In this document: positions 1-64,000 of the stretch, piece by piece
Layout of the letters: each line of letters starts with the position of its first letter
Position numbering within the stretch: the stretch's first letter is position 1
Assembly (NCBI GenBank): GCA_038043045.1
Contig: JBBTCX010000101.1
Location: 373 to 64,372, forward strand
Length of the DNA stretch: 64,000 nt
Reading direction: 5' to 3'
Origin: Planctomycetota bacterium
GTDB taxonomy: Bacteria > Planctomycetota > Phycisphaerae > UBA1845
The notes under the pieces: model-generated
Databases searched by the model: none
What the model was told of the DNA's origin: nothing
The model's input: only the letters and a program-made list of their open reading frames with translations
Made by a program: the position numbers and the translations under genes

Positions 1-122
1 GTAGTCCGGGTCCGGTCGAGGCTCGAAAAGTGCCATCGACTTGCACGGACGCTTGAGAGACTCGCTGAATGACGGCTCGCACGGATCGAGGTCCTCACAG
101 GGATTCCGAAAATCGAAAGGAT

Positions 123-1805
123 CTATGGGGTGCATCCCGGTAGGAACGAGCCGTTGCCCGTGAATGCCGCCGCGAAGGCGCGGAAGTCCAATTCGTCCAC
201 GTCGCAATCGTCGTCATAGTCCAACGGCAAACAAGCGGTGGACACGCATGAAGCCGGCCCGGCCATGCAGGTGGAGAACGCCGCGTGATCCGTCAGCGCC
301 ACATGACAGTCGTTGTCACTATCTCCCACGAAAGGCGCCGTCCCACTGTTTTTCATCATGCGGAGTTCGTCGGCCTCCTCGTCAACGAGGGACAAATCGA
401 GGTCGCCGTCGTTGTCGAAGTCCAGCAGCAGCGCGCAAGAGGCCGCGAGGGTCGATGGAATTTGTTGCACGCGGGTGAACGCGCCTAATCCATCGTTAAT
501 GTAGACAGACCAATCGCCGGAGTAACTGGCGGTGATCCAGTCGAGGTCGTTGTCGCCGTCGAGGTCGCCGAAGTCGGTGGCGATGGGGAAGGCCTCTCCT
601 GAATATCGAACCGGGGCGCTCAATTGCCCGGCACCTTCGCCCAAGAGAATGGCGCTTCGATTCTGACCGCTGTTGGCGGCGCTGACGTCCTCGTTCCCGT
701 CGCCGTTGAGGTCGCCGCAAACCAACATCCAGACGGCACCGTCGGCGCTTTGGGTTTCCACGAGGGTGAAGGTGGCATCGCCGTTGCCCTGAAGCACGGA
801 AATGAGAGTTGCCGCTCGAAGCCCGACGACCAAATCCAGAATGCCATCATTTGTCATATCGGCGGCGGCGAGGGCCCATTCCCCCGATCCACCGCCTTCG
901 AAAAATGTCGCCGGTCCGAAAACGCCGGACCCGTTGTTCAGAAGCAACGAGAGATTGTTGGCCCCGAAATTGGTGTTGACGATGTCCATATCGCCGTCGC
1001 CGTCGACATCGAGCACGGCAATTCCTCGCGGGAAGGATCCGACGGTGACTTCCTGTTGAGCCGCAAACGTTCCATCGCCCACGCCCAGAAGAATGGAAAC
1101 CGTCGCGGTGTTGATGTTGGCCACGCAAATATCGACGATGCCGTCGCGGTTGAAGTCGGTAGGTTCCGACGGGCTTGCTCGGTTGTTGACTGGAAACGTC
1201 GGTTGGGTAAAAGGAAAGTAATCGCCCGTTCGGTCGGCTTTGTTGAGGAATACGCGAAGGTCGGCGGTGTCTTCATTGACAATGGTCACGTCGAGAAAGC
1301 CATCGCCGTTTACGTCTGATGCGATTCCGCCGTAGGCCCGACTGGATTCAGTGGGGATCGTTCGGGTGGTCAAAACCTCGTTCAACGTGAACAATCGGGG
1401 CGACAAGCGGGCGTTGGTCCAAAATTGAAAGGAATATCCGCCGGGACGCAGGGTGAGCAATTTCGGCGTGGAAATACCATGAGACAATGAAACCATGACG
1501 CTTTCGCCATGAGAAAACGGCTTGGACGGGTTCAGGGTAATAGTTTTATCGTCGTCGGAGAAACTGATTGTTCCCGTCACCGACCCGCTCCACTTTCCAA
1601 AGACATTCAAAGATTGGCCTAGTTGCACGGAAGACAGCAAGACGGGCGCGCTAAATTTAATTACAATGGCCGAGTCCACCGGTACGCCCACCGTATGCGC
1701 GGCTGGGCTGACGGAAAGAACCAAGAGTTCGCCGCCCCTAGCGTGATTCGGAAAGGCCATCCATGCCATTTCAACGACGATAATCAGGAACGTGAATATT
1801 TTCAT
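123..1805 (-). CDS. secreted FG-GAP/VCBS (integrin-alpha-like) repeat protein with C-terminal dockerin/EF-hand-like module
   Basis: ORF 123..1865. At least seven Ca-binding repeat cores of the DxNxDGxxD type (DVNGDGFLD, DFNRDGIVD, DVDGDGDMD, DMTNDGILD, DLNGDGNED, DLDGDNDLD, DFDNDGDLD). The likely start is the hydrophobic signal MKIFTFLIIVVEMAW at 1805. The C-terminus is DCDVDELDFRAFAAAFTGN...GCTP. Confidence 0.75.
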   Translation of the reverse strand: MKIFTFLIIVVEMAWMAFPNHARGGELLVLSVSPAAHTVGVPVDSAIVIKFSAPVLLSSVQLGQSLNVFGKWSGSVTGTISFSDDDKTITLNPSKPFSHGESVMVSLSHGISTPKLLTLRPGGYSFQFWTNARLSPRLFTLNEVLTTRTIPTESSRAYGGIASDVNGDGFLDVTIVNEDTADLRVFLNKADRTGDYFPFTQPTFPVNNRASPSEPTDFNRDGIVDICVANINTATVSILLGVGDGTFAAQQEVTVGSFPRGIAVLDVDGDGDMDIVNTNFGANNLSLLLNNGSGVFGPATFFEGGGSGEWALAAADMTNDGILDLVVGLRAATLISVLQGNGDATFTLVETQSADGAVWMLVCGDLNGDGNEDVSAANSGQNRSAILLGEGAGQLSAPVRYSGEAFPIATDFGDLDGDNDLDWITASYSGDWSVYINDGLGAFTRVQQIPSTLAASCALLLDFDNDGDLDLSLVDEEADELRMMKNSGTAPFVGDSDNDCHVALTDHAAFSTCMAGPASCVSTACLPLDYDDDCDVDELDFRAFAAAFTGNGSFLPGCTP

Positions 1806-1934
1806 CAATGATAACCCCTGGCCCTGGCTAGGAGCTATTATGTGTAAAATACCGCTCCGCCGCAACTGCTCCGCCCTGATCGATTCGCTCCGGTATTCGC
1901 GTAGGTGCGAATACCCCGGGTCGGAACCCGTTCA

Positions 1935-2618
1935 TCAGATGATTTCGAGCAGTTGCGACAGGGAGTGAATCGTATGGTCGGCCTTGGCTTGGCCGATGTC
2001 GTGGATTCGTTCCGAGCGGCAAAGCCAAGCAGTGGTGATGCCGAGTTTGGCGGCGCCCGAGACATCGCTGTGCAATGAATCCCCGACGTGGATCACGCGT
2101 TTGGGGTCGACGTCCATTATTTGGGCGGCATTGCGGAAAATTTCCGGTCTAGGTTTGTAGCAACGGGTTGATTCGGAGGTGGTGATGGCGTGGAAGGTAA
2201 GGCCGTGGGTGTTGATCGCATTGTGAAGAGCCGCAGTGTCAGCGTTTGACACGCAACAGGTGGGCAGATCGAGTTTCGCTAGGGTCTCTTGCACGTCGTC
2301 GTGAAGTCCCGGATTTCGCCAGTAGGTTTCCAATATTTCGACAAAGGGGGCGGGGTCGAATTCCCCGACGGTGGGGCCGATCGTTTCCTTGAGACTTTCG
2401 CATTCGCATTGGTAAAGCGTCTTGAACGAATCGTGATTGCTTCGTTCGATGGTGGCGAAGAATCGCTCGCCCCATTGAACGGCCAGTTCATCCACGGTAG
2501 AAGGAAGTCGAAAGGTGTCTACGACTTTCTCGCAGGCATCGTGGACGGCCTGTCGATCGCCGGCGGAGAGAGTGCCGTAAAAGTCGAGAAACACCGCGTC
2601 AAAGGGTCGCTTGGACAT
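1935..2618 (-). CDS. HAD-IA superfamily hydrolase (DxYGTL motif-I variant as in type II haloacid dehalogenase-like enzymes)
   Basis: 227 aa. Motif I is AVFLDFYGTLS, with the second Asp replaced by Tyr. Motif IV is HVGDSLHSDVSGA. Confidence 0.7.
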   Translation of the reverse strand: MSKRPFDAVFLDFYGTLSAGDRQAVHDACEKVVDTFRLPSTVDELAVQWGERFFATIERSNHDSFKTLYQCECESLKETIGPTVGEFDPAPFVEILETYWRNPGLHDDVQETLAKLDLPTCCVSNADTAALHNAINTHGLTFHAITTSESTRCYKPRPEIFRNAAQIMDVDPKRVIHVGDSLHSDVSGAAKLGITTAWLCRSERIHDIGQAKADHTIHSLSQLLEII

Positions 2619-2684
2619 GGGGAAGAGTATAGCGATTCCCGGGGTCCCGTCACTCCCGACACCTTGCCACTCATGGAATCCACT

Positions 2685-3578
2685 TCACGCCATCCGGCCT
2701 TGACGCCGATTCACCTTGGCCAAGGTCAACAAGCTCAACGCGAGAATAATGAGACCCCACGTCGAAACCGTGGGGATCAATAGAGAGCAATCTGGAACGG
2801 CATCATAGTTAATGTCGACACAATCGTCCAAACCTGGGCACTGATCACACACATCGCCGACGGTGTCACCGTCCGAGTCGAACTGGTTTGAATTGGCCGC
2901 AGCTGGACAGTTGTCGATGGAATCACAAACACCGTCGAAGTCCGAATCATCGGGATTGTCATCCGGGCAGGGATCACAGGTATCCCCAACTCCGTCGCCG
3001 TCGAGGTCGGACACGATGATCGTTGCTGTGACACCTGTAAGCGGAAGGTATGAGCCGAAGGGGCCGCCGAATCGTGTGCCGTCCGTTGGCAGCGGAGGAG
3101 AACTGAAGTTCTCAATACCACCTTGGAACTCGCCGATGGCGCAATCTGAAGCGACGTATCGAATCGTACCCACGTATCGCTCATCGTTTGCAGGAATAAC
3201 GGCAGTTGGTTTAATGATGGATGCGCCAACACGAATCGTACAAAGAGTTTCGTTCGTGGTTACACCCGTTGGATTAAAAAGGAAAAGGGGATATGTACCG
3301 TCCCGACTACCGGCTGTACTGTAGAAAAGGTCCACAGCCATAAGATTTCCACCCGATGGGCTTGCGGACAAAAGAAGGCAAGGGAAATCAAGCTGATAAC
3401 CGAACACCTCCGTGGACTGCGTGCTTACAAAGAAGCACTCCAATTCCGTTTCGCCTCCGCCCTGAATGACCGAACCGGGCCATGGACGACATTCAACGGT
3501 ATTCGATCCGGTCACACCATTCGCGATGATCCCAATCAGCGCGCAAACAAGAGTGAACTCCGAAGCTCCTCTGTTCAT
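2685..3578 (-). CDS. secreted protein with thrombospondin type-3-like Asp repeats and an IPTL-CTERM-like C-terminal sorting tail
   Basis: ORF 2685..3626. The start at 3578 (MNRGASEFTLVCALIG) is preceded by an AAGGAG RBS. The TSP3-like stretch is DLDGDGVGDTCDPCPDDNPDDSDFDGVCDSIDNCP...DSDGDTVGDVCDQCP. The C-terminus is IPTVSTWGLIILALSLLTLAKVNRRQ, i.e. motif, TM helix and basic cluster. Confidence 0.75.
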   Translation of the reverse strand: MNRGASEFTLVCALIGIIANGVTGSNTVECRPWPGSVIQGGGETELECFFVSTQSTEVFGYQLDFPCLLLSASPSGGNLMAVDLFYSTAGSRDGTYPLFLFNPTGVTTNETLCTIRVGASIIKPTAVIPANDERYVGTIRYVASDCAIGEFQGGIENFSSPPLPTDGTRFGGPFGSYLPLTGVTATIIVSDLDGDGVGDTCDPCPDDNPDDSDFDGVCDSIDNCPAAANSNQFDSDGDTVGDVCDQCPGLDDCVDINYDAVPDCSLLIPTVSTWGLIILALSLLTLAKVNRRQGRMA

Positions 3579-4103
3579 TTCCGTTCTCCTTCCACATTCC
3601 GCTTGGGCTGTATTGGGCCGGTTCACGGGGTTTCAACCGTGACCGTTGCCAAGCCGCCGCTTTCCCAAACAATGGGCGCACCATCCGGATCGCGCAAAAG
3701 GGTTTCATTGGGTCGTAGAAAGATCGTGAAAGTTCCGCTGGCATCTTGCCACACGCGAAATCATCTCCCCACGCCAAACGAACCAACGCAATCGTAAAAA
3801 CCGTTCGGCCACGACTCAAACAATAAGAAGCCCCGCCCCGCTCCCTCCTACGGCGGACTGACCGCCCGCCACTTGACTCCAATAGTAGACCAGTTTTGGG
3901 TAAAAATGTTAACTTAAAAACCCGCCCGGCCAGCTTCGAGGCCGCCCAATTCGTCAAGGGCCCTTCGCCTGTTTATTGAAAAACTCCCTCTGGCGGGCTG
4001 GAAAAGGTGGTGCTAAGCTCCGCTGGCGTAGACTCGCTCGTGGCGAATCGACGAGTTGCCGGCAATTGCTGAATTTCGAAAAAAGAGTTTGCGGAGGTCA
4101 CCG

Positions 4104-4490
4104 ATGAAGGCACCAATCGATCGAAAATATTCCGAGACCCACGAATGGTTTCTATTGGATGACAAGACGGTTACGGTCGGGATTACCCAACATGCGGCCG
4201 ATGAGCTGACGGATATTACCTTCGTCGAGCTTCCGGAGATTGGCAAGTCCATCACTGTCGGCGATGTGATTGGAGAGGTGGAGTCTGTGAAAGCGACTTC
4301 GGAAATATTTTCCGCGGTCACCGGAAAAATTGTCGAGGTCAACACTACGCTTGCCGATCATCCCGAGTTGGTGAATGAAGACGCCTTTGAAGAGGGGTGG
4401 ATGGTTCGAATCAAGATAGATTCCACCGAACAACTCAATTCGTTGATGGACCCGAAAGAATATATGACTTTCGTTCGGAATATCAGTTGA
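4104..4490 (+). CDS. gcvH: glycine cleavage system H protein (lipoyl carrier)
   Basis: ORF 4056..4490. An ATG at 4104 sits behind a GGAGG RBS. The lipoyl-lysine motif GEVESVKATSE is present, with full-length GcvH-like sequence (YSETHEW...GITQHAADELTDITFVELPE). Confidence 0.9.
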   Translation: MKAPIDRKYSETHEWFLLDDKTVTVGITQHAADELTDITFVELPEIGKSITVGDVIGEVESVKATSEIFSAVTGKIVEVNTTLADHPELVNEDAFEEGWMVRIKIDSTEQLNSLMDPKEYMTFVRNIS

Positions 4491-4585
4491 GGCGCCACAA
4501 TAGTCCGATAACTGCTCTAGTCAATTAAGCTTAGTTGGAACCGATAACTTCCGATTCGTAGTTGAAATGGGGTTCGACTACGCGC

Positions 4586-6031
4586 ATGAAGTCTAGGTTT
4601 GCTCGACATATTGTTTTTCCGTTGCACGAGTGGCTTCTGGGTCGCGCCACACGAGTAATGAATCAGGAGTTGGACGATTCACAGTGGTGGTCGCCTGACG
4701 ACTTGCGAAATCTCCAACAGGTCAAACTCCGGGCTCTGTTGCAGCACGCTTGGGGCCACATTCCGCATTACACGAAAAAATTCCGAGACGCCGGAGTCGC
4801 GACAAAGAGAATTTTTTCTGGCGGCGAGAGTTCCCTTGAACTTCTTTCCAATCTCCCCTTGCTCGAAAAATCCGACATTCGAGGCGGTATCGAAGAAATG
4901 ACTTGGAAGAATACGCCCGGTAGGATCTTTCCACAAAGCACCGGGGGGTCGAGTGGGGAACCGGTCCAGTTTTTTGTTGACCGCCGACGGCAAGCGTGCG
5001 ACCAAGCCGCCCGAATTCGAGCCCATCGTTGGTTCGGAGTGCAGCTCGGTGACCCTGAACTTTTCTTGTGGGGTTCACCCATCGAACAAACGCGAACTGA
5101 CCGTTGGAAGCGACTTCGTGACGGACTGTATCGTCACCAATTATTGAATGCCTTCGACATGTCTCCTCAATCGATGGATTCGTATTGGGATGCATGGGAT
5201 CGATTTCGGCCTGTCGCCCTGTATGGCTATCCCAGCAGCATCGCTCTGTGGGTGGAACACGCGCGGCGGCGCCAGCGCCCCATGCGCAACAACCGGCTTC
5301 GAGCGGTGTTCGTTACCGGCGAGACCTGTCACCCCCATCAATACGAGATCATCCGAAATTATTTCAACGTTTCCGTGGTCGATGGCTACGGAAGTCGTGA
5401 CGCCGGATTTATTTCGCATCAATGCCCATCGGGCCACCGGCATGTGACTTCAGAGCACGTGCATGTGGAGATCGTTCGCAACGGTCAACCCGTTTCCGTG
5501 GGGGAAACCGGCGAGATCGTTGTAACCCATCTGGAGGCGTACGCGATGCCGTTCATTCGATACCGCACCGGCGATCGCGGCCGGTTGTTACCGGGTCGGT
5601 GTCCATGCGGACGAGGGTTGCCGTTGATGGACGCGGTTCAAGGGCGAACGACGGACTTTTTGTGCCGTCCCGATGGCACCATCCAGCATGCGCTGTCCAT
5701 TATTTATCCCCTTCGCGAACTTCACGGGGTTCGACAATTTCGCGTAACCCAGCAGGCCGATTGGTCCGTCCATGTGGAATTGGTTCCCGATCGATTTCCG
5801 GCGTCGATCACGGGCGAGACGGTGTTGCGTGCGGTTCGACCGGTGCTCGGTGAGACGGTGAGTGTCCACGTGGAGTTCGTGGAAGCGATCGCGCCATCGG
5901 CGTCGGGGAAGCATCGCTATGTGCAGTCGTTCGTTGCAGGCGAGAAAGGGATGGATGCAACTGAGACGGTGGATCACGAGAACGCTCTTGCCGAAGTGAA
6001 AGAGGGGCAATCGCATGTTAGCCGTCCTTGA
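4586..6031 (+). CDS. CapK / phenylacetate-CoA-ligase-like (coenzyme F390 synthetase family) adenylate-forming enzyme
   Basis: ORF 4562..6031, with an ATG at 4586. The N-terminus HEWLLGR...QWWSPDDLRNLQQVKLRALLQHAWGHIPHYTKKFRDAGV is typical of PaaK/CapK-like proteins. The central STGGSSGEP P-loop-like adenylation motif is present. Confidence 0.7.
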   Translation: MKSRFARHIVFPLHEWLLGRATRVMNQELDDSQWWSPDDLRNLQQVKLRALLQHAWGHIPHYTKKFRDAGVATKRIFSGGESSLELLSNLPLLEKSDIRGGIEEMTWKNTPGRIFPQSTGGSSGEPVQFFVDRRRQACDQAARIRAHRWFGVQLGDPELFLWGSPIEQTRTDRWKRLRDGLYRHQLLNAFDMSPQSMDSYWDAWDRFRPVALYGYPSSIALWVEHARRRQRPMRNNRLRAVFVTGETCHPHQYEIIRNYFNVSVVDGYGSRDAGFISHQCPSGHRHVTSEHVHVEIVRNGQPVSVGETGEIVVTHLEAYAMPFIRYRTGDRGRLLPGRCPCGRGLPLMDAVQGRTTDFLCRPDGTIQHALSIIYPLRELHGVRQFRVTQQADWSVHVELVPDRFPASITGETVLRAVRPVLGETVSVHVEFVEAIAPSASGKHRYVQSFVAGEKGMDATETVDHENALAEVKEGQSHVSRP

Positions 6032-7112
6032 GTCCGCGTGCGCGACGACCGGGATTCGCCATGCTCCATTCGAAGCGGTCACCGTGCGGTCGTTCACGCG
6101 CGACGATGTCGCACGCTGGGATGAGTACGTCTTGCGACATGAGCAGGGCAGTCTGTTCCATGCCGCGGCGTGGCATCATGGCGTGTGCTCGGCGTTTCCG
6201 CACAAACCCCATTACTTCCTGGCCGAGCGCGGTCGTCGTGTCGTCGGCGTGCTTCCGCTGTTTTTGGTGAACAGTTTTTTGGCGGGTCGGATGCTGGTCA
6301 GCGTGCCGTATGGCGTCGGTGGTGGAATTCTGGCGGACGATTCGGTCGTCGCTGGCGAGCTTTACCGCGCTGCCCGTGAGTTGGCCAAGCGAAGAAACTG
6401 TGCCACCCTTGAACTTCGACAAAGGGGATCCGAAATAGCCGATTCCACTTCGTCCACACCCTACGCGTATTTTACGCGAGAATTGCCGGCCCGTGGAGTA
6501 GACGTTCTATCTTGGCTTCCGCGAAAGGCCCGGGCAGCCACTCGACAGGCACGGGATCGATACGAATTACGCATCATTCATGGAGACGAGCACTTGGCTA
6601 CTGTGTGGGACCTCTATTCAAGAAATGTGCGGCGGCTGGCGTCGATCAATTATCCACGGTCGTTCTTCCGCGGACTCCGCGACGCTACTCCCGGCAAGCA
6701 CTGGGTGTCCCTGGTGATGCAAAAAGATCGCCCGGTGGCCGGTGCGATGACTTTCTTGTTCAAGGACCGCGTGATGCCGTACTTTTTCGGAGCGACGGGA
6801 GATGCCAGAGTATGTCATGCGGCGAACTTTTTGTATTGGCAGTTGATGGAGCGTGGCGCCTCCGAAGGATTTCGCGTTTTCGATTTCGGGCGGTCTCGAC
6901 GGGACAACGTCGGTAGTTATGACTTCAAGCGGTTTCACGGATTCGAGCCGAAGCCGTTAAGCTATGTCGTGGACGTGTTGAACGGTGGTCCGCCACCCGA
7001 CCTTTCGCCCGGCGATCGACGATTTCAATGGGCTCGAGCAATTTGGCCTTATTTGCCGCTGGCGCTGACTCGTGGCCTGGGCGGCCGATTGAGTCGGCAT
7101 CTTACCGGATGA
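6015..7112 (+). CDS. FemAB-like / GNAT-fold protein of the type associated with PEP-CTERM exopolysaccharide loci (TIGR03019-like)
   Basis: 365 aa. It overlaps the upstream gene by 17 nt. The pattern LFHAAAW...YFLAERGRRVVGVLPLFLVNSFLAGRMLVSVPYGVGGG and the C-terminal FDFGRS...GSYDFKRFHGFEP match my recollection of this family. Confidence 0.6.
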   Translation: MLAVLESACATTGIRHAPFEAVTVRSFTRDDVARWDEYVLRHEQGSLFHAAAWHHGVCSAFPHKPHYFLAERGRRVVGVLPLFLVNSFLAGRMLVSVPYGVGGGILADDSVVAGELYRAARELAKRRNCATLELRQRGSEIADSTSSTPYAYFTRELPARGVDVLSWLPRKARAATRQARDRYELRIIHGDEHLATVWDLYSRNVRRLASINYPRSFFRGLRDATPGKHWVSLVMQKDRPVAGAMTFLFKDRVMPYFFGATGDARVCHAANFLYWQLMERGASEGFRVFDFGRSRRDNVGSYDFKRFHGFEPKPLSYVVDVLNGGPPPDLSPGDRRFQWARAIWPYLPLALTRGLGGRLSRHLTG

Positions 7113-7116
7113 GTCG

Positions 7117-8445
7117 ATGAGAATTCTCTACTTAGCCCATCGCATTCCGTATCCGCCGAACAAGGGGGACAAGCTGCGCGCGTTTCGACACATCGAGCAT
7201 TTGGCCAAGGACCATGAGGTTTGGTGCGCCTGTTTCATCGATGATCCTGATGACGCGAAATATGTCAAACCTCTGTCCGAACATTGTCGAGAACTAGCCG
7301 CGATTCCTTTGAATCGGCGTCGCGCCACCCTGCGAGGGCTGCTGGGACTGGCCACGGGTTCGACAATCACCGAGTCGTTCTATTCGGATCGACAAATGAA
7401 ACAGACCCTCGAGCGATGGTGCCAGAGTGTGGCGTTTGACGTGGTGTTAGCTTTCTCATCGAGCATGGCCCCTTACGGATTTCGAGTTTCGGCCGCACGT
7501 CGCGTTCTTGATCTTTGTGACGTCGACAGTCGAAAATGGATGGAGTATGGGCGAACTTCGTCGCGACCGGTCCGGTGGCTGTATTCGTTGGAGGGTCGAC
7601 GTCTTGCCATGCGCGAGCACGCTTGGTGTGAATCTTATGATGCCACGTTGGTGGTCACGAAGCAGGAAGCTCTGCTCTTGGATGAAACTTTTTCGAATTC
7701 CACGCCCACCCCAACCGGACGAATACACGTGGTTGGAAACGGAGTCTCGCTACCGGAAATCAAGAGGGATGCGGAATTCAAGCGATCGGGAGTTCCGACC
7801 GTGGGTTTCGTCGGTGCGATGAACTATCGACCGAACGTGGATGCGGTGTGTTGGTTTGTCGAGTATTGCTGGCCGGAGATCCTTGAGGTGATTCCCAACG
7901 CCGCATTCAAAATCGTTGGTCACGCCCCGACAAGAAAAGTCCGAGCGCTGGGCCGACGCTTGGCCGTTCAAGTGGTCGGGCCGGTGAAGGACATCGTTTC
8001 CGAGATTCAAAGTTTTGATGTGAGCGTTGCGCCATTACGGATGGTCTTCGGAATTCCGAATAAAGTTTTGGAGTCTCTGTCCGCCGGATGTCCGGTGGTG
8101 ACCACCTCCGCAGCTGCAAGTCGGATCGGTCTTCAGCACGCGGTACATTGTTACATTGCCGATGCGCCGAAGTCGTTTTCCGAAAAAGTTGTGCAGTTGC
8201 TCCAAGATGGTCAACAAAGAAGCCAAATCGGGTTGGCAGGGAGGGCGCTTGTTTCGCGGACCTACCAATGGGTGGATCAGCTTAGATGTTTAGAGTGGGC
8301 ACTGGAAGGAAACCAAACAAGCACACCGCTGAAAGAAAGTGGGTTGGTCGATTCGAGTGAAGGCGAAACTGGGGTTGTCCCCCTTGAATCGGGAAACAAC
8401 ATCGGAACGCCGTCCTCGAGAAGCGCTGTCGCAAATGTTTCGTAG
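7117..8445 (+). CDS. GT4-type glycosyltransferase, PEP-CTERM/EpsH1-system-associated sugar transferase-like (TIGR03087-like)
   Basis: 442 aa. The N-terminus MRILYLAHRIPYPPNKGDKLRAFRHIEHLAKDHEV is characteristic of this subfamily. The C-terminal half is GT-B-like (VGFVGAMNYRPNVDAV...GIPNKVLESLSAGCPVV). Confidence 0.7.
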   Translation: MRILYLAHRIPYPPNKGDKLRAFRHIEHLAKDHEVWCACFIDDPDDAKYVKPLSEHCRELAAIPLNRRRATLRGLLGLATGSTITESFYSDRQMKQTLERWCQSVAFDVVLAFSSSMAPYGFRVSAARRVLDLCDVDSRKWMEYGRTSSRPVRWLYSLEGRRLAMREHAWCESYDATLVVTKQEALLLDETFSNSTPTPTGRIHVVGNGVSLPEIKRDAEFKRSGVPTVGFVGAMNYRPNVDAVCWFVEYCWPEILEVIPNAAFKIVGHAPTRKVRALGRRLAVQVVGPVKDIVSEIQSFDVSVAPLRMVFGIPNKVLESLSAGCPVVTTSAAASRIGLQHAVHCYIADAPKSFSEKVVQLLQDGQQRSQIGLAGRALVSRTYQWVDQLRCLEWALEGNQTSTPLKESGLVDSSEGETGVVPLESGNNIGTPSSRSAVANVS

Positions 8446-8609
8446 CTGGGGAACCAAATTCAGTGGAGTGCGTCAAAACCGTATGAATGGATTGTCCGAA
8501 AGGTTGTGCGGAGAATAGCCTTGACGCAACCTTCAAAATGGTCAATAATTGATTGGAAATGTGACGACGATGTGGCCGGTTAAGCCCGGTCGATGTGGAG
8601 TTTACCAAC

Positions 8610-8948
8610 ATGGACGAAGCAAAAAAGCAAAAAGTGATGATTGGAATTCTCGCGGCAGCCGCCCTCGGGTTTGGCTCCTATTATTTCGTATTGCGAGATT
8701 CTGGTACGACAGCAGCGAACACAACTGCAGCTGCGTCGACCCGGAAGGCGAGCGAAAAGTCCGCCAGCGATAACAAGGGCGCTTCTACAAGGGATCAACG
8801 ACCCAAGGACGAAGCGGAAAGTGAAGAGCGGGCGGGGTCAACAAGGCAGGAACGGGAAGATAGCGACGATGATCAAGGCTCGAAACGCGGAACAGATCGC
8901 CGAGAAAAGGCGAAAGCGAAAACGAAAAAAATAGGACCAGCCGCCTAA
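8610..8948 (+). CDS. small single-pass membrane protein with highly charged disordered tail (hypothetical)
   Basis: ORF 8595..8948, with an ATG at 8610. It has a TM helix VMIGILAAAALGFGSYYFVL followed by a K/E/R/D-rich tail. A terminator follows. Confidence 0.4.
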   Translation: MDEAKKQKVMIGILAAAALGFGSYYFVLRDSGTTAANTTAAASTRKASEKSASDNKGASTRDQRPKDEAESEERAGSTRQEREDSDDDQGSKRGTDRREKAKAKTKKIGPAA

Positions 8949-8982
8949 GCGGTCTGTCGGTTTTGAGTTTACAATAGTAAGT

Positions 8983-9020
8983 GCGGGTTTGCGCCTTAAC
9001 GCGTAAAGCCCGCTTTTTTA
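8983..9020 (+). terminator. rho-independent terminator candidate
   Basis: GC-rich hairpin gcgggttt...aaagcccgc (8983..9013) followed by TTTTTT (9014..9019). Confidence 0.5.
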
Positions 9021-9182
9021 TTAAAAAGCTCCGTTGAGGGTTGGAGTAGCCACTTCCATCATTTTGTTTTTGTAGGCAACCGTCGGTTTTGGGTAGGATG
9101 ATTTGAAATAGGACTATGAGGACCCTATATACAAATGGATGATCCAAATGTGACCCAAACGAGGAATTGAATAGGGTACGTT

Positions 9183-9989
9183 GTGAACCGCGCGATTGTT
9201 TTGCGATTGCGACAAGAAGCCCCCGTTACCCCGCAACCCACTTGGTTTGTAAGAAACCGGATGTTGCACACCAGAGCGGCGCGGGAACGGGCAGCCCAGC
9301 TCGCTGAAACCGCGCGGCAACATCGGACCGATGACGGTTCTTTTGACGAACACATTTGGTTCGTCGGTTTGCACACATGCGCCTATTACGCATCGGTTGG
9401 CTCGAATGAGCGACAAAATCATTACGGAAATCGCGGACTGTGGTTGGCTCGATGGTCGGACATTCGCCGATTCCTTGCGGAGAGGAACCGGGGGCTTGTC
9501 TTCTTGGTGGTGAGTCGTTTTCGCTCGGTCTGGATCGAGTCGGAAGACCTACGTGGCGAGGGAATGTTGGCGTTGGTTCGGTCGGTGGATCGATTTGATC
9601 CCTGGCGCAAGATTCGGTTTAGCACATATGCCTATAACGCCATCATTCGATCGTTGATTCGCGTTCAGCGCATCGCCCGACACCGCATGGGACAATACCC
9701 GATTCAAGACGAAGCGTCGATTGAACTGCCGACGAGACCGCCGCCGGAACTTTGGACGGATCGTTATGTGGAAAAGCTTCGGCACGTTCTTGATCGGAAT
9801 CTCGGGGAATTGACCGAGCGGGAGTCGGCCATTCTGGACAAACGATTTCCACGTGATTCGGATCGACGATTGACGCTGGAAGAAATCGGCACGCGATGTC
9901 GTCTGAGCAAAGAGCGCGTTCGTCAAATCCAGAACCGGGCTTTGGCGAAGTTGCGCGGCGTGCTTCAAATGGACCCCTCACTCCAATAG
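9183..9989 (+). CDS. sigma-70 family RNA polymerase sigma factor (group-3-like)
   Basis: Region 2 is GEGMLALVRSVDRFDPWRKIRFSTYAYNAIIRSLIR. The region 4 HTH is LTLEEIGTRCRLSKERVRQIQNRALAKLR. The ORF has a GTG start and the true start is uncertain. Confidence 0.75.
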   Translation: MNRAIVLRLRQEAPVTPQPTWFVRNRMLHTRAARERAAQLAETARQHRTDDGSFDEHIWFVGLHTCAYYASVGSNERQNHYGNRGLWLARWSDIRRFLAERNRGLVFLVVSRFRSVWIESEDLRGEGMLALVRSVDRFDPWRKIRFSTYAYNAIIRSLIRVQRIARHRMGQYPIQDEASIELPTRPPPELWTDRYVEKLRHVLDRNLGELTERESAILDKRFPRDSDRRLTLEEIGTRCRLSKERVRQIQNRALAKLRGVLQMDPSLQ

Positions 9990-10063
9990 GCCTCGTGACC
10001 GGAGCGGGAGTTTGGGAGAATGAAGTCAGTCAAGGAAATGAATTACTTGGAACACGTTGCTCA

Positions 10064-10945
10064 TTACTTGCCACAATAGTCGATGATCCGGGCGATTTCA
10101 CGGCGGAGGTCGGATCGAGAAACAATTCGATCAACGAAGCCGTGCTCCATCATGAACTCGGCGGTTTGGAATCCGGGCGGAAGTTCGGCATTGATCGTAT
10201 TGGCGATCACCCGTGGTCCGGCGAATCCGATCATCGATCCCGGTTCGGCAAGAATGACATCGCCCAAACTGGCGAAGCTGGCGGCGACGCCGGCGGTCGT
10301 TGGGTCGGTCGCGACCACGATGTACAAGCCCTTGGCATCGTCGAATCGGGCCAACGAGGAACACGTCTTGGCCATTTGGACCAAAGAAACCATTCCTTCT
10401 TGCATTCGAGCTCCGCCGGACGCGGTGACCATGACCAAAGGTAGATTTTCCTCCAACGCGCGTTCTATCGCTCGGGTGACCTTTTCGCCGACCACCGCCC
10501 CCATCGAACCCATGATGAAAAAAGGATTCATCACCCCCAAAATGACGGACCGACCGCGAATAAATCCGCGACCGATGATGACGGCTTCGGTTTCTCCGGT
10601 CGCCTCTTGTTCACGAATCAACCGCTCGGTGTAGGGAATGCGATCTTTAAATTGAAGCGGATCGGTCGAACGAAGATCGGCGTCAAACTCCTCGAAGGAG
10701 TCCGGGTCGGTCAATTGATGCACCCGAACGCGTGCGTTGACTCGGCGATGAAAACCGCATTCCGGACAAACGTGAAGGGCGTCGACCACTTCCTTTTCAT
10801 AAACCATGTGCCCGCATTTTTCGCAACGGGTCCACAACCCGGCCGGAACACCGGCGCGACCGCCTTTTACGGACAGATCAACGGGATCGTCTGAAGCTGC
10901 CGCAGCTTCGGCGAGTGCATCCGTGGGCATCGGTTGGTCGGTCAT
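10064..10945 (-). CDS. accD: acetyl-CoA carboxylase carboxyltransferase beta subunit
   Basis: It has the N-terminal zinc ribbon CEKCGHMVY...CPECGFH and a carboxyltransferase domain (GSMGAVVGEKVTRAIE...TASGGARMQEG). Confidence 0.9.
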   Translation of the reverse strand: MTDQPMPTDALAEAAAASDDPVDLSVKGGRAGVPAGLWTRCEKCGHMVYEKEVVDALHVCPECGFHRRVNARVRVHQLTDPDSFEEFDADLRSTDPLQFKDRIPYTERLIREQEATGETEAVIIGRGFIRGRSVILGVMNPFFIMGSMGAVVGEKVTRAIERALEENLPLVMVTASGGARMQEGMVSLVQMAKTCSSLARFDDAKGLYIVVATDPTTAGVAASFASLGDVILAEPGSMIGFAGPRVIANTINAELPPGFQTAEFMMEHGFVDRIVSRSDLRREIARIIDYCGK

Positions 10946-11682
10946 GAACGTTCCCCGGTTCCTGGAGTCGCCCGCGATTCAATAGCGAGTCTTTGAAGTT
11001 CCGCCCAAGCGGCTTCGCAATTCGCGGCGCCAAACACGGCCGATCCGGCGACAAAGGTATCCGCTCCAGCCGCCGACGCGAGAGCGATTGTTTTCGTATC
11101 CATGCCCCCATCAATCTCCAGCCGTTGATCCGGCCTTAATCGAGACCGAAGTTCTCGCACCTTGGGCAATACCTCGTGCATAAACGCCAGTCCGCTAAAT
11201 CCCGGCCAAACGCTCATCACCAATACCATATCCACTTTGGACAGAATGTGCTCGATAGCGATGACCGGCGTGGTCGGATTCAAGGCGACGCCGACGGATG
11301 CACCGCAATTTCGAATCTCGCCCAAGACCTCTTCCGAATCGGGAGCGACTTCGATATGAAAGGTGATGTGGTCGCATCCTGATTTGGCGAAGCTCGCGGC
11401 ATATTTCTTGGGATCGGAGATCATCAAATGAGCGTCGAAAATCATTCGGGTGTGTTTTCGCAGGGAGGAAATGACCGGCGCGCCGAAGCTGATGTTGGGA
11501 ACAAAGTGACCGTCCATGACATCCAAGTGCAAGACTTTGGCACCGGCGGATTCCACTCTCGCAACGTCGGCTTCCAATCGCGCGAAATTTGCCGAAAGCA
11601 AGGACGGCGCGACGCGAATGGCCGGTGCGGCCAGTGCGAACCCCTTTTCCCGATTGTTGGAGTTAGCGGCTTTTGTGGTCAT
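10942..11682 (-). CDS. rpe: ribulose-phosphate 3-epimerase
   Basis: VAPSLLSANFARLEADV...LHLDVMDGHFVPNISFG. It has 4-nt overlaps with both neighbours. Confidence 0.9.
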   Translation of the reverse strand: MTTKAANSNNREKGFALAAPAIRVAPSLLSANFARLEADVARVESAGAKVLHLDVMDGHFVPNISFGAPVISSLRKHTRMIFDAHLMISDPKKYAASFAKSGCDHITFHIEVAPDSEEVLGEIRNCGASVGVALNPTTPVIAIEHILSKVDMVLVMSVWPGFSGLAFMHEVLPKVRELRSRLRPDQRLEIDGGMDTKTIALASAAGADTFVAGSAVFGAANCEAAWAELQRLAIESRATPGTGERS

Positions 11683-12914
11683 GGTGCATCATCCAACACA
11701 TCCAGGGCATCAAAGGATTTGCCTTCTAAAAATTCCAGCGAGGCACCGCCACCCGTGGAAATATGCGAGATTCGATGTGCCAAACCGGCGGCATCGATTG
11801 CGGCGGCGCTATCTCCGCCACCGACAATCGTCGTCGCTCCGCGATCGGTTGCCTCAGCGACGGCTTTGGCCATCGCCATCGTCCCTCGATCAAACGGCGG
11901 AGTTTCAAACACACCCATCGGGCCGTTCCACACGATGGTTCTCGCCTTGGCCAACTCTCCCGAATAGTCCGCTACGGTTTTCGGACCGATATCCAGACCC
12001 ATGTGGTTCGCGGGAATCGAAGCATCATAGGTCATCGCTTCCGCACCTTTCTTGATCTCGGTTGCGGCGATGGAATCCACTGGTAAAAGCAGCCGGGAAC
12101 CGGCGAATGATCGAAGTTCTTTGGCCACGCCGAATAAGTCGGGTTCGCACAAGCTCTTTCCAACCTGCACGCCCTCCGCGGCCAAGAACGTGTAAGCCAT
12201 CGCTCCGCCGACCAACACCTTATCACATTTGGATAACAACGCTCGAATGACTCCGAGCTTGTCTGAGACCTTGGCTCCGCCCAGCAGAACAACAAAGGGT
12301 CTGGCCGGATTTTTCACCGCTTCGCCCAGAAAACGAAGCTCTTTTTGAATCAAATACCCGACGACGCGCGGCTTTCCCGACATGAGTTGTGGCACGGTCA
12401 GCATACTCGCGTTGTCTCGATGACAGGTTCCGAAGGCGTCGTTGACATAGACATCGGCCAGGGATGCCAATTGTCGGGCGAATGCGTATTTTCTATCACG
12501 CAGAGCGGGATCGGTTTTTGCCTTTTTGTCGGCGATGGTCTCTTCATCGTGAAACCGAAGATTTTCCAAAAGACAAACGTCGCCATCATTCAGCGAATTC
12601 ACGAGCGGAGAGATAGTCGGTCCAACACAGTCACCGGCCATCCGAACGTTTTTGGAAAGAAGTTCGCTCAGTTGCTTTGCGATGGGAGCAAGCGAATAAT
12701 TGACTTTATCGTTCGGCCCGCCTTCCGGTCGACCGAGATGACTCATCAATACAAGTCGACTGCCGCCCTGAATCAATCGTTGAATCGTCGGCAGCGCTTC
12801 TCGAATCCGACGGTCGTCGGTGATGCGACGCGTGTCATCGAGTGGCACGTTCAAATCCAACCGCACGAGCACGCGCAACCCACGAACGTCGATGTCCTCA
12901 ACCGTCTTCTTCAT
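11679..12914 (-). CDS. pgk: phosphoglycerate kinase
   Basis: Full-length PGK. Motifs include RVDLNVPL, MSHLGRP, the GGAKVSDK hinge, and the C-terminal STGGGASLEFLEGK. Confidence 0.95.
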   Translation of the reverse strand: MKKTVEDIDVRGLRVLVRLDLNVPLDDTRRITDDRRIREALPTIQRLIQGGSRLVLMSHLGRPEGGPNDKVNYSLAPIAKQLSELLSKNVRMAGDCVGPTISPLVNSLNDGDVCLLENLRFHDEETIADKKAKTDPALRDRKYAFARQLASLADVYVNDAFGTCHRDNASMLTVPQLMSGKPRVVGYLIQKELRFLGEAVKNPARPFVVLLGGAKVSDKLGVIRALLSKCDKVLVGGAMAYTFLAAEGVQVGKSLCEPDLFGVAKELRSFAGSRLLLPVDSIAATEIKKGAEAMTYDASIPANHMGLDIGPKTVADYSGELAKARTIVWNGPMGVFETPPFDRGTMAMAKAVAEATDRGATTIVGGGDSAAAIDAAGLAHRISHISTGGGASLEFLEGKSFDALDVLDDAP

Positions 12915-12929
12915 GGTCCGCTCAATAGG

Positions 12930-12958
12930 ACGGGCAAGCAGTTTTGCCGCTTGCCCGT
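12930..12958. other. perfect 10-bp GC-rich intercistronic hairpin
   Basis: ACGGGCAAGC-agttttgcc-GCTTGCCCGT. It lies between the lipoprotein gene stop (12992) and the pgk start (12914). No flanking T-tract follows on the coding (minus) strand. Confidence 0.35.
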
Positions 12959-12991
12959 TCCAAAAACTGTACCTTCCCTAGGATTTCATAC

Positions 12992-13576
12992 TCATTTATT
13001 TCTTGTCGTGGTTCCACTCCAGGAGACCACTTTCATCAGCGGGAGGTTGGTCAACGGAAAAGGAATATAGTCACGGAACGTCCACTGAAGCGTGTTGTCA
13101 TCTACGGCTTTGATGGTCCCGCGACCTACCGTGCGGAAGCCCATTTCCGTGTTTCGGCTGCATGTTCTCATGTGCCAAGTCTTGGTCTTTTCGTTATAGC
13201 GCGTCGAGCCGCATCCTGCGGTACCTACATCCTCAAACCACCAGTTGCGATACTTTTTGGCTTTGGCGTCCCACATCCATACGCCAATCCCCTCCATTTT
13301 TCCCATGTCACCCATCTCGCCGGTAAATCGCTCATGAAGCATCGTCTTGTCAGCATTGGCCCAAGTGGCTGAACTTGTGCCCGACCCCTTGATCGGTTCT
13401 TTTTCACCGAGCGCTTTCATTTCAAAGGTGCCTTGCCAATTGCCCACGAATTGCTCCAGCCGTTCCACTTCGACGGTTCGTTTCAGTTTGGGCATAGCCT
13501 CGCCGCCGGGGCAACTGCAACCGGTGGAAACGACCATGATCGCCAAAGACATCAAGAATGCACAGAACTTCCTCAT
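12992..13576 (-). CDS. lipoprotein, DUF1579-like (hypothetical)
   Basis: ORF 12992..13651. The probable start MRKFCAFLMSLAIMVVSTGC has a lipobox. The body resembles my recollection of DUF1579 (FVGNWQGTFE...KYRNWWFED). Confidence 0.5.
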   Translation of the reverse strand: MRKFCAFLMSLAIMVVSTGCSCPGGEAMPKLKRTVEVERLEQFVGNWQGTFEMKALGEKEPIKGSGTSSATWANADKTMLHERFTGEMGDMGKMEGIGVWMWDAKAKKYRNWWFEDVGTAGCGSTRYNEKTKTWHMRTCSRNTEMGFRTVGRGTIKAVDDNTLQWTFRDYIPFPLTNLPLMKVVSWSGTTTRNK

Positions 13577-13660
13577 GTTACACACTCTCCGAAAAAACCT
13601 TCGACTTGTTTCACGCATGAACGGCGTTGAGTCACCGCTCCAACCGGCCATGCGTGCTCC

Positions 13661-14707
<1,047 letters not shown>

Positions 14708-14761
14708 CTATTCCATTCCCGCGCGGATAACGTTAGACCGGTGTTTGTTTACCGTCAAGGG

Positions 14762-15796
14762 TCAGAGAATACTCAAGGGGGTGAACGTTATGGCCACGAA
14801 AAGCGCCACGGCGATGGCATAGACCAAAAGTACGATAACCTGCGAAGCAATGACCGTGGCCCACGGGCGATCGAATCGCAGGTAAAACTGATACGCCCTG
14901 GCCAAGCGGTAAGTCGCTAGCACAAAAGCAATCCCCGCCCCGTACCAAAACGCGCCGACCATCGGCCAACGCATCAGTTGCCACAACGGGTAGAAGGCCG
15001 CGAAAGTTGAAACGACAACGGCCCACCACGCCACGATGTCCCAGCAATAGACGGTACATCGGAAAACGTGCACCGTTTGAATGCTCGCTCTTTTCATGGA
15101 CCAGCGAAAAACATTCAGGGACATCGCAGCCAAGAGCGGCCACGAAAACGTGATCGTGCAGACGAGAGCGATTTCTCCAAAAACCCAATTGGATCCAGGG
15201 TAGCGTTTGAGTGACGAATAAACATCCTTCGCGACACTGAGCAACGTGGGTTGGGGCACGAACGAGTCGACCACCGCTTGGGGAGAGCCAAATTGTTTCA
15301 TTCTTTGCTTGAACCAATCGGGTGCATCTGTTCGAAAAGAGTAGAAGATGTGTTGCTGCAGCATGTTTTGCCGAGTCGTGATCGCCTGGCGCCAAGTGTC
15401 CAGCCCTTGACGGAGAAGCACGCTCACCCCGATCATCAGAATGAAACACGATACGCCCATCGCATAGACGAACAACCGCAAGCGACTCGGCTGCTGGGTG
15501 GGTAACAACCCTGACCAAAACTTTTTGGGCCTCCACCCTGCCAAGAGCGTCCTGAAAAACGACCGAATGTTCTTCTCGGGATGATGTTCAAAAAGAAAGG
15601 GATGAATCCGCTTGGCAGGATCTAAAATCTCCGACCATTCAAACCGATACCCGCACTCCGAGCATCGAGGTTCCGCTTGTCCGCGGAGATCGTAGGAACA
15701 AAGCGGACAAAGCACTTCCATTTGTAACGAATCGCCCGGACTCGGCGCTGAATCGACGGCAGGCTCCATACGTTCAATGGCCGGAGGCGATTTCAT
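14762..15796 (-). CDS. zinc-ribbon polytopic membrane protein, paralog A (unknown function)
   Basis: 344 aa. It has an N-terminal CPLCSYDLRGQAEPRCSECGYRFEW followed by several hydrophobic helices. It is colinear with the neighbouring paralog. Confidence 0.6.
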   Translation of the reverse strand: MKSPPAIERMEPAVDSAPSPGDSLQMEVLCPLCSYDLRGQAEPRCSECGYRFEWSEILDPAKRIHPFLFEHHPEKNIRSFFRTLLAGWRPKKFWSGLLPTQQPSRLRLFVYAMGVSCFILMIGVSVLLRQGLDTWRQAITTRQNMLQQHIFYSFRTDAPDWFKQRMKQFGSPQAVVDSFVPQPTLLSVAKDVYSSLKRYPGSNWVFGEIALVCTITFSWPLLAAMSLNVFRWSMKRASIQTVHVFRCTVYCWDIVAWWAVVVSTFAAFYPLWQLMRWPMVGAFWYGAGIAFVLATYRLARAYQFYLRFDRPWATVIASQVIVLLVYAIAVALFVAITFTPLSIL

Positions 15797-15837
15797 TGTC
15801 TGACTCTATTCCTTGCTCATCCTTACACTGAAAGCGT

Positions 15838-16845
15838 TCATTTCCATAGCCAGCGACCAGCCCAACACCCATATACCTGCATCGCGGTTAGGTACAGGAG
15901 CGCCACGATAATCTGCGATGAAACAACCGTGGCAATAGGTCGGTGGAACCTCAAGTACAATTTGTACGACAATGCAAGTCGATAGAGAACGATTATGACC
16001 ACGATGAAAAGTGCCCATCGTATTACAGGCTGCACACTGCCCCCGGCAAATATCCAAAACGGCCAGAACGCCACAGCAATCGCCCAAGGAACGAAAACCC
16101 AAACGACGGCATCGAAGCTGTAAATCGTGGACCGCAGAATGTGTTGGCCGCCGATTCTTGCCTTCCTCATCGACCACCTAAAGACTTGCAGCGCCAACAT
16201 GGTCAATATTGGCCAAATTGCAACGCCGACATGAAGCTCTAAAATCATCATCCAATCGCGTGATTTCCAAAAACCACCCATTCTTTGAAACACTGATTTC
16301 AGCGTCGAGTCAGGAAAGAGTGCGTTTGCGAATGCGGTGTGCGATCCGTATTGGGCGATTCCTGAAAGATACCAAGGAGGTGCATCACTTCGCCCCTGAA
16401 ACTTGGCCATGTTGGCAAGGAAGGTGCTTCGCTGTTCCACTATTTGGTATGCTGTAATGATGGTCAGTCGAGCCACGGCTACCATGCTCACTGAACCGAT
16501 TACTCCGATCGTCAACAAGTAATAAATGGTAAGCCTTCGACGGTTCACCGGCTGTACCGGATGCAAGCCAGACCAAAATTTCCTTGACCGAAGGCCGCCC
16601 ACAAGCGTTCGCCAGAATGGTCGAATCAATCGAGGTTGATATTCAAACAGGTAGGCGTGTTCTCGGAATCTCGGGTCAAGCAGTTCTGCCCACTCAAACC
16701 GATACCCGCACTCCGAGCAACGGGGTTCACTCTGCCCGCGGAGATCATACCCGCACAACGGGCACGGCAGCGGAGCATCGCCAACGGGTGCCTCCATCCG
16801 TTCGCTCAAAACCTGCTCTCGGGCGTCGGAAACATTTTCCATCAT
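15838..16845 (-). CDS. zinc-ribbon polytopic membrane protein, paralog B (unknown function)
   Basis: 335 aa. It has an N-terminal CPLCGYDLRGQSEPRCSECGYRFEW. Shared motifs with paralog A include RKFWSGL, VFRWSM.KA and YRLA..Y.LYLRF.RP.ATV.SSQ.IV. Confidence 0.6.
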   Translation of the reverse strand: MMENVSDAREQVLSERMEAPVGDAPLPCPLCGYDLRGQSEPRCSECGYRFEWAELLDPRFREHAYLFEYQPRLIRPFWRTLVGGLRSRKFWSGLHPVQPVNRRRLTIYYLLTIGVIGSVSMVAVARLTIITAYQIVEQRSTFLANMAKFQGRSDAPPWYLSGIAQYGSHTAFANALFPDSTLKSVFQRMGGFWKSRDWMMILELHVGVAIWPILTMLALQVFRWSMRKARIGGQHILRSTIYSFDAVVWVFVPWAIAVAFWPFWIFAGGSVQPVIRWALFIVVIIVLYRLALSYKLYLRFHRPIATVVSSQIIVALLYLTAMQVYGCWAGRWLWK

Positions 16846-16921
16846 GCTTGGCCAACTCCCGATTCGGTGAAGAAATCCCCCCTCGTTGCGATCCTTAATC
16901 CGTCCTCATATAACATTCCAC

Positions 16922-18436
16922 ATGTCCACGACGCCTACTATCACTACGATCAACCGGCTCGGAGAGTTCGAGGGAAAATCCGTCACCCTGCGCGGCTGGG
17001 TTTACAACACCCGCCCCAGTGGCAAACTGGTCTTCCTCATTGTCCGCGACGGCACCGGCCTTTGCCAATGCGTCCTCGAACGAAACGACGCTACTGCGGC
17101 CTTCTTTGATGAAGCCAAGAAACTAACCCAAGAAACCGCCGTCCACATTAGCGGTACTGTATCCGCAGAAGCCCGATCCGTGGGCGGCTATGAGCTTCGC
17201 GTAACGGGCCTAACTGTCGTTCATATCGCCCAAGAGTATCCCATCACTCCAAAACCCCACGGTGTTGAGTACCTGATGAAGCACCGGCATTTGTGGTTTC
17301 GATCACAAAGGCAGTGGCACATCTTGCGCATCCGGGCCACGATCGTCGATCAAATCCGGCGCTTCTTCAACGACAACGGGTTCGTCCTGATCGACACTCC
17401 GATTTTTGCTCCAGCCGCCGGGGAAGGTTCGCAAACGCTTTTCAAGGTGGACTACTTCGGCGAACCGGTTTATCTCGCACAAACGGGGCAACTCTACGTC
17501 GAAGCGGGCTGTATGGCCCACGGCAAGGTGTATTGCTTCGGTCCCACCTTCCGCGCGGAAAAAAGCAAAACCCGCCGCCATCTCACCGAATTTTGGATGG
17601 TCGAGCCGGAGATCGCTTTCGCGAGTTTGGATGATGTCATCCAGTTGGCGGAGGATTTTGTCTGTTCCCTGGTCGAACGTGTACTCCGGGATCATTTGGA
17701 TGATCTTATCGAAATCGGGCGTAATGTGGACGAACTGACCGGCATTAAAAGGCCGTTCTACCGACTCCCCTATACCGAAGCCGCCGAACTGCTGCGTAGC
17801 AGTCGGGCAAGAGAATTGCTTGAGAATGACTTGACCGAGAAGCGTCAACGGGTCGTCGAGCTGGATGAACGGATCGCCGAGTTGGAAGCTACGGCAAAGG
17901 GAAGCGGAAAACAGTGGGAAAAAGACAAAGCCGCCGCCGAAGTTATCCATGCTCGGGAGGAACGCACCGAGATCGTGGAACAGATTGGAAACATCCCCCA
18001 TCACATGGAGTTGGCGGCCAACTTTCAATGGGGCGGCGACTTGGGCGGATCCGACGAAACGATTATCTCCCGTCTCCACGATCGTCCGGTGTTTGTCACC
18101 CACTATCCGAAACAGGTCAAGGCGTTTTACATGCGACAAGACCGCTCGTATGACCGGGTGGTCGAGAATTTCGATTTGCTGGCCCCGCAAGGATTTGGCG
18201 AGATCATCGGCGGGTCCGCTCGCGAGGAAGACCTCGACCGACTCGTCCACCGCATGAACGAGGAACACCTGCCTCTCGAGGATTACGAATGGTACCTCGA
18301 TCTTCGTCGCTACGGTACGGTTCCGCACGGCGGGTTTGGTTTAGGTGTCGAGCGGACCGTCTGTTGGATTTGCAACCTCAAGCACATTCGCGAAGCCATC
18401 CCGTTCGCACGCATGATGGGCAAGTTTTATCCGTAG
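16922..18436 (+). CDS. asnS: asparagine--tRNA ligase (class IIb) with a ~60-75 aa insertion
   Basis: ORF 16886..18436, with an ATG at 16922. The OB-fold N-terminus is VTLRGWVYNTRPSGKLVFLIVRDGTG. Motif 2 is FRAEKSKTRRHLTEFWMVEPEIAF. Motif 3 is HGGFGLGVERTV. Confidence 0.88.
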   Translation: MSTTPTITTINRLGEFEGKSVTLRGWVYNTRPSGKLVFLIVRDGTGLCQCVLERNDATAAFFDEAKKLTQETAVHISGTVSAEARSVGGYELRVTGLTVVHIAQEYPITPKPHGVEYLMKHRHLWFRSQRQWHILRIRATIVDQIRRFFNDNGFVLIDTPIFAPAAGEGSQTLFKVDYFGEPVYLAQTGQLYVEAGCMAHGKVYCFGPTFRAEKSKTRRHLTEFWMVEPEIAFASLDDVIQLAEDFVCSLVERVLRDHLDDLIEIGRNVDELTGIKRPFYRLPYTEAAELLRSSRARELLENDLTEKRQRVVELDERIAELEATAKGSGKQWEKDKAAAEVIHAREERTEIVEQIGNIPHHMELAANFQWGGDLGGSDETIISRLHDRPVFVTHYPKQVKAFYMRQDRSYDRVVENFDLLAPQGFGEIIGGSAREEDLDRLVHRMNEEHLPLEDYEWYLDLRRYGTVPHGGFGLGVERTVCWICNLKHIREAIPFARMMGKFYP

Positions 18437-18731
18437 GGATGGGGCCCAGAGCCTCACAGAAACCGACGATTTTCCAACGTCGGTATTCGATCGAGGCCAT
18501 TCCGCACATGGCGAGGATGGTTGTCGCGCCGACTAGAGCGGTGGTGGCGAGGATTTTTTCTTCGAATCGGCCGATGTTGCCGCGAACCAAGCAATAGATG
18601 CCGATTGCGCCGCAGAGAGCGATGGAAGCAATGAAGCATTTCAAGAGGAGGCGGCGAGTGTGGAAGGAAAAGGATTGGGATGGACCCGAAAGGGAGTCCC
18701 CCGACGATTGTTGGCTATCATTCGTAGTCAT
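18378..18731 (-). CDS. small membrane protein (hypothetical)
   Basis: Two hydrophobic helices. Its start overlaps the pcm stop by 4 nt (ATGA coupling). Its 3' end overlaps asnS convergently by 59 nt, so the exact extent is uncertain. Confidence 0.4.
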   Translation of the reverse strand: MTTNDSQQSSGDSLSGPSQSFSFHTRRLLLKCFIASIALCGAIGIYCLVRGNIGRFEEKILATTALVGATTILAMCGMASIEYRRWKIVGFCEALGPIPTDKTCPSCVRTGWLRECA

Positions 18732-19405
18732 GATTCGTTTGTCCAGCCTTGTTGGCCTATGAGTTTGACGAAGCGGCAGGGAAGGAGAGGAGTTTCGATG
18801 GTTCGGCCTGATTTGCGGGTGGCGCGGAGGATGGTTTGTTCATCGGTGCCGCCGACGGGCATGATAAGGAGGCCGTCGGGGGCGAGTTGGTCGAGGAGCG
18901 GGCGGGGGATATGGGCGGCGGAAGCGGTGACGAGAATGCGGTCGTAGGGGGCGTGGTCCGGCCAACCGAGAGTGCCGTCGGCGACATGGTACGAGACGTT
19001 GTTGATGCCAAGGCTTGTCAGTAGATCACGGGCGTTTTGTTGCAGGTCGGGGATGCGTTCGACGGAGTACACGTGTGCGGAAAGTTTGGCGAGGATGGCG
19101 GTTTGGTAACCCGTGCCGGTGCCGATTTCAAGGACGCGGGAGGTGGGTTGCAGGTCTAGTTGTTCGGTCATGTAAGCGACGATGTAAGGTTGGCTGATGG
19201 TTTGACCCTGGCCTATGGGTAAAGCCTGGTCGTCGTAGGCGTGGGGGCGAAGTTCAGGGGGGAGGAAGCGATCGCGGGGGATTTCTTTCATGGTTTGTAG
19301 GATGCGCGGTTCGAGGATGCCGCGGTTGCGGATTTGCAGATCGATCATCTTGTTGCAGCGTTCGGTGAAGGGGTCGGGATTGAAGTGAGTGATCATGGTT
19401 GGCAC
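18728..19405 (-). CDS. pcm: protein-L-isoaspartate O-methyltransferase
   Basis: The SAM-binding motif VLEIGTGTGYQTAILA is present, and ALPIGQGQTISQPYIVAYM is typical of PCMT. Confidence 0.9.
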   Translation of the reverse strand: MPTMITHFNPDPFTERCNKMIDLQIRNRGILEPRILQTMKEIPRDRFLPPELRPHAYDDQALPIGQGQTISQPYIVAYMTEQLDLQPTSRVLEIGTGTGYQTAILAKLSAHVYSVERIPDLQQNARDLLTSLGINNVSYHVADGTLGWPDHAPYDRILVTASAAHIPRPLLDQLAPDGLLIMPVGGTDEQTILRATRKSGRTIETPLLPCRFVKLIGQQGWTNES

Positions 19406-19543
19406 TCGGTGTAGCTGATCGACCGCTCCATGTCTGTCGCGTCACTGAGCGGCGGGTAGCATCCGCACTACAATGGGATCGTAGCCGAGGCGGGTGAGGT
19501 TGGCCACGGTTGGCGTTTTGCAAGATGTACGTATTATCAAGCC

Positions 19544-20329
19544 GTGGGTGTCATTACTTTAACGACGGATTTTGGGTTGCGGGATTGGTACGTGGGGGCC
19601 ATGAAGGGGGCGATATTGGGAGTTGCGCCCAAGGCGATGGTGGTGGATATCACGCATGAGATCGGCCCGTATGACGTGGTGCATGGGGCGTTTGTGTTGC
19701 GTCAGGTGGTGGCATCGTTTCCAGTGGGGACGATTCACGTGGTGGTGGTTGATCCGGGGGTGGGGTCGAGTCGGCGGATCTTGTTGGGGCAATATGCGGG
19801 GCAGTATGTGATTGCGCCGGACAATGGATTGCTGACGTTTTTGCATCGGGATGTGGCTGTTGCGGAAATGGTTGTGGTAGAGAATCGGCGATATTTTTCT
19901 GAGATGGCGTCGACGACGTTTCATGGTCGGGATGTGATGGGGCCTGTGGCGGGGCATTTGCACAATGGGGTGCGGGCGAAAGAGTTTGGTCGGTTGACGG
20001 ATCGGATGGAGATGTTGGCGGTATTGCATCGGGCGGAGGTGGTGGGAGGAGAGATTCGTGGTGAGGTGTTGTACGTGGATCGGTTTGGGACGTTGGTGAC
20101 GAATATCGGTCTGGAGCAGTTGGCTGCGCCGCGGGTGGTTGAGCGAGAGGCGAAGGTGTTTGTCGGAGATGTCGCGGTGGGAGGGATTCGAGCGGCGTAT
20201 CATGAAGCGGCGATTGGTGAGCCGATTGCGTTGGTGGGGAGTGCGGGATATTTGGAGATCGCGGTGAATCAGGGACGGGCGGTGGACCGATTCGAAGGAA
20301 AGCCCACCATTCGGGTATCTTTTGCGTAA
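19544..20329 (+). CDS. SAM hydroxide adenosyltransferase / SAM hydrolase (DUF62, chlorinase-fluorinase family)
   Basis: The N-terminus is ITLTTDFGLRDWYVGAMKGAIL...VDITHEI. It also has VVDPGVGS and APDNGLL. GTG start. Confidence 0.8.
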   Translation: MGVITLTTDFGLRDWYVGAMKGAILGVAPKAMVVDITHEIGPYDVVHGAFVLRQVVASFPVGTIHVVVVDPGVGSSRRILLGQYAGQYVIAPDNGLLTFLHRDVAVAEMVVVENRRYFSEMASTTFHGRDVMGPVAGHLHNGVRAKEFGRLTDRMEMLAVLHRAEVVGGEIRGEVLYVDRFGTLVTNIGLEQLAAPRVVEREAKVFVGDVAVGGIRAAYHEAAIGEPIALVGSAGYLEIAVNQGRAVDRFEGKPTIRVSFA

Positions 20330-20504
20330 CTTTGAAAGCGGATTCGCCGTGCGACAAGCGAAGTCGGTGGGTCACGCGCCCGGTAATGTTTTTTATGAAA
20401 TCGCTGCTCGTTTCTACAGTGTGCACGGAAAGTCGTCGATAGGTTTTTCAGAAGCGGTCAGGGTGAATGTAGACACCAAGACACAAGCCATGGGCGCCAA
20501 TGGC

Positions 20505-20533
20505 TTGAACGTATAGACCGCGGTCGAATAATC
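20505..20533 (+). promoter_or_regulatory. sigma-70-like promoter candidate (TTGAAC-N17-ATAATC)
   Basis: The -35 is TTGAAC at 20505..20510, followed by a 17-nt spacer and the -10 ATAATC at 20528..20533. It lies 35 nt upstream of the 20568 start. Confidence 0.3.
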
Positions 20534-20567
20534 AGTGCTTCCTAACACACAGAAGGAGAGATTCCCA

Positions 20568-20855
20568 ATGACGACTGCTACACAGTGCAGAACGAGCTTT
20601 GAGAGTGCGAACAGCGCGACGATTGGCACGCGAATTCCGTTCGAAGGTATCCAGGATCCGGGTTGCTACATTTGCAACTGGAGCGGTCACCTTCTCCGCG
20701 TTCCCGAAGATGGCGTGGCTCCGGGCCGTTCGCCGTTGCTGACCATCGTTGGTCAGGATCCGTTGTTCGTGACGAAGATCAGCGACAATCCGTACATGAC
20801 GCTGACCAAGGCGAAGGTTGTCGCCAGCAATTACGACCTGAACGTGAACTTCTAA
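20568..20855 (+). CDS. small soluble protein, 95 aa (hypothetical)
   Basis: ORF 20535..20855, with an ATG at 20568 behind an AAGGAGAG RBS. The gene is bracketed by a promoter-like element and a strong terminator. No recognisable domain. Confidence 0.55.
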   Translation: MTTATQCRTSFESANSATIGTRIPFEGIQDPGCYICNWSGHLLRVPEDGVAPGRSPLLTIVGQDPLFVTKISDNPYMTLTKAKVVASNYDLNVNF

Positions 20856-20889
20856 TTCACGCTTAGGAAGTCTCGCGAATCGACTGCAG

Positions 20890-20927
20890 GCGGCGGAGCG
20901 CAACATGTGCTCTGCCGCTTGTGTTTT
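20890..20927 (+). terminator. rho-independent terminator
   Basis: 10-bp stem GCGGCGGAGC / GCTCTGCCGC with one G-U pair and a 9-nt loop, followed by TTGTGTTTT. Confidence 0.6.
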
Positions 20928-21278
20928 AATGGGGGGAACCTTGGTTTCGTGGGATTCGAGGAGAATATTTTTGCGTGTCGGGTTTCGGCGCGGCGTGCGT
21001 TTCAATGCTGGTGGATGAGAAGTGGATCGAGACCGAGGGGTGGAGAGAGAGTGCGAATGGAGAGGGAAAGCGGAATGGTAGTGCTGAAAATGATGTCGCC
21101 CGTCGCACGACGTGGCCCCGTGAAGCGCACCGCGCAAGGGTTGCGTATTTTCAGGTGACAGTGAAGACATTCCTGCTCAACTGCCGACATTCACCCATAC
21201 CGCAAGCGGAGCGAGCGGTTGGTCAAAGGACGGCTCAGGATGGGCAAAGGCATTCAACCTTTCACGCGCAAGGAGCGC

Positions 21279-23921
21279 ATGTCCGGCAAATGGCAGGTGC
21301 CGGTTTTTGCGCTTTCGGTGATCGTGCTCGCGGCGGCGTTGGTGGACGCGCGGCGAAGAATCCCATCAGATCGCGCGGAACAGTCAGAAAACCAAGTTCG
21401 CGAACTTGAGAGCTTGGTATCCGGCGGACAATTTGGTCGGGCCATTGATCTTGCGGAACGACTTGTTCTGGTTGCGTCGACCGAGAAGAAAGCCATTCCC
21501 GGCGCGGTTTACCTTTCTTTAGCGCGAGCCCTTTTTGGACGTTGTGAGTCTGTTGGAAAACGGACAGAGGCGTTCGGTCGAGAAATCGTGGAGACGTTTG
21601 AACGGGCGCGTGTCGGTGGTTGCACACTCACTTCCGAAGATATGGCTCACATCGGTCGGGCCTATGAATGGCAAAATCGTTGGGCGGATGCGGTTTCCCG
21701 ATTGGGGGAGGCATTGCAACAGGGACATCCGAATTGCGAGGAACTTTCCCGTCACCAATTTGAGCTGCAAAAACGACATCTTGGGGGGTCAACCCAGGAG
21801 CTTCACGAGGTTCTGGACCGGTTGTTGGGTGCCTGTGGAGAAGAGGCGCATGGGCAACGACTCTGGGTACTGGAAAAAAAAGTCGCCCTTTATCAAGAGG
21901 CGGGTGAACTCGGGCTAGCGCAGAATATTCTTTTGGAGCAGGCGTCATTTTTTTCCCCAACGGTGGTGGTCGACGAGTTCGAAGTCGTTCGGGCGACTGT
22001 GTTGTTGGGGTTGGAGCAGTTTGAGGAGGCGGAGCAAATCCTCCGTGGGGTTCGCAATCGAATTGATCCCGAAAAAGAGCTTCATGCGAAGACCGGTTGG
22101 CTTCTGGGGCGGGTGTTGATTTCGCAAGGGGGGTCGCAACGAGCGGAAGAGGCCATGTCGTTTTTCCGCGATGTGCTGACCGTTCATCCGATTGGGGCGT
22201 ATGCAGTGGCAAGTCTATTCGGTCGTGGCGACGCGCTGGCGGCGTTGGATCGTCATTCGGAAGCGATCGAGACTTATACAAACGCCGTTCATGAGCTTGA
22301 AGCGGAAGATGAGTATTCGGCGGAGTCGTCGGTGGTCGATCGGTCCCTGATTTGGACGACCCTTGGAGCGCATGCGGAATCTCGACGGGCGGTCGGCCAG
22401 CTCAAAGAAGCGGTTTCTTATGCTCAGTTGGCCGCCACACTTTCGGGTCCGCAACACGAGTCCGCGCATTCGGCGCTGGTGAGGCAGGTTGCGCAGCTGC
22501 AATGGCAGTTGGCCGAAGAACTGCAACGGAAACTCCTAGTATCCAGCGGTGCCGGATCGCTCATGGTCGGTCCGTCTCTTGAAGAAATTCGAACGTTGTA
22601 CACTTCGGCGGCGTCGCATTTCCTTCAGGCGGCGGAGTCGGAGGAAGGGCTGGAAGAGGGGTCGTCCGACCCAAACTGGAAGGCCGCCAAACTATCGGCC
22701 AAGGCCGCGAAAATTTCTGAATCTCAGGGCACGGAAAGCGCCGCGGCTATTTTGTCTGAAGTGACCCAAGCTCAAGTTCGACTTGCGGAGCGGTTGCAAG
22801 GGCAACTGGTTGGTTCAGCAAAGTCAACTCACGATGGGGGCGCGCCATCCAAGAGTGAAGTTGCATCCCTTTTTTCCGAAGCGGCGGAAACGCAGTTGCG
22901 GCTTTCTCGCATCGCCGGTTTAGAAGAGCAACGAACTGCGGACGCGGCGTGGCGTGCGGCGGAACTCTTCGCCAAAGCCGGACAACCGGATCGGGCGGTC
23001 GATCTTTTTCGAGAGTTTGCCGTGGAGCGACCGTCGGACTCGCGGGTTCCCAAGTCCTATTTTACGGTGGGTGATCTTCGTCGCAGTTCGGGTCGGTTGC
23101 GCGAGGCGATTGAGGCTTATCAGGATTGCTATCGTCGGTTTCCCAAGACTCTGGAAGGGGCGAGAGCGTTGGTTCCGTTGGCGGAGACATATCTTGCCCT
23201 TGGTCACGATCAAATGGATTTGGCCGAGTCGACGTTAAGGCTGGTCGTGGAGGATTCGGACATTTTTACGCCGCAGGCGCCGGAGTTTGTTACGGCGCTT
23301 TATCGGTTGGGGCAAGTTCGACATCGGCGGGGAGCGTTTGAGCGAGCGATCGAGGTTTTCGAGGAAGCGCTCGCACGAGCGCCGGAACATGCGGAGGCGG
23401 GACGGTCATCGTATTTGCTGGCGGATTGTTATCGGCAGAGCGGGCGGATTCTGCGGAAGGATGCTGAGGACGGTTCTTCTCTCGAAGATTTGCAACGAAT
23501 TCGTGAGGAATCAAACCAGCGATTGCGCCGGGCACAAGACTTATTCCATCGGTGGATTGAAGGTCACGAAGTCGCGGGTGGATCGAATCGCGGGCGAGAA
23601 GAGGACACGTTGCTTCGGCTGGCTCGATTGTACGAGGCCGATTGCTTGTTTGAGTTGCGGGATTTTCGTGCGGCCTTGAACCGGTATGAGTCGATCATTC
23701 GCGCGTATGGCAAGGCGCCGGCGGCGTTGGCGGCAGCGGTGCAGGTGATTCACTGTCGCGTGTTTCTCGGGGAGGCGGACGAAGCAAGGACTGTGTGGAA
23801 TCAGGCGGTGGCGTTGCTGGACTCGATGCCCGCCGTGGCCTTTGAGGCGGGCGTGAGCCCGCGGAGCCGTTCGGAATGGCAAGAGTACCTGAAGTGGTTG
23901 GGCGAATCGGAGATGTTTTAG
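21279..23921 (+). CDS. membrane-anchored TPR-repeat protein (~880 aa)
   Basis: ORF 21219..23921, with an ATG at 21279 behind an AAGGAG RBS. It has an N-terminal TM helix VPVFALSVIVLAAALV. The sequence is long and helical-repeat-rich in A/L/E/R, with TPR-like A..Y..A/L.P units. Confidence 0.65.
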   Translation: MSGKWQVPVFALSVIVLAAALVDARRRIPSDRAEQSENQVRELESLVSGGQFGRAIDLAERLVLVASTEKKAIPGAVYLSLARALFGRCESVGKRTEAFGREIVETFERARVGGCTLTSEDMAHIGRAYEWQNRWADAVSRLGEALQQGHPNCEELSRHQFELQKRHLGGSTQELHEVLDRLLGACGEEAHGQRLWVLEKKVALYQEAGELGLAQNILLEQASFFSPTVVVDEFEVVRATVLLGLEQFEEAEQILRGVRNRIDPEKELHAKTGWLLGRVLISQGGSQRAEEAMSFFRDVLTVHPIGAYAVASLFGRGDALAALDRHSEAIETYTNAVHELEAEDEYSAESSVVDRSLIWTTLGAHAESRRAVGQLKEAVSYAQLAATLSGPQHESAHSALVRQVAQLQWQLAEELQRKLLVSSGAGSLMVGPSLEEIRTLYTSAASHFLQAAESEEGLEEGSSDPNWKAAKLSAKAAKISESQGTESAAAILSEVTQAQVRLAERLQGQLVGSAKSTHDGGAPSKSEVASLFSEAAETQLRLSRIAGLEEQRTADAAWRAAELFAKAGQPDRAVDLFREFAVERPSDSRVPKSYFTVGDLRRSSGRLREAIEAYQDCYRRFPKTLEGARALVPLAETYLALGHDQMDLAESTLRLVVEDSDIFTPQAPEFVTALYRLGQVRHRRGAFERAIEVFEEALARAPEHAEAGRSSYLLADCYRQSGRILRKDAEDGSSLEDLQRIREESNQRLRRAQDLFHRWIEGHEVAGGSNRGREEDTLLRLARLYEADCLFELRDFRAALNRYESIIRAYGKAPAALAAAVQVIHCRVFLGEADEARTVWNQAVALLDSMPAVAFEAGVSPRSRSEWQEYLKWLGESEMF

Positions 23922-23930
23922 GGGTCTGCT

Positions 23931-24422
23931 ATGAGTAATTCCTCCGCTGTTTTGATGGAGAATAGTGCCACATCGCGTCACGATGAAGCGATGTCGTTGT
24001 TGCGGGAGCAAGATTCCTTATATGCCCGGTTGGAGGGATTGGCCACACGGCAGCGGTTGTTGGTGCATCGGGCGGAGACCCATCCACTTCTTCAAGTTTT
24101 GGCGGAACGTCAACGATTATCGGCGGAGCTGATGCAGATCACGTCGAGGTTGGAACCGGTTCGAAGTCGATGGTCGAGTTTCCGAGAAGGCTTTCGATTG
24201 GATCAGCGTGAAGAGGCCGATCAACTGCTTTCGAAGACGGGAGAGCGGTTGCGGCGTGTTCTTGAAGGCGATGAGCAAGATGCGAGGCTTCTGATGATTC
24301 GTCGAAAGGCGGTCGCGCAGGAGCTTCACGCGAGTCATACCTCGGGCGAGGCGCTGAGGGCGTATCAGTCGCCGGTGGAGCCGTCGGCGCGCCTCGACGG
24401 TTGGGATGAGGAGCGAGCATGA
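23931..24422 (+). CDS. FlgN-like flagellar chaperone candidate
   Basis: 163 aa, all-helical and coiled-coil-like, with an FlgN-type layout (LLREQDSLYARLEGLATRQRLLV...). It sits at the head of the flagellar cluster. The assignment is by pattern only. Confidence 0.4.
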   Translation: MSNSSAVLMENSATSRHDEAMSLLREQDSLYARLEGLATRQRLLVHRAETHPLLQVLAERQRLSAELMQITSRLEPVRSRWSSFREGFRLDQREEADQLLSKTGERLRRVLEGDEQDARLLMIRRKAVAQELHASHTSGEALRAYQSPVEPSARLDGWDEERA

Positions 24423-25294
24423 TGGCGACACTCACGGCTTTATTGGATCCCGGCGAATTCACGTCGGTCCTGCAGAATTACAACGACGTGACCGAGCGAT
24501 TGATGCGCTCGCATGAGTTGCTGAGTCACGAAGTGTGTCGATTGCGAGAGGAGTTGCAGGAGAAAAATAAGGAATTGCAGCGGCAGGAGCGATTGGCGGC
24601 ATTGGGGGAAATGGCCGCGGGGGTTGCCCATGAGATTCGTAATCCGCTGGGGGGAATTGGGCTTTATGGTTCGCTGTTGGAACGGGACTTAGGGGATCGA
24701 CCGGTGCAGCTTGACTTGGTGCGTCGGATGCAGCGCGGGGTGCGGACGTTGGAGAGTGTGGTGGGAGATATTCTGGCGTTTGCGGGAGAGAGTGAACCGC
24801 ATTTGGAGCGAGTGCTGCTCTCTGACATTCTGGATGGGGCGGTGAGTCAGGCGGAGTCGCGAGCCGTGGGGAGCGGAGTCGTGCTGGATGTGGCGGAGAG
24901 TCTCCGCGTGTTTTCGCTTTTCTGCGATCCCTGGCAAATCGAACGGGCGATTTTGAACCTGCTCTTGAATGCAATTGATGCCTCGAATGGTGGGGGGCAT
25001 GTTTGGATTCGGGATGAAGGGCGAGAGTTTCACCAAGGGGCCCTTGTTCATGGGATTGCCGTGGAGGACGAAGGGTCCGGGATTGATCCGACACTCTTAG
25101 ATCGCGTATTCAATCCGTTCTTCACGACGAAACACACCGGAACAGGACTGGGGTTGGCGATCGTGCATCGGATCGCCGCTTCGCACGGAGGAAGCGCGCG
25201 GGCCGAGAATCGAGCGGGCGGCGGGGCAAAGTTTACACTCTTGCTTCCGATTGCAGGCAGGGATGAAAAAACGATCCAAGGAGGTGACAGGTAG
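24419..25294 (+). CDS. cytoplasmic sensor histidine kinase (FlrB/FleS-like position)
   Basis: The H-box is LGEMAAGVAHEIRNPLGGI. HATPase N/G boxes are LLLNAIDA, DEGSGID and GTGLGLAIV. There is no TM segment. It has an ATGA overlap with the upstream gene. Confidence 0.85.
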   Translation: MMATLTALLDPGEFTSVLQNYNDVTERLMRSHELLSHEVCRLREELQEKNKELQRQERLAALGEMAAGVAHEIRNPLGGIGLYGSLLERDLGDRPVQLDLVRRMQRGVRTLESVVGDILAFAGESEPHLERVLLSDILDGAVSQAESRAVGSGVVLDVAESLRVFSLFCDPWQIERAILNLLLNAIDASNGGGHVWIRDEGREFHQGALVHGIAVEDEGSGIDPTLLDRVFNPFFTTKHTGTGLGLAIVHRIAASHGGSARAENRAGGGAKFTLLLPIAGRDEKTIQGGDR

Positions 25295-26701
25295 ATGGCA
25301 CAGATATGCGTGATCGAGGACAAGGAATTGATGCGAGAATCTCTTTCGACGGCGTTGACCCGTGAAGATCACGCGGTCACGGCATTTTCGGATCCGTTGG
25401 AAGCGCTGCCGGAGATTCGCAAATGTCGTTTCGACCTGGTGCTGACGGATCTCAAGATGCCGCGGATGGACGGATTAACGCTGATTCGAGAAGTGCGCAG
25501 CGCCGGCGTGGAAGTGCCGGTGATCGTGATGACCGCGTATGCGACGGTGTCGACAGCGGTGGAGGCGATGAAACTGGGAGCTTTCGATTATTTGCAGAAA
25601 CCGTTTGAGGCCGACGCGGTCGTCGTGGTGGCGGAACGGGCGATCGAATATGCGAGGCTGCGTCGAGAGAACGAAGCGCTGAGAGCCTCGGTGGATGATC
25701 TACATCATCGACGCGAATTGGTCGGAACGGGCGAGAGCATGCGCGCGTTGCGCGAGACCCTTCAGCGGGTGGCGGCGAGTCACGCGACAGTGCTGATAAC
25801 GGGCGAGTCGGGTACGGGAAAGGAGCTTGTGGCTGCGGCGATTCATCGCGGTTCTCCGCGAGCGGACCGGCCGATGTTGTGTCTCAATTGCGCGGCTCTT
25901 TCAGCGAATTTGTTGGAAAGTGAGCTGTTTGGACATGAACGCGGAGCATTCACCGGTGCGGATCGCACGCGGAAGGGGCGTTTCGAACTTGCCGACGGTG
26001 GAACGCTGTTGCTGGACGAAATTTCCGAAATGGCCCTTCCTTTGCAAGCGAAACTGTTGCGTGTTTTGCAGGAAGGCGAGTTTGAACGAGTCGGCAGCAG
26101 TACGACGCGACGGTCCGATGTTCGCGTGATGGCGACGACGAATCGAAACCTCGAGGACTGGGTTGCGCGGAAGCGATTTCGCTCGGACTTGTTTTATCGA
26201 CTCAATGTTTTGCCCGTGAACGTTCCGAAGCTTGCGGATCGGACGGAGGATATCCCGGAGCTTGTGGAACACTTTTTGCGTCAGGCAGCCGTCGAAGGTG
26301 GAACTGCCGTTTTGAGAGTCGCGCCGGATGCAATGCGGTTATTGTCGGCATATCCGTGGCCTGGGAATGTCCGAGAATTGGAAAACCTCTGTCGGCGGGC
26401 GGTGACGTTGTGTTCGCATGACACGGTGACGGCGGAGTTTATTGAACCGTGGTTGCGCCGGGCGCCGGCGGCTGGAGATCCGATGGCGGGGCTTCGGGAG
26501 GGGCATTTGCTTGAAGACATAGAGCGTCGAATGATCGAACAGACGTTGCAGCGGTTTAACGGTCATCGAGTGAAATCGGCGCGGACGTTGGGGATGGGCG
26601 TGCGGACGTTGGGTCTGAAGCTCAAGCAATGGCGCGAGGAATCTTCCGGAGCGGAAAGTTTTCAGGAATCGGAGTTAGCCGTGGGCGTTGGGAGCACGTG
26701 A
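25295..26701 (+). CDS. sigma-54-dependent response regulator (NtrC family; FlrC/FleR-like position)
   Basis: The receiver is DLVLTDLKMPRMDG. The AAA+ Walker A is GESGTGKE. The GAFTGA motif ERGAFTGA is present. The C-terminal Fis-type HTH is SARTLGMGVRTLGLKLKQW. Confidence 0.9.
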   Translation: MAQICVIEDKELMRESLSTALTREDHAVTAFSDPLEALPEIRKCRFDLVLTDLKMPRMDGLTLIREVRSAGVEVPVIVMTAYATVSTAVEAMKLGAFDYLQKPFEADAVVVVAERAIEYARLRRENEALRASVDDLHHRRELVGTGESMRALRETLQRVAASHATVLITGESGTGKELVAAAIHRGSPRADRPMLCLNCAALSANLLESELFGHERGAFTGADRTRKGRFELADGGTLLLDEISEMALPLQAKLLRVLQEGEFERVGSSTTRRSDVRVMATTNRNLEDWVARKRFRSDLFYRLNVLPVNVPKLADRTEDIPELVEHFLRQAAVEGGTAVLRVAPDAMRLLSAYPWPGNVRELENLCRRAVTLCSHDTVTAEFIEPWLRRAPAAGDPMAGLREGHLLEDIERRMIEQTLQRFNGHRVKSARTLGMGVRTLGLKLKQWREESSGAESFQESELAVGVGST

Positions 26702-26805
26702 TGGAAGTGGATCAACCGCGCAGAAGGTGCGCGGCGGCGCAGATTTGAGCGGAGTCGATTGGACGAGGAAGCGGTTCCGAGTGTTGAATCGGGGTTTGCA
26801 ACGGG

Positions 26806-26821
26806 TGGCACAAGTCATGCC
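26806..26821 (+). promoter_or_regulatory. sigma-54 (-24/-12) promoter candidate upstream of flgB
   Basis: TGGCAC-aagtc-aTGCc. The GG and GC are separated by exactly 10 nt, as in the consensus TGGCAC-N5-TTGC. It ends ~57 nt upstream of the flgB ATG (26878) and lies directly downstream of the sigma-54 activator gene. Confidence 0.55.
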
Positions 26822-26877
26822 GAGGAGCTTCGAAGCGGCGACGCCCAATCGCGTCGTTCGTTGATGCGGAGGGAGTA

Positions 26878-27309
26878 ATGTTTTTTTCATCGCTTACGGA
26901 ACGAGGAGCCACGCCGGCGCTGACCCAAACAATGGCCTTTAACGAGGCGCGATTGAAAGTCATCGCCGAGAACATCGCCAATGCCTCGACTCCGAACTAC
27001 CGGGCAAAGCAATTGGACGTGAAGGGATTTCAGCGGGCGCTGAGTCGAGCTCTTGAGGATCGAGAGGCGGGTGAGCCTTTGATGATTTCCAATGGACAAG
27101 AGGTCTTGACCGATGATTTTGGTCATTTGCAGGTGAATCCCCGGTTGAGGCCGGCGGATAATGTGTTGTTTCATGACGGAACGAATTTGTCGATCGAGCG
27201 AGAGATGGCTGATCTTGCGGAGACGGGTTTGGCCCACGACGTCGCGGGAGCGTTTCTTCGGCGGTCGTTTGATGGATTGCGGAAAGCGATTCGCGGAACC
27301 GTGTCCTAG
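26878..27309 (+). CDS. flgB: flagellar basal-body rod protein FlgB
   Basis: AFNEARLKVIAENIANASTPNYRAK. Confidence 0.9.
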   Translation: MFFSSLTERGATPALTQTMAFNEARLKVIAENIANASTPNYRAKQLDVKGFQRALSRALEDREAGEPLMISNGQEVLTDDFGHLQVNPRLRPADNVLFHDGTNLSIEREMADLAETGLAHDVAGAFLRRSFDGLRKAIRGTVS

Positions 27310-27327
27310 CGTTAGAGAGGGATCGGG

Positions 27328-27747
27328 TTGTACGGGATTCTAGACATCAGTACGTCCGGGCTTGTTGCACAGCGCACGGCATTGGATGTGATGGCGGGGA
27401 ACGTGGCCATGAAGGACGTCACCCGCGATGAGCAGGGTCAACCGGTGCCGTATCGTCGTCGTGTGCCGTTGTTTGGCGCAGGGAATCCGGCGGTCGGCGA
27501 TGGGGCGGTGGGCGTGCATGTGGCGAAGGTTGTCGAGGATCCGTCGCCATTTGGTTTGCGATGGGACCCCGGTCATCCCGATGCCATGACCGAGGGTCAT
27601 GAAGCCGGATACGTGCGAACGTCGAATGTGGATGTTCACACGGAAATGGTCAACGCGATGGTGGCGATGCGAGCGTATGAAGCCAACGTTTCGGTGGTGG
27701 AAATGACCAAAGCAATGGCGGCTACTTCGTTGCGACTGATGGCTTGA
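27328..27747 (+). CDS. flgC: flagellar basal-body rod protein FlgC
   Basis: ISTSGLVAQRTALDVMAGNVA...EMVNAMVAMRAYEANVSVV. TTG start. Confidence 0.9.
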   Translation: MYGILDISTSGLVAQRTALDVMAGNVAMKDVTRDEQGQPVPYRRRVPLFGAGNPAVGDGAVGVHVAKVVEDPSPFGLRWDPGHPDAMTEGHEAGYVRTSNVDVHTEMVNAMVAMRAYEANVSVVEMTKAMAATSLRLMA

Positions 27748-27769
27748 TGCGAGGGACGGGGAATAGCGC

Positions 27770-28078
27770 ATGACCGGTTCGATGGAGTTTCTACCGATCC
27801 AAGGCATCCGTGGGGCTGGTGAATTCCCGGCGACGCCGCCAGTGCCGGCGATCGAGGGCAAGGACTTTCGAACGGTCTTACTGGACAGTCTCAACGAAGT
27901 GAACCGTCTTCAAGCAGAGGCTGATCAAGGCGTTCAACGATTGATGACGGGTGAGACGGACAACGTCGCGGAAGTTTTTGCCGCGGCGAACAAGGCGGGA
28001 ATTGCGTTTGATCTGCTGATGGAGATTCGAAACAAGCTGACCGATGCCTATCGGGAAATTCAGCAGATGCGGATCTAG
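27770..28078 (+). CDS. fliE: flagellar hook-basal body complex protein FliE
   Basis: The C-terminus is AANKAGIAFDLLMEIRNKLTDAYREIQQMRI. Confidence 0.88.
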   Translation: MTGSMEFLPIQGIRGAGEFPATPPVPAIEGKDFRTVLLDSLNEVNRLQAEADQGVQRLMTGETDNVAEVFAAANKAGIAFDLLMEIRNKLTDAYREIQQMRI

Positions 28079-28116
28079 CCGATTGATGGTGGATGCACCG
28101 AGCGAGAAGTTGAGTC

Positions 28117-29805
28117 ATGGACAGAATCCGCGAGCTACTCCGAACGATTCAAGCCCAGCTTGGCGTATTGACCGTTTCGCAGCGATTGGCGATCGGCTTG
28201 TGCGCGGCGCTGGCGGCTGGTTCCATGCTGTGGCTTTTGCAATGGTCGACCACGCCGGACTTGACCCCGTTGCTCGCACATAATTTCAGCGTGGATGAAT
28301 TGAACGGGGCCGAAGAAGCTCTACGTACCAACGGACTTACTTATCGAGTTCAAGGATCGCGGATTTATGTCCGAGCGTCCGATCGATACGACGCCTTGCG
28401 TGTGTTGAATGGGGTGAATGCGTTGCCGGAGGGAAGTCTGTTTGACATGCAGACGATGGTGTCGGATCAGAATCCGTTTCAGTCCCCGGAATCTCGTGAA
28501 TACGCCCAGAATTACGCGAAAGGCAACGAGCTTGCGAAGATTATCGCCACGTATCCGAATGTAAAAAAGGCGTCGGTGTTGGTGAATCCGAGCACGCGAC
28601 GTCGAATCGGCGGTCCGAGTGATGAACCCACGGCATCGGTCACGGTCACCCTTGGGTCCGGTCATGAGATGTCCTATGAGATGGTGGAAGCGTTTGCGAA
28701 ACTTGTCAGCGGTGCGGTCGGGGGTCTGAAGCCCTACAACGTGAACGTAGTCGATGGGCGGACCATTCAATCCTTCAACACGCCGCGTCCCGAAGATGGA
28801 GGGAATGTCGAGCATTTTCGAATGGTCCAGAAGCTTGAGGAGCGGTTGTTGCAGAAGGTCCGGGGGAAGTTGGCGGATATTCCGGGGGTTCTGGCGACGG
28901 TGACCGTGGAACTCGACACGAGCAAACGGGTGAGGCAGACGAATTTGCATGAATCGCCGCAGCCGAAGATGGAGAAAACCCATACCGCGGATCAGAATTC
29001 ATCGGATCAACCGACCGAGCCCGGCGTTCAGGCCAACGTGGGTCAGGCAGTGACAGCGTCCGGCATTGGGCAGCGGAGCTTAACAGAGGAATCCACCGTC
29101 GAGAATTTTGAACCGAAACTTCGTGAAAGCGAGACGGTCGAGCAAGGACCGACGATCAAGAAAGCCACGGCGTCGGTGGGTATCCCGCGAAGTTTTGTGG
29201 TCAGTGTTTTTCGGGCGAATCATCCGGACACACCGGAACCCAAGGATGATGATCCGGCATTCACCGCGATTCGGGATGACCAGATCGCGCGAGTGAAGGG
29301 AAGTGTGGAAAAGATCATCATGGCTCGGTCTCCCCAAGATGTGCAGGTCGATGTGTATCCAGACGTGGAGTGGGGAGATAAGGGTCCGTCTTGGCAGTCG
29401 GCTCCGGGCGGCGTGACCACGGCTCAAGCTGGAACAGGAAGCTTTGAAATCGTCGAGTTGCTTCGGGGTTATGCACCACAGGCGGGTCTCACGGCTCTGG
29501 CCTTGATGAGTCTTTTTATGGTTATGAAGGTGGTTCGCAAATCGGCGGAATATGTCTCCGTTCCCGCGATGTCGGTGGAATCGACTTTCAATGCGCCTGA
29601 TGTTCCGACGGGTGATGAGCCTTTATTGGCCGTTGGGCCGCAAACGATCGGTCAAGCAGCTTCTTCCGATGGTTTCCTGGTTGGGCGAGAAGTGGATGAC
29701 GACTCCTTGCGCTTTGCGGAGCTCAGCGCAGAGGTTTCCAAGATGGTGGAGGAAGACCCGGCGGGTGCCGCCGACATGCTCCGTCGTTGGGTGGATGAGA
29801 CGTGA
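28117..29805 (+). CDS. fliF: flagellar M-ring protein FliF
   Basis: 562 aa with an N-terminal TM helix and a YscJ/FliF domain (YRVQGSRIYVRASD...ASVLVNPS). It has a second TM helix near the C-terminus. Confidence 0.9.
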   Translation: MDRIRELLRTIQAQLGVLTVSQRLAIGLCAALAAGSMLWLLQWSTTPDLTPLLAHNFSVDELNGAEEALRTNGLTYRVQGSRIYVRASDRYDALRVLNGVNALPEGSLFDMQTMVSDQNPFQSPESREYAQNYAKGNELAKIIATYPNVKKASVLVNPSTRRRIGGPSDEPTASVTVTLGSGHEMSYEMVEAFAKLVSGAVGGLKPYNVNVVDGRTIQSFNTPRPEDGGNVEHFRMVQKLEERLLQKVRGKLADIPGVLATVTVELDTSKRVRQTNLHESPQPKMEKTHTADQNSSDQPTEPGVQANVGQAVTASGIGQRSLTEESTVENFEPKLRESETVEQGPTIKKATASVGIPRSFVVSVFRANHPDTPEPKDDDPAFTAIRDDQIARVKGSVEKIIMARSPQDVQVDVYPDVEWGDKGPSWQSAPGGVTTAQAGTGSFEIVELLRGYAPQAGLTALALMSLFMVMKVVRKSAEYVSVPAMSVESTFNAPDVPTGDEPLLAVGPQTIGQAASSDGFLVGREVDDDSLRFAELSAEVSKMVEEDPAGAADMLRRWVDET

Positions 29806-29868
29806 TCCTCCGCGTGCGGTGGAATCTGACTCCAAGTTTACCTTAATGATTCGACGGTAAAAGTTCGC

Positions 29869-30912
29869 ATGGCCAAACGACAAGAAGCAGATAGCGGGGG
29901 TACGGCGACGGTGGAAATGTCCGGTCTCACCAAGGCCGCCATCTTGTTGATCACGTTGGACCGAACTTCCGCCGCGGCGATCCTTCGAGAGCTTGGACCG
30001 ACACACGTGGAGGAGCTTACGCGAGAAATCGTGCAATTGGACGTTATTGACGACGGCGTGCGTGCCCAGGTGATTGAGGATTTTTATAACGTCGCGCTGG
30101 CCAGACAGTACATCAAACAGGGTGGCATCTCGTACGCCAGGGAGCTCCTTCAGGAGGCTCTTCCGGAAGATCAAGCCAGTGGAATTTTGCGGACCGTGGA
30201 GCGTCAAGTCACTCGGCGACCTTTTTCGTTTTTGGCCAAGACCGATTCCGAGAATCTTTTGACCTTCATTCAAGATGAACATCCGCAGACCATCGCGTTG
30301 GTGCTCGCCCATTTGAGTCCGGGGAAGGCCAGCGAAATCCTCACCAGCCTCGCGCCCGCGAAGCAATTGGAGGTGATCACTCGAATTGCGACCATGGACA
30401 ACACCAACCCGGAGGTGATTCGAGAGGTTGAAGAAGGTCTGGAATTGCGCCTTTCGGGAATTGTATCCCAAACCTTTCAAAAAGCCGGGGGCGTGTCGTG
30501 CGCCGCCGAAATTCTCAACCTCTCCGACCGTACCACGGAGAAAGGAATCATGGAGGGGGTCGAATCGCAGGACGCCGATTTGGCCGAGCAAATTCGCCGC
30601 TTGATGTTCGTCTTTGAGGATATCCTGTTGGTGAACGACAAGGGTATTCAAGCGGTTCTCAAGGAAGTGGACCAGGCCGATCTCACGATGGCCTTGAAGA
30701 CGGCGACGCCGGAGCTGCGCGAGAAGGTCTTCCGCAACATGTCCGAACGCGCGGCCCAATTAATCAAGGAAGACATGGAGTTCATGGGGCCGGTGCGGGT
30801 CAGCGACGTGGAAGGTTCGCAACAAAAGATCGTGGATGTAGTACGACGCTTGGAGGATTCCGGCGAGGTGGTGATCTCCGGTCGCGGTGGCGAAAAGGAG
30901 ATGATTGTGTGA
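29869..30912 (+). CDS. fliG: flagellar motor switch protein FliG
   Basis: LTKAAILLITLD, FIQDEHPQTIALVLAHL and MFVFEDILLVNDKGIQAVLKEV. Confidence 0.92.
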   Translation: MAKRQEADSGGTATVEMSGLTKAAILLITLDRTSAAAILRELGPTHVEELTREIVQLDVIDDGVRAQVIEDFYNVALARQYIKQGGISYARELLQEALPEDQASGILRTVERQVTRRPFSFLAKTDSENLLTFIQDEHPQTIALVLAHLSPGKASEILTSLAPAKQLEVITRIATMDNTNPEVIREVEEGLELRLSGIVSQTFQKAGGVSCAAEILNLSDRTTEKGIMEGVESQDADLAEQIRRLMFVFEDILLVNDKGIQAVLKEVDQADLTMALKTATPELREKVFRNMSERAAQLIKEDMEFMGPVRVSDVEGSQQKIVDVVRRLEDSGEVVISGRGGEKEMIV

Positions 30913-30955
30913 TGCGTTGCCGTTTTCCAACTCACGATTGTCGAGGTCTAGACGC

Positions 30956-31681
30956 ATGACGACGGTCATTAAAGCCGGTCAATCCGGACCTATTCTCAAG
31001 CGATTGGCTTCGGTGGACCTTGCGGATCACTTGGTCGAGGCCCGCCAAGCCTTAGGTCATGCGCGACAAGAGGCCGGTGCTATTTTGGACGCCGCAAAGG
31101 AAAACGCGGAGCGACTCTATGAGAAGGAAAAGCGAAAGGGGCACAAGGCGGGATTCGAAGTTGGATTCGCAGAGGGGCGAATAGAGGGCGAAGAAAAGGG
31201 TCGGCAGGAAGCCTGCCATCAAGCGTTGCAACAGTTTCAGGAGAAACAGGAGCATTTGATTACGGACATTCGACGAGCGATCGGTGATCTTGATGCGATC
31301 AAGCGAGATTTTCGCACGGCGGTGGAAAAGGACCTTCTCGATTTCGCTCTTCAGGTTGCGATCAAATTGACGTTTTCGGTCGGAAAGACTTTTCGCGAGG
31401 CCGCCCAAGAGAACTTGCGTCGGGCTATGCGGTTGGTCGCGGATTCGAGAAGTGTGCGCATCCTGGCCCATCCCGAGGATATGGAGACCCTGCAACGCGT
31501 TTCCGCTGAATTATGGCAAGTTGGAAAAGAGTCGGACTCCGTGAAGTTTGAAGCCGATTCAACTCTTGCGCCCGGTGGGTGTATTGTGAAGAGCGATCGA
31601 ACTGAAGTGGATGCTTCGCTTGAGACTCAGGTGGAGTCCCTCGTTCAATCCCTTCTTGGATCGGGCGGTGGTCATGCTTGA
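30956..31681 (+). CDS. fliH: flagellar assembly protein FliH
   Basis: ORF 30905..31681, with an ATG at 30956. It has a Glu/Lys-rich coiled coil followed by a FliH C-domain (LLDFALQVAIKL...GGCIVKSDRTEVDASLETQV). Confidence 0.8.
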   Translation: MTTVIKAGQSGPILKRLASVDLADHLVEARQALGHARQEAGAILDAAKENAERLYEKEKRKGHKAGFEVGFAEGRIEGEEKGRQEACHQALQQFQEKQEHLITDIRRAIGDLDAIKRDFRTAVEKDLLDFALQVAIKLTFSVGKTFREAAQENLRRAMRLVADSRSVRILAHPEDMETLQRVSAELWQVGKESDSVKFEADSTLAPGGCIVKSDRTEVDASLETQVESLVQSLLGSGGGHA

Positions 31682-33068
31682 TCTTCTCAATCAACACAGT
31701 CGCCGCTTGTCACACGAATCGTTTCATCGAGTGACGGGTCGCGTGGGACAGGTGACGGGACTTAGGATCGTCGCGGAGGGTCTACCTCTGCCGGTGGGAT
31801 CATTGTGCCGAATTGTGGGGAACGATACGCCGGAAGTCTCGGCACAAGTCGTCGGCGTGCGAGGTGATCAATCCATCCTCATCGCTCTTCACGAACCCTG
31901 GGGGATTCGAGCGGGTGATCCGGTATGCAGTGACACCGTGGTGCAAATGGTGGCGGTGGGAAGCAATATGCTTGGTGCGGTGTTGGATGGACTCGGTCGA
32001 CCGATCGGCGGACGAACGTCTTTCACCGTGGAGACTCACTATCCCGTATATTCCGCTGCGCCGAAAGCACTCACCCGTGAGCCGGTCAACGAGATTTTGG
32101 CCACCGGTATCCGCTCCATTGATGCCATGCACACGCTTGGAGGAGGGCAACGAATCGGTGTTTTTGCTGGAACGGGAGTCGGTAAGAGCGTGTTGATGGG
32201 TATGATCGCGCGCTTCACGAATGCCGACGTCATTGTGGCTGCTTTGGTGGGCGAGCGTGGTCGAGAAGTGGGCGATTTTCTTCGCAAGGACCTCGGAGAA
32301 GAGGGACTTTCCCGATCCGTACTGGTGGTGAGTACGTCGGATGAATCGCCGGTGCTTCGAGTTCGAGCGGGGTTTGTGGCAACGGCCGTGGCGGAATTCT
32401 TTCGAGATCGCGGGGCCAAGGTTCTGCTCATGATGGACTCCACGACGCGCGTGGCCATGGCCCAACGACAAATCGGACTTTCAGCCGGTGAACCACCCAC
32501 GACAAAGGGTTATCCGCCAAGCGTGTTTGACCTTCTTCCCAAACTGATGGAGCGAGCCGGGCGGACGTCGACGGGAAGCATCACGGGCTTGTACACAGTT
32601 CTGGTTGAGGGGGATGATCTGAATGAACCGATTTCCGATGCTGTGCGAGGAATTCTCGACGGGCACTTGTGGCTTTCGAGAGGTTTGGCCAATCGCGGTC
32701 ACTATCCGGCGATCGCGCCTCTGGAAAGTATCAGCCGCGTGATGACGGATGTGATCGACGAGGAGCATCGGCGCGCCGCGATGGTCGTGCGGGGCGTGCT
32801 GGCGGTGTGGGCGGACATCGAAGATTTGGTCAACGTCGGCGCTTATGTGCCGGGAGTGAACGCGGACTTCGACGTAGCCGTTCGCGTCAAACCCGTCCTG
32901 GATGAGTTCCTTCAACAAGGCATGAATGAGAAAGCGAGTTACTCCGACACGCGAGAGAGGTTGCTCCGTGTGGCGGGAGAGATTGAATCCATGCGACAGC
33001 AGGGTTCGATCCGCAAAGAACCGGGAGGCGGATCGCAAGCGAGTTCGAGTGGAACGCCGGCGCGGTGA
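31674..33068 (+). CDS. fliI: flagellum-specific ATPase FliI
   Basis: ORF 31611..33068. An ATG at 31674 overlaps the fliH stop. The Walker A is GVFAGTGVGKSVL, with LLMMDSTTRVAMAQREI-type Walker B context. Confidence 0.92.
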   Translation: MLDLLNQHSRRLSHESFHRVTGRVGQVTGLRIVAEGLPLPVGSLCRIVGNDTPEVSAQVVGVRGDQSILIALHEPWGIRAGDPVCSDTVVQMVAVGSNMLGAVLDGLGRPIGGRTSFTVETHYPVYSAAPKALTREPVNEILATGIRSIDAMHTLGGGQRIGVFAGTGVGKSVLMGMIARFTNADVIVAALVGERGREVGDFLRKDLGEEGLSRSVLVVSTSDESPVLRVRAGFVATAVAEFFRDRGAKVLLMMDSTTRVAMAQRQIGLSAGEPPTTKGYPPSVFDLLPKLMERAGRTSTGSITGLYTVLVEGDDLNEPISDAVRGILDGHLWLSRGLANRGHYPAIAPLESISRVMTDVIDEEHRRAAMVVRGVLAVWADIEDLVNVGAYVPGVNADFDVAVRVKPVLDEFLQQGMNEKASYSDTRERLLRVAGEIESMRQQGSIRKEPGGGSQASSSGTPAR

Positions 33069-33085
33069 TGTCGAGAGGTTGAGGC

Positions 33086-33556
33086 ATGGCCAAGCGATTT
33101 GTTTTTTCGCTGGAAATCGTGCGAAAGTTGCGGGATCAATCCCGTAGGGTCCAGCAGCGTACCTTGGCCGAGGCGCAACGAGACGTGAACGATGTGCAAG
33201 CGCGGTTGGCGGACAATGAACGACAAGTGTCGGTTTCCATGGAAGAGGAAAGAACGGCGAGTTCCCAGCCAGGGTTGGATGTGAGTGCCGTGCGTCGGCA
33301 GCTTCTTCATCGGGGCTGGTTGAAACGCAAGGAGACGGAATTGATGAAGGAATGGAATGATCGCAGACTGATTGTCATACGGGAGCGCGAGAAGCTGGCC
33401 GAGGCGATCAAGCGATTGAAAGTGATTGAAAAGTTGCGCGAACGCCGTTGGGCCCAACATGTGGAACAGGAACATCGCGTGGAGCGGAAAGCAGCCGACG
33501 AAACGGCTTCGCAAAGGTTTGTAGCCCATCAAGAACGAGAATTTCAGCAGGCGTAG
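33086..33556 (+). CDS. fliJ: flagellar export chaperone FliJ
   Basis: 156-aa coiled coil in the canonical position after fliI (FSLEIVRKLRDQSRRVQQRTLAEAQRDVN). Confidence 0.7.
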   Translation: MAKRFVFSLEIVRKLRDQSRRVQQRTLAEAQRDVNDVQARLADNERQVSVSMEEERTASSQPGLDVSAVRRQLLHRGWLKRKETELMKEWNDRRLIVIREREKLAEAIKRLKVIEKLRERRWAQHVEQEHRVERKAADETASQRFVAHQEREFQQA

Positions 33557-33562
33557 TCCGTC

Positions 33563-34243
33563 ATGGCGAAGTCATTGGTCAAGAGAGTGTACGATGGGCT
33601 GGCACTGGTGGCCGTATTAAACGTGTTGACTCTCGGAGGCATTATCGGTTACGCGATCTACGGCGGGTGGATTGACAAAGGCAAAGTCACCCAGATCGGC
33701 GCGGTCATTCGAGGTGAAAAACCAGACGCGTCGAACTCCGAGGATGCGGCGTCATCCACAAGTACCAAGAAGGAGTCCATAAAAGGAAAAAAGGCGATGG
33801 TGCCGTCTGATGATCCTCTGGCGGACCTGCAAGTCCTTCATCTCGAGGAAGAGCGGGCCAAGGTTGAGTTGGAACAGCAATTGGCCTTGGTTCAAAGCAT
33901 GATGCTGAAGGTAACTTCTGAGCGAGAGGCGCTTCGGCAAGAACGGAAGGTCGTTCAAAAGCCGAAGGAAGAGGTCGTGAAGTCCCAACATCAAGAGGGC
34001 ATGAAACGACAGCTTGAGATTTATGAAGGACTCGCCCCCAAGGTGGCGCTAGATCATCTATTGGCGATGGAAGATCCCGATGAAGCCGCCCGCGTTCTTG
34101 CCGGGCTTGATCCGCGAAAGGCTAAGAAGATACTCGAATCGGCCAAGACTCCCCAGCAAATGCGCCAAATGCAGGCGGTGCTTGCGCGGGTGGCCGCCGT
34201 CGCTCCGGATCGAACCGTTGCGCTGAACGACTCGCAACCGTAG
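33563..34243 (+). CDS. flagellar-cluster protein with MgtE-N/MotE-like C-terminal domain (YlxF position)
   Basis: It has an N-terminal TM helix, a coiled coil, and then YEGLAPKVALDHLLAMEDPDEAARVLAGLDPRKAKKILE. Its position between fliJ and fliK matches B. subtilis ylxF. Confidence 0.5.
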   Translation: MAKSLVKRVYDGLALVAVLNVLTLGGIIGYAIYGGWIDKGKVTQIGAVIRGEKPDASNSEDAASSTSTKKESIKGKKAMVPSDDPLADLQVLHLEEERAKVELEQQLALVQSMMLKVTSEREALRQERKVVQKPKEEVVKSQHQEGMKRQLEIYEGLAPKVALDHLLAMEDPDEAARVLAGLDPRKAKKILESAKTPQQMRQMQAVLARVAAVAPDRTVALNDSQP

Positions 34244-34257
34244 GGGAAACTAAGCTC

Positions 34258-35625
34258 GTGGAAATCGTGCAACCATTCACCGCTACATTGCAACGGACGT
34301 TGTCGAACGGCCAATCACCGCCGGCGGTAGACTCCCATTTGTCCACACATCCAAGTGGTTCAACCGCGAGAATTTCTGCAAAGCCTAATCTTGACGAGGA
34401 ATGGGTCGAGGGTACAGAGGATGCCAACGGGTTGGCATTTTCCGCGGTCTGGGCGGCAATGGCGGCCAGTGGGAACGGCGCGAGCACCGCGGGAATTGTC
34501 GGCGGTGGGCGAATGATCGCTCCCAATGAAATGTTCGAAACCAAATCCGGGTCCGGACGATCTTTGGAAGAACCGGATTCGAACGACCCTCGACAAGATG
34601 ACGTGGCGGAAGCAGATGAAGAACGGAAATACAACAAGGGCCAGGTTCGATCCGCGGCAAAAAATGGTCGAACCGAGCGAATAGCCGATCGAGCGGCGGA
34701 ACAAAAAATCGCCTCGAACTTATCGAATTATCGGACCTCTGACCTGCGCTCTGATGCACCAAATTCGCAGTTATCGGGCGTCAACATCGATTCCAAACGT
34801 CCAATAATACAAGCTATTTCGCATTCATTTCATTTGACAGCCAAAAGTGAAAATGCCGCTCAGCCGGCAATCGAGGCCGAGAAAACCCCGGTTTCGACAA
34901 GCGGCGGGGAACGGGCGATGCCTGAATTTGGTGTCAGTCAAGTGTCACGCAGTGTGTTGTCGAAAAGCGTAGGCGGAAGTTCGGTACGAACGGCCGAGCA
35001 GATCGGTCGATTCCTGGCTCAACCAGCACACTCCGGTTCTCCACTCATCCAACCGGCGCGGACTGGTGCGAAAACCGCGGAGCACGGTGCAGGCCATGAA
35101 GAATCGTCTGCAACGGCGAATTCAAACCCAGAGACCAATGACTCGTCGGTATCGAAAACCGAGGAAAAGGCCAATGACTTTGAACGGCTGGTGGCCACCA
35201 TGCGTTTGCGATTTGGGGCGCGGCGGTCCACGGCTCGTTTGGAGTTGCACCCGCCGGAGCTCGGTCGACTGTTGGTCCAGGTGCGGATGGATCAAGAATC
35301 GGTGAACATCGATGTTCACACGGAGACGGAAGAGGCCAAGACGCGAATCGCCGAACGTGCCACCGAGTTGGCACTGGCTCTCCAAAAACACGGAATTCGG
35401 GTGGCCCGTCTGGAGGTGGTGAGGGGCGAGGCCGAAGGGAAATGGCCGGTTGAAAGCGGGCAACGCCCTCGAGGTGGAACAAAAAGCGGTGCAATCGGAA
35501 AAGGACTTCCTAAGTCCGATTCAAGGTTGGATTCGCAAACCGCGCGAGGAAGAAAGAGCGTGGAGCAGGACGAGGAATCGTGGTTGGTTTTTCGTGGGAC
35601 ACCGCGAATGGATTTGATGGGTTGA
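34258..35625 (+). CDS. fliK: flagellar hook-length control protein FliK
   Basis: The N-terminus is disordered. The C-terminal Flg_hook domain is ARLELHPPELGRLLVQVRMDQESVNIDVHTETEEAKTRIAE. GTG start. Confidence 0.8.
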   Translation: MEIVQPFTATLQRTLSNGQSPPAVDSHLSTHPSGSTARISAKPNLDEEWVEGTEDANGLAFSAVWAAMAASGNGASTAGIVGGGRMIAPNEMFETKSGSGRSLEEPDSNDPRQDDVAEADEERKYNKGQVRSAAKNGRTERIADRAAEQKIASNLSNYRTSDLRSDAPNSQLSGVNIDSKRPIIQAISHSFHLTAKSENAAQPAIEAEKTPVSTSGGERAMPEFGVSQVSRSVLSKSVGGSSVRTAEQIGRFLAQPAHSGSPLIQPARTGAKTAEHGAGHEESSATANSNPETNDSSVSKTEEKANDFERLVATMRLRFGARRSTARLELHPPELGRLLVQVRMDQESVNIDVHTETEEAKTRIAERATELALALQKHGIRVARLEVVRGEAEGKWPVESGQRPRGGTKSGAIGKGLPKSDSRLDSQTARGRKSVEQDEESWLVFRGTPRMDLMG

Positions 35626-35712
35626 GAGACGAACGAAGAGGAAGATCGCCGTCGGGCTGACGATCAACTGGCGCTGGGCTCCCAAGAAAAAAGCCATATA
35701 AGGAGGTTCAAG

Positions 35713-36330
35713 ATGGAACCGGTTACAACGAGTTTCGTGGGGTCGACGGTAAACGGGAGCGGGCAGCGCACAGAGCCGTTTGCCGATTTGCGCACGGACG
35801 ACTTCTTGAAATTGATGATCACTCAGCTTTCCAATCAGGATCCATTCGAGCCGACCGGCAACAAGGAGCTGATGGAACAGATCTCGGCGATTCGAAATAT
35901 CGAGTCGTCCACGACGTTGACGGATTCGTTGCGAACGTTGGCGGGCCAGCAGGGATTCACTTCGGCTTCGGCGTTGCTGGGGCAATATGTGACGGGGTTG
36001 CCGGATGAAGCGGGTCAGTCGATTTCCGGGTTGGTGACGGGGGTCAAGTTGGATGCCGGGGGTCGCCCGTTGCTTCAGCTTTCCAATGGGGCGGCGGTGC
36101 CGATGGATCAGGTCGCTGCGATCGAAACGCCGTTGCAAGCGGCCGAGCGACTTGTTGGAAAGTATGTGATGGGAGTCGATGGGCGAGTGGCGCCGAATCC
36201 TCCGGTTGTCGAGGGTGTGGTCACCCGAGCGCACGAGGACGGCGGCGACATTATCGTGGAGCTGGAATCCGGGTCGAATCTTCGGTTTCGAGACGTAGTC
36301 AACTCGATGGAACCGGCCGATGTGGGCTAG
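35713..36330 (+). CDS. flgD: flagellar hook capping/assembly protein FlgD
   Basis: DDFLKLMITQLSNQDPFEPTGNKELMEQISAIRNIE. Confidence 0.9.
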   Translation: MEPVTTSFVGSTVNGSGQRTEPFADLRTDDFLKLMITQLSNQDPFEPTGNKELMEQISAIRNIESSTTLTDSLRTLAGQQGFTSASALLGQYVTGLPDEAGQSISGLVTGVKLDAGGRPLLQLSNGAAVPMDQVAAIETPLQAAERLVGKYVMGVDGRVAPNPPVVEGVVTRAHEDGGDIIVELESGSNLRFRDVVNSMEPADVG

Positions 36331-36387
36331 CCTTGTGCGTTGGCGAAAATAAGAACAAAAAGCGAAGAAAATCAAGGATGACAGACT

Positions 36388-38082
36388 ATGTCACTTAGTT
36401 CAGCCATGCTCGTGGGTTTTACCGGGATCACCAGCAACTCGGTGGCCGTGGATACGGTCGGCGATAATTTGGCCAATGTAAACACTACGGCTTTTAAGGG
36501 ACAACGAACACTGTTTGAGACTCTGCTTTATAACACGATTCGAGAGGGCGAGGGTCCGAGCCCGACGAGTGGCGGGACGTTGCCGTTTCAAATGGGCACC
36601 GGTTCGCAAGTGGCGGTTGTGCAGCGAAGTTTTTCGCAGGGCTCCATCGAAGGTACGGCTTTTCCGAGCGATCTGGCCATTGACGGCGATGGTTTCTTCG
36701 TGCTGGATCATGGCGATGGTACGCAAGCCTTCACGCGCGACGGGTCTTTTCGGCTGAATGCGGAGCAGGCGCTGGTGGCCTCAGATGGTTCGGTCGTTCA
36801 GGTTTTTCCGGCAGATGCTGATGGCAACGTTCAAGCTGGAACGTTATCCCCATTAACGATTCCTCTCGGTTCAACGGGGGAAGCATTGCCGACGACAGAG
36901 GTCATTCTTGATGGTCAGTTGGATTCCGGCACCACGATCGCGGCGGAGCCTTCGGTGGTGGCTTCGCAAGCGTTGATGACGGCTGGTGGCACTGCGGCGA
37001 CCGCAGCCACTTCGTTGTCGGCGATCCTGAATGGAGAAGGCGTTCCCCTTTTTTCCGAAGGTGACATCCTGTCGATACGCGGCACCAAAGGGGGGCTTAG
37101 TGTTCCGGAATCCACATTTGTCGTGGGGTCCACCGGCAATACACTCGAGGATTTAGCTCAATTCATGGAAACGGTGCTCGGAATTGACCCCACAACGGAA
37201 GACGCGGCGGGAGTCACGGTTGGCGATGGCACGACGGGTCCTGGTGGGGCCTTGGTCGTCACATCCAATCTCGGCGAAGCCCATGCCGTCGCCCTAGACG
37301 CCGGCTCGATCACCAACACCACCGGGGCGCTGAGTTCGCCGTTTACTTTTTCTCAAAGTGCTCCGGCCGTTGGCGGAGGTTTGGTCACGACGAGTTTTCA
37401 GGTGTTTGATTCCCTGGGTGCGCCGGTGGATGTACGTCTTCGGCTGTCCCTGGAGTCCAAATCTTCGACAGGAACAACGTGGCGATTCCAAGCGGAGTCC
37501 GCCGGGGATAGCGATGCGTCGTTCTTGGTCGGATCAGGGACCATGACCTTCGACGCCCAAGGTCGATTTGTGGCTGCGACGGGTACCGATCTCTCCATCG
37601 ATCGTGATGCCACCGGAGCCTCCACCCCGCAGGCGTTTACTCTCGATTTGAGTCAAGTCACCGGTTTCGCCAGCGCCGACGGTTCCTCGGAACTACGCAT
37701 GGAAAGTCAGGACGGCGCTCCGGCGGGAACGCTGGTCAGCTATTCGATTGACGATGAAGGAGTTGTTCGCACGGCCTATTCCAATCAAACGACGCGGGTT
37801 ATCGGACAAGTTGCCCTCGCGGTTTTTCGCAACAATGAGGGATTGATCGCCCAAAGCGACAACACGTATTTTCCGGGCGTAAATTCGGGCGATCCGCGGA
37901 TTCTGGCGCCTCGTACGGAAACTGCCGGGGCCATTCGCTCCGGGTCGTTGGAACAGAGCAACGTGGAAATCGCTCGAGAATTCGTCAATTTGATTACGGC
38001 TTCGACGGGAATCTCATCCGCCAGCCGAGTGGTTCGAGTGGCCGATGATCTGCTTCAGGAACTTCTCCAAATCGCGCAATAA
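36388..38082 (+). CDS. flgE: flagellar hook protein FlgE
   Basis: The N-terminus is GITSNSVAVDTVGDNLANVNTTAFK. The C-terminus is GSLEQSNVEIAREFVNLITASTGISSASRVV. Confidence 0.92.
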   Translation: MSLSSAMLVGFTGITSNSVAVDTVGDNLANVNTTAFKGQRTLFETLLYNTIREGEGPSPTSGGTLPFQMGTGSQVAVVQRSFSQGSIEGTAFPSDLAIDGDGFFVLDHGDGTQAFTRDGSFRLNAEQALVASDGSVVQVFPADADGNVQAGTLSPLTIPLGSTGEALPTTEVILDGQLDSGTTIAAEPSVVASQALMTAGGTAATAATSLSAILNGEGVPLFSEGDILSIRGTKGGLSVPESTFVVGSTGNTLEDLAQFMETVLGIDPTTEDAAGVTVGDGTTGPGGALVVTSNLGEAHAVALDAGSITNTTGALSSPFTFSQSAPAVGGGLVTTSFQVFDSLGAPVDVRLRLSLESKSSTGTTWRFQAESAGDSDASFLVGSGTMTFDAQGRFVAATGTDLSIDRDATGASTPQAFTLDLSQVTGFASADGSSELRMESQDGAPAGTLVSYSIDDEGVVRTAYSNQTTRVIGQVALAVFRNNEGLIAQSDNTYFPGVNSGDPRILAPRTETAGAIRSGSLEQSNVEIAREFVNLITASTGISSASRVVRVADDLLQELLQIAQ

Positions 38083-38099
38083 CGGCTAGGGCCTATAAC

Positions 38100-38294
38100 A
38101 TGATCACGCTTACCCGGCTCAATGATCGCGTTGTCGTGGTCAATGCCGAGTTGATCAAGATCATTGAAGCGACGCCGGACACTACGGTCACGCTGATCCA
38201 TGGCGAAACGCTTTTTGTGCGTGAGCCGGTGGACGAAGTAGTTCGCCTGGTGATCGACTATCGGCGTCAGGTCCATGGATTCCGGGTGGTGTAA
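38100..38294 (+). CDS. flbD: flagellar protein FlbD
   Basis: MITLTRLNDRVVVVNAELIKIIEATPDTTVTLIHGETLFVREPVDEV. Confidence 0.85.
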   Translation: MITLTRLNDRVVVVNAELIKIIEATPDTTVTLIHGETLFVREPVDEVVRLVIDYRRQVHGFRVV

Positions 38295-38561
38295 CAGAGT
38301 TTTCGGATCGCGGCGGCGCTCATCATGAACGCCGATAACTTGCGCCACAACAATCGATTTGCGAGTAATCGGTTAACGGATTACGTTTTCGGATGACGGT
38401 TCCCTTTTGAGCCGGGGTTGGCCGACGTGTCTATGAATTGTACGCTGCACAATGGAATGGTCTCGAACTTCTGAGGTCCACTTGGTCTTTGGGAAGGGTG
38501 AACTTGAGGGCATTCGGTATCGGACTTCGAACCAAAATGATTCGTAGAGTGGAGGCGAACG

Positions 38562-39209
38562 ATGGCCGACGCGGCAGCAGTCCAAAAAGCAGATGCACCG
38601 GCCCCTGGGCAAAAGAAAAAGGGGGGCTTGTTTCCTTGGATGATAGTCGGTTCACTGATGTTCGGTCAGGGGATCGGGGTTTTCTTTTTAGCTCGCGCGC
38701 TTTCTCCGGGTCCCGCAACTGCCGCAGCCGAGGAAGCTCGCGCGGCGCCTGAGGGCGAACATGCGCCGGCTGACGGACATGAAAAACCCGCTCACGCGGA
38801 TTCCGGCAATCACGGGGACAGTGGCAGTGGCCATGATAGCCACGGTGCCAGTACTGGAAGCGAAGGTTCCCCTATGTCGCCCAATGAGCAAATGGAAGTC
38901 AAGCTGGCTGAATGCAAGACCGTGAACAAGGGAACGGGAAAGCTGGTACTCTTCCACATGCGCGTAACAGCACTGGTATCTGGCGCGGACGCCGAACGAG
39001 CCAAGAAGCTCATAGAAGCCAAACAAGGTCGCATCGACGATCGTGTCAATACTGTTATCCGCAGTGCAGAGCCGCAACAGCTTAATGAACCGGGACTCCA
39101 AACGCTGAAGCGTCGATTCAAGTTCGAATTCGATCGAATTTTTGAAGATGACAAGCTGGTCAAAGAAGTTCTCATTCCACATATTGTGCAATCCGGGTCC
39201 GGTCTTTGA
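38562..39209 (+). CDS. fliL: flagellar basal body-associated protein FliL
   Basis: It has a TM helix and a C-terminal FliL domain (LVLFHMRVTALV...RIDDRVNTVIRSAEPQQLNEPGLQTLKRRF). GGAGG RBS. Confidence 0.8.
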   Translation: MADAAAVQKADAPAPGQKKKGGLFPWMIVGSLMFGQGIGVFFLARALSPGPATAAAEEARAAPEGEHAPADGHEKPAHADSGNHGDSGSGHDSHGASTGSEGSPMSPNEQMEVKLAECKTVNKGTGKLVLFHMRVTALVSGADAERAKKLIEAKQGRIDDRVNTVIRSAEPQQLNEPGLQTLKRRFKFEFDRIFEDDKLVKEVLIPHIVQSGSGL

Positions 39210-39305
39210 TTGTCGGGCTCTTCCGTGCTACGCCGATACTAAGCAAAATGACCGGCGGTGTTGGAATTTGCCGCCTGACGTACGGAAATTGCGCGGAATC
39301 AATCA

Positions 39306-39974
39306 GTGGCTGAGTTTCATTCGGGATCGGCCAACCCGGCGGAGCCGGGAAACGATCCCATACAATCCAGTTCGAATAGTCCGTCGTTGGAAGCAACCGA
39401 CGGAGGCGGAGGCGATTCCGCTGCCACGAAAACATCACAGCCAAACGACGATCCCATCAACCAATCCGATATCGATGCACTCTTGAATTCTCTGTCCGAT
39501 GAAACGGCTGAGCCGTCTTCGTTCAGCGCGGTCGCCACGGCGCCGGCTGTGCCAGACGGTCGTGTGGATTCCCTCGGTCGACCGTTTGACGAAGTCGCCG
39601 CGGCCATGCAAGCCGCCATTGAAGAGGAAGAAGAGTTGTCTCGTTCGTCTCCTCCCTTGCAACCTACGTCGTTTACCCTTCCAGACATTGAGGCGCCGGA
39701 TGTTACAGCGGCGGATATGAAGCGAGTGACGCTTCTTCACGACGTGAACTTGCGGGTCAAAATCGAATTGGGTCGAACGAGAATGCTGGTGGAGGATGTG
39801 TTGCGGCTCGGGGAGGGGAGCGTGGTGGAGTTGGATAAGGCGGCCGGCGACCCCGTGGATGTCTACGTGAATGACCGTCTCATCGCTCGAGGCGAAGTCC
39901 TCGTTCTTAACGATAGTTTTTGTGTCCGGATTAGTGAGGTTCTTTCGCATGATCCCCATCGAGTGGGTGCGTGA
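39306..39974 (+). CDS. fliN: flagellar motor switch protein FliN (FliY-like extended N-terminus)
   Basis: The C-terminal SpoA domain is [55 protein letters not shown]. The N-terminal peptide is [16 protein letters not shown] start. Confidence 0.85.
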
Positions 39975-40019
39975 TAGGGCGATCGAGGTTTTTCGGGCAA
40001 GAAGCCGAGATATTCGAAA

Positions 40020-40877
40020 ATGTGTTCCATGTTGATGAATCATTCCATCAGCCTAGCCACGATCGTTTTGTGCCAGACGATGGCATCCACTGAGATGGGA
40101 CCGCCGGTCCCTACGCCGGCAGTTTCGCCTAACCAAGCCGCTACCATCGAGGAGACGGTTGATCTGAATCCAGCTCCGGCGACCGTGGCAGAAGCGAGCG
40201 TTAAGGAGGATAATGCCAACAAAGAGCCAGCCGCGAAGGATGGTTTGATCCCGGTGGCGATCAAGAACAAGGCAAGCGAGGCCGACGATCGGACGCGCAT
40301 GATGCGTCGAGGAATGGCGTCACTCGATGGCATGGTCGGTCCAAGCGAAAAGCAGATACCTTGGTATCGCACGGGTTGGGGATCGCTCATCGTGGTTCTG
40401 TCGCTTCTAGCCTTGTTGGCTGCCTTGGCACGCCGGTTTTTTCCAACCGCGAGGATCGCGGAGAGTGGCGCCCTTCGTGTGGTTGCCCGTTCGGCGATAT
40501 CCACCAAGCATAGTGTCGCCTTGATCCAGTTCGGTCGACGCTTTTTGCTGTTGGGGATGTCGCCGGAGGGAATTCAGTGTCTCAGTGAAGTCTCGGAATC
40601 CACCGAAGTTGCGGAGTTGCTGGTACGGTTGAGCACGGCCGGAGGTTCATCACGAAATCTGGTCCAAACGGAGTTCGAGGAGCTCTTGCGGACGGAATCT
40701 CGAGAATATCAAGAACCGATCTCGGAAATAGACTCATCGCCCTCCAACGCCGCGAAAGAAAACGCCGTCAAAGGAAAACCGTTGCACGATTTGTTGAATC
40801 GGTTGCATCAATTACAGGCGCGGTTTTCGAACGAAGAGGCGATTCGACCGTCGCAATTGAAAGGGACGAGCCCATAG
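40020..40877 (+). CDS. fliO: flagellar biosynthesis protein FliO (long form)
   Basis: It has a single TM helix WGSLIVVLSLLALLAALA followed by the FliO core LRVVARSAISTKHSVALIQFGRRFLLLGMSPEGIQCLSEV. It sits immediately before fliP. Confidence 0.65.
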   Translation: MCSMLMNHSISLATIVLCQTMASTEMGPPVPTPAVSPNQAATIEETVDLNPAPATVAEASVKEDNANKEPAAKDGLIPVAIKNKASEADDRTRMMRRGMASLDGMVGPSEKQIPWYRTGWGSLIVVLSLLALLAALARRFFPTARIAESGALRVVARSAISTKHSVALIQFGRRFLLLGMSPEGIQCLSEVSESTEVAELLVRLSTAGGSSRNLVQTEFEELLRTESREYQEPISEIDSSPSNAAKENAVKGKPLHDLLNRLHQLQARFSNEEAIRPSQLKGTSP

Positions 40878-41052
40878 GCCTCGTCCAAGGGCGAGTGAAG
40901 AGGCAACCGGGTCGATCGATGAGTTCGAGATCGGCCTCTTCATAACGGGTTACGAAACGACCTCATGGATGGGGTCGGAGCATGGCGCGTTGGAGCTGCG
41001 CGTGAAGAACATAAGAGTCGGACAAATCGACCGATCTTGGCCGTTGAAGGTC

Positions 41053-41823
41053 ATGGTGCTAGCCATCGCCTTCGTTGCGCCGACGTATGGTCAAACCGCG
41101 CCGATTCTGAACAACCCTCTGGGCATTCCCGACGTCAGTCGAATTCTCCCCCCGGCCGGCGATCCTCAAACGGTCAGCACGTCGCTCCAAATCCTCGTGC
41201 TTTTGACTGTTCTCACGCTCATTCCATCCATTCTCGTCATGGTGACGTCTTTCCCGCGCATCATCATCGTGCTCGGTTTGCTTCGTCAGGCGATCGGCGT
41301 GCCCCAACTTCCCCCTGGTCAGATTCTGTTGGCGCTATCTCTATTTCTGACCGTTCTGGTTATGGCGCCGACTTGGCAAGCGATCCATGTCGAGGCTGTT
41401 CAACCCTACTTCGACAACCGCCTCGGACAGGAGCAGGCCATGACCATCGCTTCTCACCACTTGAAAAATTTCATGCACCGTCAAATAGATCAAGCGGGGA
41501 ATCAAGAAGACATTTATTTGTTTCTGGAATATTCCCAAAGGCAACCGATTCCGCAGGGGACGACGCTGAGCCTAGAAGACGTTCCGCTATCGGCCATGAT
41601 CCCCGCGTTTCTCTTGAGCGAACTCAAAACGGCTTTCATCATGGGTTTTCGGATTTACTTACCGTTCTTGGTCATCGATATGGTCATCGCCACGATCCTC
41701 GTGTCGATGGGCATGATGATGTTGCCGCCGGTATTGATTTCGTTGCCGTTCAAACTGTTGCTGTTTGTGCTGGCCGATGGCTGGCGACTCGTAGTGGAGA
41801 CCTTGATGCACAGCTTTGTCTAG
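41053..41823 (+). CDS. fliP: flagellar type III export pore protein FliP
   Basis: ORF 40969..41823, with the probable start at 41053 (MVLAIAFVAP signal). Motifs are FPRIIIVLGLLRQAIG and FLLSELKTAFIMGFRIYLPFLVIDMVIATILVSMGMMMLPP. Confidence 0.92.
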   Translation: MVLAIAFVAPTYGQTAPILNNPLGIPDVSRILPPAGDPQTVSTSLQILVLLTVLTLIPSILVMVTSFPRIIIVLGLLRQAIGVPQLPPGQILLALSLFLTVLVMAPTWQAIHVEAVQPYFDNRLGQEQAMTIASHHLKNFMHRQIDQAGNQEDIYLFLEYSQRQPIPQGTTLSLEDVPLSAMIPAFLLSELKTAFIMGFRIYLPFLVIDMVIATILVSMGMMMLPPVLISLPFKLLLFVLADGWRLVVETLMHSFV

Positions 41824-41891
41824 GGTGCCGACAAACCCGAAAGAATGGCTGTGTCGCAGACCGCGGTCAACCCGAGAAAAAGGACCCGACT

Positions 41892-42152
41892 ATGGAGCTT
41901 ACTCATGCGATGGAGTTGGGGCGAGACGCCTTGTGGATGACGATCGTCATGTCGGCGCCGATTCTCGTTATCGGATTGGTGGTCGGCCTGGTCATCGCCT
42001 TGTTCCAAGCCGTCACCCAGCTTCAAGAGCAAACGTTAACCTTTGTTCCGAAGATTGCGGCCATGATCGCCGCCGCCGTGCTCTTTATCCCCTGGATTAC
42101 GGAGCAAATGATCGAGTATTCCCGCAAACTGTTTACGGGGATGCCATGGTAG
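41892..42152 (+). CDS. fliQ: flagellar type III export protein FliQ
   Basis: These are the last 86 codons of track ORF 40965..42152 (MELTHAMELGRDALWMTIVMSAPILVIGLVVGLVIALFQAVTQLQEQTLTFVPK). The upstream part of that ORF is an out-of-frame shadow of fliP. Confidence 0.9.
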   Translation: MELTHAMELGRDALWMTIVMSAPILVIGLVVGLVIALFQAVTQLQEQTLTFVPKIAAMIAAAVLFIPWITEQMIEYSRKLFTGMPW

Positions 42153-42189
42153 TTCGGTCCATTGTGGCTTCCGGCCACGTGAGCGTTTC

Positions 42190-42990
42190 ATGACCAACTC
42201 TCTGATGAATGTTGTTTTCGCGTTGCCGGTATTTGCGCTGGTTCTATTTCGTATCACGGGCTTGCTCATTTCCGCGCCGCTCTTTGCGAGCACGCTGATG
42301 CCGGTCCGTGTTCGAATCGGTCTTGCCCTGGCCTTGGCGATGTTGGTGTTCCCTTTGGTGGTCCGACAGGCCCCCTCCGATCTCACTTTCTCCCAGGCCA
42401 TCCTAGGTGGGTTCGGAGAGTTGGTAATCGGCGTCGCCATAGGCCTGGGTGTGATGTTGTTGGTGAGTACCGTGGAGGTCACCGGTCTCATTCTCGGTCA
42501 ACAAGCGGGCATGTCCTTGGGCGAAGTATTCAACCCGACGCTCGAAGAGCAAACCTCCGTGGTTGCCCAGGTCTACAGCGTTTCGTTCATGGTGCTTTTC
42601 TTATTGGCTGGGGGACATCGCGCCGCCGTAGTGGCAGTCCTTGACACATTTCAGCGTATCCCTCTTCTTGCATTTCGCTTCGATGAATCGCTGCTGGAGC
42701 TTTTGATCGAGCTTCTTTCATCCGTATTCATTCTTGGGTTGCGACTAGCCGGTCCCGTCCTTCTCGCGCTTTTTCTGACCGAATGCGCGCTGGCGTTGGT
42801 TTCTCGTACGATGCCGCAACTGAACATCTTGACCATTGGTTTTGCAACCCGCGCACTCCTTGCCATTGGATTGGCGGCCTTGGTCATCAGCCTTTCCACT
42901 CAAACCTTGCTGGATGCCATGACAGATTCTTTCGACTTCATTCGTGCCACACTCGGTTTACCTCCTAGCAATCGTGGATGGGTGATCTGA
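42190..42990 (+). CDS. fliR: flagellar type III export protein FliR
   Basis: 266 aa and polytopic. It contains the FRITGLLISAPLF motif. Confidence 0.88.
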   Translation: MTNSLMNVVFALPVFALVLFRITGLLISAPLFASTLMPVRVRIGLALALAMLVFPLVVRQAPSDLTFSQAILGGFGELVIGVAIGLGVMLLVSTVEVTGLILGQQAGMSLGEVFNPTLEEQTSVVAQVYSVSFMVLFLLAGGHRAAVVAVLDTFQRIPLLAFRFDESLLELLIELLSSVFILGLRLAGPVLLALFLTECALALVSRTMPQLNILTIGFATRALLAIGLAALVISLSTQTLLDAMTDSFDFIRATLGLPPSNRGWVI

Positions 42991-44069
42991 TGCCCGAACG
43001 AGATGAACGAACCGAACCTGCAACCCCACGCCGGCGCGCCGAGGCCCGCATGCGCGGGCAAATCGCAAAGAGTCACGACCTGGTTGTGGCTTCGATCCTC
43101 CTCGCCGGTTTCGTGGCTCTTGAGCTTGCCGGTGGTCGAATTTGGTCCTCGATGCTATCGATCATGAAGTCCGCACTCTCGCCGCAAGAACCCTGGAGTC
43201 TTGCGGAAACTTTGCCCTTTACTCTCGCCGCTTCGTCGGAAACAGGTTGGCGACTCGCCCCGGTACTTCTGGCCGTCGCTGCGGCCGCGTTCGTCGTGCT
43301 CTTTGCCCAAACCGGACCGCTCCTCACCTTTGAACCGATCACTCCCAGTCTTAGCAAGATCAACCCGTTGCAAGGAATCGCCCGGCTGTTCTCGGTGAAT
43401 TCAATCGTTCACACGCTTATGAACATCGCCAAATTGGTCCTGGTCGCGTCGGTCGGTTATGCAGCCGTGGCGAGCTACATTCCCGCCGTGATACACGCCT
43501 TTACTCTCGGCCACATGGAGCAGTTTCACCTTGGGGCGAAGTTGACGTTCCGACTGGGGATCACCATTTCGACGGCCTTATTCATCCTGGCGCTTTTCGA
43601 TTTTGCCTACCAGCGATTGAGACATGAACGAAGCCTCCGCATGACCAAGGAAGAAGTCAAGGATGAGCTCCGCAACATGGAAGGCGACCCCGGTATCAAA
43701 AGACGCCGAAGGCAGCTTCAGCTTCAGTTCATGACCCAACGCCTTCGAAAAGATGTTCCGAAAGCCCATGTCGTCGTCACCAATCCCACGCACGTGGCGA
43801 TCGCGATTGCCTATGACAGCGCCAGCATGAGCGCGCCCAAAGTCGTGGCCAAAGGGGCAGATGAGATCGCGTTGCGGATTCGCCAGATCGCGCAACAACA
43901 TGGCATTCCCATCGTCGAGAAAAAGCCGCTGGCCAGAGCGCTCTATGACGCCGTCGAGGTGGGACAATTCATACCGGAGCGATTTTACCAAGCGATCGCG
44001 GAGATTTTGGCGTACGTGTACGAACTGACGGGACGATACCCGCTTGCGGCGGGGACCGAGGCAAGGTGA
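42990..44069 (+). CDS. flhB: flagellar type III export switch protein FlhB
   Basis: ORF 42978..44069. MTKEEVKDELRNMEGDPGIKRRRRQ and the NPTH autocleavage site (VVVTNPTHVAIAI) are present. Confidence 0.92.
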   Translation: MPERDERTEPATPRRRAEARMRGQIAKSHDLVVASILLAGFVALELAGGRIWSSMLSIMKSALSPQEPWSLAETLPFTLAASSETGWRLAPVLLAVAAAAFVVLFAQTGPLLTFEPITPSLSKINPLQGIARLFSVNSIVHTLMNIAKLVLVASVGYAAVASYIPAVIHAFTLGHMEQFHLGAKLTFRLGITISTALFILALFDFAYQRLRHERSLRMTKEEVKDELRNMEGDPGIKRRRRQLQLQFMTQRLRKDVPKAHVVVTNPTHVAIAIAYDSASMSAPKVVAKGADEIALRIRQIAQQHGIPIVEKKPLARALYDAVEVGQFIPERFYQAIAEILAYVYELTGRYPLAAGTEAR

Positions 44070-44153
44070 ACAGAAATCAGGTGCCACTGATTTTGAGCAG
44101 TGGTTCGGTTGCGTGACGCGGTACCCGAAAGGATCGCCGCGAAAGAATACAGG

Positions 44154-46232
44154 ATGGGCATGGATCGCAAGTCGATAGCCAAATGGATTCCCGCCACCGT
44201 GGCCAAGTACCACGGCTTGGCACTTCCCGTATTTGCCCTCGCCCTGGTTCTCGTCATTCTCATTCCTTTGCCGACTTCGATTTTGGATCTTCTTCTCATG
44301 GTGAACATCGCGCTATCAGGTGTCGTGCTGTTGACCGTGATGTACATGGGCGGACCGTTGGAGTTTTCCTCGTTTCCGTCGTTGCTTTTGGGGTTGACCC
44401 TCTTTCGACTCGTCTTAAATATCGCCACGACGCGGCTCGTTCTTACACACGGTAATGCCGGTCAAGTGGTGGCCACCTTCGGCGGATTTGTGGCTCGAGG
44501 GTCGCTCATTGTCGCTACGGTGATCTTCATCATCATCGTGGTCATTCAATTCGTGGTCATCACCAAAGGCGCCACGCGCATCGCCGAAGTGGCCGCGAGA
44601 TTCACTCTCGACGGCATGCCCGGAAAACAGATGGCCGTTGACGCCGATCTCAACGCCGGGACGATCACGGATGAGGAAGCCAAGCGACGACGCGGTGACA
44701 TCACCCGCGAAGCGGATTTCTACGGAGCGATGGACGGTGCCAGCAAATTCGTCCGTGGCGACGCGATTGCCGGCGTGATCATCACCATTGTCAACATTCT
44801 AGGCGGCATTTATGTCGGTCTTGTCGAAATGAACCTGCCGTTGCGTGAAACGCTGCGCCGCTTCACGGTCCTTACCATCGGTGACGGACTGGTGTCCCAA
44901 ATACCGGCATTCATCGTTTCCGTGGCCGCTGCCATGATCGTGACGCGATCCGCGGCCAAGAAAAACTTGGGCGACGAATTGCTGGGCCAACTGGTCAGTC
45001 AACCCATCGCCCTATCCATGACTGCGGGATTTCTTCTCTTGCTTGCTTTCACCCCGTTGCCCAAACCGCCAATCATTTTGATGGCCGCTTCCGCGATTGG
45101 GCTCGCCCTCACGCTTTCCAAGCGTAATCAACTCGCCCTTGCAGCGGCCACGACAAAAGGCAAAGTCGTGCAACCAGAACGCGTGGAGAAACATCTCGCT
45201 CCCGATCCGATGGAGCTCGAAGTCGGATACGGCCTCATTCGTCTTGTCGACCGCAAACAAGGCGGCGATCTTCTCGATCGCATCACCAATCTCCGCCGTC
45301 ACATGGCCCAGGAACTGGGCATTGTCGTTCCGCCTATTCGCATTCGCGATGAAATTCGTCTTCAGCCCAACCAATTTAAGGTCAAGCTTCGCGGATTGGA
45401 GATCGGCGCTGGCGAAATCATGCCGGGCCATTTGTTGGCGATTAACCCCGGCACCGTCACTGGACCGCTTCGTGGCACGGAGACCAAGGAACCGGCGTTT
45501 GGTCTGCCGGCGCTTTGGATCGCCGAAGACCTTCGTCACGAAGCCCAGCATAAGAATTACACGGTCGTCGAAGCCTCCAGCGTCGTCAGCACGTACTTGA
45601 CCGAAATCATCCGACGCCATGCGGACGAACTGTTGACCCGACAAGAAGTCAGTCGACTCCTCGATCACTTGAAGGAACGAGCGGCCAAGCTCGTCGAGGA
45701 AGTCGTTCCTACCGTGCTCAAACCGGGAGAAATCCAGCGAGTTCTTCAGATGCTATTGCGAGAGCGCGTTCCCATCCGCGATTTGGAGACGATTGTGGAA
45801 GCTGTCGCCGATGTCGCTGGTCGAACCAAGGACGCGGAAATCCTTACAGAATACGCACGCGCCGCTCTCGCCCGTACGCTTTGTCATCAACATCGTGCCG
45901 ACGACGGCAAGATTCATTGCATCACTCTCGATCCGGCGGTGGAGGAATTGCTGACCAAAGGCGCGACGCGCTCCGATCAAGGTCAGCCGTTTCATCTTCC
46001 TCCGCAAGTCCAGACGAGAATTGTGAAAGCGATCCAAGCCCAAGTGGAAAAGGCTACGACAGCCATCCGTGGCCGACCGCCCATTGTGCTGTGCCCGCCC
46101 CAGATTCGGTCCTACGTTCGGCGACTGATCGAAGCCACAAGGCCTGCGGTCGCCGTTTTGTCTTACAACGAAATCGTGCGTGGGTTCGAAGTGGAAACCC
46201 ACGGGATGGTGGTAATCACGGATGAAGGTTAA
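44154..46232 (+). CDS. flhA: flagellar type III export gate protein FlhA
   Basis: ORF 44100..46232, with the probable start MGMDRKS at 44154. Motifs are FVVITKGATRIAEVAARFTLDGMPGKQMAVDADL and FYGAMDGASKFVRGDAIAG. Confidence 0.93.
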   Translation: MGMDRKSIAKWIPATVAKYHGLALPVFALALVLVILIPLPTSILDLLLMVNIALSGVVLLTVMYMGGPLEFSSFPSLLLGLTLFRLVLNIATTRLVLTHGNAGQVVATFGGFVARGSLIVATVIFIIIVVIQFVVITKGATRIAEVAARFTLDGMPGKQMAVDADLNAGTITDEEAKRRRGDITREADFYGAMDGASKFVRGDAIAGVIITIVNILGGIYVGLVEMNLPLRETLRRFTVLTIGDGLVSQIPAFIVSVAAAMIVTRSAAKKNLGDELLGQLVSQPIALSMTAGFLLLLAFTPLPKPPIILMAASAIGLALTLSKRNQLALAAATTKGKVVQPERVEKHLAPDPMELEVGYGLIRLVDRKQGGDLLDRITNLRRHMAQELGIVVPPIRIRDEIRLQPNQFKVKLRGLEIGAGEIMPGHLLAINPGTVTGPLRGTETKEPAFGLPALWIAEDLRHEAQHKNYTVVEASSVVSTYLTEIIRRHADELLTRQEVSRLLDHLKERAAKLVEEVVPTVLKPGEIQRVLQMLLRERVPIRDLETIVEAVADVAGRTKDAEILTEYARAALARTLCHQHRADDGKIHCITLDPAVEELLTKGATRSDQGQPFHLPPQVQTRIVKAIQAQVEKATTAIRGRPPIVLCPPQIRSYVRRLIEATRPAVAVLSYNEIVRGFEVETHGMVVITDEG

Positions 46233-47415
46233 AACCTTTCGCGCAAAAACGATGGCCGATGCCCTGGCCCAGGTCAAGCGACACCTGGGACCCGAAGCGG
46301 TCATTTTGACGACTCGAACTATTTCTCGAAATCGACTTCTCGGTTTGGGAGCGAGTTCCGACGTGGAAATCACCGCCGCACAAGCCCCTCGCGGTTTTCC
46401 GAAACTCTCCCCGCGTCCGAGAGTGGCGCCCAAACCGCCCATTGCTGCTCTAACCGAAGCTCGGGACGAACTCGAAGTACCGACCACAGGATTTGAAAAC
46501 TCTGCAAGGACGTCGAATTCAGCCGTTCTGACCGAGCTTGGCAACTTGCGATCCATGGTGTCCGACCTACTTCGTGAATCACGCCGAACCCAACTCGGCG
46601 ACCTGCCGGACCCTTTGTACGATTGCTATCTTACCCTTGTCCGAAATGACGTGTCGGAGCAAACGGCCAAGAAACTCGTGGACGACGCCCGTCGAGCAAT
46701 GTCCCCTGAAAACTTGAATCTGCATGAAGCGATCCGCGATTTTCTCGCGACCGCCGTTCAATCGTTGCTTCCTACGGGGGGGCCGATTCGGATTACAAAT
46801 ACGAATCAACCCACCGTCGTCGCCCTGGTCGGTCCGACCGGCGTCGGTAAAACCACCACCATTGCCAAGCTGGCCGCGAACTTCTGTCTTCGAGACCACT
46901 GCAAAGTTGGCCTTGTCACTATTGACACGTATCGAATCGCCGCCGTGGATCAACTCCGCACCTATGCGGACATCATCAACGTTCCCCTCGAAGTCGTGAT
47001 GACCCCGGCACAACTCCGCGATGCCCTGCAAAAACTATCAAGATGCGACATCGTCTTGATTGACACCGCCGGTCGCGGTCAACGCGACGCCATCAAAATT
47101 AAAGAGCTACAACGGTTCTTTTCCATCGCCAAACCAAGCGAGATCCACCTCGTTTTATCCACCACCACGGGAGATTCGGTCCTCATGGAAACGATGGATC
47201 GGTTCAAGGACATCGGCCCGGACCGCTTGATTTTTACAAAACTGGATGAAGCCGTCGGCTTCGGCGGCATGCTGGGTTGTTTGAGTCGAGCCAATAACCG
47301 ACTTTCCTACGTGACTACCGGACAGGACGTGCCCGACGATATCGCCGTGGCCGATGCAGGCATGCTCGCGGGCCGAATAGTCAACGGTTCGTCAAGGAAT
47401 GCCACAAAACCATGA
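46222..47415 (+). CDS. flhF: flagellar biosynthesis GTPase FlhF (SRP family)
   Basis: G1 is LVGPTGVGKTTTIAKLA. G3 is DTAGR. It also has the FTKLDE motif. Confidence 0.9.
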   Translation: MKVKTFRAKTMADALAQVKRHLGPEAVILTTRTISRNRLLGLGASSDVEITAAQAPRGFPKLSPRPRVAPKPPIAALTEARDELEVPTTGFENSARTSNSAVLTELGNLRSMVSDLLRESRRTQLGDLPDPLYDCYLTLVRNDVSEQTAKKLVDDARRAMSPENLNLHEAIRDFLATAVQSLLPTGGPIRITNTNQPTVVALVGPTGVGKTTTIAKLAANFCLRDHCKVGLVTIDTYRIAAVDQLRTYADIINVPLEVVMTPAQLRDALQKLSRCDIVLIDTAGRGQRDAIKIKELQRFFSIAKPSEIHLVLSTTTGDSVLMETMDRFKDIGPDRLIFTKLDEAVGFGGMLGCLSRANNRLSYVTTGQDVPDDIAVADAGMLAGRIVNGSSRNATKP

Positions 47416-47464
47416 GGTCATTGGTTTCAAAATCCGAGGATTCAGGAAACGCTAGGAGTCGGCC

Positions 47465-48334
47465 TTGTCTCACCCGGTGAAAGCACCATCCGGCGATCAA
47501 GCCAGTCGCCTTCGCGAACTGGTGCGAAAGCAGACCCGCTCTGCCCTCGTTTTAGCCATCATCAGCGGAAAAGGCGGCGTCGGAAAGACCAATGTGGCCG
47601 TCAATCTCTCCATTTGTCTGTCTTCTCATTCCATGAAAGTTACCTTGGTCGACGTCGATCTGGGACTGGCCAACGCCGACCTCTTGATGGACTTGCATTC
47701 GCAATACACGCTCGCCCATGTCCTCACCGGACACAAGACGATCGAGGAAATCACCACCCCCGGACCGGCGGGAATTCGTTTTATTGCAGGTGCATCTGGA
47801 ATTCCCGAATCCGCCAACCTTTCCGATTTCGAGCGCGAAAACCTGATCTACCAACTCCACAAGCTCGAAACCAGTACTGATATCGTGGTTCTCGATTGCG
47901 GGGCGGGAATATCCAAGAACGTTTTGGGTTTCGCACAACACGCCGACCAAGTCTTGGTTGTGACTACTCCGCAACCCACAGCACTCACCGACGCCTACGC
48001 TGCCATCAAGTCTCTCCACCGCCTAAACTGTCCGGGACAGGTCGGACTCATCGTTAATATGACCACCAGCCGCGCCGAAGCCGAAGCAACCTATCGGCGC
48101 CTCGCACAAGTTTCGCGCAAATTTCTCAACTTTTCTGTTGCGGACTTCGGTTTCTTGTTGCAAGATACCGTTGTGGAAGCGGCGGTTCGACAACGATGTC
48201 CCTTTGTGGTTGGGTATCCGCAGTCGAATGCCGCGGCCTGTATCGCCTCGATCGCCGGACGCTTCATACAGTTGCGATCCGGCGCGGAGAGTCGGGGCGG
48301 TTTTTTCAGACGCGTCGGCGGGTTGTTCATCTAA
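47465..48334 (+). CDS. flhG: MinD/ParA-type flagellar number regulator FlhG (FleN/YlxH)
   Basis: It has the deviant Walker A SGKGGVGKTNVAVNLS and sits after flhF. TTG start. Confidence 0.85.
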   Translation: MSHPVKAPSGDQASRLRELVRKQTRSALVLAIISGKGGVGKTNVAVNLSICLSSHSMKVTLVDVDLGLANADLLMDLHSQYTLAHVLTGHKTIEEITTPGPAGIRFIAGASGIPESANLSDFERENLIYQLHKLETSTDIVVLDCGAGISKNVLGFAQHADQVLVVTTPQPTALTDAYAAIKSLHRLNCPGQVGLIVNMTTSRAEAEATYRRLAQVSRKFLNFSVADFGFLLQDTVVEAAVRQRCPFVVGYPQSNAAACIASIAGRFIQLRSGAESRGGFFRRVGGLFI

Positions 48335-48498
48335 CTTCTTTGGGATTGTCCCATCGTAAGTGGAGGATAGCCATTTCCGGCATGGATGCCGGGAACGCGC
48401 GAGGCGGATGATTGCAGCGGAAGGACCCGTCGCAATCCTTTTCGTTGCCCTATCCGCAGTTTTTCCGTTTCCATCTTTGCGACAAGGATGTTGCGCCA

Positions 48499-48798
48499 AT
48501 GCTTTCCCGTTTCACGGCGGCAGGGTTTGGGTTGTTCGCTTTCGCCGTCGCGGTGTTGGCCGGGGTCTGGGTGAATAACCCATTTACCGTCGTTCTATCC
48601 CGTGGCCTTTTGGCGCTCATCGTGTTTTTCTTGATTGGTTTGGCGCTAGGCGCCGCCGCGGACGCCGTAGTGGCCGAACATTCCCGTACGCGGGAAGCCG
48701 GAATTCGGGAACAGGAAAATTTGGTTCAGGATCACGTGGACGAGTCAACCAAGATCGGCGCGGCAACGATTCCGGCGCCGCATCGCTCGGCGGCCTAG
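48499..48798 (+). CDS. small two-TM membrane protein between flhG and fliA (hypothetical)
   Basis: ORF 48412..48798, with an ATG at 48499. The two helices are FGLFAFAVAVLAGVWV and LLALIVFFLIGLALGAAA. Confidence 0.45.
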   Translation: MLSRFTAAGFGLFAFAVAVLAGVWVNNPFTVVLSRGLLALIVFFLIGLALGAAADAVVAEHSRTREAGIREQENLVQDHVDESTKIGAATIPAPHRSAA

Positions 48799-48937
48799 TC
48801 GTTCACGAAGGGAATCCCTCCCAGGGATTAGGGTGAGGATGCTCTGATTGGGTGCGGACTGACGCCGAAAGGCAAATCGTCGAGGACGATAAGGCCGACG
48901 GTTATCCACTTAGCAAGGAAGCGAAGGAGTAGAACGG

Positions 48938-49717
48938 ATGCTAGCAACGAAGACGACCAAGGATATCGGACAAGTGTGGCGCGATTTTAAGGCCACGGGC
49001 GATCGCGCCCTCCGTAACATCCTGATGGAATCCTATCTCACCATTGTCAGATACAACGCCGAGCGCATCGGCGCAAAGCTCCCCGACGAGGTGGATAACG
49101 ACGATTTGATGTCCGCCGGAATTTTCGGACTCATGGACGCCATCGAGGCCTTTGACATGAGTAGGGGCGTTAAATTCGAAACCTATTGTGCGCCAAGAAT
49201 TCGCGGCGCGATTCTCGACGAGCTCAGAAGTATGGACTGGGTTCCCCGATTGGTTCGTAGCCGGGCCCAAAAACTGGACCGCGCCAGCCGCGAAATGGAA
49301 TTCAATCTCGGTAGAGCGCCCACGCAACAAGAAGTCGCCGATCGATTGAAGCTACCTTGGTCGGAGTTTGAAAAGCTCCTTCGGGACGCCAAGGCCGTTT
49401 CGCTGATCTCCCTATCTCGCCGCTTCAACGAAACGGATGCGAACAAGGATGTCTATGAAATCGACGTCATTGAGGACCGACGAGGAAGTAATCCCGTCGT
49501 CGATATCCATCGCAAGGATTTGAAGGAATTGGTCACTCGCGGACTGACTCGCGCCGAGCGATTGATTCTGGTTCTTTATTACTATGAAGAAATGACCATG
49601 AAGGAAATCGGCATGACCCTCGACCTCTCGGAAAGTCGCGTTTCCCAGATGCACTCCTCCATCATGGCCCGGTTGAAAGAACAACTTCAAATTCGCAGAA
49701 AGGAGTTCATACACTAG
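48938..49717 (+). CDS. fliA: flagellar sigma factor FliA (sigma-28 / SigD family)
   Basis: Region 2 is DDLMSAGIFGLMDAIEAFD...FETYCAPRIRGAILDELR. Region 4 is LILVLYYYEEMTMKEIGMTLDLSESRVSQMHSSIMARLK. Confidence 0.9.
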   Translation: MLATKTTKDIGQVWRDFKATGDRALRNILMESYLTIVRYNAERIGAKLPDEVDNDDLMSAGIFGLMDAIEAFDMSRGVKFETYCAPRIRGAILDELRSMDWVPRLVRSRAQKLDRASREMEFNLGRAPTQQEVADRLKLPWSEFEKLLRDAKAVSLISLSRRFNETDANKDVYEIDVIEDRRGSNPVVDIHRKDLKELVTRGLTRAERLILVLYYYEEMTMKEIGMTLDLSESRVSQMHSSIMARLKEQLQIRRKEFIH

Positions 49718-49894
49718 CGTTTCGATTCACTCGAAGTTGTGGTTTTCCGTGTGCCGGCGACAAGTCGGACCGGCTTGCCGGGTTGGACTTGTCCGCTCTT
49801 GAGCATTGGCTTGAAAGCAACGTCTCCGTGTGCGCGGCCGTACGACATGACCGGTAGTCCGTTTGAAACTCACCTCGCATGAAAGGCTCAACCC

Positions 49895-50230
49895 ATGGCC
49901 GACATGCCTCCGCCGATTGCTTCTTCCGCCGCACAAACCTTCGTCCAATCACGACAAATCGCCACCGAACGCGATCAGCGCCGCGCCGAACAGATCACCG
50001 CCGCGCAGCGCCAGACCAAGGCCATCGATGAAGCCGACGTTACCGTCGACACCAACGACGCCGATGAGCGCGTCTACACCGATTCTGAAGGCGCCGGCAG
50101 CTCAGGCCGATTTCTCGAAAATGCGGACCAACCAACCCCCCAACCCGAAGACGATGCCTCCAACACCACCGACGAAAACGGAATCCAACGTTCTTCCGAC
50201 GGCACCATCCACCTAGACCTCCAAGCCTGA
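49895..50230 (+). CDS. acidic, probably disordered 111-aa protein downstream of fliA (hypothetical)
   Basis: This is the only non-low-complexity frame in this interval. It is D/E/T/Q-rich with no domain recognised. The coding status is uncertain. Confidence 0.35.
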   Translation: MADMPPPIASSAAQTFVQSRQIATERDQRRAEQITAAQRQTKAIDEADVTVDTNDADERVYTDSEGAGSSGRFLENADQPTPQPEDDASNTTDENGIQRSSDGTIHLDLQA

Positions 50231-50385
50231 ATGACCATTGTAGAATTCTCGACACCATTGTGCCGGGGTTTTCAATAAAAGCGGTCCCTATCCAGCGCCC
50301 GTTCTTGATACGATGCTTCCAAGTCAATTCGCATTCATGAAAACCCATTCTGCCCTGCGTTTTACTCCACGTCTTAGATTGGTCC

Positions 50386-50413
50386 TTGCATTCGTGCAGT
50401 CACGCGGTACAAT
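50386..50413 (+). promoter_or_regulatory. sigma-70-like promoter candidate (TTGCAT-N16-TACAAT)
   Basis: The -35 is at 50386..50391 and the -10 at 50408..50413. It lies 80 nt upstream of the 50493 start. Confidence 0.3.
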
Positions 50414-50492
50414 GCCGCCGTTCTATCGAATAGGTTCACTGACAGAATGTGCTGGTTTTGCCGGTTGGTTATGACAATTGGAGAATGAGCAA

Positions 50493-51017
50493 ATGCAATC
50501 ACTGCGGAACATTTTCGCTTGCATAGGTCTGGTTCTTTTCTTGGCGACCGAGGTGCAGGCCGTTGCTTTCAAGGTCCACAACCAATCCACCCAAAAGTTT
50601 AGAATGCGAGTTAACGATCGCGGTAGTTGGCGCGAATGGGTGGAAATGCCTCCGGGTTTTTGGGATGTAACTGCACCCAAAGTTACGCGCGAGGACCACG
50701 AGGTCGAAATCGACGTGTTTACTTCCAACACCCGGAGGCCCAAGCCAGAGTGGGTGTCCTTTTACCGTGGGCGTCACGGCAGTCGTGCGTTCACCCGTGT
50801 GCTCCACCTTTTTGAATATGTCGACGTCGGTAAGCAGAAGGCGATCTTCATGACCTGGCATGATGAACCACCAGGATGCCGTGGAAAACCGGTGTTCGAG
50901 AACGGGCAGTTCAAGAATGGATGTCTCGTAAAATCGGGCTGGAGTGATGACTTGTTGAAACAAGCCGCAAAGAAAATTGCCGAGACGGCGATTTACCAGG
51001 TCGTCGGCGGCGGTTGA
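50493..51017 (+). CDS. secreted protein, 174 aa (hypothetical)
   Basis: ORF 50478..51017, with an ATG at 50493 after a GGAG. It has a signal peptide IFACIGLVLFLATEVQA. No domain recognised. Confidence 0.5.
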   Translation: MQSLRNIFACIGLVLFLATEVQAVAFKVHNQSTQKFRMRVNDRGSWREWVEMPPGFWDVTAPKVTREDHEVEIDVFTSNTRRPKPEWVSFYRGRHGSRAFTRVLHLFEYVDVGKQKAIFMTWHDEPPGCRGKPVFENGQFKNGCLVKSGWSDDLLKQAAKKIAETAIYQVVGGG

Positions 51018-51099
51018 GCGTTCCTATTCGGTTTGGAATGACAAAAAGGGTCTTGTTTTGTGCCCCTTCCAAGTTCAAGAGGGCATCGGAGGTGCGGAA

Positions 51100-51462
51100 T
51101 TGCCATCGGAAAACAGCCAACTCTTAACTTTTATTGTCGCGGTCATCATCATCACGGCGGTTTCGAGTTTTGTCATCGTGTTGATCCTCAAGCATTCGGG
51201 TGACAAACTCGAGAAACCGTTAGGCACGCTTTCAGGCCTGTTTGGCACCGTGATTGGAACGATTGGTGGATATTATTTTAGCAACAAGAACGTCAGTTTT
51301 TTGAAAAACGAATTAGGCAGAGAAAAAGGAGACAGGCAGGTTGTTCAGGATAATGTCAATAAGGACTTCCGGGATCTTTATGACGATTACCTAGAAATCC
51401 GTTCCCTTCTTGAGGAGGCGAACAAAAAACTTGAAGAGCGGCCCGCATTAGGAGGGCCGTAG
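51100..51462 (+). CDS. small membrane protein with C-terminal coiled coil (hypothetical)
   Basis: ORF 50977..51462. A TTG at 51100 sits behind a GGAGGTG RBS. It has two hydrophobic segments and then an NKDFRDLYDDYLEIRSLLEEANKKLEE helix. The region looks AT-richer than its surroundings. Confidence 0.45.
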   Translation: MPSENSQLLTFIVAVIIITAVSSFVIVLILKHSGDKLEKPLGTLSGLFGTVIGTIGGYYFSNKNVSFLKNELGREKGDRQVVQDNVNKDFRDLYDDYLEIRSLLEEANKKLEERPALGGP

Positions 51463-51503
51463 CTCCAATAGGTCATTCTTCACCCCGTCGCTATCATACG
51501 CTG

Positions 51504-52343
51504 ATGCGTTTCACCAAAATGCACGGCCTCGGAAATGACTACATCTACGTAGACTGTTTCCGCGAAAAAGTCCGCGATCCCGCGACCCTCGCTCGCGTCA
51601 TTTCCGATCGTCACTGCGGCGTCGGAAGCGACGGCCTGATTCTGATTCAACTTTCCAAAGTCGCCGATGTCCGCATGGAAATGTACAACGCCGACGGTTC
51701 ACGCGGTCAGATGTGCGGTAACGGCATCCGTTGTGTCGCCAAGTACGCCGTCGAGCATGAACTCGCCAAAGGTCCAACGTTGCGAATTGAAACCGACGCT
51801 GGAATCAAACAAGCCGATTGTCGAATGACTCATGGCCGCGTGACCTCCGTCCGCATCAACATGGGGATTCCATCGCTTTCGCCGCGCGACCTTCCGAGCA
51901 CGATCCAATGCGATCGTTTGGTCAGTTATCCCATGATTGTGGCCGGAAACGCTCTAGCACTGACTTGCGTTTCGATGGGCAATCCCCACGCCGTCCACTT
52001 TGTCGAAGACATTGCTGCCATCGATTTGTCCCTCATCGGTCCACGGGTGGAAAACGCGTCTGAATTCCCCGAGCGAATCAATCTTCACATTGTCAAAGTC
52101 GATTCGCCCGATCACGTTACCGTCCGTACATGGGAACGCGGCAGCGGGCTCACCCGCGCTTGCGGAACCGGTGCTTGCGCCGTCTGCGTTGCCGGTGTCA
52201 TCACCGAACGAACCCATCGCTCTATCGTCGCGTCGCTGCCCGGCGGCGATCTCGAAATCGAATGGGCTTCCGACAACAACGTCTACATGACCGGTCCCGC
52301 CGTCGAAGTCTTCGCTGGCGATTGGCCACTTGAAGCATCATGA
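51504..52343 (+). CDS. dapF: diaminopimelate epimerase
   Basis: MRFTKMHGLGNDYIYVD. The catalytic Cys contexts are MCGNGIRC and ACGTGACA. Confidence 0.92.
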   Translation: MRFTKMHGLGNDYIYVDCFREKVRDPATLARVISDRHCGVGSDGLILIQLSKVADVRMEMYNADGSRGQMCGNGIRCVAKYAVEHELAKGPTLRIETDAGIKQADCRMTHGRVTSVRINMGIPSLSPRDLPSTIQCDRLVSYPMIVAGNALALTCVSMGNPHAVHFVEDIAAIDLSLIGPRVENASEFPERINLHIVKVDSPDHVTVRTWERGSGLTRACGTGACAVCVAGVITERTHRSIVASLPGGDLEIEWASDNNVYMTGPAVEVFAGDWPLEAS

Positions 52344-53818
52344 CCCTTCTCGATTCGGCCATTCTTGGTGCATATTTCGTGGGCATTCTTTTTGTCGGCC
52401 TTTGGTTTGGCCGAAAAGAACGCGACACCACCGACTTTTTCTTGGGCGGTCGCCGTCAACATTGGCTGCTAGCCGGTATCTCCATCATCGCCACGGAAGT
52501 CAGCGCACTGACCTATATCCAAGTTCCCGCGGAAGCTTTCCACGGCAACTGGAGCTATCTCCAGATGTACTTCGGCTCCTTCGTAGGCCGCATTCTCATT
52601 CTGTTTCTTCTGCTTCCCGCATTTTATGGCGGCGCGGTCACCACCGTGTACGAATACCTCGGTCAACGATTCGGCCCGTGCACGCGCACGACCGCAGCCT
52701 TGATGTTCTTTGGCTCCCGAATTCTCGGATCAAGCATTCGACTTCTCGCCGGTTCGATGGCCGTCGCCATCGTTTTCGATTGGCCTTTATGGATTGTCAT
52801 CGTCGGCTCCGCGGCCATAGCAATTACATACGCTGCCGCAGGCGGAATCCGCGCGATCCTCTGGACTGACGTTTTCCAGACCGGCATCTTTCTCGGCGGA
52901 GCTATTGCCGTCATCGCGTTCGTTTTTTTCACGACTTCCGGCCAGGCGACCGACTCGCTCGCCGCCGCGTACGACGCGGGAAAATTCAAAATATTCCTTT
53001 GGGATTGGAACCCCAACAACGACAAAGTTTTCTGGGTGCTTTTCATTTACACCATCATTCACAACATGGCCGCTCTCGGCTGCGATCAAGACCTTACTCA
53101 GCGAATGCTGACTTGCCGCAACCTACGGGAAGGCCAAAAGTCATTGCTGTTTAACGCCATTGTCGGTTTTCCCATTGTTTGCTTGTTCCTATTCGTCGGA
53201 ATTGCTCTCTACATTTACTATCAAGCCCAACCTCCTGGCGCTCTTCCCGAAGAGATTCGAAATGTGAAGGACCGTATCTTTCCTTTTTTCATGACTCATT
53301 CTTTGCCTTCAGGGTTACGAGGGTTGCTGGTTACGGCCGTATTCGCCACAAGCATGTCCAGCCTTGCATCCGCGGTGGGGGCACTGTCGTCGTGCGCCGT
53401 AACCGACTTCTATAGGCCTATTCGGCGATGGTTGGCATCGCGAGCATCAGGAGTTTTACCATCGGAGGCCCATTTCCTTCGCGCGGCGAAGATCGCATCG
53501 CTTCTGTTTGGTGTCATCCTCATTCTGGTTGCCTTTGCTTTCGCAGGCCGCGACAAACTCCTTTGGGAGGCTTTCAAATGGCCTGCCCTCTTCTTCGGTG
53601 GAATGCTCGGCGTTTTCCTGCTGGGCGTTACGACGAAAACTCGCGGTCATGATCGTATCAATGTAATTGCGATGGTCACTTCCTCCATCGGCCTCGTCGT
53701 CCTGAAAGTCTGGCAAGAGCAGACGAAAACCGTCTATATCGCCTGGCCCTGGTGGGTCGTGATCGGCACGGCGTGGACCTATCTCTGTTCGCTTACCGCG
53801 AGAACCCGACCCTCGTGA
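52340..53818 (+). CDS. sodium:solute symporter family (SSF) transporter
   Basis: 492 aa with ~13 hydrophobic helices. The N-terminus is TDFFLGGRR...LLAGISIIATEVSALTYIQVP. It has a 4-nt overlap with dapF. Confidence 0.8.
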   Translation: MTLLDSAILGAYFVGILFVGLWFGRKERDTTDFFLGGRRQHWLLAGISIIATEVSALTYIQVPAEAFHGNWSYLQMYFGSFVGRILILFLLLPAFYGGAVTTVYEYLGQRFGPCTRTTAALMFFGSRILGSSIRLLAGSMAVAIVFDWPLWIVIVGSAAIAITYAAAGGIRAILWTDVFQTGIFLGGAIAVIAFVFFTTSGQATDSLAAAYDAGKFKIFLWDWNPNNDKVFWVLFIYTIIHNMAALGCDQDLTQRMLTCRNLREGQKSLLFNAIVGFPIVCLFLFVGIALYIYYQAQPPGALPEEIRNVKDRIFPFFMTHSLPSGLRGLLVTAVFATSMSSLASAVGALSSCAVTDFYRPIRRWLASRASGVLPSEAHFLRAAKIASLLFGVILILVAFAFAGRDKLLWEAFKWPALFFGGMLGVFLLGVTTKTRGHDRINVIAMVTSSIGLVVLKVWQEQTKTVYIAWPWWVVIGTAWTYLCSLTARTRPS

Positions 53819-53947
53819 GACTTAACCAATTACCAATACCTCATGGCCCAAAGAAGTTAAGTAATAGTTTGGGGCGTGTTCAAAGAAAGGAACCTACGCG
53901 TCTTAAAAGCCCACGATTGTCTCGGTTTATTCGAGAATTCAATCTGT

Positions 53948-56320
53948 TCACGCTCGATTCGACCCAACGGCCAACGGATACCGGTTGAATCGCAGCTTGG
54001 CGGCCACGAGCAGTGACAATCCCAACACGATTAGCCCCCAGGTTGATGTCGTGGGAATTTGAACGCACGGGCCGGCGCAGTCGGAATCTTCGCAATCGGT
54101 GAGGCCGTCACAGTCGTTGTCGATTCCGTCGGAGCACCATACGGTGTATTCCTGAGTCGGCATAAGTCCGCAGTCTTCGACGCAGAGGCATCGCTCAAAG
54201 CTCGTGCAAAGTCCGTCGCCGCAACATTCGTCGGGGATGCCGTCGGAGTCTGCATCTTGAGAGGTGCCGTCGGCGATGTCGCAGGCGTCGGGGAGGTTGT
54301 TGGTGTTGCAATCGCCGGTTGTGCCGTTGATGAGTTCGCACGCGTCCTGGAACCCATTGGGTTGACAGTCGATTAACAGCTCTCCCTCTGGGACGGCGAT
54401 ACCGTACGGGAACGGTTGATCGGGGACCAACTCCTCGATGTTGGTTCCGTCGAGGTTGGCGCGATGAATCCCCGCGCCGGTCCAGTAGATTTTTCCGGAG
54501 GCGATGTCGACGGTGACGTCCCATACGGGTTTTGATAACGGACCGACGATGGTTTGAATATTGGTACCGTCGATATTCGAACGACGAATGGTCACCGGGT
54601 CGGTGGCCGCTCCTTCGGACCAGTAGAGTTTGCCAATACCCGGGTGGACGGCGATTCCTGTGGGTTCATGGACGTCTTGGGAAGGAACGATGGTTTCAAC
54701 GGAAGAGCCGTCTAAATTGGCGCGGGCGATTCGATCGATGTTTGAACCTTGGGGTATACTTTCCGTCCAATACATTTTTCCGGCGACTCGGTCGATGGCC
54801 AAATCGTTCACATGTCCCAGGCCTGATAAAATGGTTTGAAGTCCGGAGCCGTCCAGGTTTCCGCGCCGAATTTCTCCAGTCCGATGTGTCCAGTAGATTT
54901 TCCCTTCATCCGTATTCAACGCTAGTCCGAAGGATGAACCTAGGCCGGAGAAGATCTGTTGCTTGGCGGAGCCGTCGAAGTTGGATCGGAATATGCCATG
55001 GTCTGCAAGCCCGTTGCCGGTTTTGGATATCCAATAAACCAATCGGGTGCGAAGGTCCGCGACAATAGCCGACGGACCGAAAAAGTCGGTTGAATCGATG
55101 ATCGCGGGAGGCAAAGCATTCAGATGCAAACGCAAAACGTCTCTGAGTGCATTGTCGGTCCAGAAAATGAAGGCCGGCGGAGCATCGGCCAAAGTTGAGT
55201 CGCAGCAGATGGTCGAGGAACAAGTCGAGCCCGGTCCACGTGGCATGCCGCCTTGGAGTTGGCAGCATTGGGGATCGAGCATGGTGCAGTCGGTTTGAGA
55301 CAGACAACAGGCTTCGGGAAGATGGCAAATAGTCCCCGGCGAATTTGGTGTTCCGCCGGTCGAGCCGCAGCATATCGGGTCGACGTTGCTCGAGCAGATA
55401 CCCACCTCGGAGCAGCAAGATGTTGCGACGCCGCACTGGCTACCCGCGGGTTGGGGGACGCCGTTCATCGCCATGCAGCAGAGCGGGTCAATAAATTCGC
55501 AAGTGCCGCTTGCAAGGCAACATGCCACTTTCGCGGAACAGGAACCGGACGATCGCGGCGTTCCACCGACCGCTCGGCAGGCATCGGCTGTCACCATGGA
55601 GCAACTGTCGTTGGTGAGACAACAGGGGCCGACGCAAGGGTCAGAGTCTTCGCACGACTTTCCAGCGTGAAAGTCCCCGCCGAATGTTTGAGCGCAGCAC
55701 GCTTCAGAAATCGTGTCGCTGGTACAGATGTTGCCGACGCAGCAAGTCCCCGGCTGATTGTTCGTTGTAAGGATCGCGCCGATGTTGGCGACGATGGGGA
55801 TTAGAAGTCCGTTGCCGGGGCCATCATCCCTGAACCGGGTACTGTCGTCGACCACGGGTGGGCTGCTGATGTCAATTGCCGCGGTAAGGAATTGACCTTC
55901 AACGCAAGGCGAGGCTTCATAGGTTATCGTCATGAAATAATGTGGAATATTAGCGGGAAGAAAACAAGGCGGCTCTGAAACTCCGCGGGTGCGGCCGGCG
56001 AAGCAATTCGCTAGGCTTGTCGCGGCCAGTCCGCTGGCGCAAAGGGCCGGAATTCCGGTTGAGCTTGTGGGATCCACGGTGATAAGGGTTCCCGTCAATG
56101 TGCCGGTTCCGTTGTCCAGCAGGCAGGAAACGGCGATCTGACCCGCAACGCTTAACTGGTCCACGTTGCTGGAAACGAAGAACTCAATTTGTATCTCCTC
56201 GCCGCCAACGATGGTGTTCCCGCCGATAGGTACGGCCGTAATGGTCAAAGCGCCGCGAGCCGCCGTGCAAGCCAGGGATAGAACGGAAACTATAACAAGT
56301 CGAACCAGCGGATGCGTCAT
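53948..56320 (-). CDS. large exoprotein with five modules (details in evidence)
   Basis: 790 aa with a GAGGAG RBS and signal peptide LVRLVIVSVLSLACTAARG. The modules in order are: an unnamed N-terminal domain; five ~35-aa CC..C..CC..GG.P..GS.C repeats; a YWTD (LDL-receptor class B) beta-propeller with blades LVYWIS, KIYWTH, KMYWTE, KLYWSE and KIYWTG; a TSP3-like stretch (DSDGIPDEC); and an IPTL-CTERM-like tail, IPTTSTWGLIVLGLSLLVAAKLRFNR. Confidence 0.8.
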   Translation of the reverse strand: MTHPLVRLVIVSVLSLACTAARGALTITAVPIGGNTIVGGEEIQIEFFVSSNVDQLSVAGQIAVSCLLDNGTGTLTGTLITVDPTSSTGIPALCASGLAATSLANCFAGRTRGVSEPPCFLPANIPHYFMTITYEASPCVEGQFLTAAIDISSPPVVDDSTRFRDDGPGNGLLIPIVANIGAILTTNNQPGTCCVGNICTSDTISEACCAQTFGGDFHAGKSCEDSDPCVGPCCLTNDSCSMVTADACRAVGGTPRSSGSCSAKVACCLASGTCEFIDPLCCMAMNGVPQPAGSQCGVATSCCSEVGICSSNVDPICCGSTGGTPNSPGTICHLPEACCLSQTDCTMLDPQCCQLQGGMPRGPGSTCSSTICCDSTLADAPPAFIFWTDNALRDVLRLHLNALPPAIIDSTDFFGPSAIVADLRTRLVYWISKTGNGLADHGIFRSNFDGSAKQQIFSGLGSSFGLALNTDEGKIYWTHRTGEIRRGNLDGSGLQTILSGLGHVNDLAIDRVAGKMYWTESIPQGSNIDRIARANLDGSSVETIVPSQDVHEPTGIAVHPGIGKLYWSEGAATDPVTIRRSNIDGTNIQTIVGPLSKPVWDVTVDIASGKIYWTGAGIHRANLDGTNIEELVPDQPFPYGIAVPEGELLIDCQPNGFQDACELINGTTGDCNTNNLPDACDIADGTSQDADSDGIPDECCGDGLCTSFERCLCVEDCGLMPTQEYTVWCSDGIDNDCDGLTDCEDSDCAGPCVQIPTTSTWGLIVLGLSLLVAAKLRFNRYPLAVGSNRA

Positions 56321-56450
56321 TTTCTTTCTCCTCTAACGGCGCGCACCTGCCCAGGAATGGAGACCCGGCTAGGAATGGTGCTCATTGTACCCAGATTCGA
56401 CGCTCCGTTCAAGTGCGTAGCGGCTTACTTTTTCATAGGGGGTGTGGCCA

Positions 56451-56653
56451 CACTCTTCACCGGATGCGTCGGGCCTTGCATCGAATTGCACTTTCTCGAA
56501 TGAATTGCCGAAAAGCAAGCGCGCGAAAAACCCTGGAAAAACAGGCGTTTCTAGCACTCCATCGCATCGTGTTGCATCGCAAAAGAATCGGAGGAGGAGG
56601 GATTCGAACCCCCGGTACGGTTACCCGCACAACGGTTTTCAAAACCGTCCCCT
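56451..56653. repeat. left direct repeat of integrative element (attR-side), containing the 3' 65 nt of tRNA-Ser as a displaced gene fragment (56589..56653, minus strand)
   Basis: 56554..56653 is identical to 63768..63867 (100/100, hand alignment, offset 7214). 56461..56553 aligns to 63675..63767 with 13 mismatches and no indels. Confidence 0.85.
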
Positions 56654-56717
56654 GAATTCCGTAAGCGACGAAAAGACAACGAGTTATGAAAAGCCGGATT
56701 GCGCGCTGCCGCCTGGG

Positions 56718-56858
56718 ATGCCGTCGGAAGTAGAAATTGACCCCCAAAACGACCCCGATTTGGAGCTTGTGAAATCCAGATGGGCGGCGCTGCCGGAAGC
56801 CGTTCGGGCGCGGATCGTCGGGTTGGTCGAGGGAGCGACGGCGGGAAGCGGGCAATGA
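56718..56858 (+). CDS. 46-aa ORF at element left end, which may instead be the displaced 3' end of the integrase reading frame
   Basis: The ATG at 56718 is in frame with track ORF 56442..56858. The peptide MPSEVEIDPQNDPDLELVKSRWAALPEAVRARIVGLVEGATAGSGQ looks helical. The stop is immediately followed by a terminator hairpin. Confidence 0.3.
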   Translation: MPSEVEIDPQNDPDLELVKSRWAALPEAVRARIVGLVEGATAGSGQ

Positions 56859-56890
56859 AGGGTCGGGCGTCGAGTATGGGACCCTTTTTT
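56858..56890 (+). terminator. rho-independent terminator candidate
   Basis: 7-bp stem AAGGGTC / GACCCTT with a 15-nt loop. The stem runs straight into a T-tract of six (56885..56890), whose first two T's form the stem end. It starts at the last base of the stop codon at 56856..56858. Confidence 0.4.
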
Positions 56891-57237
56891 CCCATAAATT
56901 CGAACCCAAAACCGGCAAAAACGCGACGGTTCTCGTTAGGTTAACCCCCACCCGACGAAGGGGGTGTCACGATCGCGCGGATCGCAAGGCGAATTCGCAG
57001 CGGTTATCTGTGAGGATGATTTCCCGTTATGATCGCGCGCGCGGAGTAACAAGTTTCACGCGCCTACGCGCGAGGGTCGGGACCACTTGTCATAGAGCCG
57101 TCCGCCGGAGACAATCCCGGCGTGCAGCTTGTTCGCTCTTGCAGTTGATTCAAAAGAGCTTTTCCCGCCCGTTCGGCGTGCCATTCCATTGCGAACGGCT
57201 GTACAGCGCGGAACGCGGCGGGTTTGCGCGTGACGGT

Positions 57238-58509
57238 ATGACTACAACATCGTGGAACCAACATTCCTTTCGGCTACTCATTTCCATTGCGACATGCTCA
57301 CCCGTGCTTGGTGAACAAGCGAGACTCGAACCGATTGGAGTCTTGCCCGGTGGATACACTGCCAGTTTCGCCTTCGACATTTCGGCAAACGGTGAAGTCG
57401 TCGTTGGTTACTGTGACGCTACGGGCAATGTTGGTCAAGCATTTCGATGGACACTGAAGGATGGAATTGAAGCGTTGCCTTGGTTGACACCTGGAGTCGA
57501 TCAACGATCAGATGCCTACGCCGTTTCGGCGGATGGATCGGTCATCGTTGGTCGCGTTTCACAAACTGGTGGAACGAATTCCACCGCCGTCCGGTGGGAG
57601 AATGGTATCCCGATGTCTCTTGGTGCGCTCTGTACCGACAATCCGTACGGTTCTGGTAGTTACGCATGGGATGTTTCTTCCGACGGTCAGATCGTCGTTG
57701 GTTACAGCAATAGTTGCGGTTTCCGTTGGACGGCAAAGACCGGAATTCAACCCATTCCAACACCAGCGGGATTTCCGGGCACAAGTTGCGATGCACGTGC
57801 AATATCCGGTGACGGGACCACGATAGTTGGGTCTTGCGGCGCTTGTGGCGCATATCGATGGACTGAGGGTGCTGATCCACAATCGCAACATTTTCCAGGC
57901 GCGGTGTATACGGTCGTAACAGCCGTTTCCTATGATGGCCAAGTGCTCTTCGGAAATTACAACCTTCCGTTCGGAACGCGGTCATTTCGTTGGACGCCTT
58001 CCGAGGGGTTTCAAGACTTGGGTCAATTGCCCGATCAATCCGGGTCGACGAATGTGGAGGATTGTTCGTCCGATGGGTCGATGGTTGTTGGCACTTATTA
58101 CGCACTGGACGGCGACAATGCGTTTGTATGGAGTGAATCCACCGGACTTCAAAGTCTGCGAGATATTCTCACTGATGGTGGAGCGGAACTTTGTGATTGG
58201 AGGCTTTGGAATGCTTCGTCTGTTTCCGCGAATGGCACTCGAATCGTTGGATACGCTGATGACCCCGGCCCAATGCTGTACGACGGATATGTAGCCTTCT
58301 TGTCCGATGCACCGATGGAATGTTGCAACGGGTGTGACGATGGAAACTCCTGCACGGCGGATACATGCGTGAGCGGTTTTTGTGAACACACACCCGTGGT
58401 TCACGGGGACCTTGCTCCATGCGGCGGAGACGGCAAAGTCGACATCGATGATTTGATTTCGTTGCTCGAAGCATTCAAAGGTAATTCGCTTTGCGCCTGT
58501 ACGCCGTGA
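57238..58509 (+). CDS. HAF-family-like extracellular repeat protein with Cys-rich and dockerin/EF-hand-like C-terminus (element cargo)
   Basis: ORF 57010..58509, with an ATG at 57238. It contains ~40-aa repeats of the form A.A(V/I)S.DG..(V/I)VG.......AFRW....G...L. The C-terminus is CCNGCDDGNSCTADTCVSGFCEHT...GDGKVDIDDLISLLEAFKGNSLCACTP. Confidence 0.65.
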   Translation: MTTTSWNQHSFRLLISIATCSPVLGEQARLEPIGVLPGGYTASFAFDISANGEVVVGYCDATGNVGQAFRWTLKDGIEALPWLTPGVDQRSDAYAVSADGSVIVGRVSQTGGTNSTAVRWENGIPMSLGALCTDNPYGSGSYAWDVSSDGQIVVGYSNSCGFRWTAKTGIQPIPTPAGFPGTSCDARAISGDGTTIVGSCGACGAYRWTEGADPQSQHFPGAVYTVVTAVSYDGQVLFGNYNLPFGTRSFRWTPSEGFQDLGQLPDQSGSTNVEDCSSDGSMVVGTYYALDGDNAFVWSESTGLQSLRDILTDGGAELCDWRLWNASSVSANGTRIVGYADDPGPMLYDGYVAFLSDAPMECCNGCDDGNSCTADTCVSGFCEHTPVVHGDLAPCGGDGKVDIDDLISLLEAFKGNSLCACTP

Positions 58510-58514
58510 AAACG

Positions 58515-59408
58515 ATGCGCCTTTCGAATCAAAGATTCCCAACGATTTCGTTGTCAGAAATCCTCGACGTTGGGATGAAACAAGAGGTAAACCGAATTGA
58601 ACGAGTACACAGGCGATTTGCTCGCGTGGCGTTACGCAGGAACGACCTTACGCCAGATCAACGAAGTGTACTCGAAGTCGTAATGACGGGTGGAATCCCA
58701 GTAGATGGCCGGCTTTTCGAGAATAAGCACTACGAAAGAGTCCCTGAGCGGTTTTATTTGTTGAATCGTGCTGGAAAGACCGTCCGGCGATATGAGTCTC
58801 GCCGACTCGGTGTACCGTTGCATAAACCGCGCGCCTACGACGTAATCTTGAGAGAATTCTTCGGGGCGGCAAGAAAAATCGAACAACGCCCGTTTGGTGC
58901 TGCGCCGTCTTTCACGGTTGAAACTTTTTGGCCACAATCGATAGCGATGTATCTGGAGTTCCTGAGTACAGGTGTAAAGAATCAAGAAAAATACAATGCT
59001 TATGACATTGCGGACGTGGTAAAAAGATTGCAATGCGACGGCTTCGCGGCTGAACTCTTGAGGACACTTTGGCAAGAATGCCCGGAAGAAGCGAAGGAAA
59101 TGGGGTTGCCGAAGCCGCGTGGCGTGACTGCGGAAGAAAAACCGGCGTGGGCACGATTGGTCATTCATTCATCAAAGGGGGCTGACGACACCGCAGAACT
59201 TGATGGAAAGACATTCCGTCTCACCGGCGCAAACGATGCGCGGTTTCTCGAAACGCTTCAAGAACAAAAAGGCATGACGCTATCCGCAACTTCGCTTGGC
59301 GACGCAATAGATGAACGTCCCGATCGCGTCTACAAGAGGCTTAAGAAATCACTCCAGCGCATTATTGAGAAACCCGGAAAGGGTCGCAAGGGATATCGGA
59401 TGCTCTGA
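58515..59408 (+). CDS. hypothetical protein (~297 aa), no recognisable domain (element-borne)
   Basis: ORF 58491..59408, with an uncertain start (ATG at 58515 or 58575). The stretch looks AT-richer. The C-terminus is basic (KRLKKSLQRIIEKPGKGRKGYRML). Confidence 0.5.
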   Translation: MRLSNQRFPTISLSEILDVGMKQEVNRIERVHRRFARVALRRNDLTPDQRSVLEVVMTGGIPVDGRLFENKHYERVPERFYLLNRAGKTVRRYESRRLGVPLHKPRAYDVILREFFGAARKIEQRPFGAAPSFTVETFWPQSIAMYLEFLSTGVKNQEKYNAYDIADVVKRLQCDGFAAELLRTLWQECPEEAKEMGLPKPRGVTAEEKPAWARLVIHSSKGADDTAELDGKTFRLTGANDARFLETLQEQKGMTLSATSLGDAIDERPDRVYKRLKKSLQRIIEKPGKGRKGYRML

Positions 59409-59471
59409 CATTCGATGTACATACGCTGTACGTAGACTCATCTCGCATCGCGCCCCTATTGTTGGGGCATC

Positions 59472-59651
59472 ATGAAGAAGATAAAAACTCCGAGTTTGCC
59501 GGAACCCAAGGAAATTCGCCAAGAGATTGACTCGCTCAGGTCGCGCATAGGCGAGCTGAAAGCACTCCTGCGCGTTGCTGAAGTTCAGCAGATTTCGAAA
59601 CAACTTCGCTGCAAGTCTGAAGAGAGAATCCTTGCGGAGGGACGAACATGA
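59472..59651 (+). CDS. 59-aa coiled-coil ORF, translationally coupled to the Xis-like gene (not in the ORF track, below its size cut-off)
   Basis: Hand translation gives MKKIKTPSLPEPKEIRQEIDSLRSRIGELKALLRVAEVQQISKQLRCKSEERILAEGRT. Its TGA overlaps the next ATG (ATGA at 59648..59651). Confidence 0.4.
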   Translation: MKKIKTPSLPEPKEIRQEIDSLRSRIGELKALLRVAEVQQISKQLRCKSEERILAEGRT

Positions 59652-59962
59652 CCGCGATGCCAAAACTTGCGGGGAGTGAACCCGATCGGCGGGAAAACGT
59701 GGACGCGGGGAAGCGGTCGGGGATGGAACCGGCGAGCCGGGTGGAACCGCTGGCCGTGGATGCGAAGGCGTTGGCGGGGTTGATCGGCATATCCGTCCGC
59801 ACGATTCGAACGCACGACGCCGGTGGCAAGTTGCCGCGTGGCGTCCGAATCGGCGGAAGAAAAGTGTGGATCGTGGATGAAATCAAACGTTGGCTTGAGT
59901 CCGGCGCGCCGAATCGGGCGACGTGGGAAGCGATGAAGGGGAGCGCGAGTAAATTCAAATAG
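59648..59962 (+). CDS. excisionase/AlpA-type helix-turn-helix DNA-binding protein (HTH_17-like)
   Basis: LAVDAKALAGLIGISVRTIRTHDAGGKLPRGVRIGGRKVWIVDEIKRWLESG. Confidence 0.7.
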   Translation: MTAMPKLAGSEPDRRENVDAGKRSGMEPASRVEPLAVDAKALAGLIGISVRTIRTHDAGGKLPRGVRIGGRKVWIVDEIKRWLESGAPNRATWEAMKGSASKFK

Positions 59963-60020
59963 GCACAAAAAAGTACCCGCGATCGGCGGCAACCGAGAGC
60001 GCGGGCGAAAGCGATTAACC

Positions 60021-61556
60021 ATGAATCAGTATAGTCAAAAGCCGTCATCGTCACAAGTCGACGACCGACTCCCACCACATGATCCTGACGCGGAAAGGGC
60101 CGTCACCGTTTGTCTTGCCGACGTGGCACCTGAGCGGTTGACTTGGCTGTGGCCGAATAGAATACCGCTGGGCAAACTCACATTGATCGCCGGTGATCCG
60201 GGCCTTGGAAAAAGCTTCGTCACGTTGGATATGGCGGCGCGTCTTTCACGGGGCGAGCCGTGGCCGGACAGCCCGAATGAACCCGGAACCTGTGGATCAA
60301 CGATCATTCTGAGCGCCGAAGATGATCCGGCGGATACGATCGTTCCGCGTCTTATGGCGCATGGGGCCGACCTTTCACGAATTCACGCTCTTTCCACCGT
60401 AAAACAAAAGGATGGGAAGCTTTCGCCATTCAACTTGTCGCGCGATGTGCCTGTTTTGGAAAAGGCGATTCAGCAAGTCGGCGAATGCAAGTTGATCGTC
60501 ATCGACCCGGTGAGCGCCTATCTCGGTGGAGTCGATTCGCACAAAAACGCGGAGACACGCGGACTACTTGGACCATTGGCGGAATTGGCGGGGCGCCACC
60601 GCGTGGCCGTTGTCATGGTTACGCACGTGACCAAAGCCTACGGCGGAAAAGCGCTCTATCGTGCCACCGGTTCGTTGGCATTCATGGCGGCGGCGCGGGC
60701 CGGTTGGACGGTCATGGCGGACAATGGTGACCCGAAAAGGCGACTCATGCTGCCGGTCAAGGTGAATTTGGCTGAGTGGCCGACGGGTCTGGCATACAGA
60801 CTCGTTCCGCAATTCTTGGACGAAATCGGTGCGAACGTGGCGACTGTTGTTTGGGAGCCGGACCCGGTTGTTGTTCAAGCCGACGAAATGTTGCGGCGGG
60901 AAACGAACGCCAACGAAGGGCAGAAGCGCTCAACGCACACCGCGCGTGATGAATGTGCGGACTGGCTGGCCGCAAAGCTTGCTATTGGACCGGTTCCGGC
61001 GACGGTGATGGAAACCGAAGCGGATCAACGGGGATACTCTACTTCCACACTACAGCGGGCAAAGCGAAGGCTTGGTGTCGAAAGCAAAAAGATCGGCATG
61101 AAAGGAAAAGGCAGTTGGCATTGGCGTTTACCAAGCCACGAATCCGAAGGTGTTCACCATGCGGATGAAGATACTCACCCAAAAGATGTGAGTACCTTCG
61201 GGGCGGGTGAATACCTTCGCGTTATTGACCCCGAAAACGCGGGTTCCGAACCCCTGATAAGTGACCATCCCACCGAAGATACTCACCCACCGGGGGTGAA
61301 CACCTTCGGCGATGACCGTGGCAATTCTGAACCGCGCGATCGCTTGGGCAAAACCAAAACCGTTAATGGAAACGGACAACTTCCCCTTCCACTTCATCCG
61401 CGTGGGGAGGAATTCACCGGCTTGGTTCCGGTCGACATGACGCCGGAAGGGTATCTACTCGTACTCAAAGGCCGCGCAAAGCGAACCGACGATCCGCAAA
61501 CCGTTCGAAAGCTGCGCGACAGTGCCGCGAAGATTCGAAAGCTGATTCAGAAATAG
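60021..61556 (+). CDS. AAA_25 / RepA-like RecA-fold ATPase (replication-initiation type protein of integrative elements)
   Basis: LWPNRIPLGKLTLIAGDPGLGKSFVTLDMAARLSRGEPWP is the Walker A. LIVIDPVSAYLGG is the Walker B. The C-terminal third carries a repeated EDTHP..V.TFG peptide. Confidence 0.7.
   Translation: MNQYSQKPSSSQVDDRLPPHDPDAERAVTVCLADVAPERLTWLWPNRIPLGKLTLIAGDPGLGKSFVTLDMAARLSRGEPWPDSPNEPGTCGSTIILSAEDDPADTIVPRLMAHGADLSRIHALSTVKQKDGKLSPFNLSRDVPVLEKAIQQVGECKLIVIDPVSAYLGGVDSHKNAETRGLLGPLAELAGRHRVAVVMVTHVTKAYGGKALYRATGSLAFMAAARAGWTVMADNGDPKRRLMLPVKVNLAEWPTGLAYRLVPQFLDEIGANVATVVWEPDPVVVQADEMLRRETNANEGQKRSTHTARDECADWLAAKLAIGPVPATVMETEADQRGYSTSTLQRAKRRLGVESKKIGMKGKGSWHWRLPSHESEGVHHADEDTHPKDVSTFGAGEYLRVIDPENAGSEPLISDHPTEDTHPPGVNTFGDDRGNSEPRDRLGKTKTVNGNGQLPLPLHPRGEEFTGLVPVDMTPEGYLLVLKGRAKRTDDPQTVRKLRDSAAKIRKLIQK
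61144..61309. repeat. iteron-like cluster: four copies of GGTGA(A/G)(C/T)ACCTTCG(G)
   Basis: There are three direct copies: 61188..61201 (gtgagtaccttcgg), 61206..61219 (ggtgaataccttcg) and 61295..61309 (ggtgaacaccttcgg). One inverted copy lies at 61144..61158; ccgaaggtgttcacc is the exact reverse complement of the 61295 copy. In addition, a 35-bp direct repeat unit gaagatactcaccca...accttcgg occurs at 61167 and 61275. Confidence 0.6.
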
Positions 61557-61600
61557 TAAAAAATGCGCCCTTGACGGTGCGCCTAACATGAGGTATATTT

Positions 61601-61909
61601 ATGGATGGAATGGACACCAAGGCGAGAAGGGCATGGAATGCTATACGGGAATGCGTCGCACGCAAACGATACATCGTGCTGCCGCACTTCATCGAACGCA
61701 TGGACCAGCGCGGATATTTTTGGCCGGACGTGCTGGCGATCATCGATGAACCGACCGACGTGCGATCCGATGGGCTGGACCGACTCGACCGTCCGAAGTG
61801 GATCGTTTCCGGTAAGGCCGCCGCGCCGCTGGACGAAACGGTGGAAATCGTTTGTGTGCTCGACAAAGATGACCGTGGCCGCGTGACCGTGTTCATCACG
61901 ATTTATTGA
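61601..61909 (+). CDS. DUF4258-family toxin-like protein
   Basis: 102 aa. YIVLPHFIERMDQRGYFWPDVLAIID...RVTVFITIY fits the H..eRm..Rgi ... viTvY pattern I recall for DUF4258. Confidence 0.6.
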   Translation: MDGMDTKARRAWNAIRECVARKRYIVLPHFIERMDQRGYFWPDVLAIIDEPTDVRSDGLDRLDRPKWIVSGKAAAPLDETVEIVCVLDKDDRGRVTVFITIY

Positions 61910-61918
61910 GGAGTCATC

Positions 61919-62344
61919 ATGGCGACGAAGACCCGCAAGACCTGGCGACGTGGACGACCGAGAGCGGCGCAGCTCGATAACCCCGATCTTCCCTACACGA
62001 TGAAACTGCCCGATGGTCGCGTGCTGTATACCGAAGTTCCGGGCCGATGGGTGACGGCGGACCGCGATGGACAGGCGGCGTTGCTGCCCGATGGGGTGGC
62101 GTTTCTCGATAAGCTGCGAGCGTTGGCGATCAAGCTGGACCGTCCACCGACACCCGGCTACATCACGGCGCTTCGTGAAGGATTGGGACTGACCCAAGCC
62201 GAATTCGGTGAGCGGGTCGACGTGGATAAGATGACCATATCCCGATGGGAGCGTGGCACGCTTCGACCGAGTGAAGAATCCTTGGCGGCGGTGGAAAGCG
62301 TGCGACGTGAAGCCGTCCGAAGTGGCGTAACCATTCAGGCATAA
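61919..62344 (+). CDS. XRE-family HTH protein (putative cognate antitoxin)
   Basis: ITALREGLGLTQAEFGERVDVDKMTISRWERGTLRPSEESL. It starts 10 nt after the DUF4258 gene. Confidence 0.65.
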   Translation: MATKTRKTWRRGRPRAAQLDNPDLPYTMKLPDGRVLYTEVPGRWVTADRDGQAALLPDGVAFLDKLRALAIKLDRPPTPGYITALREGLGLTQAEFGERVDVDKMTISRWERGTLRPSEESLAAVESVRREAVRSGVTIQA

Positions 62345-62365
62345 GAGCGCGGGAGCAAGTGCAAC

Positions 62366-64000
62366 ATGGCGCGGATATATCGAAAGAGTTGGACAAAGCG
62401 GCTACCCGATGGATCGAAGGAAAAGACTCGTTCGCGGGCGTGGTACGTCGATTACCGGGACGTGGCGAGCGATACCGTGAAGACCGTGAAAGGCTACACC
62501 GACCGCAAAGCCACTGAACAACGCGCGGCGGAGTTGGAGCGAACATCCGAGCGGACAGCGGTGGGGCTGATTGATCGATTCGCCGAACATCGCAAGCGAC
62601 CGCTGACCGAACACGTTCACGACTTTCACCGTGCGCTACTCGCCAAGGAATGCACGGAAAAACAAGCCGACTTGTTGATGTCGCGGTGTCTGAGGGTGTT
62701 GGACGAATGCCGGTTTCGGTTTTGGCCGGAGATTTCGGCGTCAAGTGTTCAAGCGTCAATCGCGGAATTGAAAATCCGGCGTAAGGGAAAGACTTCCAAT
62801 GATCCGACGTTGCCGGTGAGCGTCCAAACGAAAAACTTCTACTTGGCGGCATTGAAACAATTCTGTCGGTGGATAGTCCGTGACGGTCGAGCGCCGGAGA
62901 ATCCCCTTGCCCACTTGCAAGGTGGAAACGTTCGCACCGATCGTCGCCATGATCGCCGTGCTTTGGAACCAGACGAATTGCGTCGGCTGTTGTCGGTTAC
63001 TGAAACCGGAACTACTCGCTACAGCTTGACCGGGCCGGATCGGGTGGCGCTTTATCGGCTTGCGGTCGAAACCGGACTCCGAGCATCCGAGCTGCGCTCG
63101 TTGACTTGGAACGACCTGAACTTTGCGGGTGCCGAACCGACGGTCACCGTCCGGGCCGCATATGCCAAGAATCGCCGTGAGGACTCTCTACCCTTAAAAC
63201 TCTCGACGGCGCAATCCCTTCGCGTCTGGCGCGATAAACAGGTCGGCGTGGACCGAATGGACCCGGTGTTCCCCACGATGCCCGCAAAGGGGCATGTTGC
63301 CGAAATGGTGAGGGCTGACTTGGATGATTCGGGAATCGTCTATCGTGATGACGCGGGCCGCGTGGTCGACTTCCACGCTCTTCGACACACCTTTATCAAC
63401 AACCTTGTCCGTGGCGGCGTTCAGCCGAAGGTGGCGCAAACGCTTGCCCGACATTCGACCATCACCCTGACGATGGACCGATACTCGCATACCAACCGTG
63501 GACAGCTCACCGACGCGCTATCGGCACTACCGGATTTGTCACTCGAACCCTGTGAAAAAGAAGTCGCGCTAGCCACCGGGACTGACAATCGCATCATCGA
63601 ATCCCGCGCTCAAAAAAGTATGCCGGAAAACCTGCCGTCCGCGCTGCCGTTTCACATGCCGGAACAGGGTTCACCGAATGCGTCGAGTATTGCATCGACT
63701 TGCACTTTGTCGAATGAATTACCGAAAAGCAAACGTGCGGAAAATCCTGGAAAAATAGGCGTTTCTCGCACTCCATCGCATCGTGTTGCATCGCAAAAGA
63801 ATCGGAGGAGGAGGGATTCGAACCCCCGGTACGGTTACCCGCACAACGGTTTTCAAAACCGTCCCCTTCAGCCGCTCGGGCACTCCTCCGTGAGTCAAAC
63901 CTGTCCGGTCGTAATGATCCACGAACCCCCGACCCGCGCGCGTCTGTTACCGCGACGGGGTCGGCGTGTTGCCATGTCGTGTCACCAAGGTCGCTCTTTT
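62366..64000 (+). CDS. tyrosine recombinase/integrase; reading frame open to the window edge (no stop in window)
   Basis: This is hand-translated and absent from the ORF track because it has no stop. It starts MARIYRKSWTKRLPDGSKEKTRSRAWYVDYRD. Box I is LAVETGLRASELRSLTWNDL. Box II is FHALRHTFINNLVRGG...LARHSTITLTMDRYSH, with the catalytic Tyr near 63485. The frame then continues through the repeat, antisense through the tRNA, and to position 64000. Confidence 0.8.
   Translation, partial: MARIYRKSWTKRLPDGSKEKTRSRAWYVDYRDVASDTVKTVKGYTDRKATEQRAAELERTSERTAVGLIDRFAEHRKRPLTEHVHDFHRALLAKECTEKQADLLMSRCLRVLDECRFRFWPEISASSVQASIAELKIRRKGKTSNDPTLPVSVQTKNFYLAALKQFCRWIVRDGRAPENPLAHLQGGNVRTDRRHDRRALEPDELRRLLSVTETGTTRYSLTGPDRVALYRLAVETGLRASELRSLTWNDLNFAGAEPTVTVRAAYAKNRREDSLPLKLSTAQSLRVWRDKQVGVDRMDPVFPTMPAKGHVAEMVRADLDDSGIVYRDDAGRVVDFHALRHTFINNLVRGGVQPKVAQTLARHSTITLTMDRYSHTNRGQLTDALSALPDLSLEPCEKEVALATGTDNRIIESRAQKSMPENLPSALPFHMPEQGSPNASSIASTCTLSNELPKSKRAENPGKIGVSRTPSHRVASQKNRRRRDSNPRYGYPHNGFQNRPLQPLGHSSVSQTCPVVMIHEPPTRARLLPRRGRRVAMSCHQGRSF
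63665..63867. repeat. right direct repeat of integrative element (attL-side), overlapping the integrase 3' region and nt 23-87 of tRNA-Ser
   Basis: See the left repeat. Identity ends at 63867 (R1 continues g, R2 continues t). Confidence 0.85.
63803..63889 (-). tRNA. tRNA-Ser (anticodon UGA), class II with long variable arm
   Basis: The reverse complement is GGAGGAGTGCCCGAGCGGCTGAAGGGGACGGTTTTGAAAACCGTTGTGCGGGTAACCGTACCGGGGGTTCGAATCCCTCCTCCTCCG. The 7-bp acceptor stem is GGAGGAG/CTCCTCC. The anticodon stem is ACGGT/ACCGT with loop TTTGAAA (TGA). It has a GTTCGAATC T-loop. CCA is not encoded. Confidence 0.9.

Follow-up and report, generated by a model that had tools for sequence, protein, structure and literature searches.

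Two planctomycetal exoproteins combine a predicted cohesin-like module with an IPTL-CTERM-class sorting tail

Anchoring scaffoldins of the ScaE type from Ruminococcus flavefaciens consist of a cohesin and an LPXTG sortase signal, and the non-cellulosomal cohesin–dockerin systems of diderm bacteria are poorly understood. The C-terminal signal IPTL-CTERM (TIGR04174/PF18203), whose TIGR04174 seed comes from Proteobacteria, is to our knowledge a sorting signal defined by computation only. We take XrtH (exosortase H) to be the enzyme that NCBI already assigns to this signal, presumably through TIGR04177, "exosortase H, IPTLxxWG-CTERM-specific"; we know of no experimental validation of the pairing, and a literature search for XrtH, "exosortase H", and IPTLxxWG found no paper confirming the assignment. 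In freshwater Planctomycetes, exoproteins of Nemodlikiaceae combine cohesin, dockerin, and TSP3 (thrombospondin type 3) parts, and a non-cellulosomal surface "planctosome" has been proposed for them (Andrei et al. 2019 ISME J, PMC6461901). An IPTL-CTERM domain is also carried by the S-layer protein mela_00855 of Methylomirabilis lanthanidiphila, which has been localized experimentally to the outermost cell layer (PMC8671808).

The window analyzed here, a 64-kb stretch of a contig from a Planctomycetota MAG, contains two genes, A and B, which the initial annotation had described as ORFs with IPTL-CTERM-like ends; both were found again at the coordinates it gave (Table 1). The product of A, 297 aa when counted from its ATG, has exactly the sequence of the NCBI entry "hypothetical protein AABZ47_05415" from a Planctomycetota MAG. 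With an N-terminal domain predicted to be cohesin-like and a tail of a known sorting class, the two proteins look like cell-surface docking platforms. The explanation that we favor, and that taken as a whole we hold to be rather probable, is that both are Sec-exported cell-surface proteins sharing one plan, most likely exosortase-sorted anchoring cohesin proteins in a "planctosome"-like surface assembly.

Table 1. Coordinates of genes A and B, their parts, and other genes of interest in the window
Feature	Position	Strand	Description	Basis
Gene A	2685..3578	-	297-aa exoprotein: signal peptide, cohesin-like module (predicted), TSP3-like Asp repeats, IPT-type sorting tail	
A aa 1-24	3507..3578	-	Predicted Sec signal peptide MNRGASEFTLVCALIGIIANGVTG	Hydrophobic N-terminus, read from sequence
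A aa 25-190	3009..3506	-	Divergent cohesin-fold module (predicted)	AF2, Foldseek, 66 family clusters
A aa 191-262	2793..3008	-	Thrombospondin type 3-like Asp/Cys calcium-binding repeats	TSP_3, NF047638, TSP3 homologues
A aa 268-297	2688..2777	-	IPTVSTWG, TM helix, KVNRRQGRMA; IPTL-CTERM-class tail	TIGR04174, PF18203 (both below cutoff), NF033207
Gene B	53948..56320	-	790 aa: signal peptide, cohesin-like module (predicted), five Cys-rich repeats, YWTD propeller, acidic disulfide repeats, IPT-type tail	
B aa 24-186	55763..56251	-	Cohesin-like module (predicted), paralogous to that of A	BLASTP E = 3e-8; family HMM E = 2.4e-52
B aa 193-375	55196..55744	-	Five ~35-aa Cys-rich repeats (CC..g.C......CC....GG.P...GS.C)	Regex
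B ~aa 395-645	54386..55138	-	YWTD (LDL-receptor class B) beta-propeller region, approximate boundaries	Pfam Ldl_recept_b
B ~aa 650-752	54065..54373	-	Asp/Cys-rich spacer: one TSP3-like element and acidic double-disulfide repeat	NF033662, below cutoff
B aa 755-790	53951..54058	-	IPTTSTWG, TM helix, KLRFNR...; IPTL-CTERM-class tail	TIGR04174, PF18203, both below cutoff
PaaK-like acyl-CoA ligase	4562..6031	+	Neighbor of A, first in three-gene block	AMP-dependent CoA ligase matches below cutoff
FemAB-family XrtA/PEP-CTERM system-associated protein	6015..7112	+	Neighbor of A, same block	TIGR03019, 274.2 bits (cutoff 260.35)
TIGR03087-family PEP-CTERM/XrtA system glycosyltransferase	7117..8445	+	Neighbor of A, same block	TIGR03087, 376.3 bits (cutoff 316.65)
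Half dockerin-like module PCGGDGKVDIDDLISLLEAFKGNSLCACTP	58366..58497	+	C-terminal in HAF-repeat protein 57010..58509; candidate partner	Tail HMM E = 6e-12

The C-termini read ...LLIPTVSTWGLIILALSLLTLAKVNRRQGRMA in A and ...VQIPTTSTWGLIVLGLSLLVAAKLRFNRYPLAVGSNRA in B, and the tails quoted in the initial annotation were both too short. The start of the motif lies 30 aa from the C-terminus in A and 36 aa in B, and both tails run from IPT[VT]STWG through a hydrophobic helix, with a hydropathy of 2.25 over 15 aa, to the basic residues KVNRRQGR (A) and KLRFNR (B), the latter followed by 10 further residues. Against the IPTLxxWG signature, the IPTVSTWG of A and the IPTTSTWG of B keep I, P, T, S, W, and G and replace L with V or T. 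A six-frame scan of the window for P[TAS]x[ST]xW[GA] returned the two tails, one unrelated match, and nothing else, and among the window's called genes the combination of motif, hydrophobic stretch, and basic C-terminus occurs in A and B only. TIGR04174 and PF18203 were the top sorting-domain matches for both tails, yet the scores stayed below the curated cutoffs: TIGR04174 gave 13.9 (A) and 15.3 bits (B) with whole proteins and 15.5 and 18.2 bits with isolated tails (cutoff 20.5), and PF18203 gave 18.7 and 13.9 bits (cutoff 20.8). The TIGR04174 comparison, for which the initial annotation had named the lack of any match as refuting, was borderline: the model recognized both tails, though below its cutoff. 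The signal segment of NF033207 scored 22.6 bits on the tail of A. Among proteins sharing the N-terminal domain, 6 of 10 tails pass the TIGR04174 cutoff (20.9 to 29.4 bits); given this and the lower scores of A and B, we regard the two tails as a divergent IPT[VT]SxWG variant and not as clean members of the class. The PEP-CTERM model TIGR02595 matched neither tail even at E ≤ 10, and a reading of the tails as PEP-CTERM was rejected on this ground.

To place the motif in a wider context, a degenerate DNA pattern of the tail was searched in GTDB species representatives and found at least 111 loci, mainly in Phycisphaerae/Planctomycetota and Saprospiraceae/Lewinellaceae and with several loci per genome; the IPT[VTA]SxWG variant is common in the genomes of Phycisphaerae and Saprospiraceae. 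In nearly all of the 69 motif-carrying ORFs at those loci, the motif lies ~27 to 38 aa before the stop, and this near-fixed distance is the behavior of a many-to-one sorting signal. The window itself provides two substrates, and at least five IPT-tailed paralogs have AABZ47-type NCBI records. None of the IPT-tailed ORFs at 113 genome loci contained the cohesin-like module, and tail and module are therefore not obligately linked. A plainer account would make the tails simple anchors that hold the proteins on the periplasmic side of the cytoplasmic membrane, uncut by any dedicated protease or transpeptidase, as might be argued from the sub-cutoff scores of A and B and from a sorting enzyme found neither in the window nor beside related loci. 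We consider this quite improbable: a simple anchor would have no need of a pre-helix IPT-S-WG motif that is invariant across Planctomycetota, Bacteroidota, Acidobacteriota, and Desulfobacterota, kept at a constant spacing to the C-terminus and present in many copies per genome, the curated model is passed by tails of proteins with the same N-terminal domain, and cohesin, TSP3, and YWTD are modules that characterize proteins exposed at the surface.

The second feature linking A and B is their N-terminal region, which the initial annotation had reported as shared over ~160 aa, quoting its matching strings exactly. The similarity survives a proper alignment: the regions are homologous over ~165 aa, BLASTP aligned A and B with 24% identity over 231 aa (E = 3e-8) and a separate HSP in the C-terminal part (E = 2e-9), and MAFFT alignment of the two domains gave 33% identity. 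In the window, the family HMM matched A (1.8e-47) and B (2.4e-52) only, and an exhaustive HMM search of 1.84 billion representatives found 66 clusters, of which 31 had E ≤ 1e-10. Chance or low complexity as the source of the shared N-terminus is ruled out by BLASTP, the exhaustive search, and the family HMM. The domain mostly occupies aa ~25 to 190, straight behind the signal peptide, and starts at aa 25 of A, right behind the predicted one. The exhaustive search was needed, as word-indexed searches with domain alignments gave no match in the first case and only A and P0169 in the second, and a search with full-length A, in which TSP3 repeats swamp the matches, was uninformative on this domain. 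A degenerate DNA pattern for the domain motif Y..T..Y.VSDCA.G.F matches the window itself and gave 0 loci in GTDB representatives, from which it follows that the MAG is no GTDB representative and that the family is rare in genomes. Of the NCBI names of nine members, eight are "hypothetical protein" and the ninth refers only to TSP3 repeats.

No model in Pfam or NCBIfam covers the domain, and in this sense it is indeed unnamed; its predicted fold, that of a cohesin, alters the functional reading. The AF2 model of the domain of A is all-beta and confident (pLDDT 94.3, pTM 0.88), and in a Foldseek comparison with the PDB, ranks 1 to 32 were cohesins throughout, of types I, II, and III, with E values from 1e-6 to 7e-4. 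The top matches included 6kgf_A (E = 1e-6) and 5m2o_A (TM 0.66/0.78, rmsd 3.6 Å), and other beta-sandwiches, such as nanobodies, CBM2, and BslA, first appeared at E ~1e-3. TM-scores against most cohesins were moderate, 0.44 to 0.57 with an rmsd of 5 to 9 Å. The model thus predicts a nine-stranded beta-sandwich with the jelly-roll fold of cohesins, and the proposed link is one of fold: Pfam Cohesin (PF00963) gave no match at E ≤ 1, a family-profile search of PDB sequences found no cohesin, and hhalign against the verified cohesin CipA Coh7 (1aoh) returned a probability of 0.1%.

A cohesin would be expected in the company of dockerins, and the C-termini of the family bear on this. Two alternative ends occur in the family, an IPT tail and a duplicated, Cys-stapled F-hand module similar to dockerin. 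Applied to 65 family representatives, a strict regex counted 16 IPT tails and 23 dockerin/EF-hand-like modules, and inspection by eye of the 26 unclassified ones added about a dozen more of the latter kind, for a total of ~35. At least 11 clusters of this rare family are paralogs in the same MAG, five of them IPT-tailed and at least four with dockerin-like modules. An alignment of the dockerin-like tails shows a module of ~60 to 70 aa in which two D.D..G.ID..D-helix segments form a tandem F-hand arrangement, and the AF2 model of one such tail (pLDDT 87) has helices at residues 16 to 27 and 48 to 58. With this model, Foldseek returned dockerins as six of seven matches (TM 0.48 to 0.63, E 0.9 to 7); the tail profile found dockerins as the best PDB matches (E 0.01 to 0.1), 8ajy_B aligning over both segments at E ~0.01. 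At E ≤ 10, Pfam Dockerin_1 (PF00404) matched 2 of 17 tails and EF-hand models 8, and in the Pfam dockerin test the same-MAG paralog P0162 scored 23.0 bits against a cutoff of 22.9. Two other paralogs from this MAG, P0129 and P0123, carry a full duplicated module and one of the LLNG type, respectively. These matches hint weakly that the tails are dockerins. An HMM built from 15 family tails, leaving out the window protein 57010..58509, recognized half a module of the duplicated F-hand type at the end of that protein. The protein at 123..1865 was considered as a carrier of the same module and rejected, the tail HMM being silent at E ≤ 0.01 and its tail being of a different, acidic F-hand-like type.

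With both modules in hand, one may ask whether the N-terminal one binds anything of the kind. It could be a generic beta-sandwich adhesin or spacer of cohesin-like topology that binds no dockerin, the family then consisting of lineage-specific adhesins with interchangeable C-termini. The lack of a cohesin link at the sequence level, the moderate scores against most cohesins, and the statistically weak dockerin assignment of the partner modules suit such a reading, as does the fact that the module also precedes YWTD propellers and, in one family member, a subtilase, a fusion which indicates that it is not confined to scaffold-like proteins. We see this as a possibility, though a doubtful one, in view of the 32 of 32 top PDB matches that are cohesins and stand ahead of any other beta-sandwich, and of the strong association within the family with duplicated F-hand modules, the pairing that is the hallmark of cohesin–dockerin systems. 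In addition, 5lxv, 5m2o, and the 6kgc–6kgf series are complexes that supply the top matches of both kinds, cohesin and dockerin. An anchoring cohesin protein is still the reading that we prefer.

Between module and tail, the two proteins differ. The initial annotation had placed TSP3-like Asp repeats before the tail in both, which holds for A and, in B, for a single TSP3-like element next to an acidic repeat. In A, the region scored 20.7 bits with Pfam TSP_3 (PF02412; cutoff 25 bits), and TSP3 proteins dominate the matches of a full-length search, with E values down to 4e-32; 483 homologues at E ≤ 1e-3 align to the repeat region and nearly all are annotated with PF02412. NF047638 (MtsC) also matches there with E = 3e-9, at 36 bits against a cutoff of 350. 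In B, the "acidic double-disulfide repeat" NF033662 reached 33.8 bits (cutoff 41) and Pfam Ldl_recept_b 57.2 bits (cutoff 21). The ~35-aa Cys-rich unit of B also follows the cohesin-like module in the family members P0139, P0154, and P0169.

As the initial annotation had stated, NCBIfam and Pfam searches of the multi-TM and unknown proteins found no exosortase gene in the 64-kb window, but it had left out marker genes near A. Its statement that IPTL-CTERM has no assigned enzyme is probably outdated, as the NCBIfam model "midcut-by-XrtH protein" has a signal segment that aligns to both tails. Farther afield, no exosortase was found near the 113 tail-bearing genome loci with a crude motif regex, nor in a crude check near 35 cohesin-like metagenome loci, where ten Pfam look-ups on multi-TM neighbors gave transporters, PMT_2, MarC, and TPR. 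The marker genes beside A raise the question of whether the tails are cut by an exosortase of the XrtA (PEP-CTERM) type, IPT being a local variant of PEP, and not by one of the XrtH type: the TIGR03019 and TIGR03087 genes both score above cutoff and lie 2.4 to 4.9 kb from A. However, gcvH stands between A and their three-gene block, which is encoded on the strand opposite to A, B is without neighbors of this type, and the tails themselves match IPTL_CTERM and the midcut-by-XrtH signal segment where TIGR02595 misses both. Cleavage by an XrtA-type enzyme is accordingly unlikely in our judgment, and an XrtH-like enzyme is the candidate that we prefer.

The analysis establishes how the genes are built, that A and B are homologous, the family with its architectures, the predicted cohesin fold, and the class of the tail. 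Beyond this, we infer that the tails are cut, which enzyme cuts them, that the proteins become attached to the surface, and that cohesin–dockerin binding takes place, along the following lines. After export, the C-terminal helix would keep A and B in the cytoplasmic membrane, where a member of the exosortase family with its gene in another part of the genome, by analogy XrtH-like, may cut at or near IPT-S-WG, a signal present here in the IPT[VT]SxWG variant typical of Phycisphaerae, and the cut protein would be handed on for surface attachment. Set off by putatively Ca-binding, Asp/Cys-rich spacers (TSP3-like in A; Cys repeats, YWTD propeller, and acidic disulfide repeats in B), the exposed cohesin-like module may then bind the Cys-stapled duplicated F-hand modules of many paralogs and of some other exoproteins. 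The IPT-tailed members would serve as anchoring scaffoldins and the dockerin-tailed ones as adaptors or cargo of a non-cellulosomal assembly.

The family carrying the signal is compact enough (A has 297 aa and one folded domain) for tests of cleavage and surface attachment. The clean swap of an exosortase-type anchor against a dockerin-like end would correspond to the anchoring and adaptor logic of cellulosomes. Neither Pfam nor NCBIfam sees the family, and counts of such systems in Planctomycetota that are based on PF00963 and PF00404 may therefore be too low; a family model would give names to members annotated as "hypothetical protein." More tentatively, and less likely than not, a groundwater Planctomycetota lineage may build a cohesin–dockerin surface assembly from parts invisible to current profiles, a new family of cohesins and a variant of dockerin stapled by disulfides, with the anchoring members fixed to the diderm cell surface by an exosortase-class signal of the IPTL-CTERM/XrtH type. 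If true, this would be the first exosortase-anchored scaffoldin, and the IPTL-CTERM system, never validated so far, would gain a defined family of substrates open to testing.

Compared with described systems, A and B look like a variation on known parts and not a new kind of system. They share with IPTL-CTERM proteins the tripartite order of IPTxSxWG, TM helix, and basic residues and the occurrence of several copies per genome, but have V or T for L and T for E (STWG, not SEWG), carry 4 to 10 extra residues past the basic cluster, score below the curated cutoff, and come from a Planctomycetota MAG. The MYXO-CTERM TSP3 proteins, such as MtsC (NF047638, myxosortase), resemble A in having TSP3 directly upstream of a short tripartite signal; the tail of A has no invariant Cys, and the N-terminal module and the class of the sorting enzyme differ. 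Like A, mela_00855 is an exported protein of ~300 aa with an N-terminal signal peptide and an IPTL-CTERM-type end (PMC8671808), whereas there is no hint of S-layer formation by A or B. The best fold matches include R. flavefaciens cohesin–dockerin structures, 5lxv (ScaC) and 5m2o (ScaB Coh3), and as in the ScaE-type scaffoldin, A and B appear to link one cohesin-fold module by way of a spacer with a sorting signal at the C-terminus that would be cut by a dedicated membrane enzyme, the predicted role being that of a cell-surface socket for dockerin-bearing proteins. They differ from it in their diderm host, an exosortase-class instead of a sortase signal, a cohesin undetectable by sequence, Cys-stapled partner modules, and the absence of a cellulase link. 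The "planctosome" proteins are planctomycetal exoproteins with cohesin, dockerin, and TSP3 parts, as the family of A and B has cohesin-like, dockerin-like, and TSP3-like ones, but whereas their cohesins and dockerins are detectable with Pfam and their anchor is an LTD domain (PMC6461901), A and B combine a Pfam-invisible cohesin-like family with an anchor of the IPTL-CTERM class.

Genes A and B of the window, which covers nearly the whole of a 64.6-kb contig from the MAG of an uncultured Planctomycetota bacterium, form a real pair that is more structured than the initial annotation saw, yet composed of known kinds of parts. Both proteins (A being identical to the NCBI "hypothetical protein AABZ47_05415") start with a signal-peptide-like hydrophobic segment, and they were the only ones singled out when the window was scanned in six frames for the motif and all its called genes were checked for hydrophobic C-termini. 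The tails reported earlier are present, ending in ...LLIPTVSTWGLIILALSLLTLAKVNRRQGRMA in A and ...VQIPTTSTWGLIVLGLSLLVAAKLRFNRYPLAVGSNRA in B, although the quoted sequences lacked the final 4 and 10 residues, respectively; the quoted N-terminal strings match exactly. The shared N-terminal region holds up in alignment, with a BLASTP HSP of 231 aa (24% identity, E=3e-8) and 33% identity when only the domains are aligned (A aa 25-190, B aa 24-186), and a second, independent HSP spans the tail and the Asp/Cys spacer before it (E=2e-9).

Positions of the features in the window and, for L-numbered entries, in metagenome contigs
Feature	Position	Strand	Remarks
FG-GAP/VCBS-repeat protein	123-1865	-	580 aa, Big_5 domain
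Gene A	2685..3578	-	297 aa counted from ATG
Three-gene block	4562..8445	+	divergent from A, gcvH in between
Tandem paralog 1	14762-15796	-	zinc ribbon
Tandem paralog 2	15838-16845	-	zinc ribbon
tRNA-Ser(gga)	40959-41053	+
Mechanical ORF	40965-42152		Bac_export_3 match only at aa 315-386
Gene B	53948..56320	-	790 aa
Cys-rich repeats of B	55196-55744	-	n=5, aa 193-375
Direct repeat, left copy	56456-56653		198 nt
HAF-repeat protein	57010..58509
ORFs of the repeat region	57010-64000
Direct repeat, right copy	63670-63867		198 nt
tRNA-Ser(tga)	63802-63890	-
Tandem array	L138:2824-7570		three consecutive genes, 2/3 IPT-tailed
Adjacent gene pairs	L114, L121, L137		two cohesin-like family genes each
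Cohesin-like family genes	L136:1-2508

The assignment of the tails to IPTL-CTERM stands in part: TIGR04174 (NCBIfam IPTL_CTERM) matches both proteins, but under its 20.5-bit cutoff, with 13.9 (A) and 15.3 bits (B) for the whole proteins and 15.5 and 18.2 bits for the isolated tails. Pfam PF18203 gave 18.7 and 13.9 bits (cutoff 20.8), the PEP-CTERM model did not match either tail, and the signal segment of the NCBIfam "midcut-by-XrtH protein" model aligns to them too. Six of the 10 tails of other proteins sharing the N-terminal domain pass the TIGR04174 cutoff (20.9-29.4 bits). In GTDB species representatives, a degenerate DNA pattern for IPT[VTA]SxWG and the helix start matched at least 111 loci; among the matches listed, most were from Phycisphaerae/Planctomycetota or Saprospiraceae/Lewinellaceae/Chitinophagales and a few from Acidobacteriota and Desulfobacterota, and single genomes contributed several. 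Motif and stop codon are ~27-38 residues apart in nearly all of the 69 motif-bearing ORFs among the loci listed, the usual form being IPTVSEWGLVVLALLLL..GK..F.RR. Given the model scores and the survey of loci and motif-to-stop spacing, we read the A and B tails as belonging to a widespread variant of IPTL-CTERM in which V replaces L, from which they diverge slightly (STWG). As judged from sequence, they are a many-substrate sorting signal and not chance hydrophobic ends, and the class itself is known and previously catalogued. The only experimentally localised IPTL-CTERM protein that we found in the literature is an S-layer protein (PMC8671808).

The window contains no exosortase gene, as the initial annotation had noted: the multi-TM and unknown proteins match flagellar export or transporters, or nothing. 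The other statement of the initial annotation, that IPTL-CTERM has no assigned enzyme, is probably out of date because TIGR04177, which we take to be NCBI's "exosortase H, IPTLxxWG-CTERM-specific", already assigns one; we know of no experimental proof of this pairing. Crude checks found no exosortase beside tail-bearing genes in 113 genome loci or beside cohesin-like-domain genes in 35 metagenome loci, as expected for a many-to-one system. The three-gene block encodes a PaaK-like acyl-CoA ligase, a FemAB-family XrtA/PEP-CTERM-system protein (TIGR03019, 274 bits versus a 260-bit cutoff) and a PEP-CTERM/XrtA-system glycosyltransferase (TIGR03087, 376 versus 317 bits). It is isolated between gcvH and a sigma-factor-like gene, with the rest of the XrtA/EpsH locus absent, and neither a motif scan nor the called-gene C-termini revealed PEP-CTERM proteins in the window. 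The curated names of TIGR03019 and TIGR03087 link them to genomes with the XrtA exosortase system, and exosortase machinery is therefore probably present in the genome of the MAG. Two tandem paralogs (39% identical, E=6e-77) each have 4-5 predicted TM helices and, at the N-terminus, a zinc ribbon (CPLCxYDLRGQxEPRCSECGYRFEW); neither matches Pfam or NCBIfam, and they are zinc-ribbon membrane proteins of no recognised family.

Word-indexed searches did not recover the family of the N-terminal domain. An HMM run exhaustively against 1.84 billion cluster representatives returned 66 proteins at E<=1e-3, including 31 at E<=1e-10; the domain mostly lies at ~aa 25-190, immediately past the signal peptide, but is duplicated or internal in a few proteins. 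Neither Pfam nor NCBIfam has a model that covers it. Its AlphaFold2 model (51-sequence alignment) is all-beta (pLDDT 94.3, pTM 0.88), and the first 32 Foldseek matches in the PDB are all cohesin modules, including types I, II and III, archaeal and C. perfringens non-cellulosomal ones (6kgf_A, E=1e-6; 5m2o_A, TM 0.66/0.78, rmsd 3.6 A); non-cohesin beta-sandwiches begin at E about 1e-3. PF00963 did not match the domain, a profile search of the PDB found no cohesin, and hhalign against a verified CipA cohesin gave a probability of 0.1%. As the structural matches come without a sequence-level link, we call this a predicted cohesin fold, with homology to cohesins not proven, and the domain a new, lineage-restricted family. 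A ~35-aa Cys-rich repeat (CC..g.C......CC....GG.P...GS.C), present five times in B in a stretch where Pfam reported no match, directly follows the module in several members and was seen in P0139, P0154, P0169 and P0126.

A strict regex assigns an IPT-type tail to 16 of 65 family representatives and C-terminal EF-hand/dockerin-like modules to 23; of the 26 left unclassified, about a dozen also show such modules by eye, bringing these to roughly 35. The commonest module is a duplicated unit of 65-70 aa (YGD...G.IDVDDLLCVL.GF....CP..DI.PCGGDG.IDVDDLLA.LDAFAG...CP.PC.P). Pfam reports mainly EF-hands in these modules, and a PDB profile search placed dockerins on top with EF-hand proteins intermixed, at marginal E-values (8ajy_B, spanning both halves, E about 0.01). 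An AF2 model of one such module (pLDDT 87.4) has two helices, both with a loop before them, and dockerins make up 6 of its 7 Foldseek matches (TM 0.48-0.63, rmsd 2.7-3.6 A, E 0.9-7). The crystal complexes 5lxv, 5m2o and those of the 6kgc-6kgf series account for several of the best matches on both the cohesin and the dockerin side.

At least 11 family clusters come from the MAG of A and B (locus tags AABZ47_), including five IPT-tailed members (A, B, P0145, P0164, P0182) and at least four with dockerin-like modules (P0123, P0126, P0129 and P0162, the last with a Pfam-detectable Dockerin_1 and a weak canonical Cohesin in addition). The HAF-repeat protein of the window ends in half a dockerin-like module (E=6e-12, HMM built without its sequence). 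The FG-GAP/VCBS-repeat protein has an acidic, Cys-containing F-hand-like tail, ...DYDDDCDVDELDFRAFAAAFTGNGSFLPGCTP, whose final CTP matches the end of the HAF-repeat protein; the family tail HMM does not match it at E<=0.01, and its tail is therefore of a different dockerin-like type. In metagenome contigs, family genes form tandem arrays and one member has a Peptidase_S8 (subtilase) domain at its C-terminus; two of these contigs, from Hainich groundwater samples, match the window at 99.97-100%.

Directly upstream of B, the two copies of a direct repeat (93% identical) flank a 7.2-kb segment, which encodes the HAF-repeat protein together with an AAA_25 RepA-like ATPase and a tyrosine integrase (Phage_integrase, 83 bits). 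The right-hand copy and the 3' part of tRNA-Ser(tga) overlap, and the segment looks like an island integrated at a tRNA gene; contig L144 takes an alternative assembly path through the repeat, which fits this reading. A second tRNA, tRNA-Ser(gga), lies just upstream of a fliQ-like gene within a long flagellar export cluster and is overlapped by a mechanical ORF.

The family plan would run from signal peptide through cohesin-fold module and Ca-binding Asp/Cys spacer to either a sorting signal for a membrane enzyme or a dockerin-like module. A and B are likely exported, exosortase-class-sorted surface proteins, whereas actual cohesin-dockerin docking is a tentative proposal; for sorting and docking together, we lean modestly in favour. 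Within this mechanism, we infer both the cleavage step and the enzyme behind it, as well as the chemistry of attachment and the binding. What is new is that a predicted cohesin fold is paired with an anchor of the exosortase class on the one hand and a Cys-stapled dockerin-like module on the other. The swap of ends follows the cellulosomal division into anchoring and adaptor scaffoldins, where R. flavefaciens ScaE exemplifies an anchoring scaffoldin with a cohesin and an LPXTG signal; here, in contrast, the host is a diderm planctomycete and the signal is of the exosortase class. A "planctosome" of cohesin, dockerin and TSP3 modules was proposed earlier for freshwater Planctomycetes (PMC6461901), but its anchor is of another kind and its modules are Pfam-detectable.

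Follow-up and report, generated by a model that had tools for sequence, protein, structure and literature searches.

A 7,214-bp element in tRNA-Ser(UGA) of a groundwater planctomycete with an integrase gene predicted to span attP

In phage lambda, sib is a cis element that lies across attP from int, so that the int message has a different 3′ end, and Int a different output, in the free and the integrated states; the control works on RNA through RNase III processing. In the element described here, it is the coding sequence itself that would be altered, rather than the RNA. PICIs and P4-like satellites resemble its family in having an integrase gene beside a tRNA or att site, an AlpA/Xis-like helix-turn-helix (HTH) protein and a primase-helicase. 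The alpha protein of P4 has the domain order primase, helicase and C-terminal DNA-binding domain. Our family's primase-helicases resemble alpha in this order, their C-terminal DNA-binding domain being suggested by sequence pattern only, whereas the helicase is a RecA-fold AAA_25 protein and not SF3, and the element studied here lacks terS, capsid-size and interference genes.

[quoted passage not shown] In those systems, as predicted for ours, attP is a tRNA segment inside the integrase ORF, and integration leaves two gene parts at opposite ends of the element. In the SSV type, an enzyme of Pfam PF16795 (Phage_integr_3), the split cuts Int(N) away from the catalytic Int(C) and activity is lost, whereas the split in our bacterial family falls C-terminal to an intact PF00589 domain, the only one of the two families matched by the window integrase, and removes a tail of about 45-70 aa with a conserved helix. 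The mycobacteriophages BPs and Brujita also carry attP within a coding sequence whose C-terminus differs between viral and prophage forms; there it is the repressor gene that is split, with loss of a degradation tag, and the C-terminus controls the fate of the protein (PMC3694055). In our element the integrase itself would be split, not a repressor.

Packaging genes are absent from 419 of 501 Prochlorococcus tycheposons (Hackl et al., bioRxiv 10.1101/2020.12.28.424599). Cargo-carrying tycheposons and our element share small size, a tyrosine recombinase aimed at tRNA genes, a 2-4 kb primase/helicase replication module, an excisionase (a candidate one here) and environment-related cargo. Tycheposons are defined by a separate integrase lineage whose integrase faces inward, whereas ours is transcribed outward, towards and across the tRNA and att site; a different host phylum and a different helicase family (AAA_25 here) set the two further apart.

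The island, its target tRNA and its genes

The window, the whole 64,000-nt stretch of DNA that was analysed, comes from a Planctomycetota MAG from Hainich groundwater. A preliminary description had proposed an intact minus-strand tRNA-Ser(UGA) whose 3′ segment recurs perfectly with a period of 7214 bp, and had called for tRNA scoring of both copies. ARAGORN (tRNA-Ser(tga), 63802-63890, minus strand) and Rfam (63803-63889, 54.6 bits against a gathering score of 29) agree on the right-hand locus. The repeat search returned a single direct repeat, 56456-56653 = 63670-63867 (198 nt, 93%, spacing 7214), which consists of the 3′ 66 nt of the tRNA and 132 nt past its 3′ end. Compared base by base, the core 56554-56653 = 63768-63867 is identical at 100/100 positions, and identity stops sharply at 56653/63867. 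The left copy by itself has no tRNA-level score (Rfam returned just tRNA-Sec, 26 bits, E 0.09), as expected because it is a fragment; we assign it to the 3′ part of tRNA-Ser(UGA) because it matches the intact gene at 100%. The sites are as follows.

56456..56653, no strand: attL, 198-nt direct repeat, perfect over 56554-56653 and unchanged in the empty-site contig L088
56588-56653: displaced 3′ 66 nt of tRNA-Ser(UGA) in attL, from the repeat comparison
56456-56587: native host sequence downstream of the tRNA, in attL, from the repeat comparison
63670..63867, no strand: attR, the element-borne repeat copy, which differs from attL at 13 positions, all of them in 63670-63767
63802..63890, minus strand: intact tRNA-Ser(UGA), the gene targeted for integration; host DNA supplies the 5′ 23 nt, and the 3′ 66 nt belong to the repeat

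Terminal repeats that each carry the 3′ part of the target tRNA, at a spacing of 7214, together with a tyrosine recombinase that has its catalytic domain (PF00589, phrog_1), characterize a tRNA-integrative element. We are confident, short of certainty, that 56654-63867 is a 7,214-bp mobile element in the 3′ part of tRNA-Ser(UGA) and a member of a large family. The genes listed in the preliminary description are all present and co-directional in the ORF list, and HMM searches confirm eight proteins. Those upstream of the integrase gene are the following.

57010..58509, plus strand: HAF-repeat secreted protein, cargo (TIGR02913, E 4e-17; internal repeat D2)
58515..59408, plus strand: 297-aa protein of two domains, the N-terminal one of unknown function and the C-terminal one about 95 aa long
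59472..59651, plus strand: 59-aa ORF, from the ORF list
59648..59962, plus strand: HTH_17 (MerR/AlpA/Xis-like) protein (PF12728, E 2.8e-4; phrog_66 'excisionase', E 1.5e-9)
60021..61556, plus strand: AAA_25 (RepA-like, RecA-fold) replicative helicase (PF13481, E 5e-37; phrog_239 primase/helicase)
61601..61909, plus strand: DUF4258 protein (PF14076, E 1e-4, 23 bits against a cut-off of 25)
61919..62344, plus strand: XRE/HTH_3 protein, MqsA-like (PF01381, E 1.8e-10; TIGR03830, E 2e-10)

The HAF-repeat protein has a Cys-rich, dockerin-like C-terminus, and the true start of its gene is likely the ATG near 57238 (MTTTSW...). The 297-aa protein has 113 relatives, mostly through matches to its C-domain; its N-domain also occurs in one further locus (L027). 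AF2 run on the C-domain alignment gave a pLDDT of 89, and the best Foldseek matches were the DNA-binding domains of AfsR, GlnR, ArlR and PhoB (prob up to 0.96, E at least 0.04). This domain is probably an OmpR/PhoB-like winged helix, and the protein would hence bind DNA. The island's cargo is the HAF-repeat protein and this probable winged-helix protein, and cargo varies across the family. Profile searches of the window proteins detected no relatives of the 59-aa ORF. The HTH_17 match lies below the Pfam curated cut-off; the gene keeps the same position in relatives, and its product is a candidate excisionase or recombination directionality factor.

The Rep-like AAA_25 ATPase named earlier was confirmed, in a helicase-only form: it lacks the N-terminal zinc finger and Toprim primase domain that most relatives carry (the primase domain is absent in 11 of 77), and autonomous replication of the element is therefore uncertain. 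Its conserved C-proximal region may be a winged helix, judging from the pattern of residues, and the gene holds two 46-nt direct repeats (61156-61201 and 61264-61309), each with an inverted repeat. The DUF4258 and XRE genes recur as a pair in three other loci (L013, L027 and L052) at 58-79% identity; they may encode the putative toxin of a type II toxin-antitoxin pair and a putative antitoxin or element regulator, respectively.

Pfam, TIGRFAM and PHROG profile searches found no capsid, terminase, relaxase or T4SS gene in the window; relaxase, T4SS and FtsK families gave no window match at E <= 0.01, and terS, cpm, MCP and ppi none in Pfam, PHROG or PADLOC. In eight delimited relatives, the families matched most often (the top 25 out of 37 in Pfam and out of 62 in PHROG) comprise integrase, AAA_25, Toprim, HTH proteins and varied cargo, and none of them is a structural, packaging or transfer family. 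The absence of packaging and transfer genes, claimed from the outset, thus holds for the window and for the top families of these relatives.

The integrase reading frame across the att site

Three features bear on the integrase.

62366..64000, plus strand: tyrosine integrase gene (PF00589, E 2e-23; phrog_1, E 3e-41)
56654..56858, plus strand: detached int 3′ end, including a 46-aa ORF (56718-56858), in frame with int across the reconstructed attP
about 56748-56840, plus strand: conserved C-terminal motif NDPDLELVKSRWAALPEAVRARIVGLVE, with the stop codon at 56856-56858

The integrase starts at ATG 62366 and contains the motifs GLRASE, HALRHT, ARHS and DRYSH. It had been described as abutting the tRNA; the ORF instead runs antisense through the tRNA, with no stop codon before the window end. 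The element itself encodes 500 of its codons, at 62366-63867. Once integrated, the ORF passes antisense through the tRNA and the host flank to a length of 564 aa, the stop being placed at the equivalent of 64058-64060 with a right flank borrowed from L088. In the reconstructed circle, int joins 56654-56858 in frame to give 568 aa, with the junction at codon 500 of 568. This in-frame continuation into the motif places attP inside int, so that integration swaps its C-terminus. The 568-aa protein predicted for the excised circle would comprise the catalytic domain, a linker translated in part from the tRNA segment in antisense, and at its C-terminus a conserved amphipathic peptide. On integration, the last 68 int codons would shift to the far end of the element, and the integrated gene would gain an unrelated host-encoded tail. 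The 46-aa ORF noted earlier exists, then, as the predicted detached 3′ end of the integrase gene and most probably not as a gene of its own.

The same arrangement recurs in relatives. The integrase ORF reads antisense through the tRNA in 34 of 35 loci, ending 28-136 nt inside or beyond it, and in 10 of 10 delimited elements with a reconstructed attP, int keeps its frame up to and through the conserved motif. The family consensus of the C-terminal peptide is DPxLxxVVxAWPxLPxAIRAGIVAMVR; nucleotide differences in the motif by codon position are 0.40/0.33/0.54, and the motif therefore evolves as protein. A natural contiguous ORF of 573 aa with the full architecture is present on a 43-kb IMG/VR contig (L134), in the order integrase, antisense 3′ half of tRNA-Arg(TCT) and motif, and matches the reconstructed window protein from one end to the other (E 5e-77). 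Among loci with sufficient upstream sequence, the motif was seen in only 15; some relatives may be larger, decayed or otherwise organised.

The motif was found in 2182 database proteins, the best 120 of which are orphans of 32-86 aa. Gene callers list the peptide as short hypothetical proteins, and the window copy has its own ATG, as would suit an independent small gene whose frame match with int across attP is incidental. We give this reading hardly any credence, since the frame continues without a stop in 10 of 10 independent elements (frame-only chance about 1.7e-5) and the IMG/VR contig unites integrase and motif in one natural ORF.

Family, empty site and element type

Among GTDB species genomes we confirmed 476 AAA_25 relatives, nearly all labelled Planctomycetota. 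In 36 loci, a minus-strand tRNA gene lies 1.3-3.2 kb downstream of the AAA_25 gene, and about 20 tRNA species are represented. Delimited elements measure 6.0-11.4 kb and share a module of HTH_17 protein, AAA_25 (primase-)helicase, XRE regulator, tyrosine integrase and tRNA, in which the helicase is in most cases joined to a primase, Toprim or Prim-Pol, and the integrase is transcribed towards the tRNA. A truncated integrase adjoining tRNA-SeC (locus L127) is a clear family remnant. Because relatives occupy many different tRNAs, the island genes are not ancestral core genes, in support of the integrative element first proposed. Such 6-11 kb tRNA-integrating replicative elements apparently form a large, undescribed Planctomycetota family.

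The preliminary description had also called for a search for the empty site, and the aquifer population of the window does contain an allele that lacks exactly these 7214 bp. L088, an environmental contig sampled from the same groundwater well, is the window minus this stretch: its reverse complement runs through 55578-56653 straight into 63868-64000, without a mismatch over 1209 nt, and it holds an intact tRNA-Ser(tga). The filled attL junction is present in a sister sample (L087). We take L088 for an apparent empty-site allele, with some reservation about a repeat-mediated misjoin because its coverage is 2 and the perfect repeat is 100 nt long. A chimeric assembly in a uniformly filled population would fit both that coverage and a repeat at least as long as usual k-mers. 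It is nonetheless unlikely: such repeats normally make assemblers break rather than join, both element-side edges would have to be absent, and the contig continues 738 nt further past an exact join. Environmental contigs yielded no attP contig or circular junction for the window's own element. In a relative (L002), one Logan contig (L003) covers the element exactly repeat to repeat with a terminal overlap of 26 nt, shorter than the k-1 = 30 assumed for Logan assemblies, an indirect sign of a circular form.

The empty allele also bears on whether the island is a decayed, immobile prophage or island remnant that has retained its att repeats. Missing structural genes, a helicase without its primase domain and remnants elsewhere in the family agree with decay, whereas the eight ORFs are all intact, 100 nt of the repeat are perfect, an allele lacking exactly the element exists in the same population, and relatives of the same size and gene order occupy about 20 tRNAs with intact integrases; we consider decay very unlikely. 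Somewhat less unlikely is a phage satellite, excised and replicated on helper infection and packaged in helper capsids like PICIs or P4. The size, tRNA-int layout, Xis-like HTH protein, phage-type helicase and XRE regulator are all satellite-like, homologous primase-helicases lie close to major-head/protease genes in 4 of 7 IMG/VR contigs and to large-terminase genes in 2 of 7, and a motif-bearing integrase of the same type sits on the 43-kb contig. Against this, terS, capsid-remodelling, head and interference genes are absent from the window and from the commonest Pfam/PHROG families of the eight relatives, the cargo is host-adaptive or defence-like (restriction-modification, FTR1, secreted repeats), and there is no known helper phage. 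The early comparison with satellites or cryptic integrative elements was apt, and the cargo-carrying tycheposon is the closest described concept.

As a mobile integrative element, the island would be excised and reintegrated by Int, with the HTH_17 protein as directionality factor. The AAA_25 helicase would replicate the circle, with host priming in the primase-less window copy, and the DUF4258/XRE pair would stabilise the element as a toxin-antitoxin system. Transfer between cells may use a helper route such as phage capsids, vesicles or transformation. The state-dependent C-terminus might tune how active or how stable the integrase is in the free and in the integrated form. We tentatively propose, at somewhat less than even odds, that this is the first bacterial site-specific integrase family to span its own attP, with the helix swap acting as a switch between the free and integrated states through activity, partner binding or stability.

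To our knowledge, hardly any mobile elements of Planctomycetota have been characterised, and hardly any genetic tools exist for the phylum. Being compact, with defined att sites and with genes for an integrase, a likely excisionase and replication, the element is a ready candidate for building integration vectors there. The motif, together with an integrase reading into a tRNA, offers a simple marker to delimit such islands, and thousands of orphan metagenome 'hypothetical proteins' of 30-90 aa would be explained as detached integrase ends. A bacterial int that loses a conserved C-terminal module while its catalytic domain is spared offers a testable coupling of directionality or turnover to the integration state. 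If this reading is true, the window integrase family would be intermediate between archaeal 'suicidal' integrases and integration-dependent immunity, and the arrangement would be widespread in Planctomycetota, occurring on at least one IMG/VR contig of 43 kb as well as in small replicative islands.

An occupied tRNA-Ser gene and its empty allele

The preliminary description had stated that an intact tRNA-Ser(UGA) lies on the minus strand, and ARAGORN identifies a tRNA-Ser(tga) there at 63802–63890, with a score of 54.6 bits in Rfam. That description had also reported a 100/100 repeat with a period of 7214 bp, and base-by-base comparison bears this out: 56554–56653 and 63768–63867 are identical at 100 of 100 positions with a spacing of 7214. 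These copies belong to the single long repeat found within 54–64 kb, a direct repeat of 198 nt (56456–56653 and 63670–63867, 93%) in which similarity is cut off sharply at 56653/63867. Of its 198 nt, 66 belong to the 3′ part of the tRNA and 132 lie past the tRNA 3′ end, and the element's own copy of this downstream host sequence has diverged, differing at 13 positions in the repeat's outer 98 nt. The element (56654–63867) is integrated at the 3′ part of the tRNA-Ser gene. TTGCATCG motifs near the attachment sites in the window were not enriched above chance.

The AAA_25 protein is identical to one encoded on a 64,615-bp Planctomycetota MAG contig, and the Hainich groundwater site (well H41) is the source of the environmental contigs that match the window. 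Scanning metagenome contigs with a 33-mer of the perfect repeat recovered two: L087, the filled attL junction, and L088, whose reverse complement joins window 55578–56653 to 63868–64000 with 0 mismatches over 1209 nt, runs on for a further 738 nt, and has an intact tRNA-Ser(tga). An allele lacking exactly 7214 bp, for which the preliminary description had proposed a search, therefore exists in L088, and on the basis of this contig the population is polymorphic for the element. The low coverage of L088 (2) and the 100-nt length of the repeat would favor a repeat-mediated misjoin; we consider such a misjoin unlikely and read L088 as the empty site. A Logan contig (L001) was discarded as evidence on this point; it ends 30 nt inside the perfect repeat, a k-mer break that is uninformative on the empty site.

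The 132 nt beyond the tRNA at attL are native host sequence, because the same sequence stands in the empty-site allele; on this ground we rejected the reading that the similarity there was left behind by a previous element. Like its family relative L129, the element apparently has its own host-like version of the tRNA 3′ flank. At least two family members have a diverged copy of their target tRNA's downstream host sequence beside the att core: in L129, 9917–9980 compares with 16328–16391 and includes a terminator-like hairpin (CCCCTGTTTTGCAGGGG), and the window counterpart is 56456–56587 compared with 63670–63801. The carried copy presumably serves proper termination or processing of the rebuilt tRNA gene.

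The left neighborhood is core genome, with a flagellar export operon, DapF, and a solute symporter. Within that operon, between fliO and fliQ/fliR, ARAGORN calls a 95-nt tRNA-Ser(gga) at 40959–41053 (plus strand) that overlaps a 395-aa ORF and is probably a false positive. L087, from a sister sample, agrees with the window from 53904 rightwards, and its positions 1–85, set against 53818–53903, are unrelated to the window. This points to an assembly break, or to a structural variant, immediately past the 790-aa LDL-receptor-repeat gene on its downstream side.

The 3′ end of the integrase gene changes with integration state

The preliminary description had the integrase abutting the tRNA. Instead, the ORF starting at 62366 meets no stop codon before the window ends and passes antisense through the tRNA; in the integrated state it enters host DNA and is 564 codons long. 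At 34 of 35 loci (a count that includes two loci representing one element), the integrase ORF overruns the 3′ end of the tRNA gene by 28–136 nt and so terminates within the antisense tRNA or past it. In most of these ORFs the T-arm is translated as G[FL]EP; the window ORF and two more use a different frame, which gives DSNP.

For each delimited element, we rebuilt the excised circle by joining attR-left to attL-right. The ORF continues in frame for 45–70 codons in 10 of 10 rebuilt circles, which represent nine tRNA species, and all 10 share a conserved end peptide, DP[DE]L.AV[VI].AWP.LP.A[IV][RK]AGI[VT]AMVR. One of the ten elements was found independently through this motif and has a Prim-Pol helicase. 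In the window, the motif is unique, the integrase at 62366 is the sole one of its type, and the peptide lies detached at the other end of the element:

56748–56858, conserved peptide (NDPDLELVKSRWAALPEAVRARIVGLVE...), the "46-aa ORF" of the preliminary description

Within the motif, variation is greatest at third codon positions (0.54 versus 0.40 and 0.33), as expected of translated, selected sequence. The motif occurs in 2182 database proteins; the best 120 of these are all "hypothetical proteins" of 32–86 aa, several named from Planctomycetota, and they represent integrase ends that became detached when elements integrated. An unsplit gene also exists: the IMG/VR contig L134 (43,208 nt) encodes a single 573-aa ORF in which an integrase domain is followed by the 3′ half of a tRNA-Arg(TCT) in antisense and, at the C-terminus, by the motif, and this ORF aligns end to end with the rebuilt 568-aa window protein (34% identity, E 5e-77). 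Given the codon variation, the 2182 motif proteins, the unsplit gene, and the end-to-end alignment, the peptide is, by the evidence of sequence comparison, a real and selected part of the integrase protein. The 3′ end of the integrase gene changes with integration state.

A second IMG/VR contig, L131 (49.6 kb), has this integrase type and the motif in the split configuration, alongside the unsplit arrangement of L134 (43.2 kb). These 43–50 kb contigs may be phages or prophages, and the arrangement is therefore not confined to small islands. For the family relative L002, a Logan contig (L003) runs exactly from repeat to repeat with a terminal overlap of 26 nt, less than the k−1 of 30 assumed for Logan assemblies; we infer that such a pattern would arise only where k-mers of the attP junction are present alongside the integrated form.

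Gene content and the Planctomycetota family

The ORFs between the repeats are co-directional, and their families agree with those first listed: HAF repeats, the 297-aa protein, the 59-aa ORF, an HTH_17/phrog "excisionase," AAA_25, DUF4258, an HTH_3/MqsA-like protein, and Phage_integrase were all recovered. PADLOC detected no defense systems in the window, and exact-sequence look-ups of the AAA_25, 297-aa, DUF4258, and HTH_17 proteins returned no record. The 297-aa protein has 113 relatives, which match mostly its C-terminal domain of ∼95 aa, and a 90%-cluster search returned no member besides itself. The C-terminal domain has a high-confidence predicted fold (pLDDT 89) closest to OmpR/PhoB winged helices in Foldseek, at a nonsignificant E-value; its sole match in a profile search against the PDB was CpxR (E 0.07). 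A single-sequence AlphaFold model of the whole protein was uninformative (pLDDT 41).

The HAF protein terminates (58400–58509) in a segment that is Cys-rich and dockerin-like (..CGGDGKVDIDDLISLLEAF..). A very similar segment (..CGPPDGVIDLDDLLSVLSTL..) is encoded on the opposite strand in host DNA past the tRNA, in the L088 right flank, and the 790-aa neighbor (53948–56320, minus strand) is likewise a Cys-rich secreted repeat protein. The HAF cargo resembles host surface proteins. Among sigma-70-like promoter matches in the element, the best one, TTGACG-17-TATATT (10/12) at 61571–61599 on the plus strand, stops 2 nt short of the DUF4258 start codon, which would imply a leaderless transcript for the toxin–antitoxin–integrase block.

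Two 46-nt direct repeats lie within the AAA_25 gene, in its 3′ portion:

61156–61201, 46-nt direct repeat, first copy
61264–61309, 46-nt direct repeat, second copy

Both hold an inverted repeat, GAAGATACTCAC-N9-GTGAGTACCTTC, and encode a repeated peptide, EDTHP..V.TFG. Relatives retain the peptide motif EDAH..VS.F..EHLR, and the DNA palindrome is kept in the four loci with the clearest peptide motif, where Ser is always AGY; a wider, poorly framed DNA scan found the palindrome in 5 of 82 tails. The repeats may mark an origin of replication within the rep gene.

The AAA_25 protein has >3400 relatives at ∼50% identity. Among GTDB species genomes, we confirmed 476 loci, nearly all labeled Planctomycetota and including Phycisphaerae, Pirellulales, Planctomycetaceae, Schlesneria, and Singulisphaera. 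Most relatives have an N-terminal zinc finger and a Toprim primase domain, replaced by Prim-Pol in L129; the window protein is a helicase-only form, as are those of 11 of 77 loci. At 36 loci, the helicase gene is followed 1.3–3.2 kb downstream by a minus-strand tRNA, and an integrase gene occupies the interval; ∼20 tRNA species are targeted. Elements measure 6.0–11.4 kb where both ends were located; with 16-nt seeds, attL was not located in ∼25 loci, and an iterated HMM of the motif added no loci.

Across eight delimited relatives (70 ORFs scanned), integrase and AAA_25 are present in all eight, and Toprim, HTH_17, and HTH_3 in many. The gene upstream of HTH_17 is conserved in position between elements and not homologous in sequence, and cargo varies (methylase with Vsr and DUF4928, RCC1 repeats, FTR1, PIN, and IS transposases). 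Capsid, terminase, portal, relaxase, and T4SS families were absent from the top 25 families per library for these eight. IMG/VR contigs also encode related primase-helicases, beside genes for head, protease, and terminase proteins, so the replication module is one that phages share. In a decayed relative (L127:11800–13400), the truncated C-terminal half of an integrase adjoins tRNA-SeC(tca) with no helicase, and a motif-bearing small ORF with a DUF433/DUF5615 pair lies ∼3 kb upstream of it. This suggests that family remnants persist in genomes and that the selenocysteine tRNA may be a target. A literature search of incomplete coverage returned no account of these Planctomycetota elements.

A proposed working of the element

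Judging from the families involved, Int would recombine attP with attB inside the 100-bp identity, which reaches from the anticodon stem past the tRNA 3′ end; the element would restore the tRNA 3′ part and carry its 3′-flank copy along. The HTH_17 protein would act as the excisionase. The RepA-like helicase, whose C-proximal region is probably a DNA-binding domain, would replicate the circle, and the primase-less window form would rely on host priming. DUF4258 and XRE would form an addiction or regulatory pair, and transfer would depend on an outside vehicle. Only integrase made from the free form would bear the C-terminal helix, plausibly a docking, oligomerization, or stability element that separates "integrate" from "stay or excise."

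Several known systems work comparably to this proposed state-dependent tail. In phage lambda, int output differs between the free and integrated states through sib retroregulation. In mycobacteriophage BPs, the C-terminal degradation tag of the repressor is lost on integration (PMC3694055), and the archaeal SSV-type integrase gene is split by integration; a 2021 review considers self-disrupting recombinases exclusively archaeal (PMC8371274). An attP inside int and partition on integration are common to the SSV type and the element, but here partition leaves the catalytic domain intact, and the two differ in Pfam family and host domain. A cargo-carrying tycheposon works alike as an island, but the integrase here faces outward rather than inward. 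PICI and P4 satellites have similar integration and replication modules, but the packaging genes that define them are absent here. As an island, the element is of an ordinary kind, from a phylum that has received little study; the surprising part is its split-integrase architecture, which is directly testable.

Follow-up and report, generated by a model that had tools for sequence, protein, structure and literature searches.

The SaPI Rep protein binds, through a C-terminal winged-helix (wH) domain, iterons that begin directly downstream of rep; two or more lie on each side, in opposite directions (PMC9371898). SaPI Reps are SF3/AAA+ helicases, their iterons measure 5-6 nt around an AT-rich centre, and their ori is intergenic. 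In P4, according to its annotated GenBank record, octamers bound by the α protein are present in both orientations in crr, directly 3' of the α gene. P4 is small, integrates in a tRNA and encodes an integrase and an Xis/AlpA-like protein; its α protein is a multifunctional primase-helicase, its 8-nt repeats are untranslated, and it needs two cis regions. The origin of phage λ lies inside gene O, whose product is not a helicase and needs host DnaB loading. Similarly, the repABC oriV is found inside repC (PMC3155836); RepC is not a helicase, also needs host DnaB loading, and its internal ori is devoid of iterons. Finally, plasmids such as pPS10, F, R6K and RK2 (review: PMC4980987) carry clustered 15-22-bp repeats bound by wH domains, and the specificities of initiator and iterons evolve together. 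The wH Reps of these plasmids stand alone as dimers or monomers and recruit DnaA and DnaB; most of the iterons are direct repeats and adjoin DnaA boxes and a DUE.

Here we describe an array of iterons that lies inside the gene for a helicase-like initiator in a 64-kb stretch of Planctomycetota DNA, hereafter the window. Our literature search for AAA_25 helicases with iterons, or for an origin inside a helicase coding sequence, found no description of this family. This gene belongs to an integrative element of 7.2 kb that is integrated in tRNA-Ser and delimited by two att copies that are 93% identical and 7214 nt apart (Table 1). The integrase gene lies beside the tRNA and the 3' part of the tRNA is duplicated at the far end, as in other tRNA-integrating elements with a tyrosine recombinase. 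The integrase open reading frame is intact, staying open through the att repeat and the tRNA to the window end, and its product is 37% identical over 443 aa to the integrase of the related locus L081 (tblastn, E 6e-78). Rfam matches to RF04351 reflect the 3' half of the tRNA read in antisense. The Xis-like protein scores under the 27-bit curated cut-off of PF12728 (21.5 bits, E 2.8e-4) and matches phrog_66, 'excisionase and transcriptional regulator' (E 1.5e-9); the same order of Xis-like and helicase genes is found in L081 and L083. The DUF4258 / HTH_3 pair, with a sigma70-like promoter match at 61571-61599, is likely a toxin-antitoxin system; HTH_3 passes its threshold (41 bits) and DUF4258 (E 1e-4, 23 bits) is under Pfam's 25-bit curated cut-off.

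Table 1. Coordinates of the element, the helicase gene and the iterons in the window.
Feature	Coordinates	Strand	Remarks
att repeat, left copy	56456-56653		198-nt direct repeat, element boundary
Xis-like HTH_17 / AlpA protein	59648-59962	+	directly upstream of helicase gene
Helicase-like initiator gene	60021-61556	+	511 aa; Pfam AAA_25 (RecA-fold)
wH domain	60906-61148	+	aa 296-376; AF2 model
Predicted disordered linker	61143-61433	+	aa 375-471; encoded over all six iterons
Iteron S1	61144-61158	-	CCGAAGGTGTTCACC on + strand; translated S-E-G-V-H-H
Iteron S2	61165-61179	-	ATGAAGATACTCACC on + strand; translated D-E-D-T-H-P
Iteron S3	61187-61201	+	TGTGAGTACCTTCGG; translated V-S-T-F-G
Iteron S4	61206-61220	+	GGTGAATACCTTCGC; translated G-E-Y-L-R
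Iteron S5	61273-61287	-	CCGAAGATACTCACC; translated T-E-D-T-H-P
Iteron S6	61295-61309	+	GGTGAACACCTTCGG; translated V-N-T-F-G
C-terminal helical hairpin	61434-61553	+	aa 472-511; AF2 model
DUF4258 / HTH_3 (Xre) gene pair	61601-62344	+	between helicase and integrase
Tyrosine integrase gene	62366-63867	+	PF00589 84 bits; phrog_1 E 9e-41
att repeat, right copy	63670-63867		overlaps 3' 66 nt of tRNA-Ser(tga)
tRNA-Ser(tga)	63802-63890	-	

The helicase was assigned to AAA_25 (PF13481, E 5e-37, residues 28-206) and carries the PHROG label 'DNA primase/helicase'; its other Pfam matches were limited to a weak KaiC hit, with no AAA+/SF3 family among them. Homologues number 3409 at E <= 1e-5, and the N-terminal primase (Toprim) domain carried by most relatives is absent from this 511-aa copy. 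In the AF2 model the predicted wH domain has the order H-H-H-E-E (pLDDT 83), with a recognition helix ...YSTSTLQRAKRR... and a wing ...GSWHWRLP, and a Foldseek search with it returned winged-helix DNA-binding proteins only (PadR, RTP, MarR, SmtB; TM ~0.6). The linker that follows falls below pLDDT 50 in the full-length model and leads into two predicted helices (475-488 and 492-510, pLDDT 77-92). Similar C-terminal extensions were found in P0004, P0005, P0008, L001, L024 and L028. A small helical domain follows the array in this sub-family, so translation continues through the iterons and yields the predicted disordered linker; the modelled hairpin would keep the reading frame open across them.

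The array spans 61144-61309 and comprises six copies of GGTGARYAYCTTCG(G) in 166 bp, called with at most 2 mismatches and arranged ← ← → → … ← →. The initial annotation had reported four copies; all of them were present, yet the count was incomplete, with two more copies on the minus strand (S2 and S5). The repeats that it listed were recovered where it had placed them, namely the direct copies S3, S4 and S6, the exact inverted 15-nt pair S1 and S6, retrieved by repeat search, and a long direct repeat, here delimited as 61156-61201 and 61264-61309 (46 nt, 74% identical, 108 nt apart). What had been described as a 35-bp direct repeat reflects a duplicated dyad, S2-S3 recurring as S5-S6. The core of the array is formed by S1-S4, two leftward and two rightward copies whose starts are 21, 22 and 19 nt apart, and the second ← → dyad, with the same 22-nt spacing as the first, follows 67 nt after S4. 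S2 differs from GGTGARYAYCTTCG by 1 mismatch, and a possible weak seventh iteron lies at ~61405-61418 (3 mismatches). Elsewhere in the window, GGTGARYAYCTTCG at 2 mismatches gave five scattered matches, in line with the 2.8 expected by chance. The motif GGTGARYACCTTCG with at most 1 mismatch gave 5 matches in 64 kb, all inside 61145-61308 (0.06 expected). Neither the GGTGARYAYCTTCG scan nor the repeat search detected a second iteron cluster in the window. No clear AT-rich unwinding element was seen in or beside the array (spacer GC 0.43-0.63; nearest low-GC 30-mer at 61533, ~225 bp downstream), and no DnaA boxes were detected within ~850 bp of it. Across homologous loci, GC dips at the arrays by only about 6-7 points.

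The initial annotation had noted a duplicated peptide, EDTHP..V.TFG, which is indeed present in the translation, and had raised the question of whether homologues conserve the peptide or the DNA. The comparison favors the DNA motif. On the opposite strand it is present in S1, S2 and S5, read as E[GD][VT]H, and S4 (GGT GAA TAC CTT CGC, GEYLR) has it in a frame other than that of S3. The EDAH, VSxFG and GEHLR-like peptides in homologue tails are three translations of one DNA motif, and the peptides differ at loci whose DNA motif differs, as in L016 (HRGPS, AIGGQ, VAPYG and VGPLR). Among 262 sites, 158 are coding and use all six strand/phase modes, 100 (38%) are non-coding and located downstream of the stop codon, and 4 lie across the stop codon. 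Synonymous positions are fixed inside the sites: Leu is encoded by CTT in 24/36 cases (67%, versus 12% elsewhere in the same genes, p = 9e-14), Glu by GAA in 26/27 (50% background) and Gln by CAA in 21/21 (45% background), with mild circularity in this test as sites were oriented against the consensus. The pattern of a protein tandem repeat, in which the peptide is conserved, synonymous positions diverge and the frame is constant, was not found. The EDTHP, VxTFG and GEYLR peptides of this locus are by-products of translating iterons.

Single-protein scans of genome and metagenome contigs retrieved no close relatives, and the comparison therefore rests on distant homologues obtained through alignment A1. 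Some 150 homologous loci have an array of 14-15-nt repeats, specific to each locus, that begins 20-30 nt past the wH-coding segment; measured from the wing, the distance is 20-35 nt among GTDB and IMG/VR loci. Counting on both strands with at most 2 mismatches in the 150 nt from the WxWxLP wing, we found at least 3 copies in 32/59 GTDB loci and in 0/322 control windows from the same genes; codon-shuffled controls reached a maximum of 2 copies, apart from one single 3. The result was replicated in IMG/VR (34/73 loci versus 5/296 controls). Sites of the same locus shared an identity of 0.78 and those of different loci 0.55; the observed value was attained in 0/2000 permutations. The ← ← → → arrangement is shared by 14 strictly canonical relatives, and the 19-nt spacing from S3 to S4 is kept in 13 of these 14 arrays, so that S3 and S4 always fall in different frames. 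A scan for the repeat dyad using DNA only led back to the helicase gene family in 19 of 29 metagenome matches. Recent neutral duplication or inversion was rejected, since loci with diverged motifs still share the arrangement and the 19-nt spacing and keep their sites alike within each locus. The TGGC…TTGG iteron type resembles a σ54 promoter by eye, a reading we rejected because its GG-to-TTG spacing is three nucleotides too short.

The motif co-varies with the wH domain. In Mantel tests, which like the Fisher test below lack full correction for phylogeny, motif distance correlated with wH distance (r = 0.31, 0/2000 permutations; partial r = 0.28 given ATPase) and not with ATPase distance given wH (r = -0.02). 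In a 20-locus subset, motif distance again followed wH distance (r = 0.30, p = 0.002) as opposed to that of the ATPase (r = -0.14) or the HTH_17 protein (r = -0.05, p = 0.69). The recognition helix starts with [W/I]-A-T in 9/12 TGAGC-type loci and with x-R-T in 29/33 TGG-type loci (for example L010, with the motif GTGGCAACCTTCGG), none of which has [W/I]-A (Fisher p = 2.5e-7). Arg in the recognition helix tracks TGG, while Ala or Ser tracks TGA, and the predicted non-Arg signature was present in 19/19 helicase-linked loci retrieved by the DNA motif alone. The candidate binding partner of the iterons is hence the wH domain, whose coding segment directly precedes them in the helicase gene. Given the six reading modes, the non-coding sites and the fixed synonymous positions, the array acts in cis as a DNA element that is linked to the Rep-like gene and co-evolves with the wH domain of its product, in support of the initial annotation, which had read an iteron-like cluster as a candidate origin.

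Arrays were also found away from helicase genes. L180/L175 harbor orphan arrays without a helicase gene (three 80-bp modules in 2 kb, with the spacers conserved too), those of L180 being ~0.5 kb from an integrase gene, and L194 has a second array 3 kb from its helicase gene. The orphan modules are located in intergenic DNA after genes, similar to REP-like palindromes. The array module is thus not always part of a rep gene and may serve further functions besides initiation.

We propose that the six 14-15-bp iterons are double-stranded DNA sites for the wH domain and most likely constitute the replication origin of the element, a reading that we consider probable. The locus shows two features expected at an iteron origin, a far-above-chance cluster of 10-22-bp repeats and a conserved cis position at the initiator gene, whereas the lack of a clear AT-rich element, of DnaA boxes and of a primase domain, together with the orphan arrays, speaks against it. 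We infer physical binding, origin activity and loading geometry, the second of these from the likeness to SaPI Rep-ori and P4 α-ori/crr. In this scenario, the integrase and the Xis-like HTH protein would excise the 7.2-kb element from tRNA-Ser, and the AAA_25 helicase would bind the oppositely oriented iteron sets via its wH domains, assemble or load on both sides, melt the DNA and initiate replication of the excised circle. Since this helicase copy has no Toprim domain, primers would be supplied by a host primase or another element protein. The iterons may double as sites for copy-number control or autoregulation, as is usual for iterons.

Like SaPI/PICI, this locus combines an initiator-helicase, a C-terminal wH domain and opposed iteron sets directly 3' of the rep region, within an integrative element carrying an integrase and an excision regulator. 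In contrast to SaPI, the helicase is of the RecA-fold AAA_25 type, the iterons are longer with no evident AT-rich centre, and the array is translated in this sub-family. The likeness to P4 extends to a helicase associated with repeats in both orientations, as bound by α, and to the small tRNA-integrating element with integrase and Xis/AlpA-like protein; however, this element has one repeat cluster, its iterons are longer and translated, and two separate arrays occur in some relatives (L194). The P4 type-1 octamer TGTTCACC is exactly matched in two of the six iterons, probably by coincidence. Homology of the helicase to P4 α was rejected, as hhalign aligned the P-loop only (probability 0.6%). 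As in λ and repABC replicons, the origin, here a candidate one, would lie inside the gene for its initiator, with a cis site constraining synonymous positions; Pfam and PHROG searches gave no homology of the helicase to λ O or RepC. Clustered repeats, here predicted to be bound by a wH domain, and co-evolving specificities recall the iteron plasmids, yet neither DnaA boxes nor a DUE were seen here.

Several alternatives were weighed against an origin. The sites may be bound by the wH domain and serve as an operator or in handcuffing, partition or termination, with initiation elsewhere or no autonomous replication. The missing AT-rich DUE and DnaA boxes and the arrays away from helicase genes would fit this view, as would the common regulatory use of plasmid iterons (PMC4980987). 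However, opposed pairs 3' of an initiator-helicase gene match the experimentally defined SaPI origins and P4 crr. The element has no other repeat cluster, and a location at the 3' end of the gene rather than at its promoter would be odd for an autoregulatory operator; on balance we regard this alternative as unlikely. Binding by another protein of the element (the Xis-like HTH_17 protein, the arm-binding domain of the integrase or the Xre antitoxin), with a role in recombination directionality or regulation, is suggested by the proximity of these genes to the array and by the integrase near the L180 orphan arrays. It is highly improbable, given that motif distance correlates with the wH domain and not with HTH_17, that the att core is 2.4 kb from the array, and that the HTH_3 neighbour is not conserved, the integrase coming directly after the helicase in L081.

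A structure in RNA or single-stranded DNA would attribute the array to nested hairpins (S1:S4 and S2:S3) acting in mRNA stability, termination or single-strand initiation. The array region does fold strongly as RNA (-85 kcal/mol, z = -7.2), and the intergenic, REP-like orphan modules are compatible with such a signal. Nested pairs (0.85 and 0.79), however, were no more alike than the direct partners S3-S4 (0.90) and S1-S2 (0.82) or non-nested pairs (0.86 and 0.80), and G·U accounted for only 12/65 non-Watson-Crick positions. This comparison also lent no specific support to the hairpins that the initial annotation had drawn in each repeat unit. Moreover, Rfam had no match at the array and hairpins leave the co-variation with the recognition helix unexplained, making a structural signal very unlikely. 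Selection on short linear motifs in the tail (EDxH…VSxFG…GExLR), with DNA similarity as a secondary effect, is the least probable reading. It draws on the open reading frame over the array and on the VSxFGxGEHLR consensus and conserved RVxDPENxxSEP spacer shared by the closest tails, yet it is already contradicted by one DNA motif used in six reading modes, untranslated sites, peptides that change completely with the motif and fixed synonymous codons; the tail is also predicted to be disordered.

If the array functions as proposed, the principle of a self-loading initiator-helicase paired with neighbouring iterons, familiar from SF3 systems (SaPI and P4), would extend to a RecA-fold AAA_25 helicase, providing a candidate origin and a candidate helix-to-iteron specificity code for a very large uncharacterised primase/helicase family with more than 3400 homologues. 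The ~1.6-kb helicase-plus-array cassette would be a candidate for replicative vectors in the groups that carry it. For annotation, C-terminal EDAH, VSxFG and GEHLR peptides should be regarded as translation shadows of predicted DNA-binding sites and not as protein features. It is also conceivable, if rather doubtful, that the four-site array is a portable module used in trans by the wH-helicase family, with stand-alone intergenic copies acting as hitch-hiking, origin-only mini-elements or as extra initiation or copy-control sites placed in the DNA of the host. Such a helicase-iteron system would spread its own cis sites, and wH-iteron classes would represent incompatibility groups across Planctomycetota, Patescibacteria, Acidobacteriota and Proteobacteria. 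Genes of the family sit on small integrative elements and proviruses of phyla without genetic tools, mainly Planctomycetota (Phycisphaerae), and further relatives were found on MAG contigs assigned to the other three phyla.

The repeat cluster reported in the initial annotation was recovered at 61144-61309, including the exact 15-nt inverted pair formed by S1 and S6, the direct motif copies (S3, S4 and S6) and the long direct repeat. All four motif copies described there were found, but the count was too low: with position 9 relaxed to Y and at most two mismatches tolerated, six copies cluster in this array, and five further matches are scattered through the 64-kb window at chance level. When GGTGARYACCTTCG was searched with at most one mismatch, the 64-kb window gave five matches, all in 61145-61308, against 0.06 expected. 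The layout is ← ← → →, 67 nt, ← →, with start-to-start spacings of 21, 22, 19, 67 and 22 nt. The proposed 35-bp direct repeat is also present, but it corresponds to the S2/S3 dyad duplicated as S5/S6, and the repeat spans 46 nt, its units lying 108 nt apart. One DNA word has three translations in the array: minus-strand copies read E[GD][VT]H[HP], S3 and S6 read V[SN]TFG, and S4, 19 nt past the S3 start and in another frame, reads GEYLR.

Coordinates of the iterons, of features of the 7.2-kb element and of orphan modules (positions in the window, except for L180)
Feature	Position	Strand	Remark
Iteron S1	61144-61158	-	
Iteron S2	from 61165	-	
Iteron S3	from 61187	+	
Iteron S4	from 61206	+	
Iteron S5	from 61273	-	
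Iteron S6	61295-61309	+	
Left att repeat	56456-56653		
HTH_17 / excisionase-like gene	59648-59962		
Helicase gene	60021-61556		
DUF4258 / Xre-HTH pair	61601-62344		between helicase and integrase genes
Tyrosine integrase, intact	from 62366	+	PF00589; 37% identical to L081 integrase
Right att repeat	63670-63867		overlaps 3' 66 nt of tRNA-Ser(tga)
L180 orphan modules	7066-7119, 8270-8342, 9061-9133		same region in L175, L187 and L192

The product of the gene harboring the array is 511 aa long, has an AAA_25 RecA-fold NTPase domain (PF13481, E 5e-37) and matches PHROG 'DNA primase/helicase' families. About 27 aa precede its ATPase domain; the N-terminal Toprim/primase region carried by most relatives (650-750 aa; PF13155 annotated in some) is missing. 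Residues 296-376 were confidently modeled as three helices and a β-hairpin forming a winged helix (wH; pLDDT 83), and their structural neighbors are winged-helix DNA binders throughout (PadR, RTP, MarR, SmtB). The full-length model shows disorder (pLDDT <50) over residues 375-471, the stretch for which the repeats and downstream sequence code, and then a short helical hairpin (residues 475-510). Many relatives (P0038, P0045, P0059, P0066 and others) carry a conserved ...DGWGE[LIV] C-terminus past the array, and others end, like the window protein, in a helical hairpin (…NP..AAE.RRQAA.IR). The reading frame presumably stays open across the array because such C-terminal pieces follow.

The proteins nearest to the window helicase are only 45-57% identical, with alignments ending near residue 370-400. 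Tails of the nearest relatives carry EDAH, VS[AT][FL]G and GE[HR]L[GR] strings, which would, taken alone, look like peptide conservation. We examined the DNA of 80 loci from GTDB genomes and 80 from IMG/VR, seeking in each the most-repeated 14-mer on both strands directly past the wH wing. At least three copies (≤2 mismatches, 150-nt window) were found in 32/59 GTDB loci versus 0/322 control windows of equal size within those genes; a codon-shuffle control reached a maximum of 2, with one single 3, and the viral (IMG/VR) set replicated the enrichment (34/73 versus 5/296 controls). The repeated word varies by locus, examples being GTGAGCACCTTCGG, GTGGCAACCTTCGG, TTGGCCCCCTATG, TGACAATCTATGG, TGGCGGCCTTTGG and TGGACACCTTCGA, all of which fit the generic NNTG[GA][GC]C[AC][TC]CTT[CG]GG, and site identity is 0.78 within versus 0.55 between loci (0/2000 permutations reach the observed value). 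The strict ← ← → → pattern recurs in 14 loci at an unchanged distance from the wing; in 13 of these, S3 and S4 are spaced 19 nt apart, and the two sites are thereby put in different frames. Where genes stop soon after the wing, the array carries on in untranslated DNA. The 55 loci together contribute 262 sites, of which 100 lie in non-coding DNA and 4 straddle the stop codon; the remaining 158 are coding and spread over all six strand/phase modes. Codon choice, with the caveat that sites were oriented against a consensus, differs inside translated sites from the rest of the genes for Leu (CTT, 67% versus 12%), Glu (GAA, 96% versus 50%) and Gln (CAA, 100% versus 45%).

The initial annotation had held that homologues keeping the amino-acid repeat over synonymously diverged DNA would indicate pure protein constraint. 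The relatives do not follow this pattern, because motifs are locus-specific, arrays extend into untranslated DNA, all six modes are used and codons are forced. Constraint acts on the DNA, and the repeated peptides are a shadow of the sites. Confirmation of the module as a DNA element comes from orphan arrays, which have no adjacent helicase gene. Three ~80-bp ← ← → → modules lie within 2 kb of intergenic DNA near a tyrosine integrase gene in locus L180, with 19/21/19-nt spacings and conserved spacers, and that contig lacks any helicase homologue. In another locus, L194, the helicase tail contains an array and a further one (6734-6786) lies 3 kb away, recalling ori and crr of phage P4.

Across 44 loci, motif distance correlated with wH-domain distance (Mantel r = 0.31, 0/2000 permutations), also with the ATPase domain controlled (partial r = 0.28); motif and ATPase domain were uncorrelated once the wH was controlled (r = -0.02). 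Binding of the sites by another protein is disfavored: in 20 loci with an identifiable upstream Xis-like (excisionase-like) protein the motif tracks the wH (r = 0.30, p = 0.002) and not the Xis-like protein (r = -0.05), and the array lies 2.4 kb from the att core. The recognition helix starts with [W/I]-A-T in 9/12 TGAGC loci and with x-R-T in 29/33 TGG-type loci, where [W/I]-A never occurs (Fisher p = 2.5e-7, uncorrected for phylogeny). An Arg-G pairing at motif position 5 makes chemical sense; the window helix (TSTLQRA) is without the Arg, and the window motif has A at position 5. In a blind test, 241 million metagenome records were scanned for the iteron dyad by DNA only; in 19/29 matches the dyad was located 3'-terminally in a helicase-gene homologue (33-52% identical to the query). 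A non-Arg residue (A, T or M) occupies the predicted position in all 19 homologues, 14 of which show the W-A/T/M form. We consider it very probable that S1-S6 are functional wH-binding DNA sites. The significance, which we regard as moderate, resides mainly in the family-wide specificity code between recognition helix and iteron class, in the dual-coding lesson and in a possible use for replicons in phyla without genetic tools. The dyad pattern was also seen inside an FGGY sugar-kinase gene (peptide PKMFTSAVSIF) in two metagenome loci, L188 and L190, and was rejected there as a protein-driven look-alike; the dyad alone is therefore not diagnostic.

An RNA or ssDNA hairpin would be another reading of the array, and the region does fold strongly (z = -7.2). 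However, any inverted repeat would be expected to do so; partners in direct repeats resemble each other as closely as would-be stem partners do, nesting brings no advantage, only 12/65 non-Watson-Crick positions are G·U, and Rfam gave no match at the array. The wH-binding sites that we prefer might also be bound without serving as an origin. The existence of orphan arrays fits this possibility, as does a search at the array for a clear AT-rich unwinding element or DnaA boxes, which found none. We still judge S1-S6 likely to be the element's replication origin, and the proposal of an iteron cluster and candidate origin inside a rep-like gene is supported at the sequence level. Over the whole window, DnaA-box-like 9-mers (TTATCCACA, ≤1 mismatch) are ~2.4-fold over-represented (17 versus 7.2 expected; 0/100 shuffles reach 17), with no clustering and none near the array.

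By analogy, the module would follow the logic of self-loading initiator helicases. An origin embedded in the initiator gene is also known from λ O. The same holds for repC (PMC3155836). Iterons bound by the C-terminal wH domain of SaPI Rep begin directly past rep, and each side has two or more of them, the sides being oppositely oriented (PMC9371898). The α protein of P4 binds TGTTCACC octamers, which occur in ori as well as in crr; crr itself follows the α gene immediately on its 3' side. Nevertheless, the module is not a member of the SaPI, P4, repC or λ O families. It differs from the SaPI/P4 type in its ATPase (AAA_25, not SF3), in iterons of 14-15 nt and in having no AT-rich centre, and P4 α shows no similarity to the window helicase beyond the P-loop. 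Our literature search found no paper describing iterons for this AAA_25 helicase family. The P4 'ori type 1 repeat' octamer recurs without mismatch in S1 and S6, and P4 itself carries 11 exact copies spread over ori and crr; the match is probably coincidence, because there is no protein homology to P4 α.

The helicase gene is part of a 7.2-kb element bounded by 198-nt direct att repeats that are 93% identical. These repeats are unusually long, reaching 132 nt past the tRNA-Ser 3' end, beyond the tRNA 3' part alone. Sub-threshold matches to Rfam RF04351 'Plastid-psbl-rps4' in both copies (56589-56640 and 63803-63854, +) mirror the 3' half of tRNA-Ser in antisense and were dismissed as an artefact. 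The L081 integrase follows the helicase of that locus. In the window the integrase ORF (62366-63999, +) has no stop before the window end and runs through the att repeat antisense to tRNA-Ser. Since both att copies are in the same frame, the ORF would run on from 63867 into 56654 in the excised circle and stop at 56858, so that the integrase C-terminus would differ between integrated and circular states, as is reportedly the case for phage Mx8 intP. The DUF4258 / Xre-HTH pair, likely a toxin-antitoxin that stabilizes the element, is accompanied by a good sigma70-like promoter (61571-61599). Upstream of the helicase gene, a 305-aa ORF (58491-59408) is conserved in position and unrecognizable in sequence, with no similarity detectable to its positional counterparts in L081 and L083 (342-360 aa). 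The first gene of the element (57010-58509) encodes a 499-aa protein that resembles the neighboring chromosomal 790-aa protein type. The C-terminus of this protein is Cys-rich, internal repeats are present (53-nt DNA repeat at 57359 and 57653), and the gene is probably cargo.
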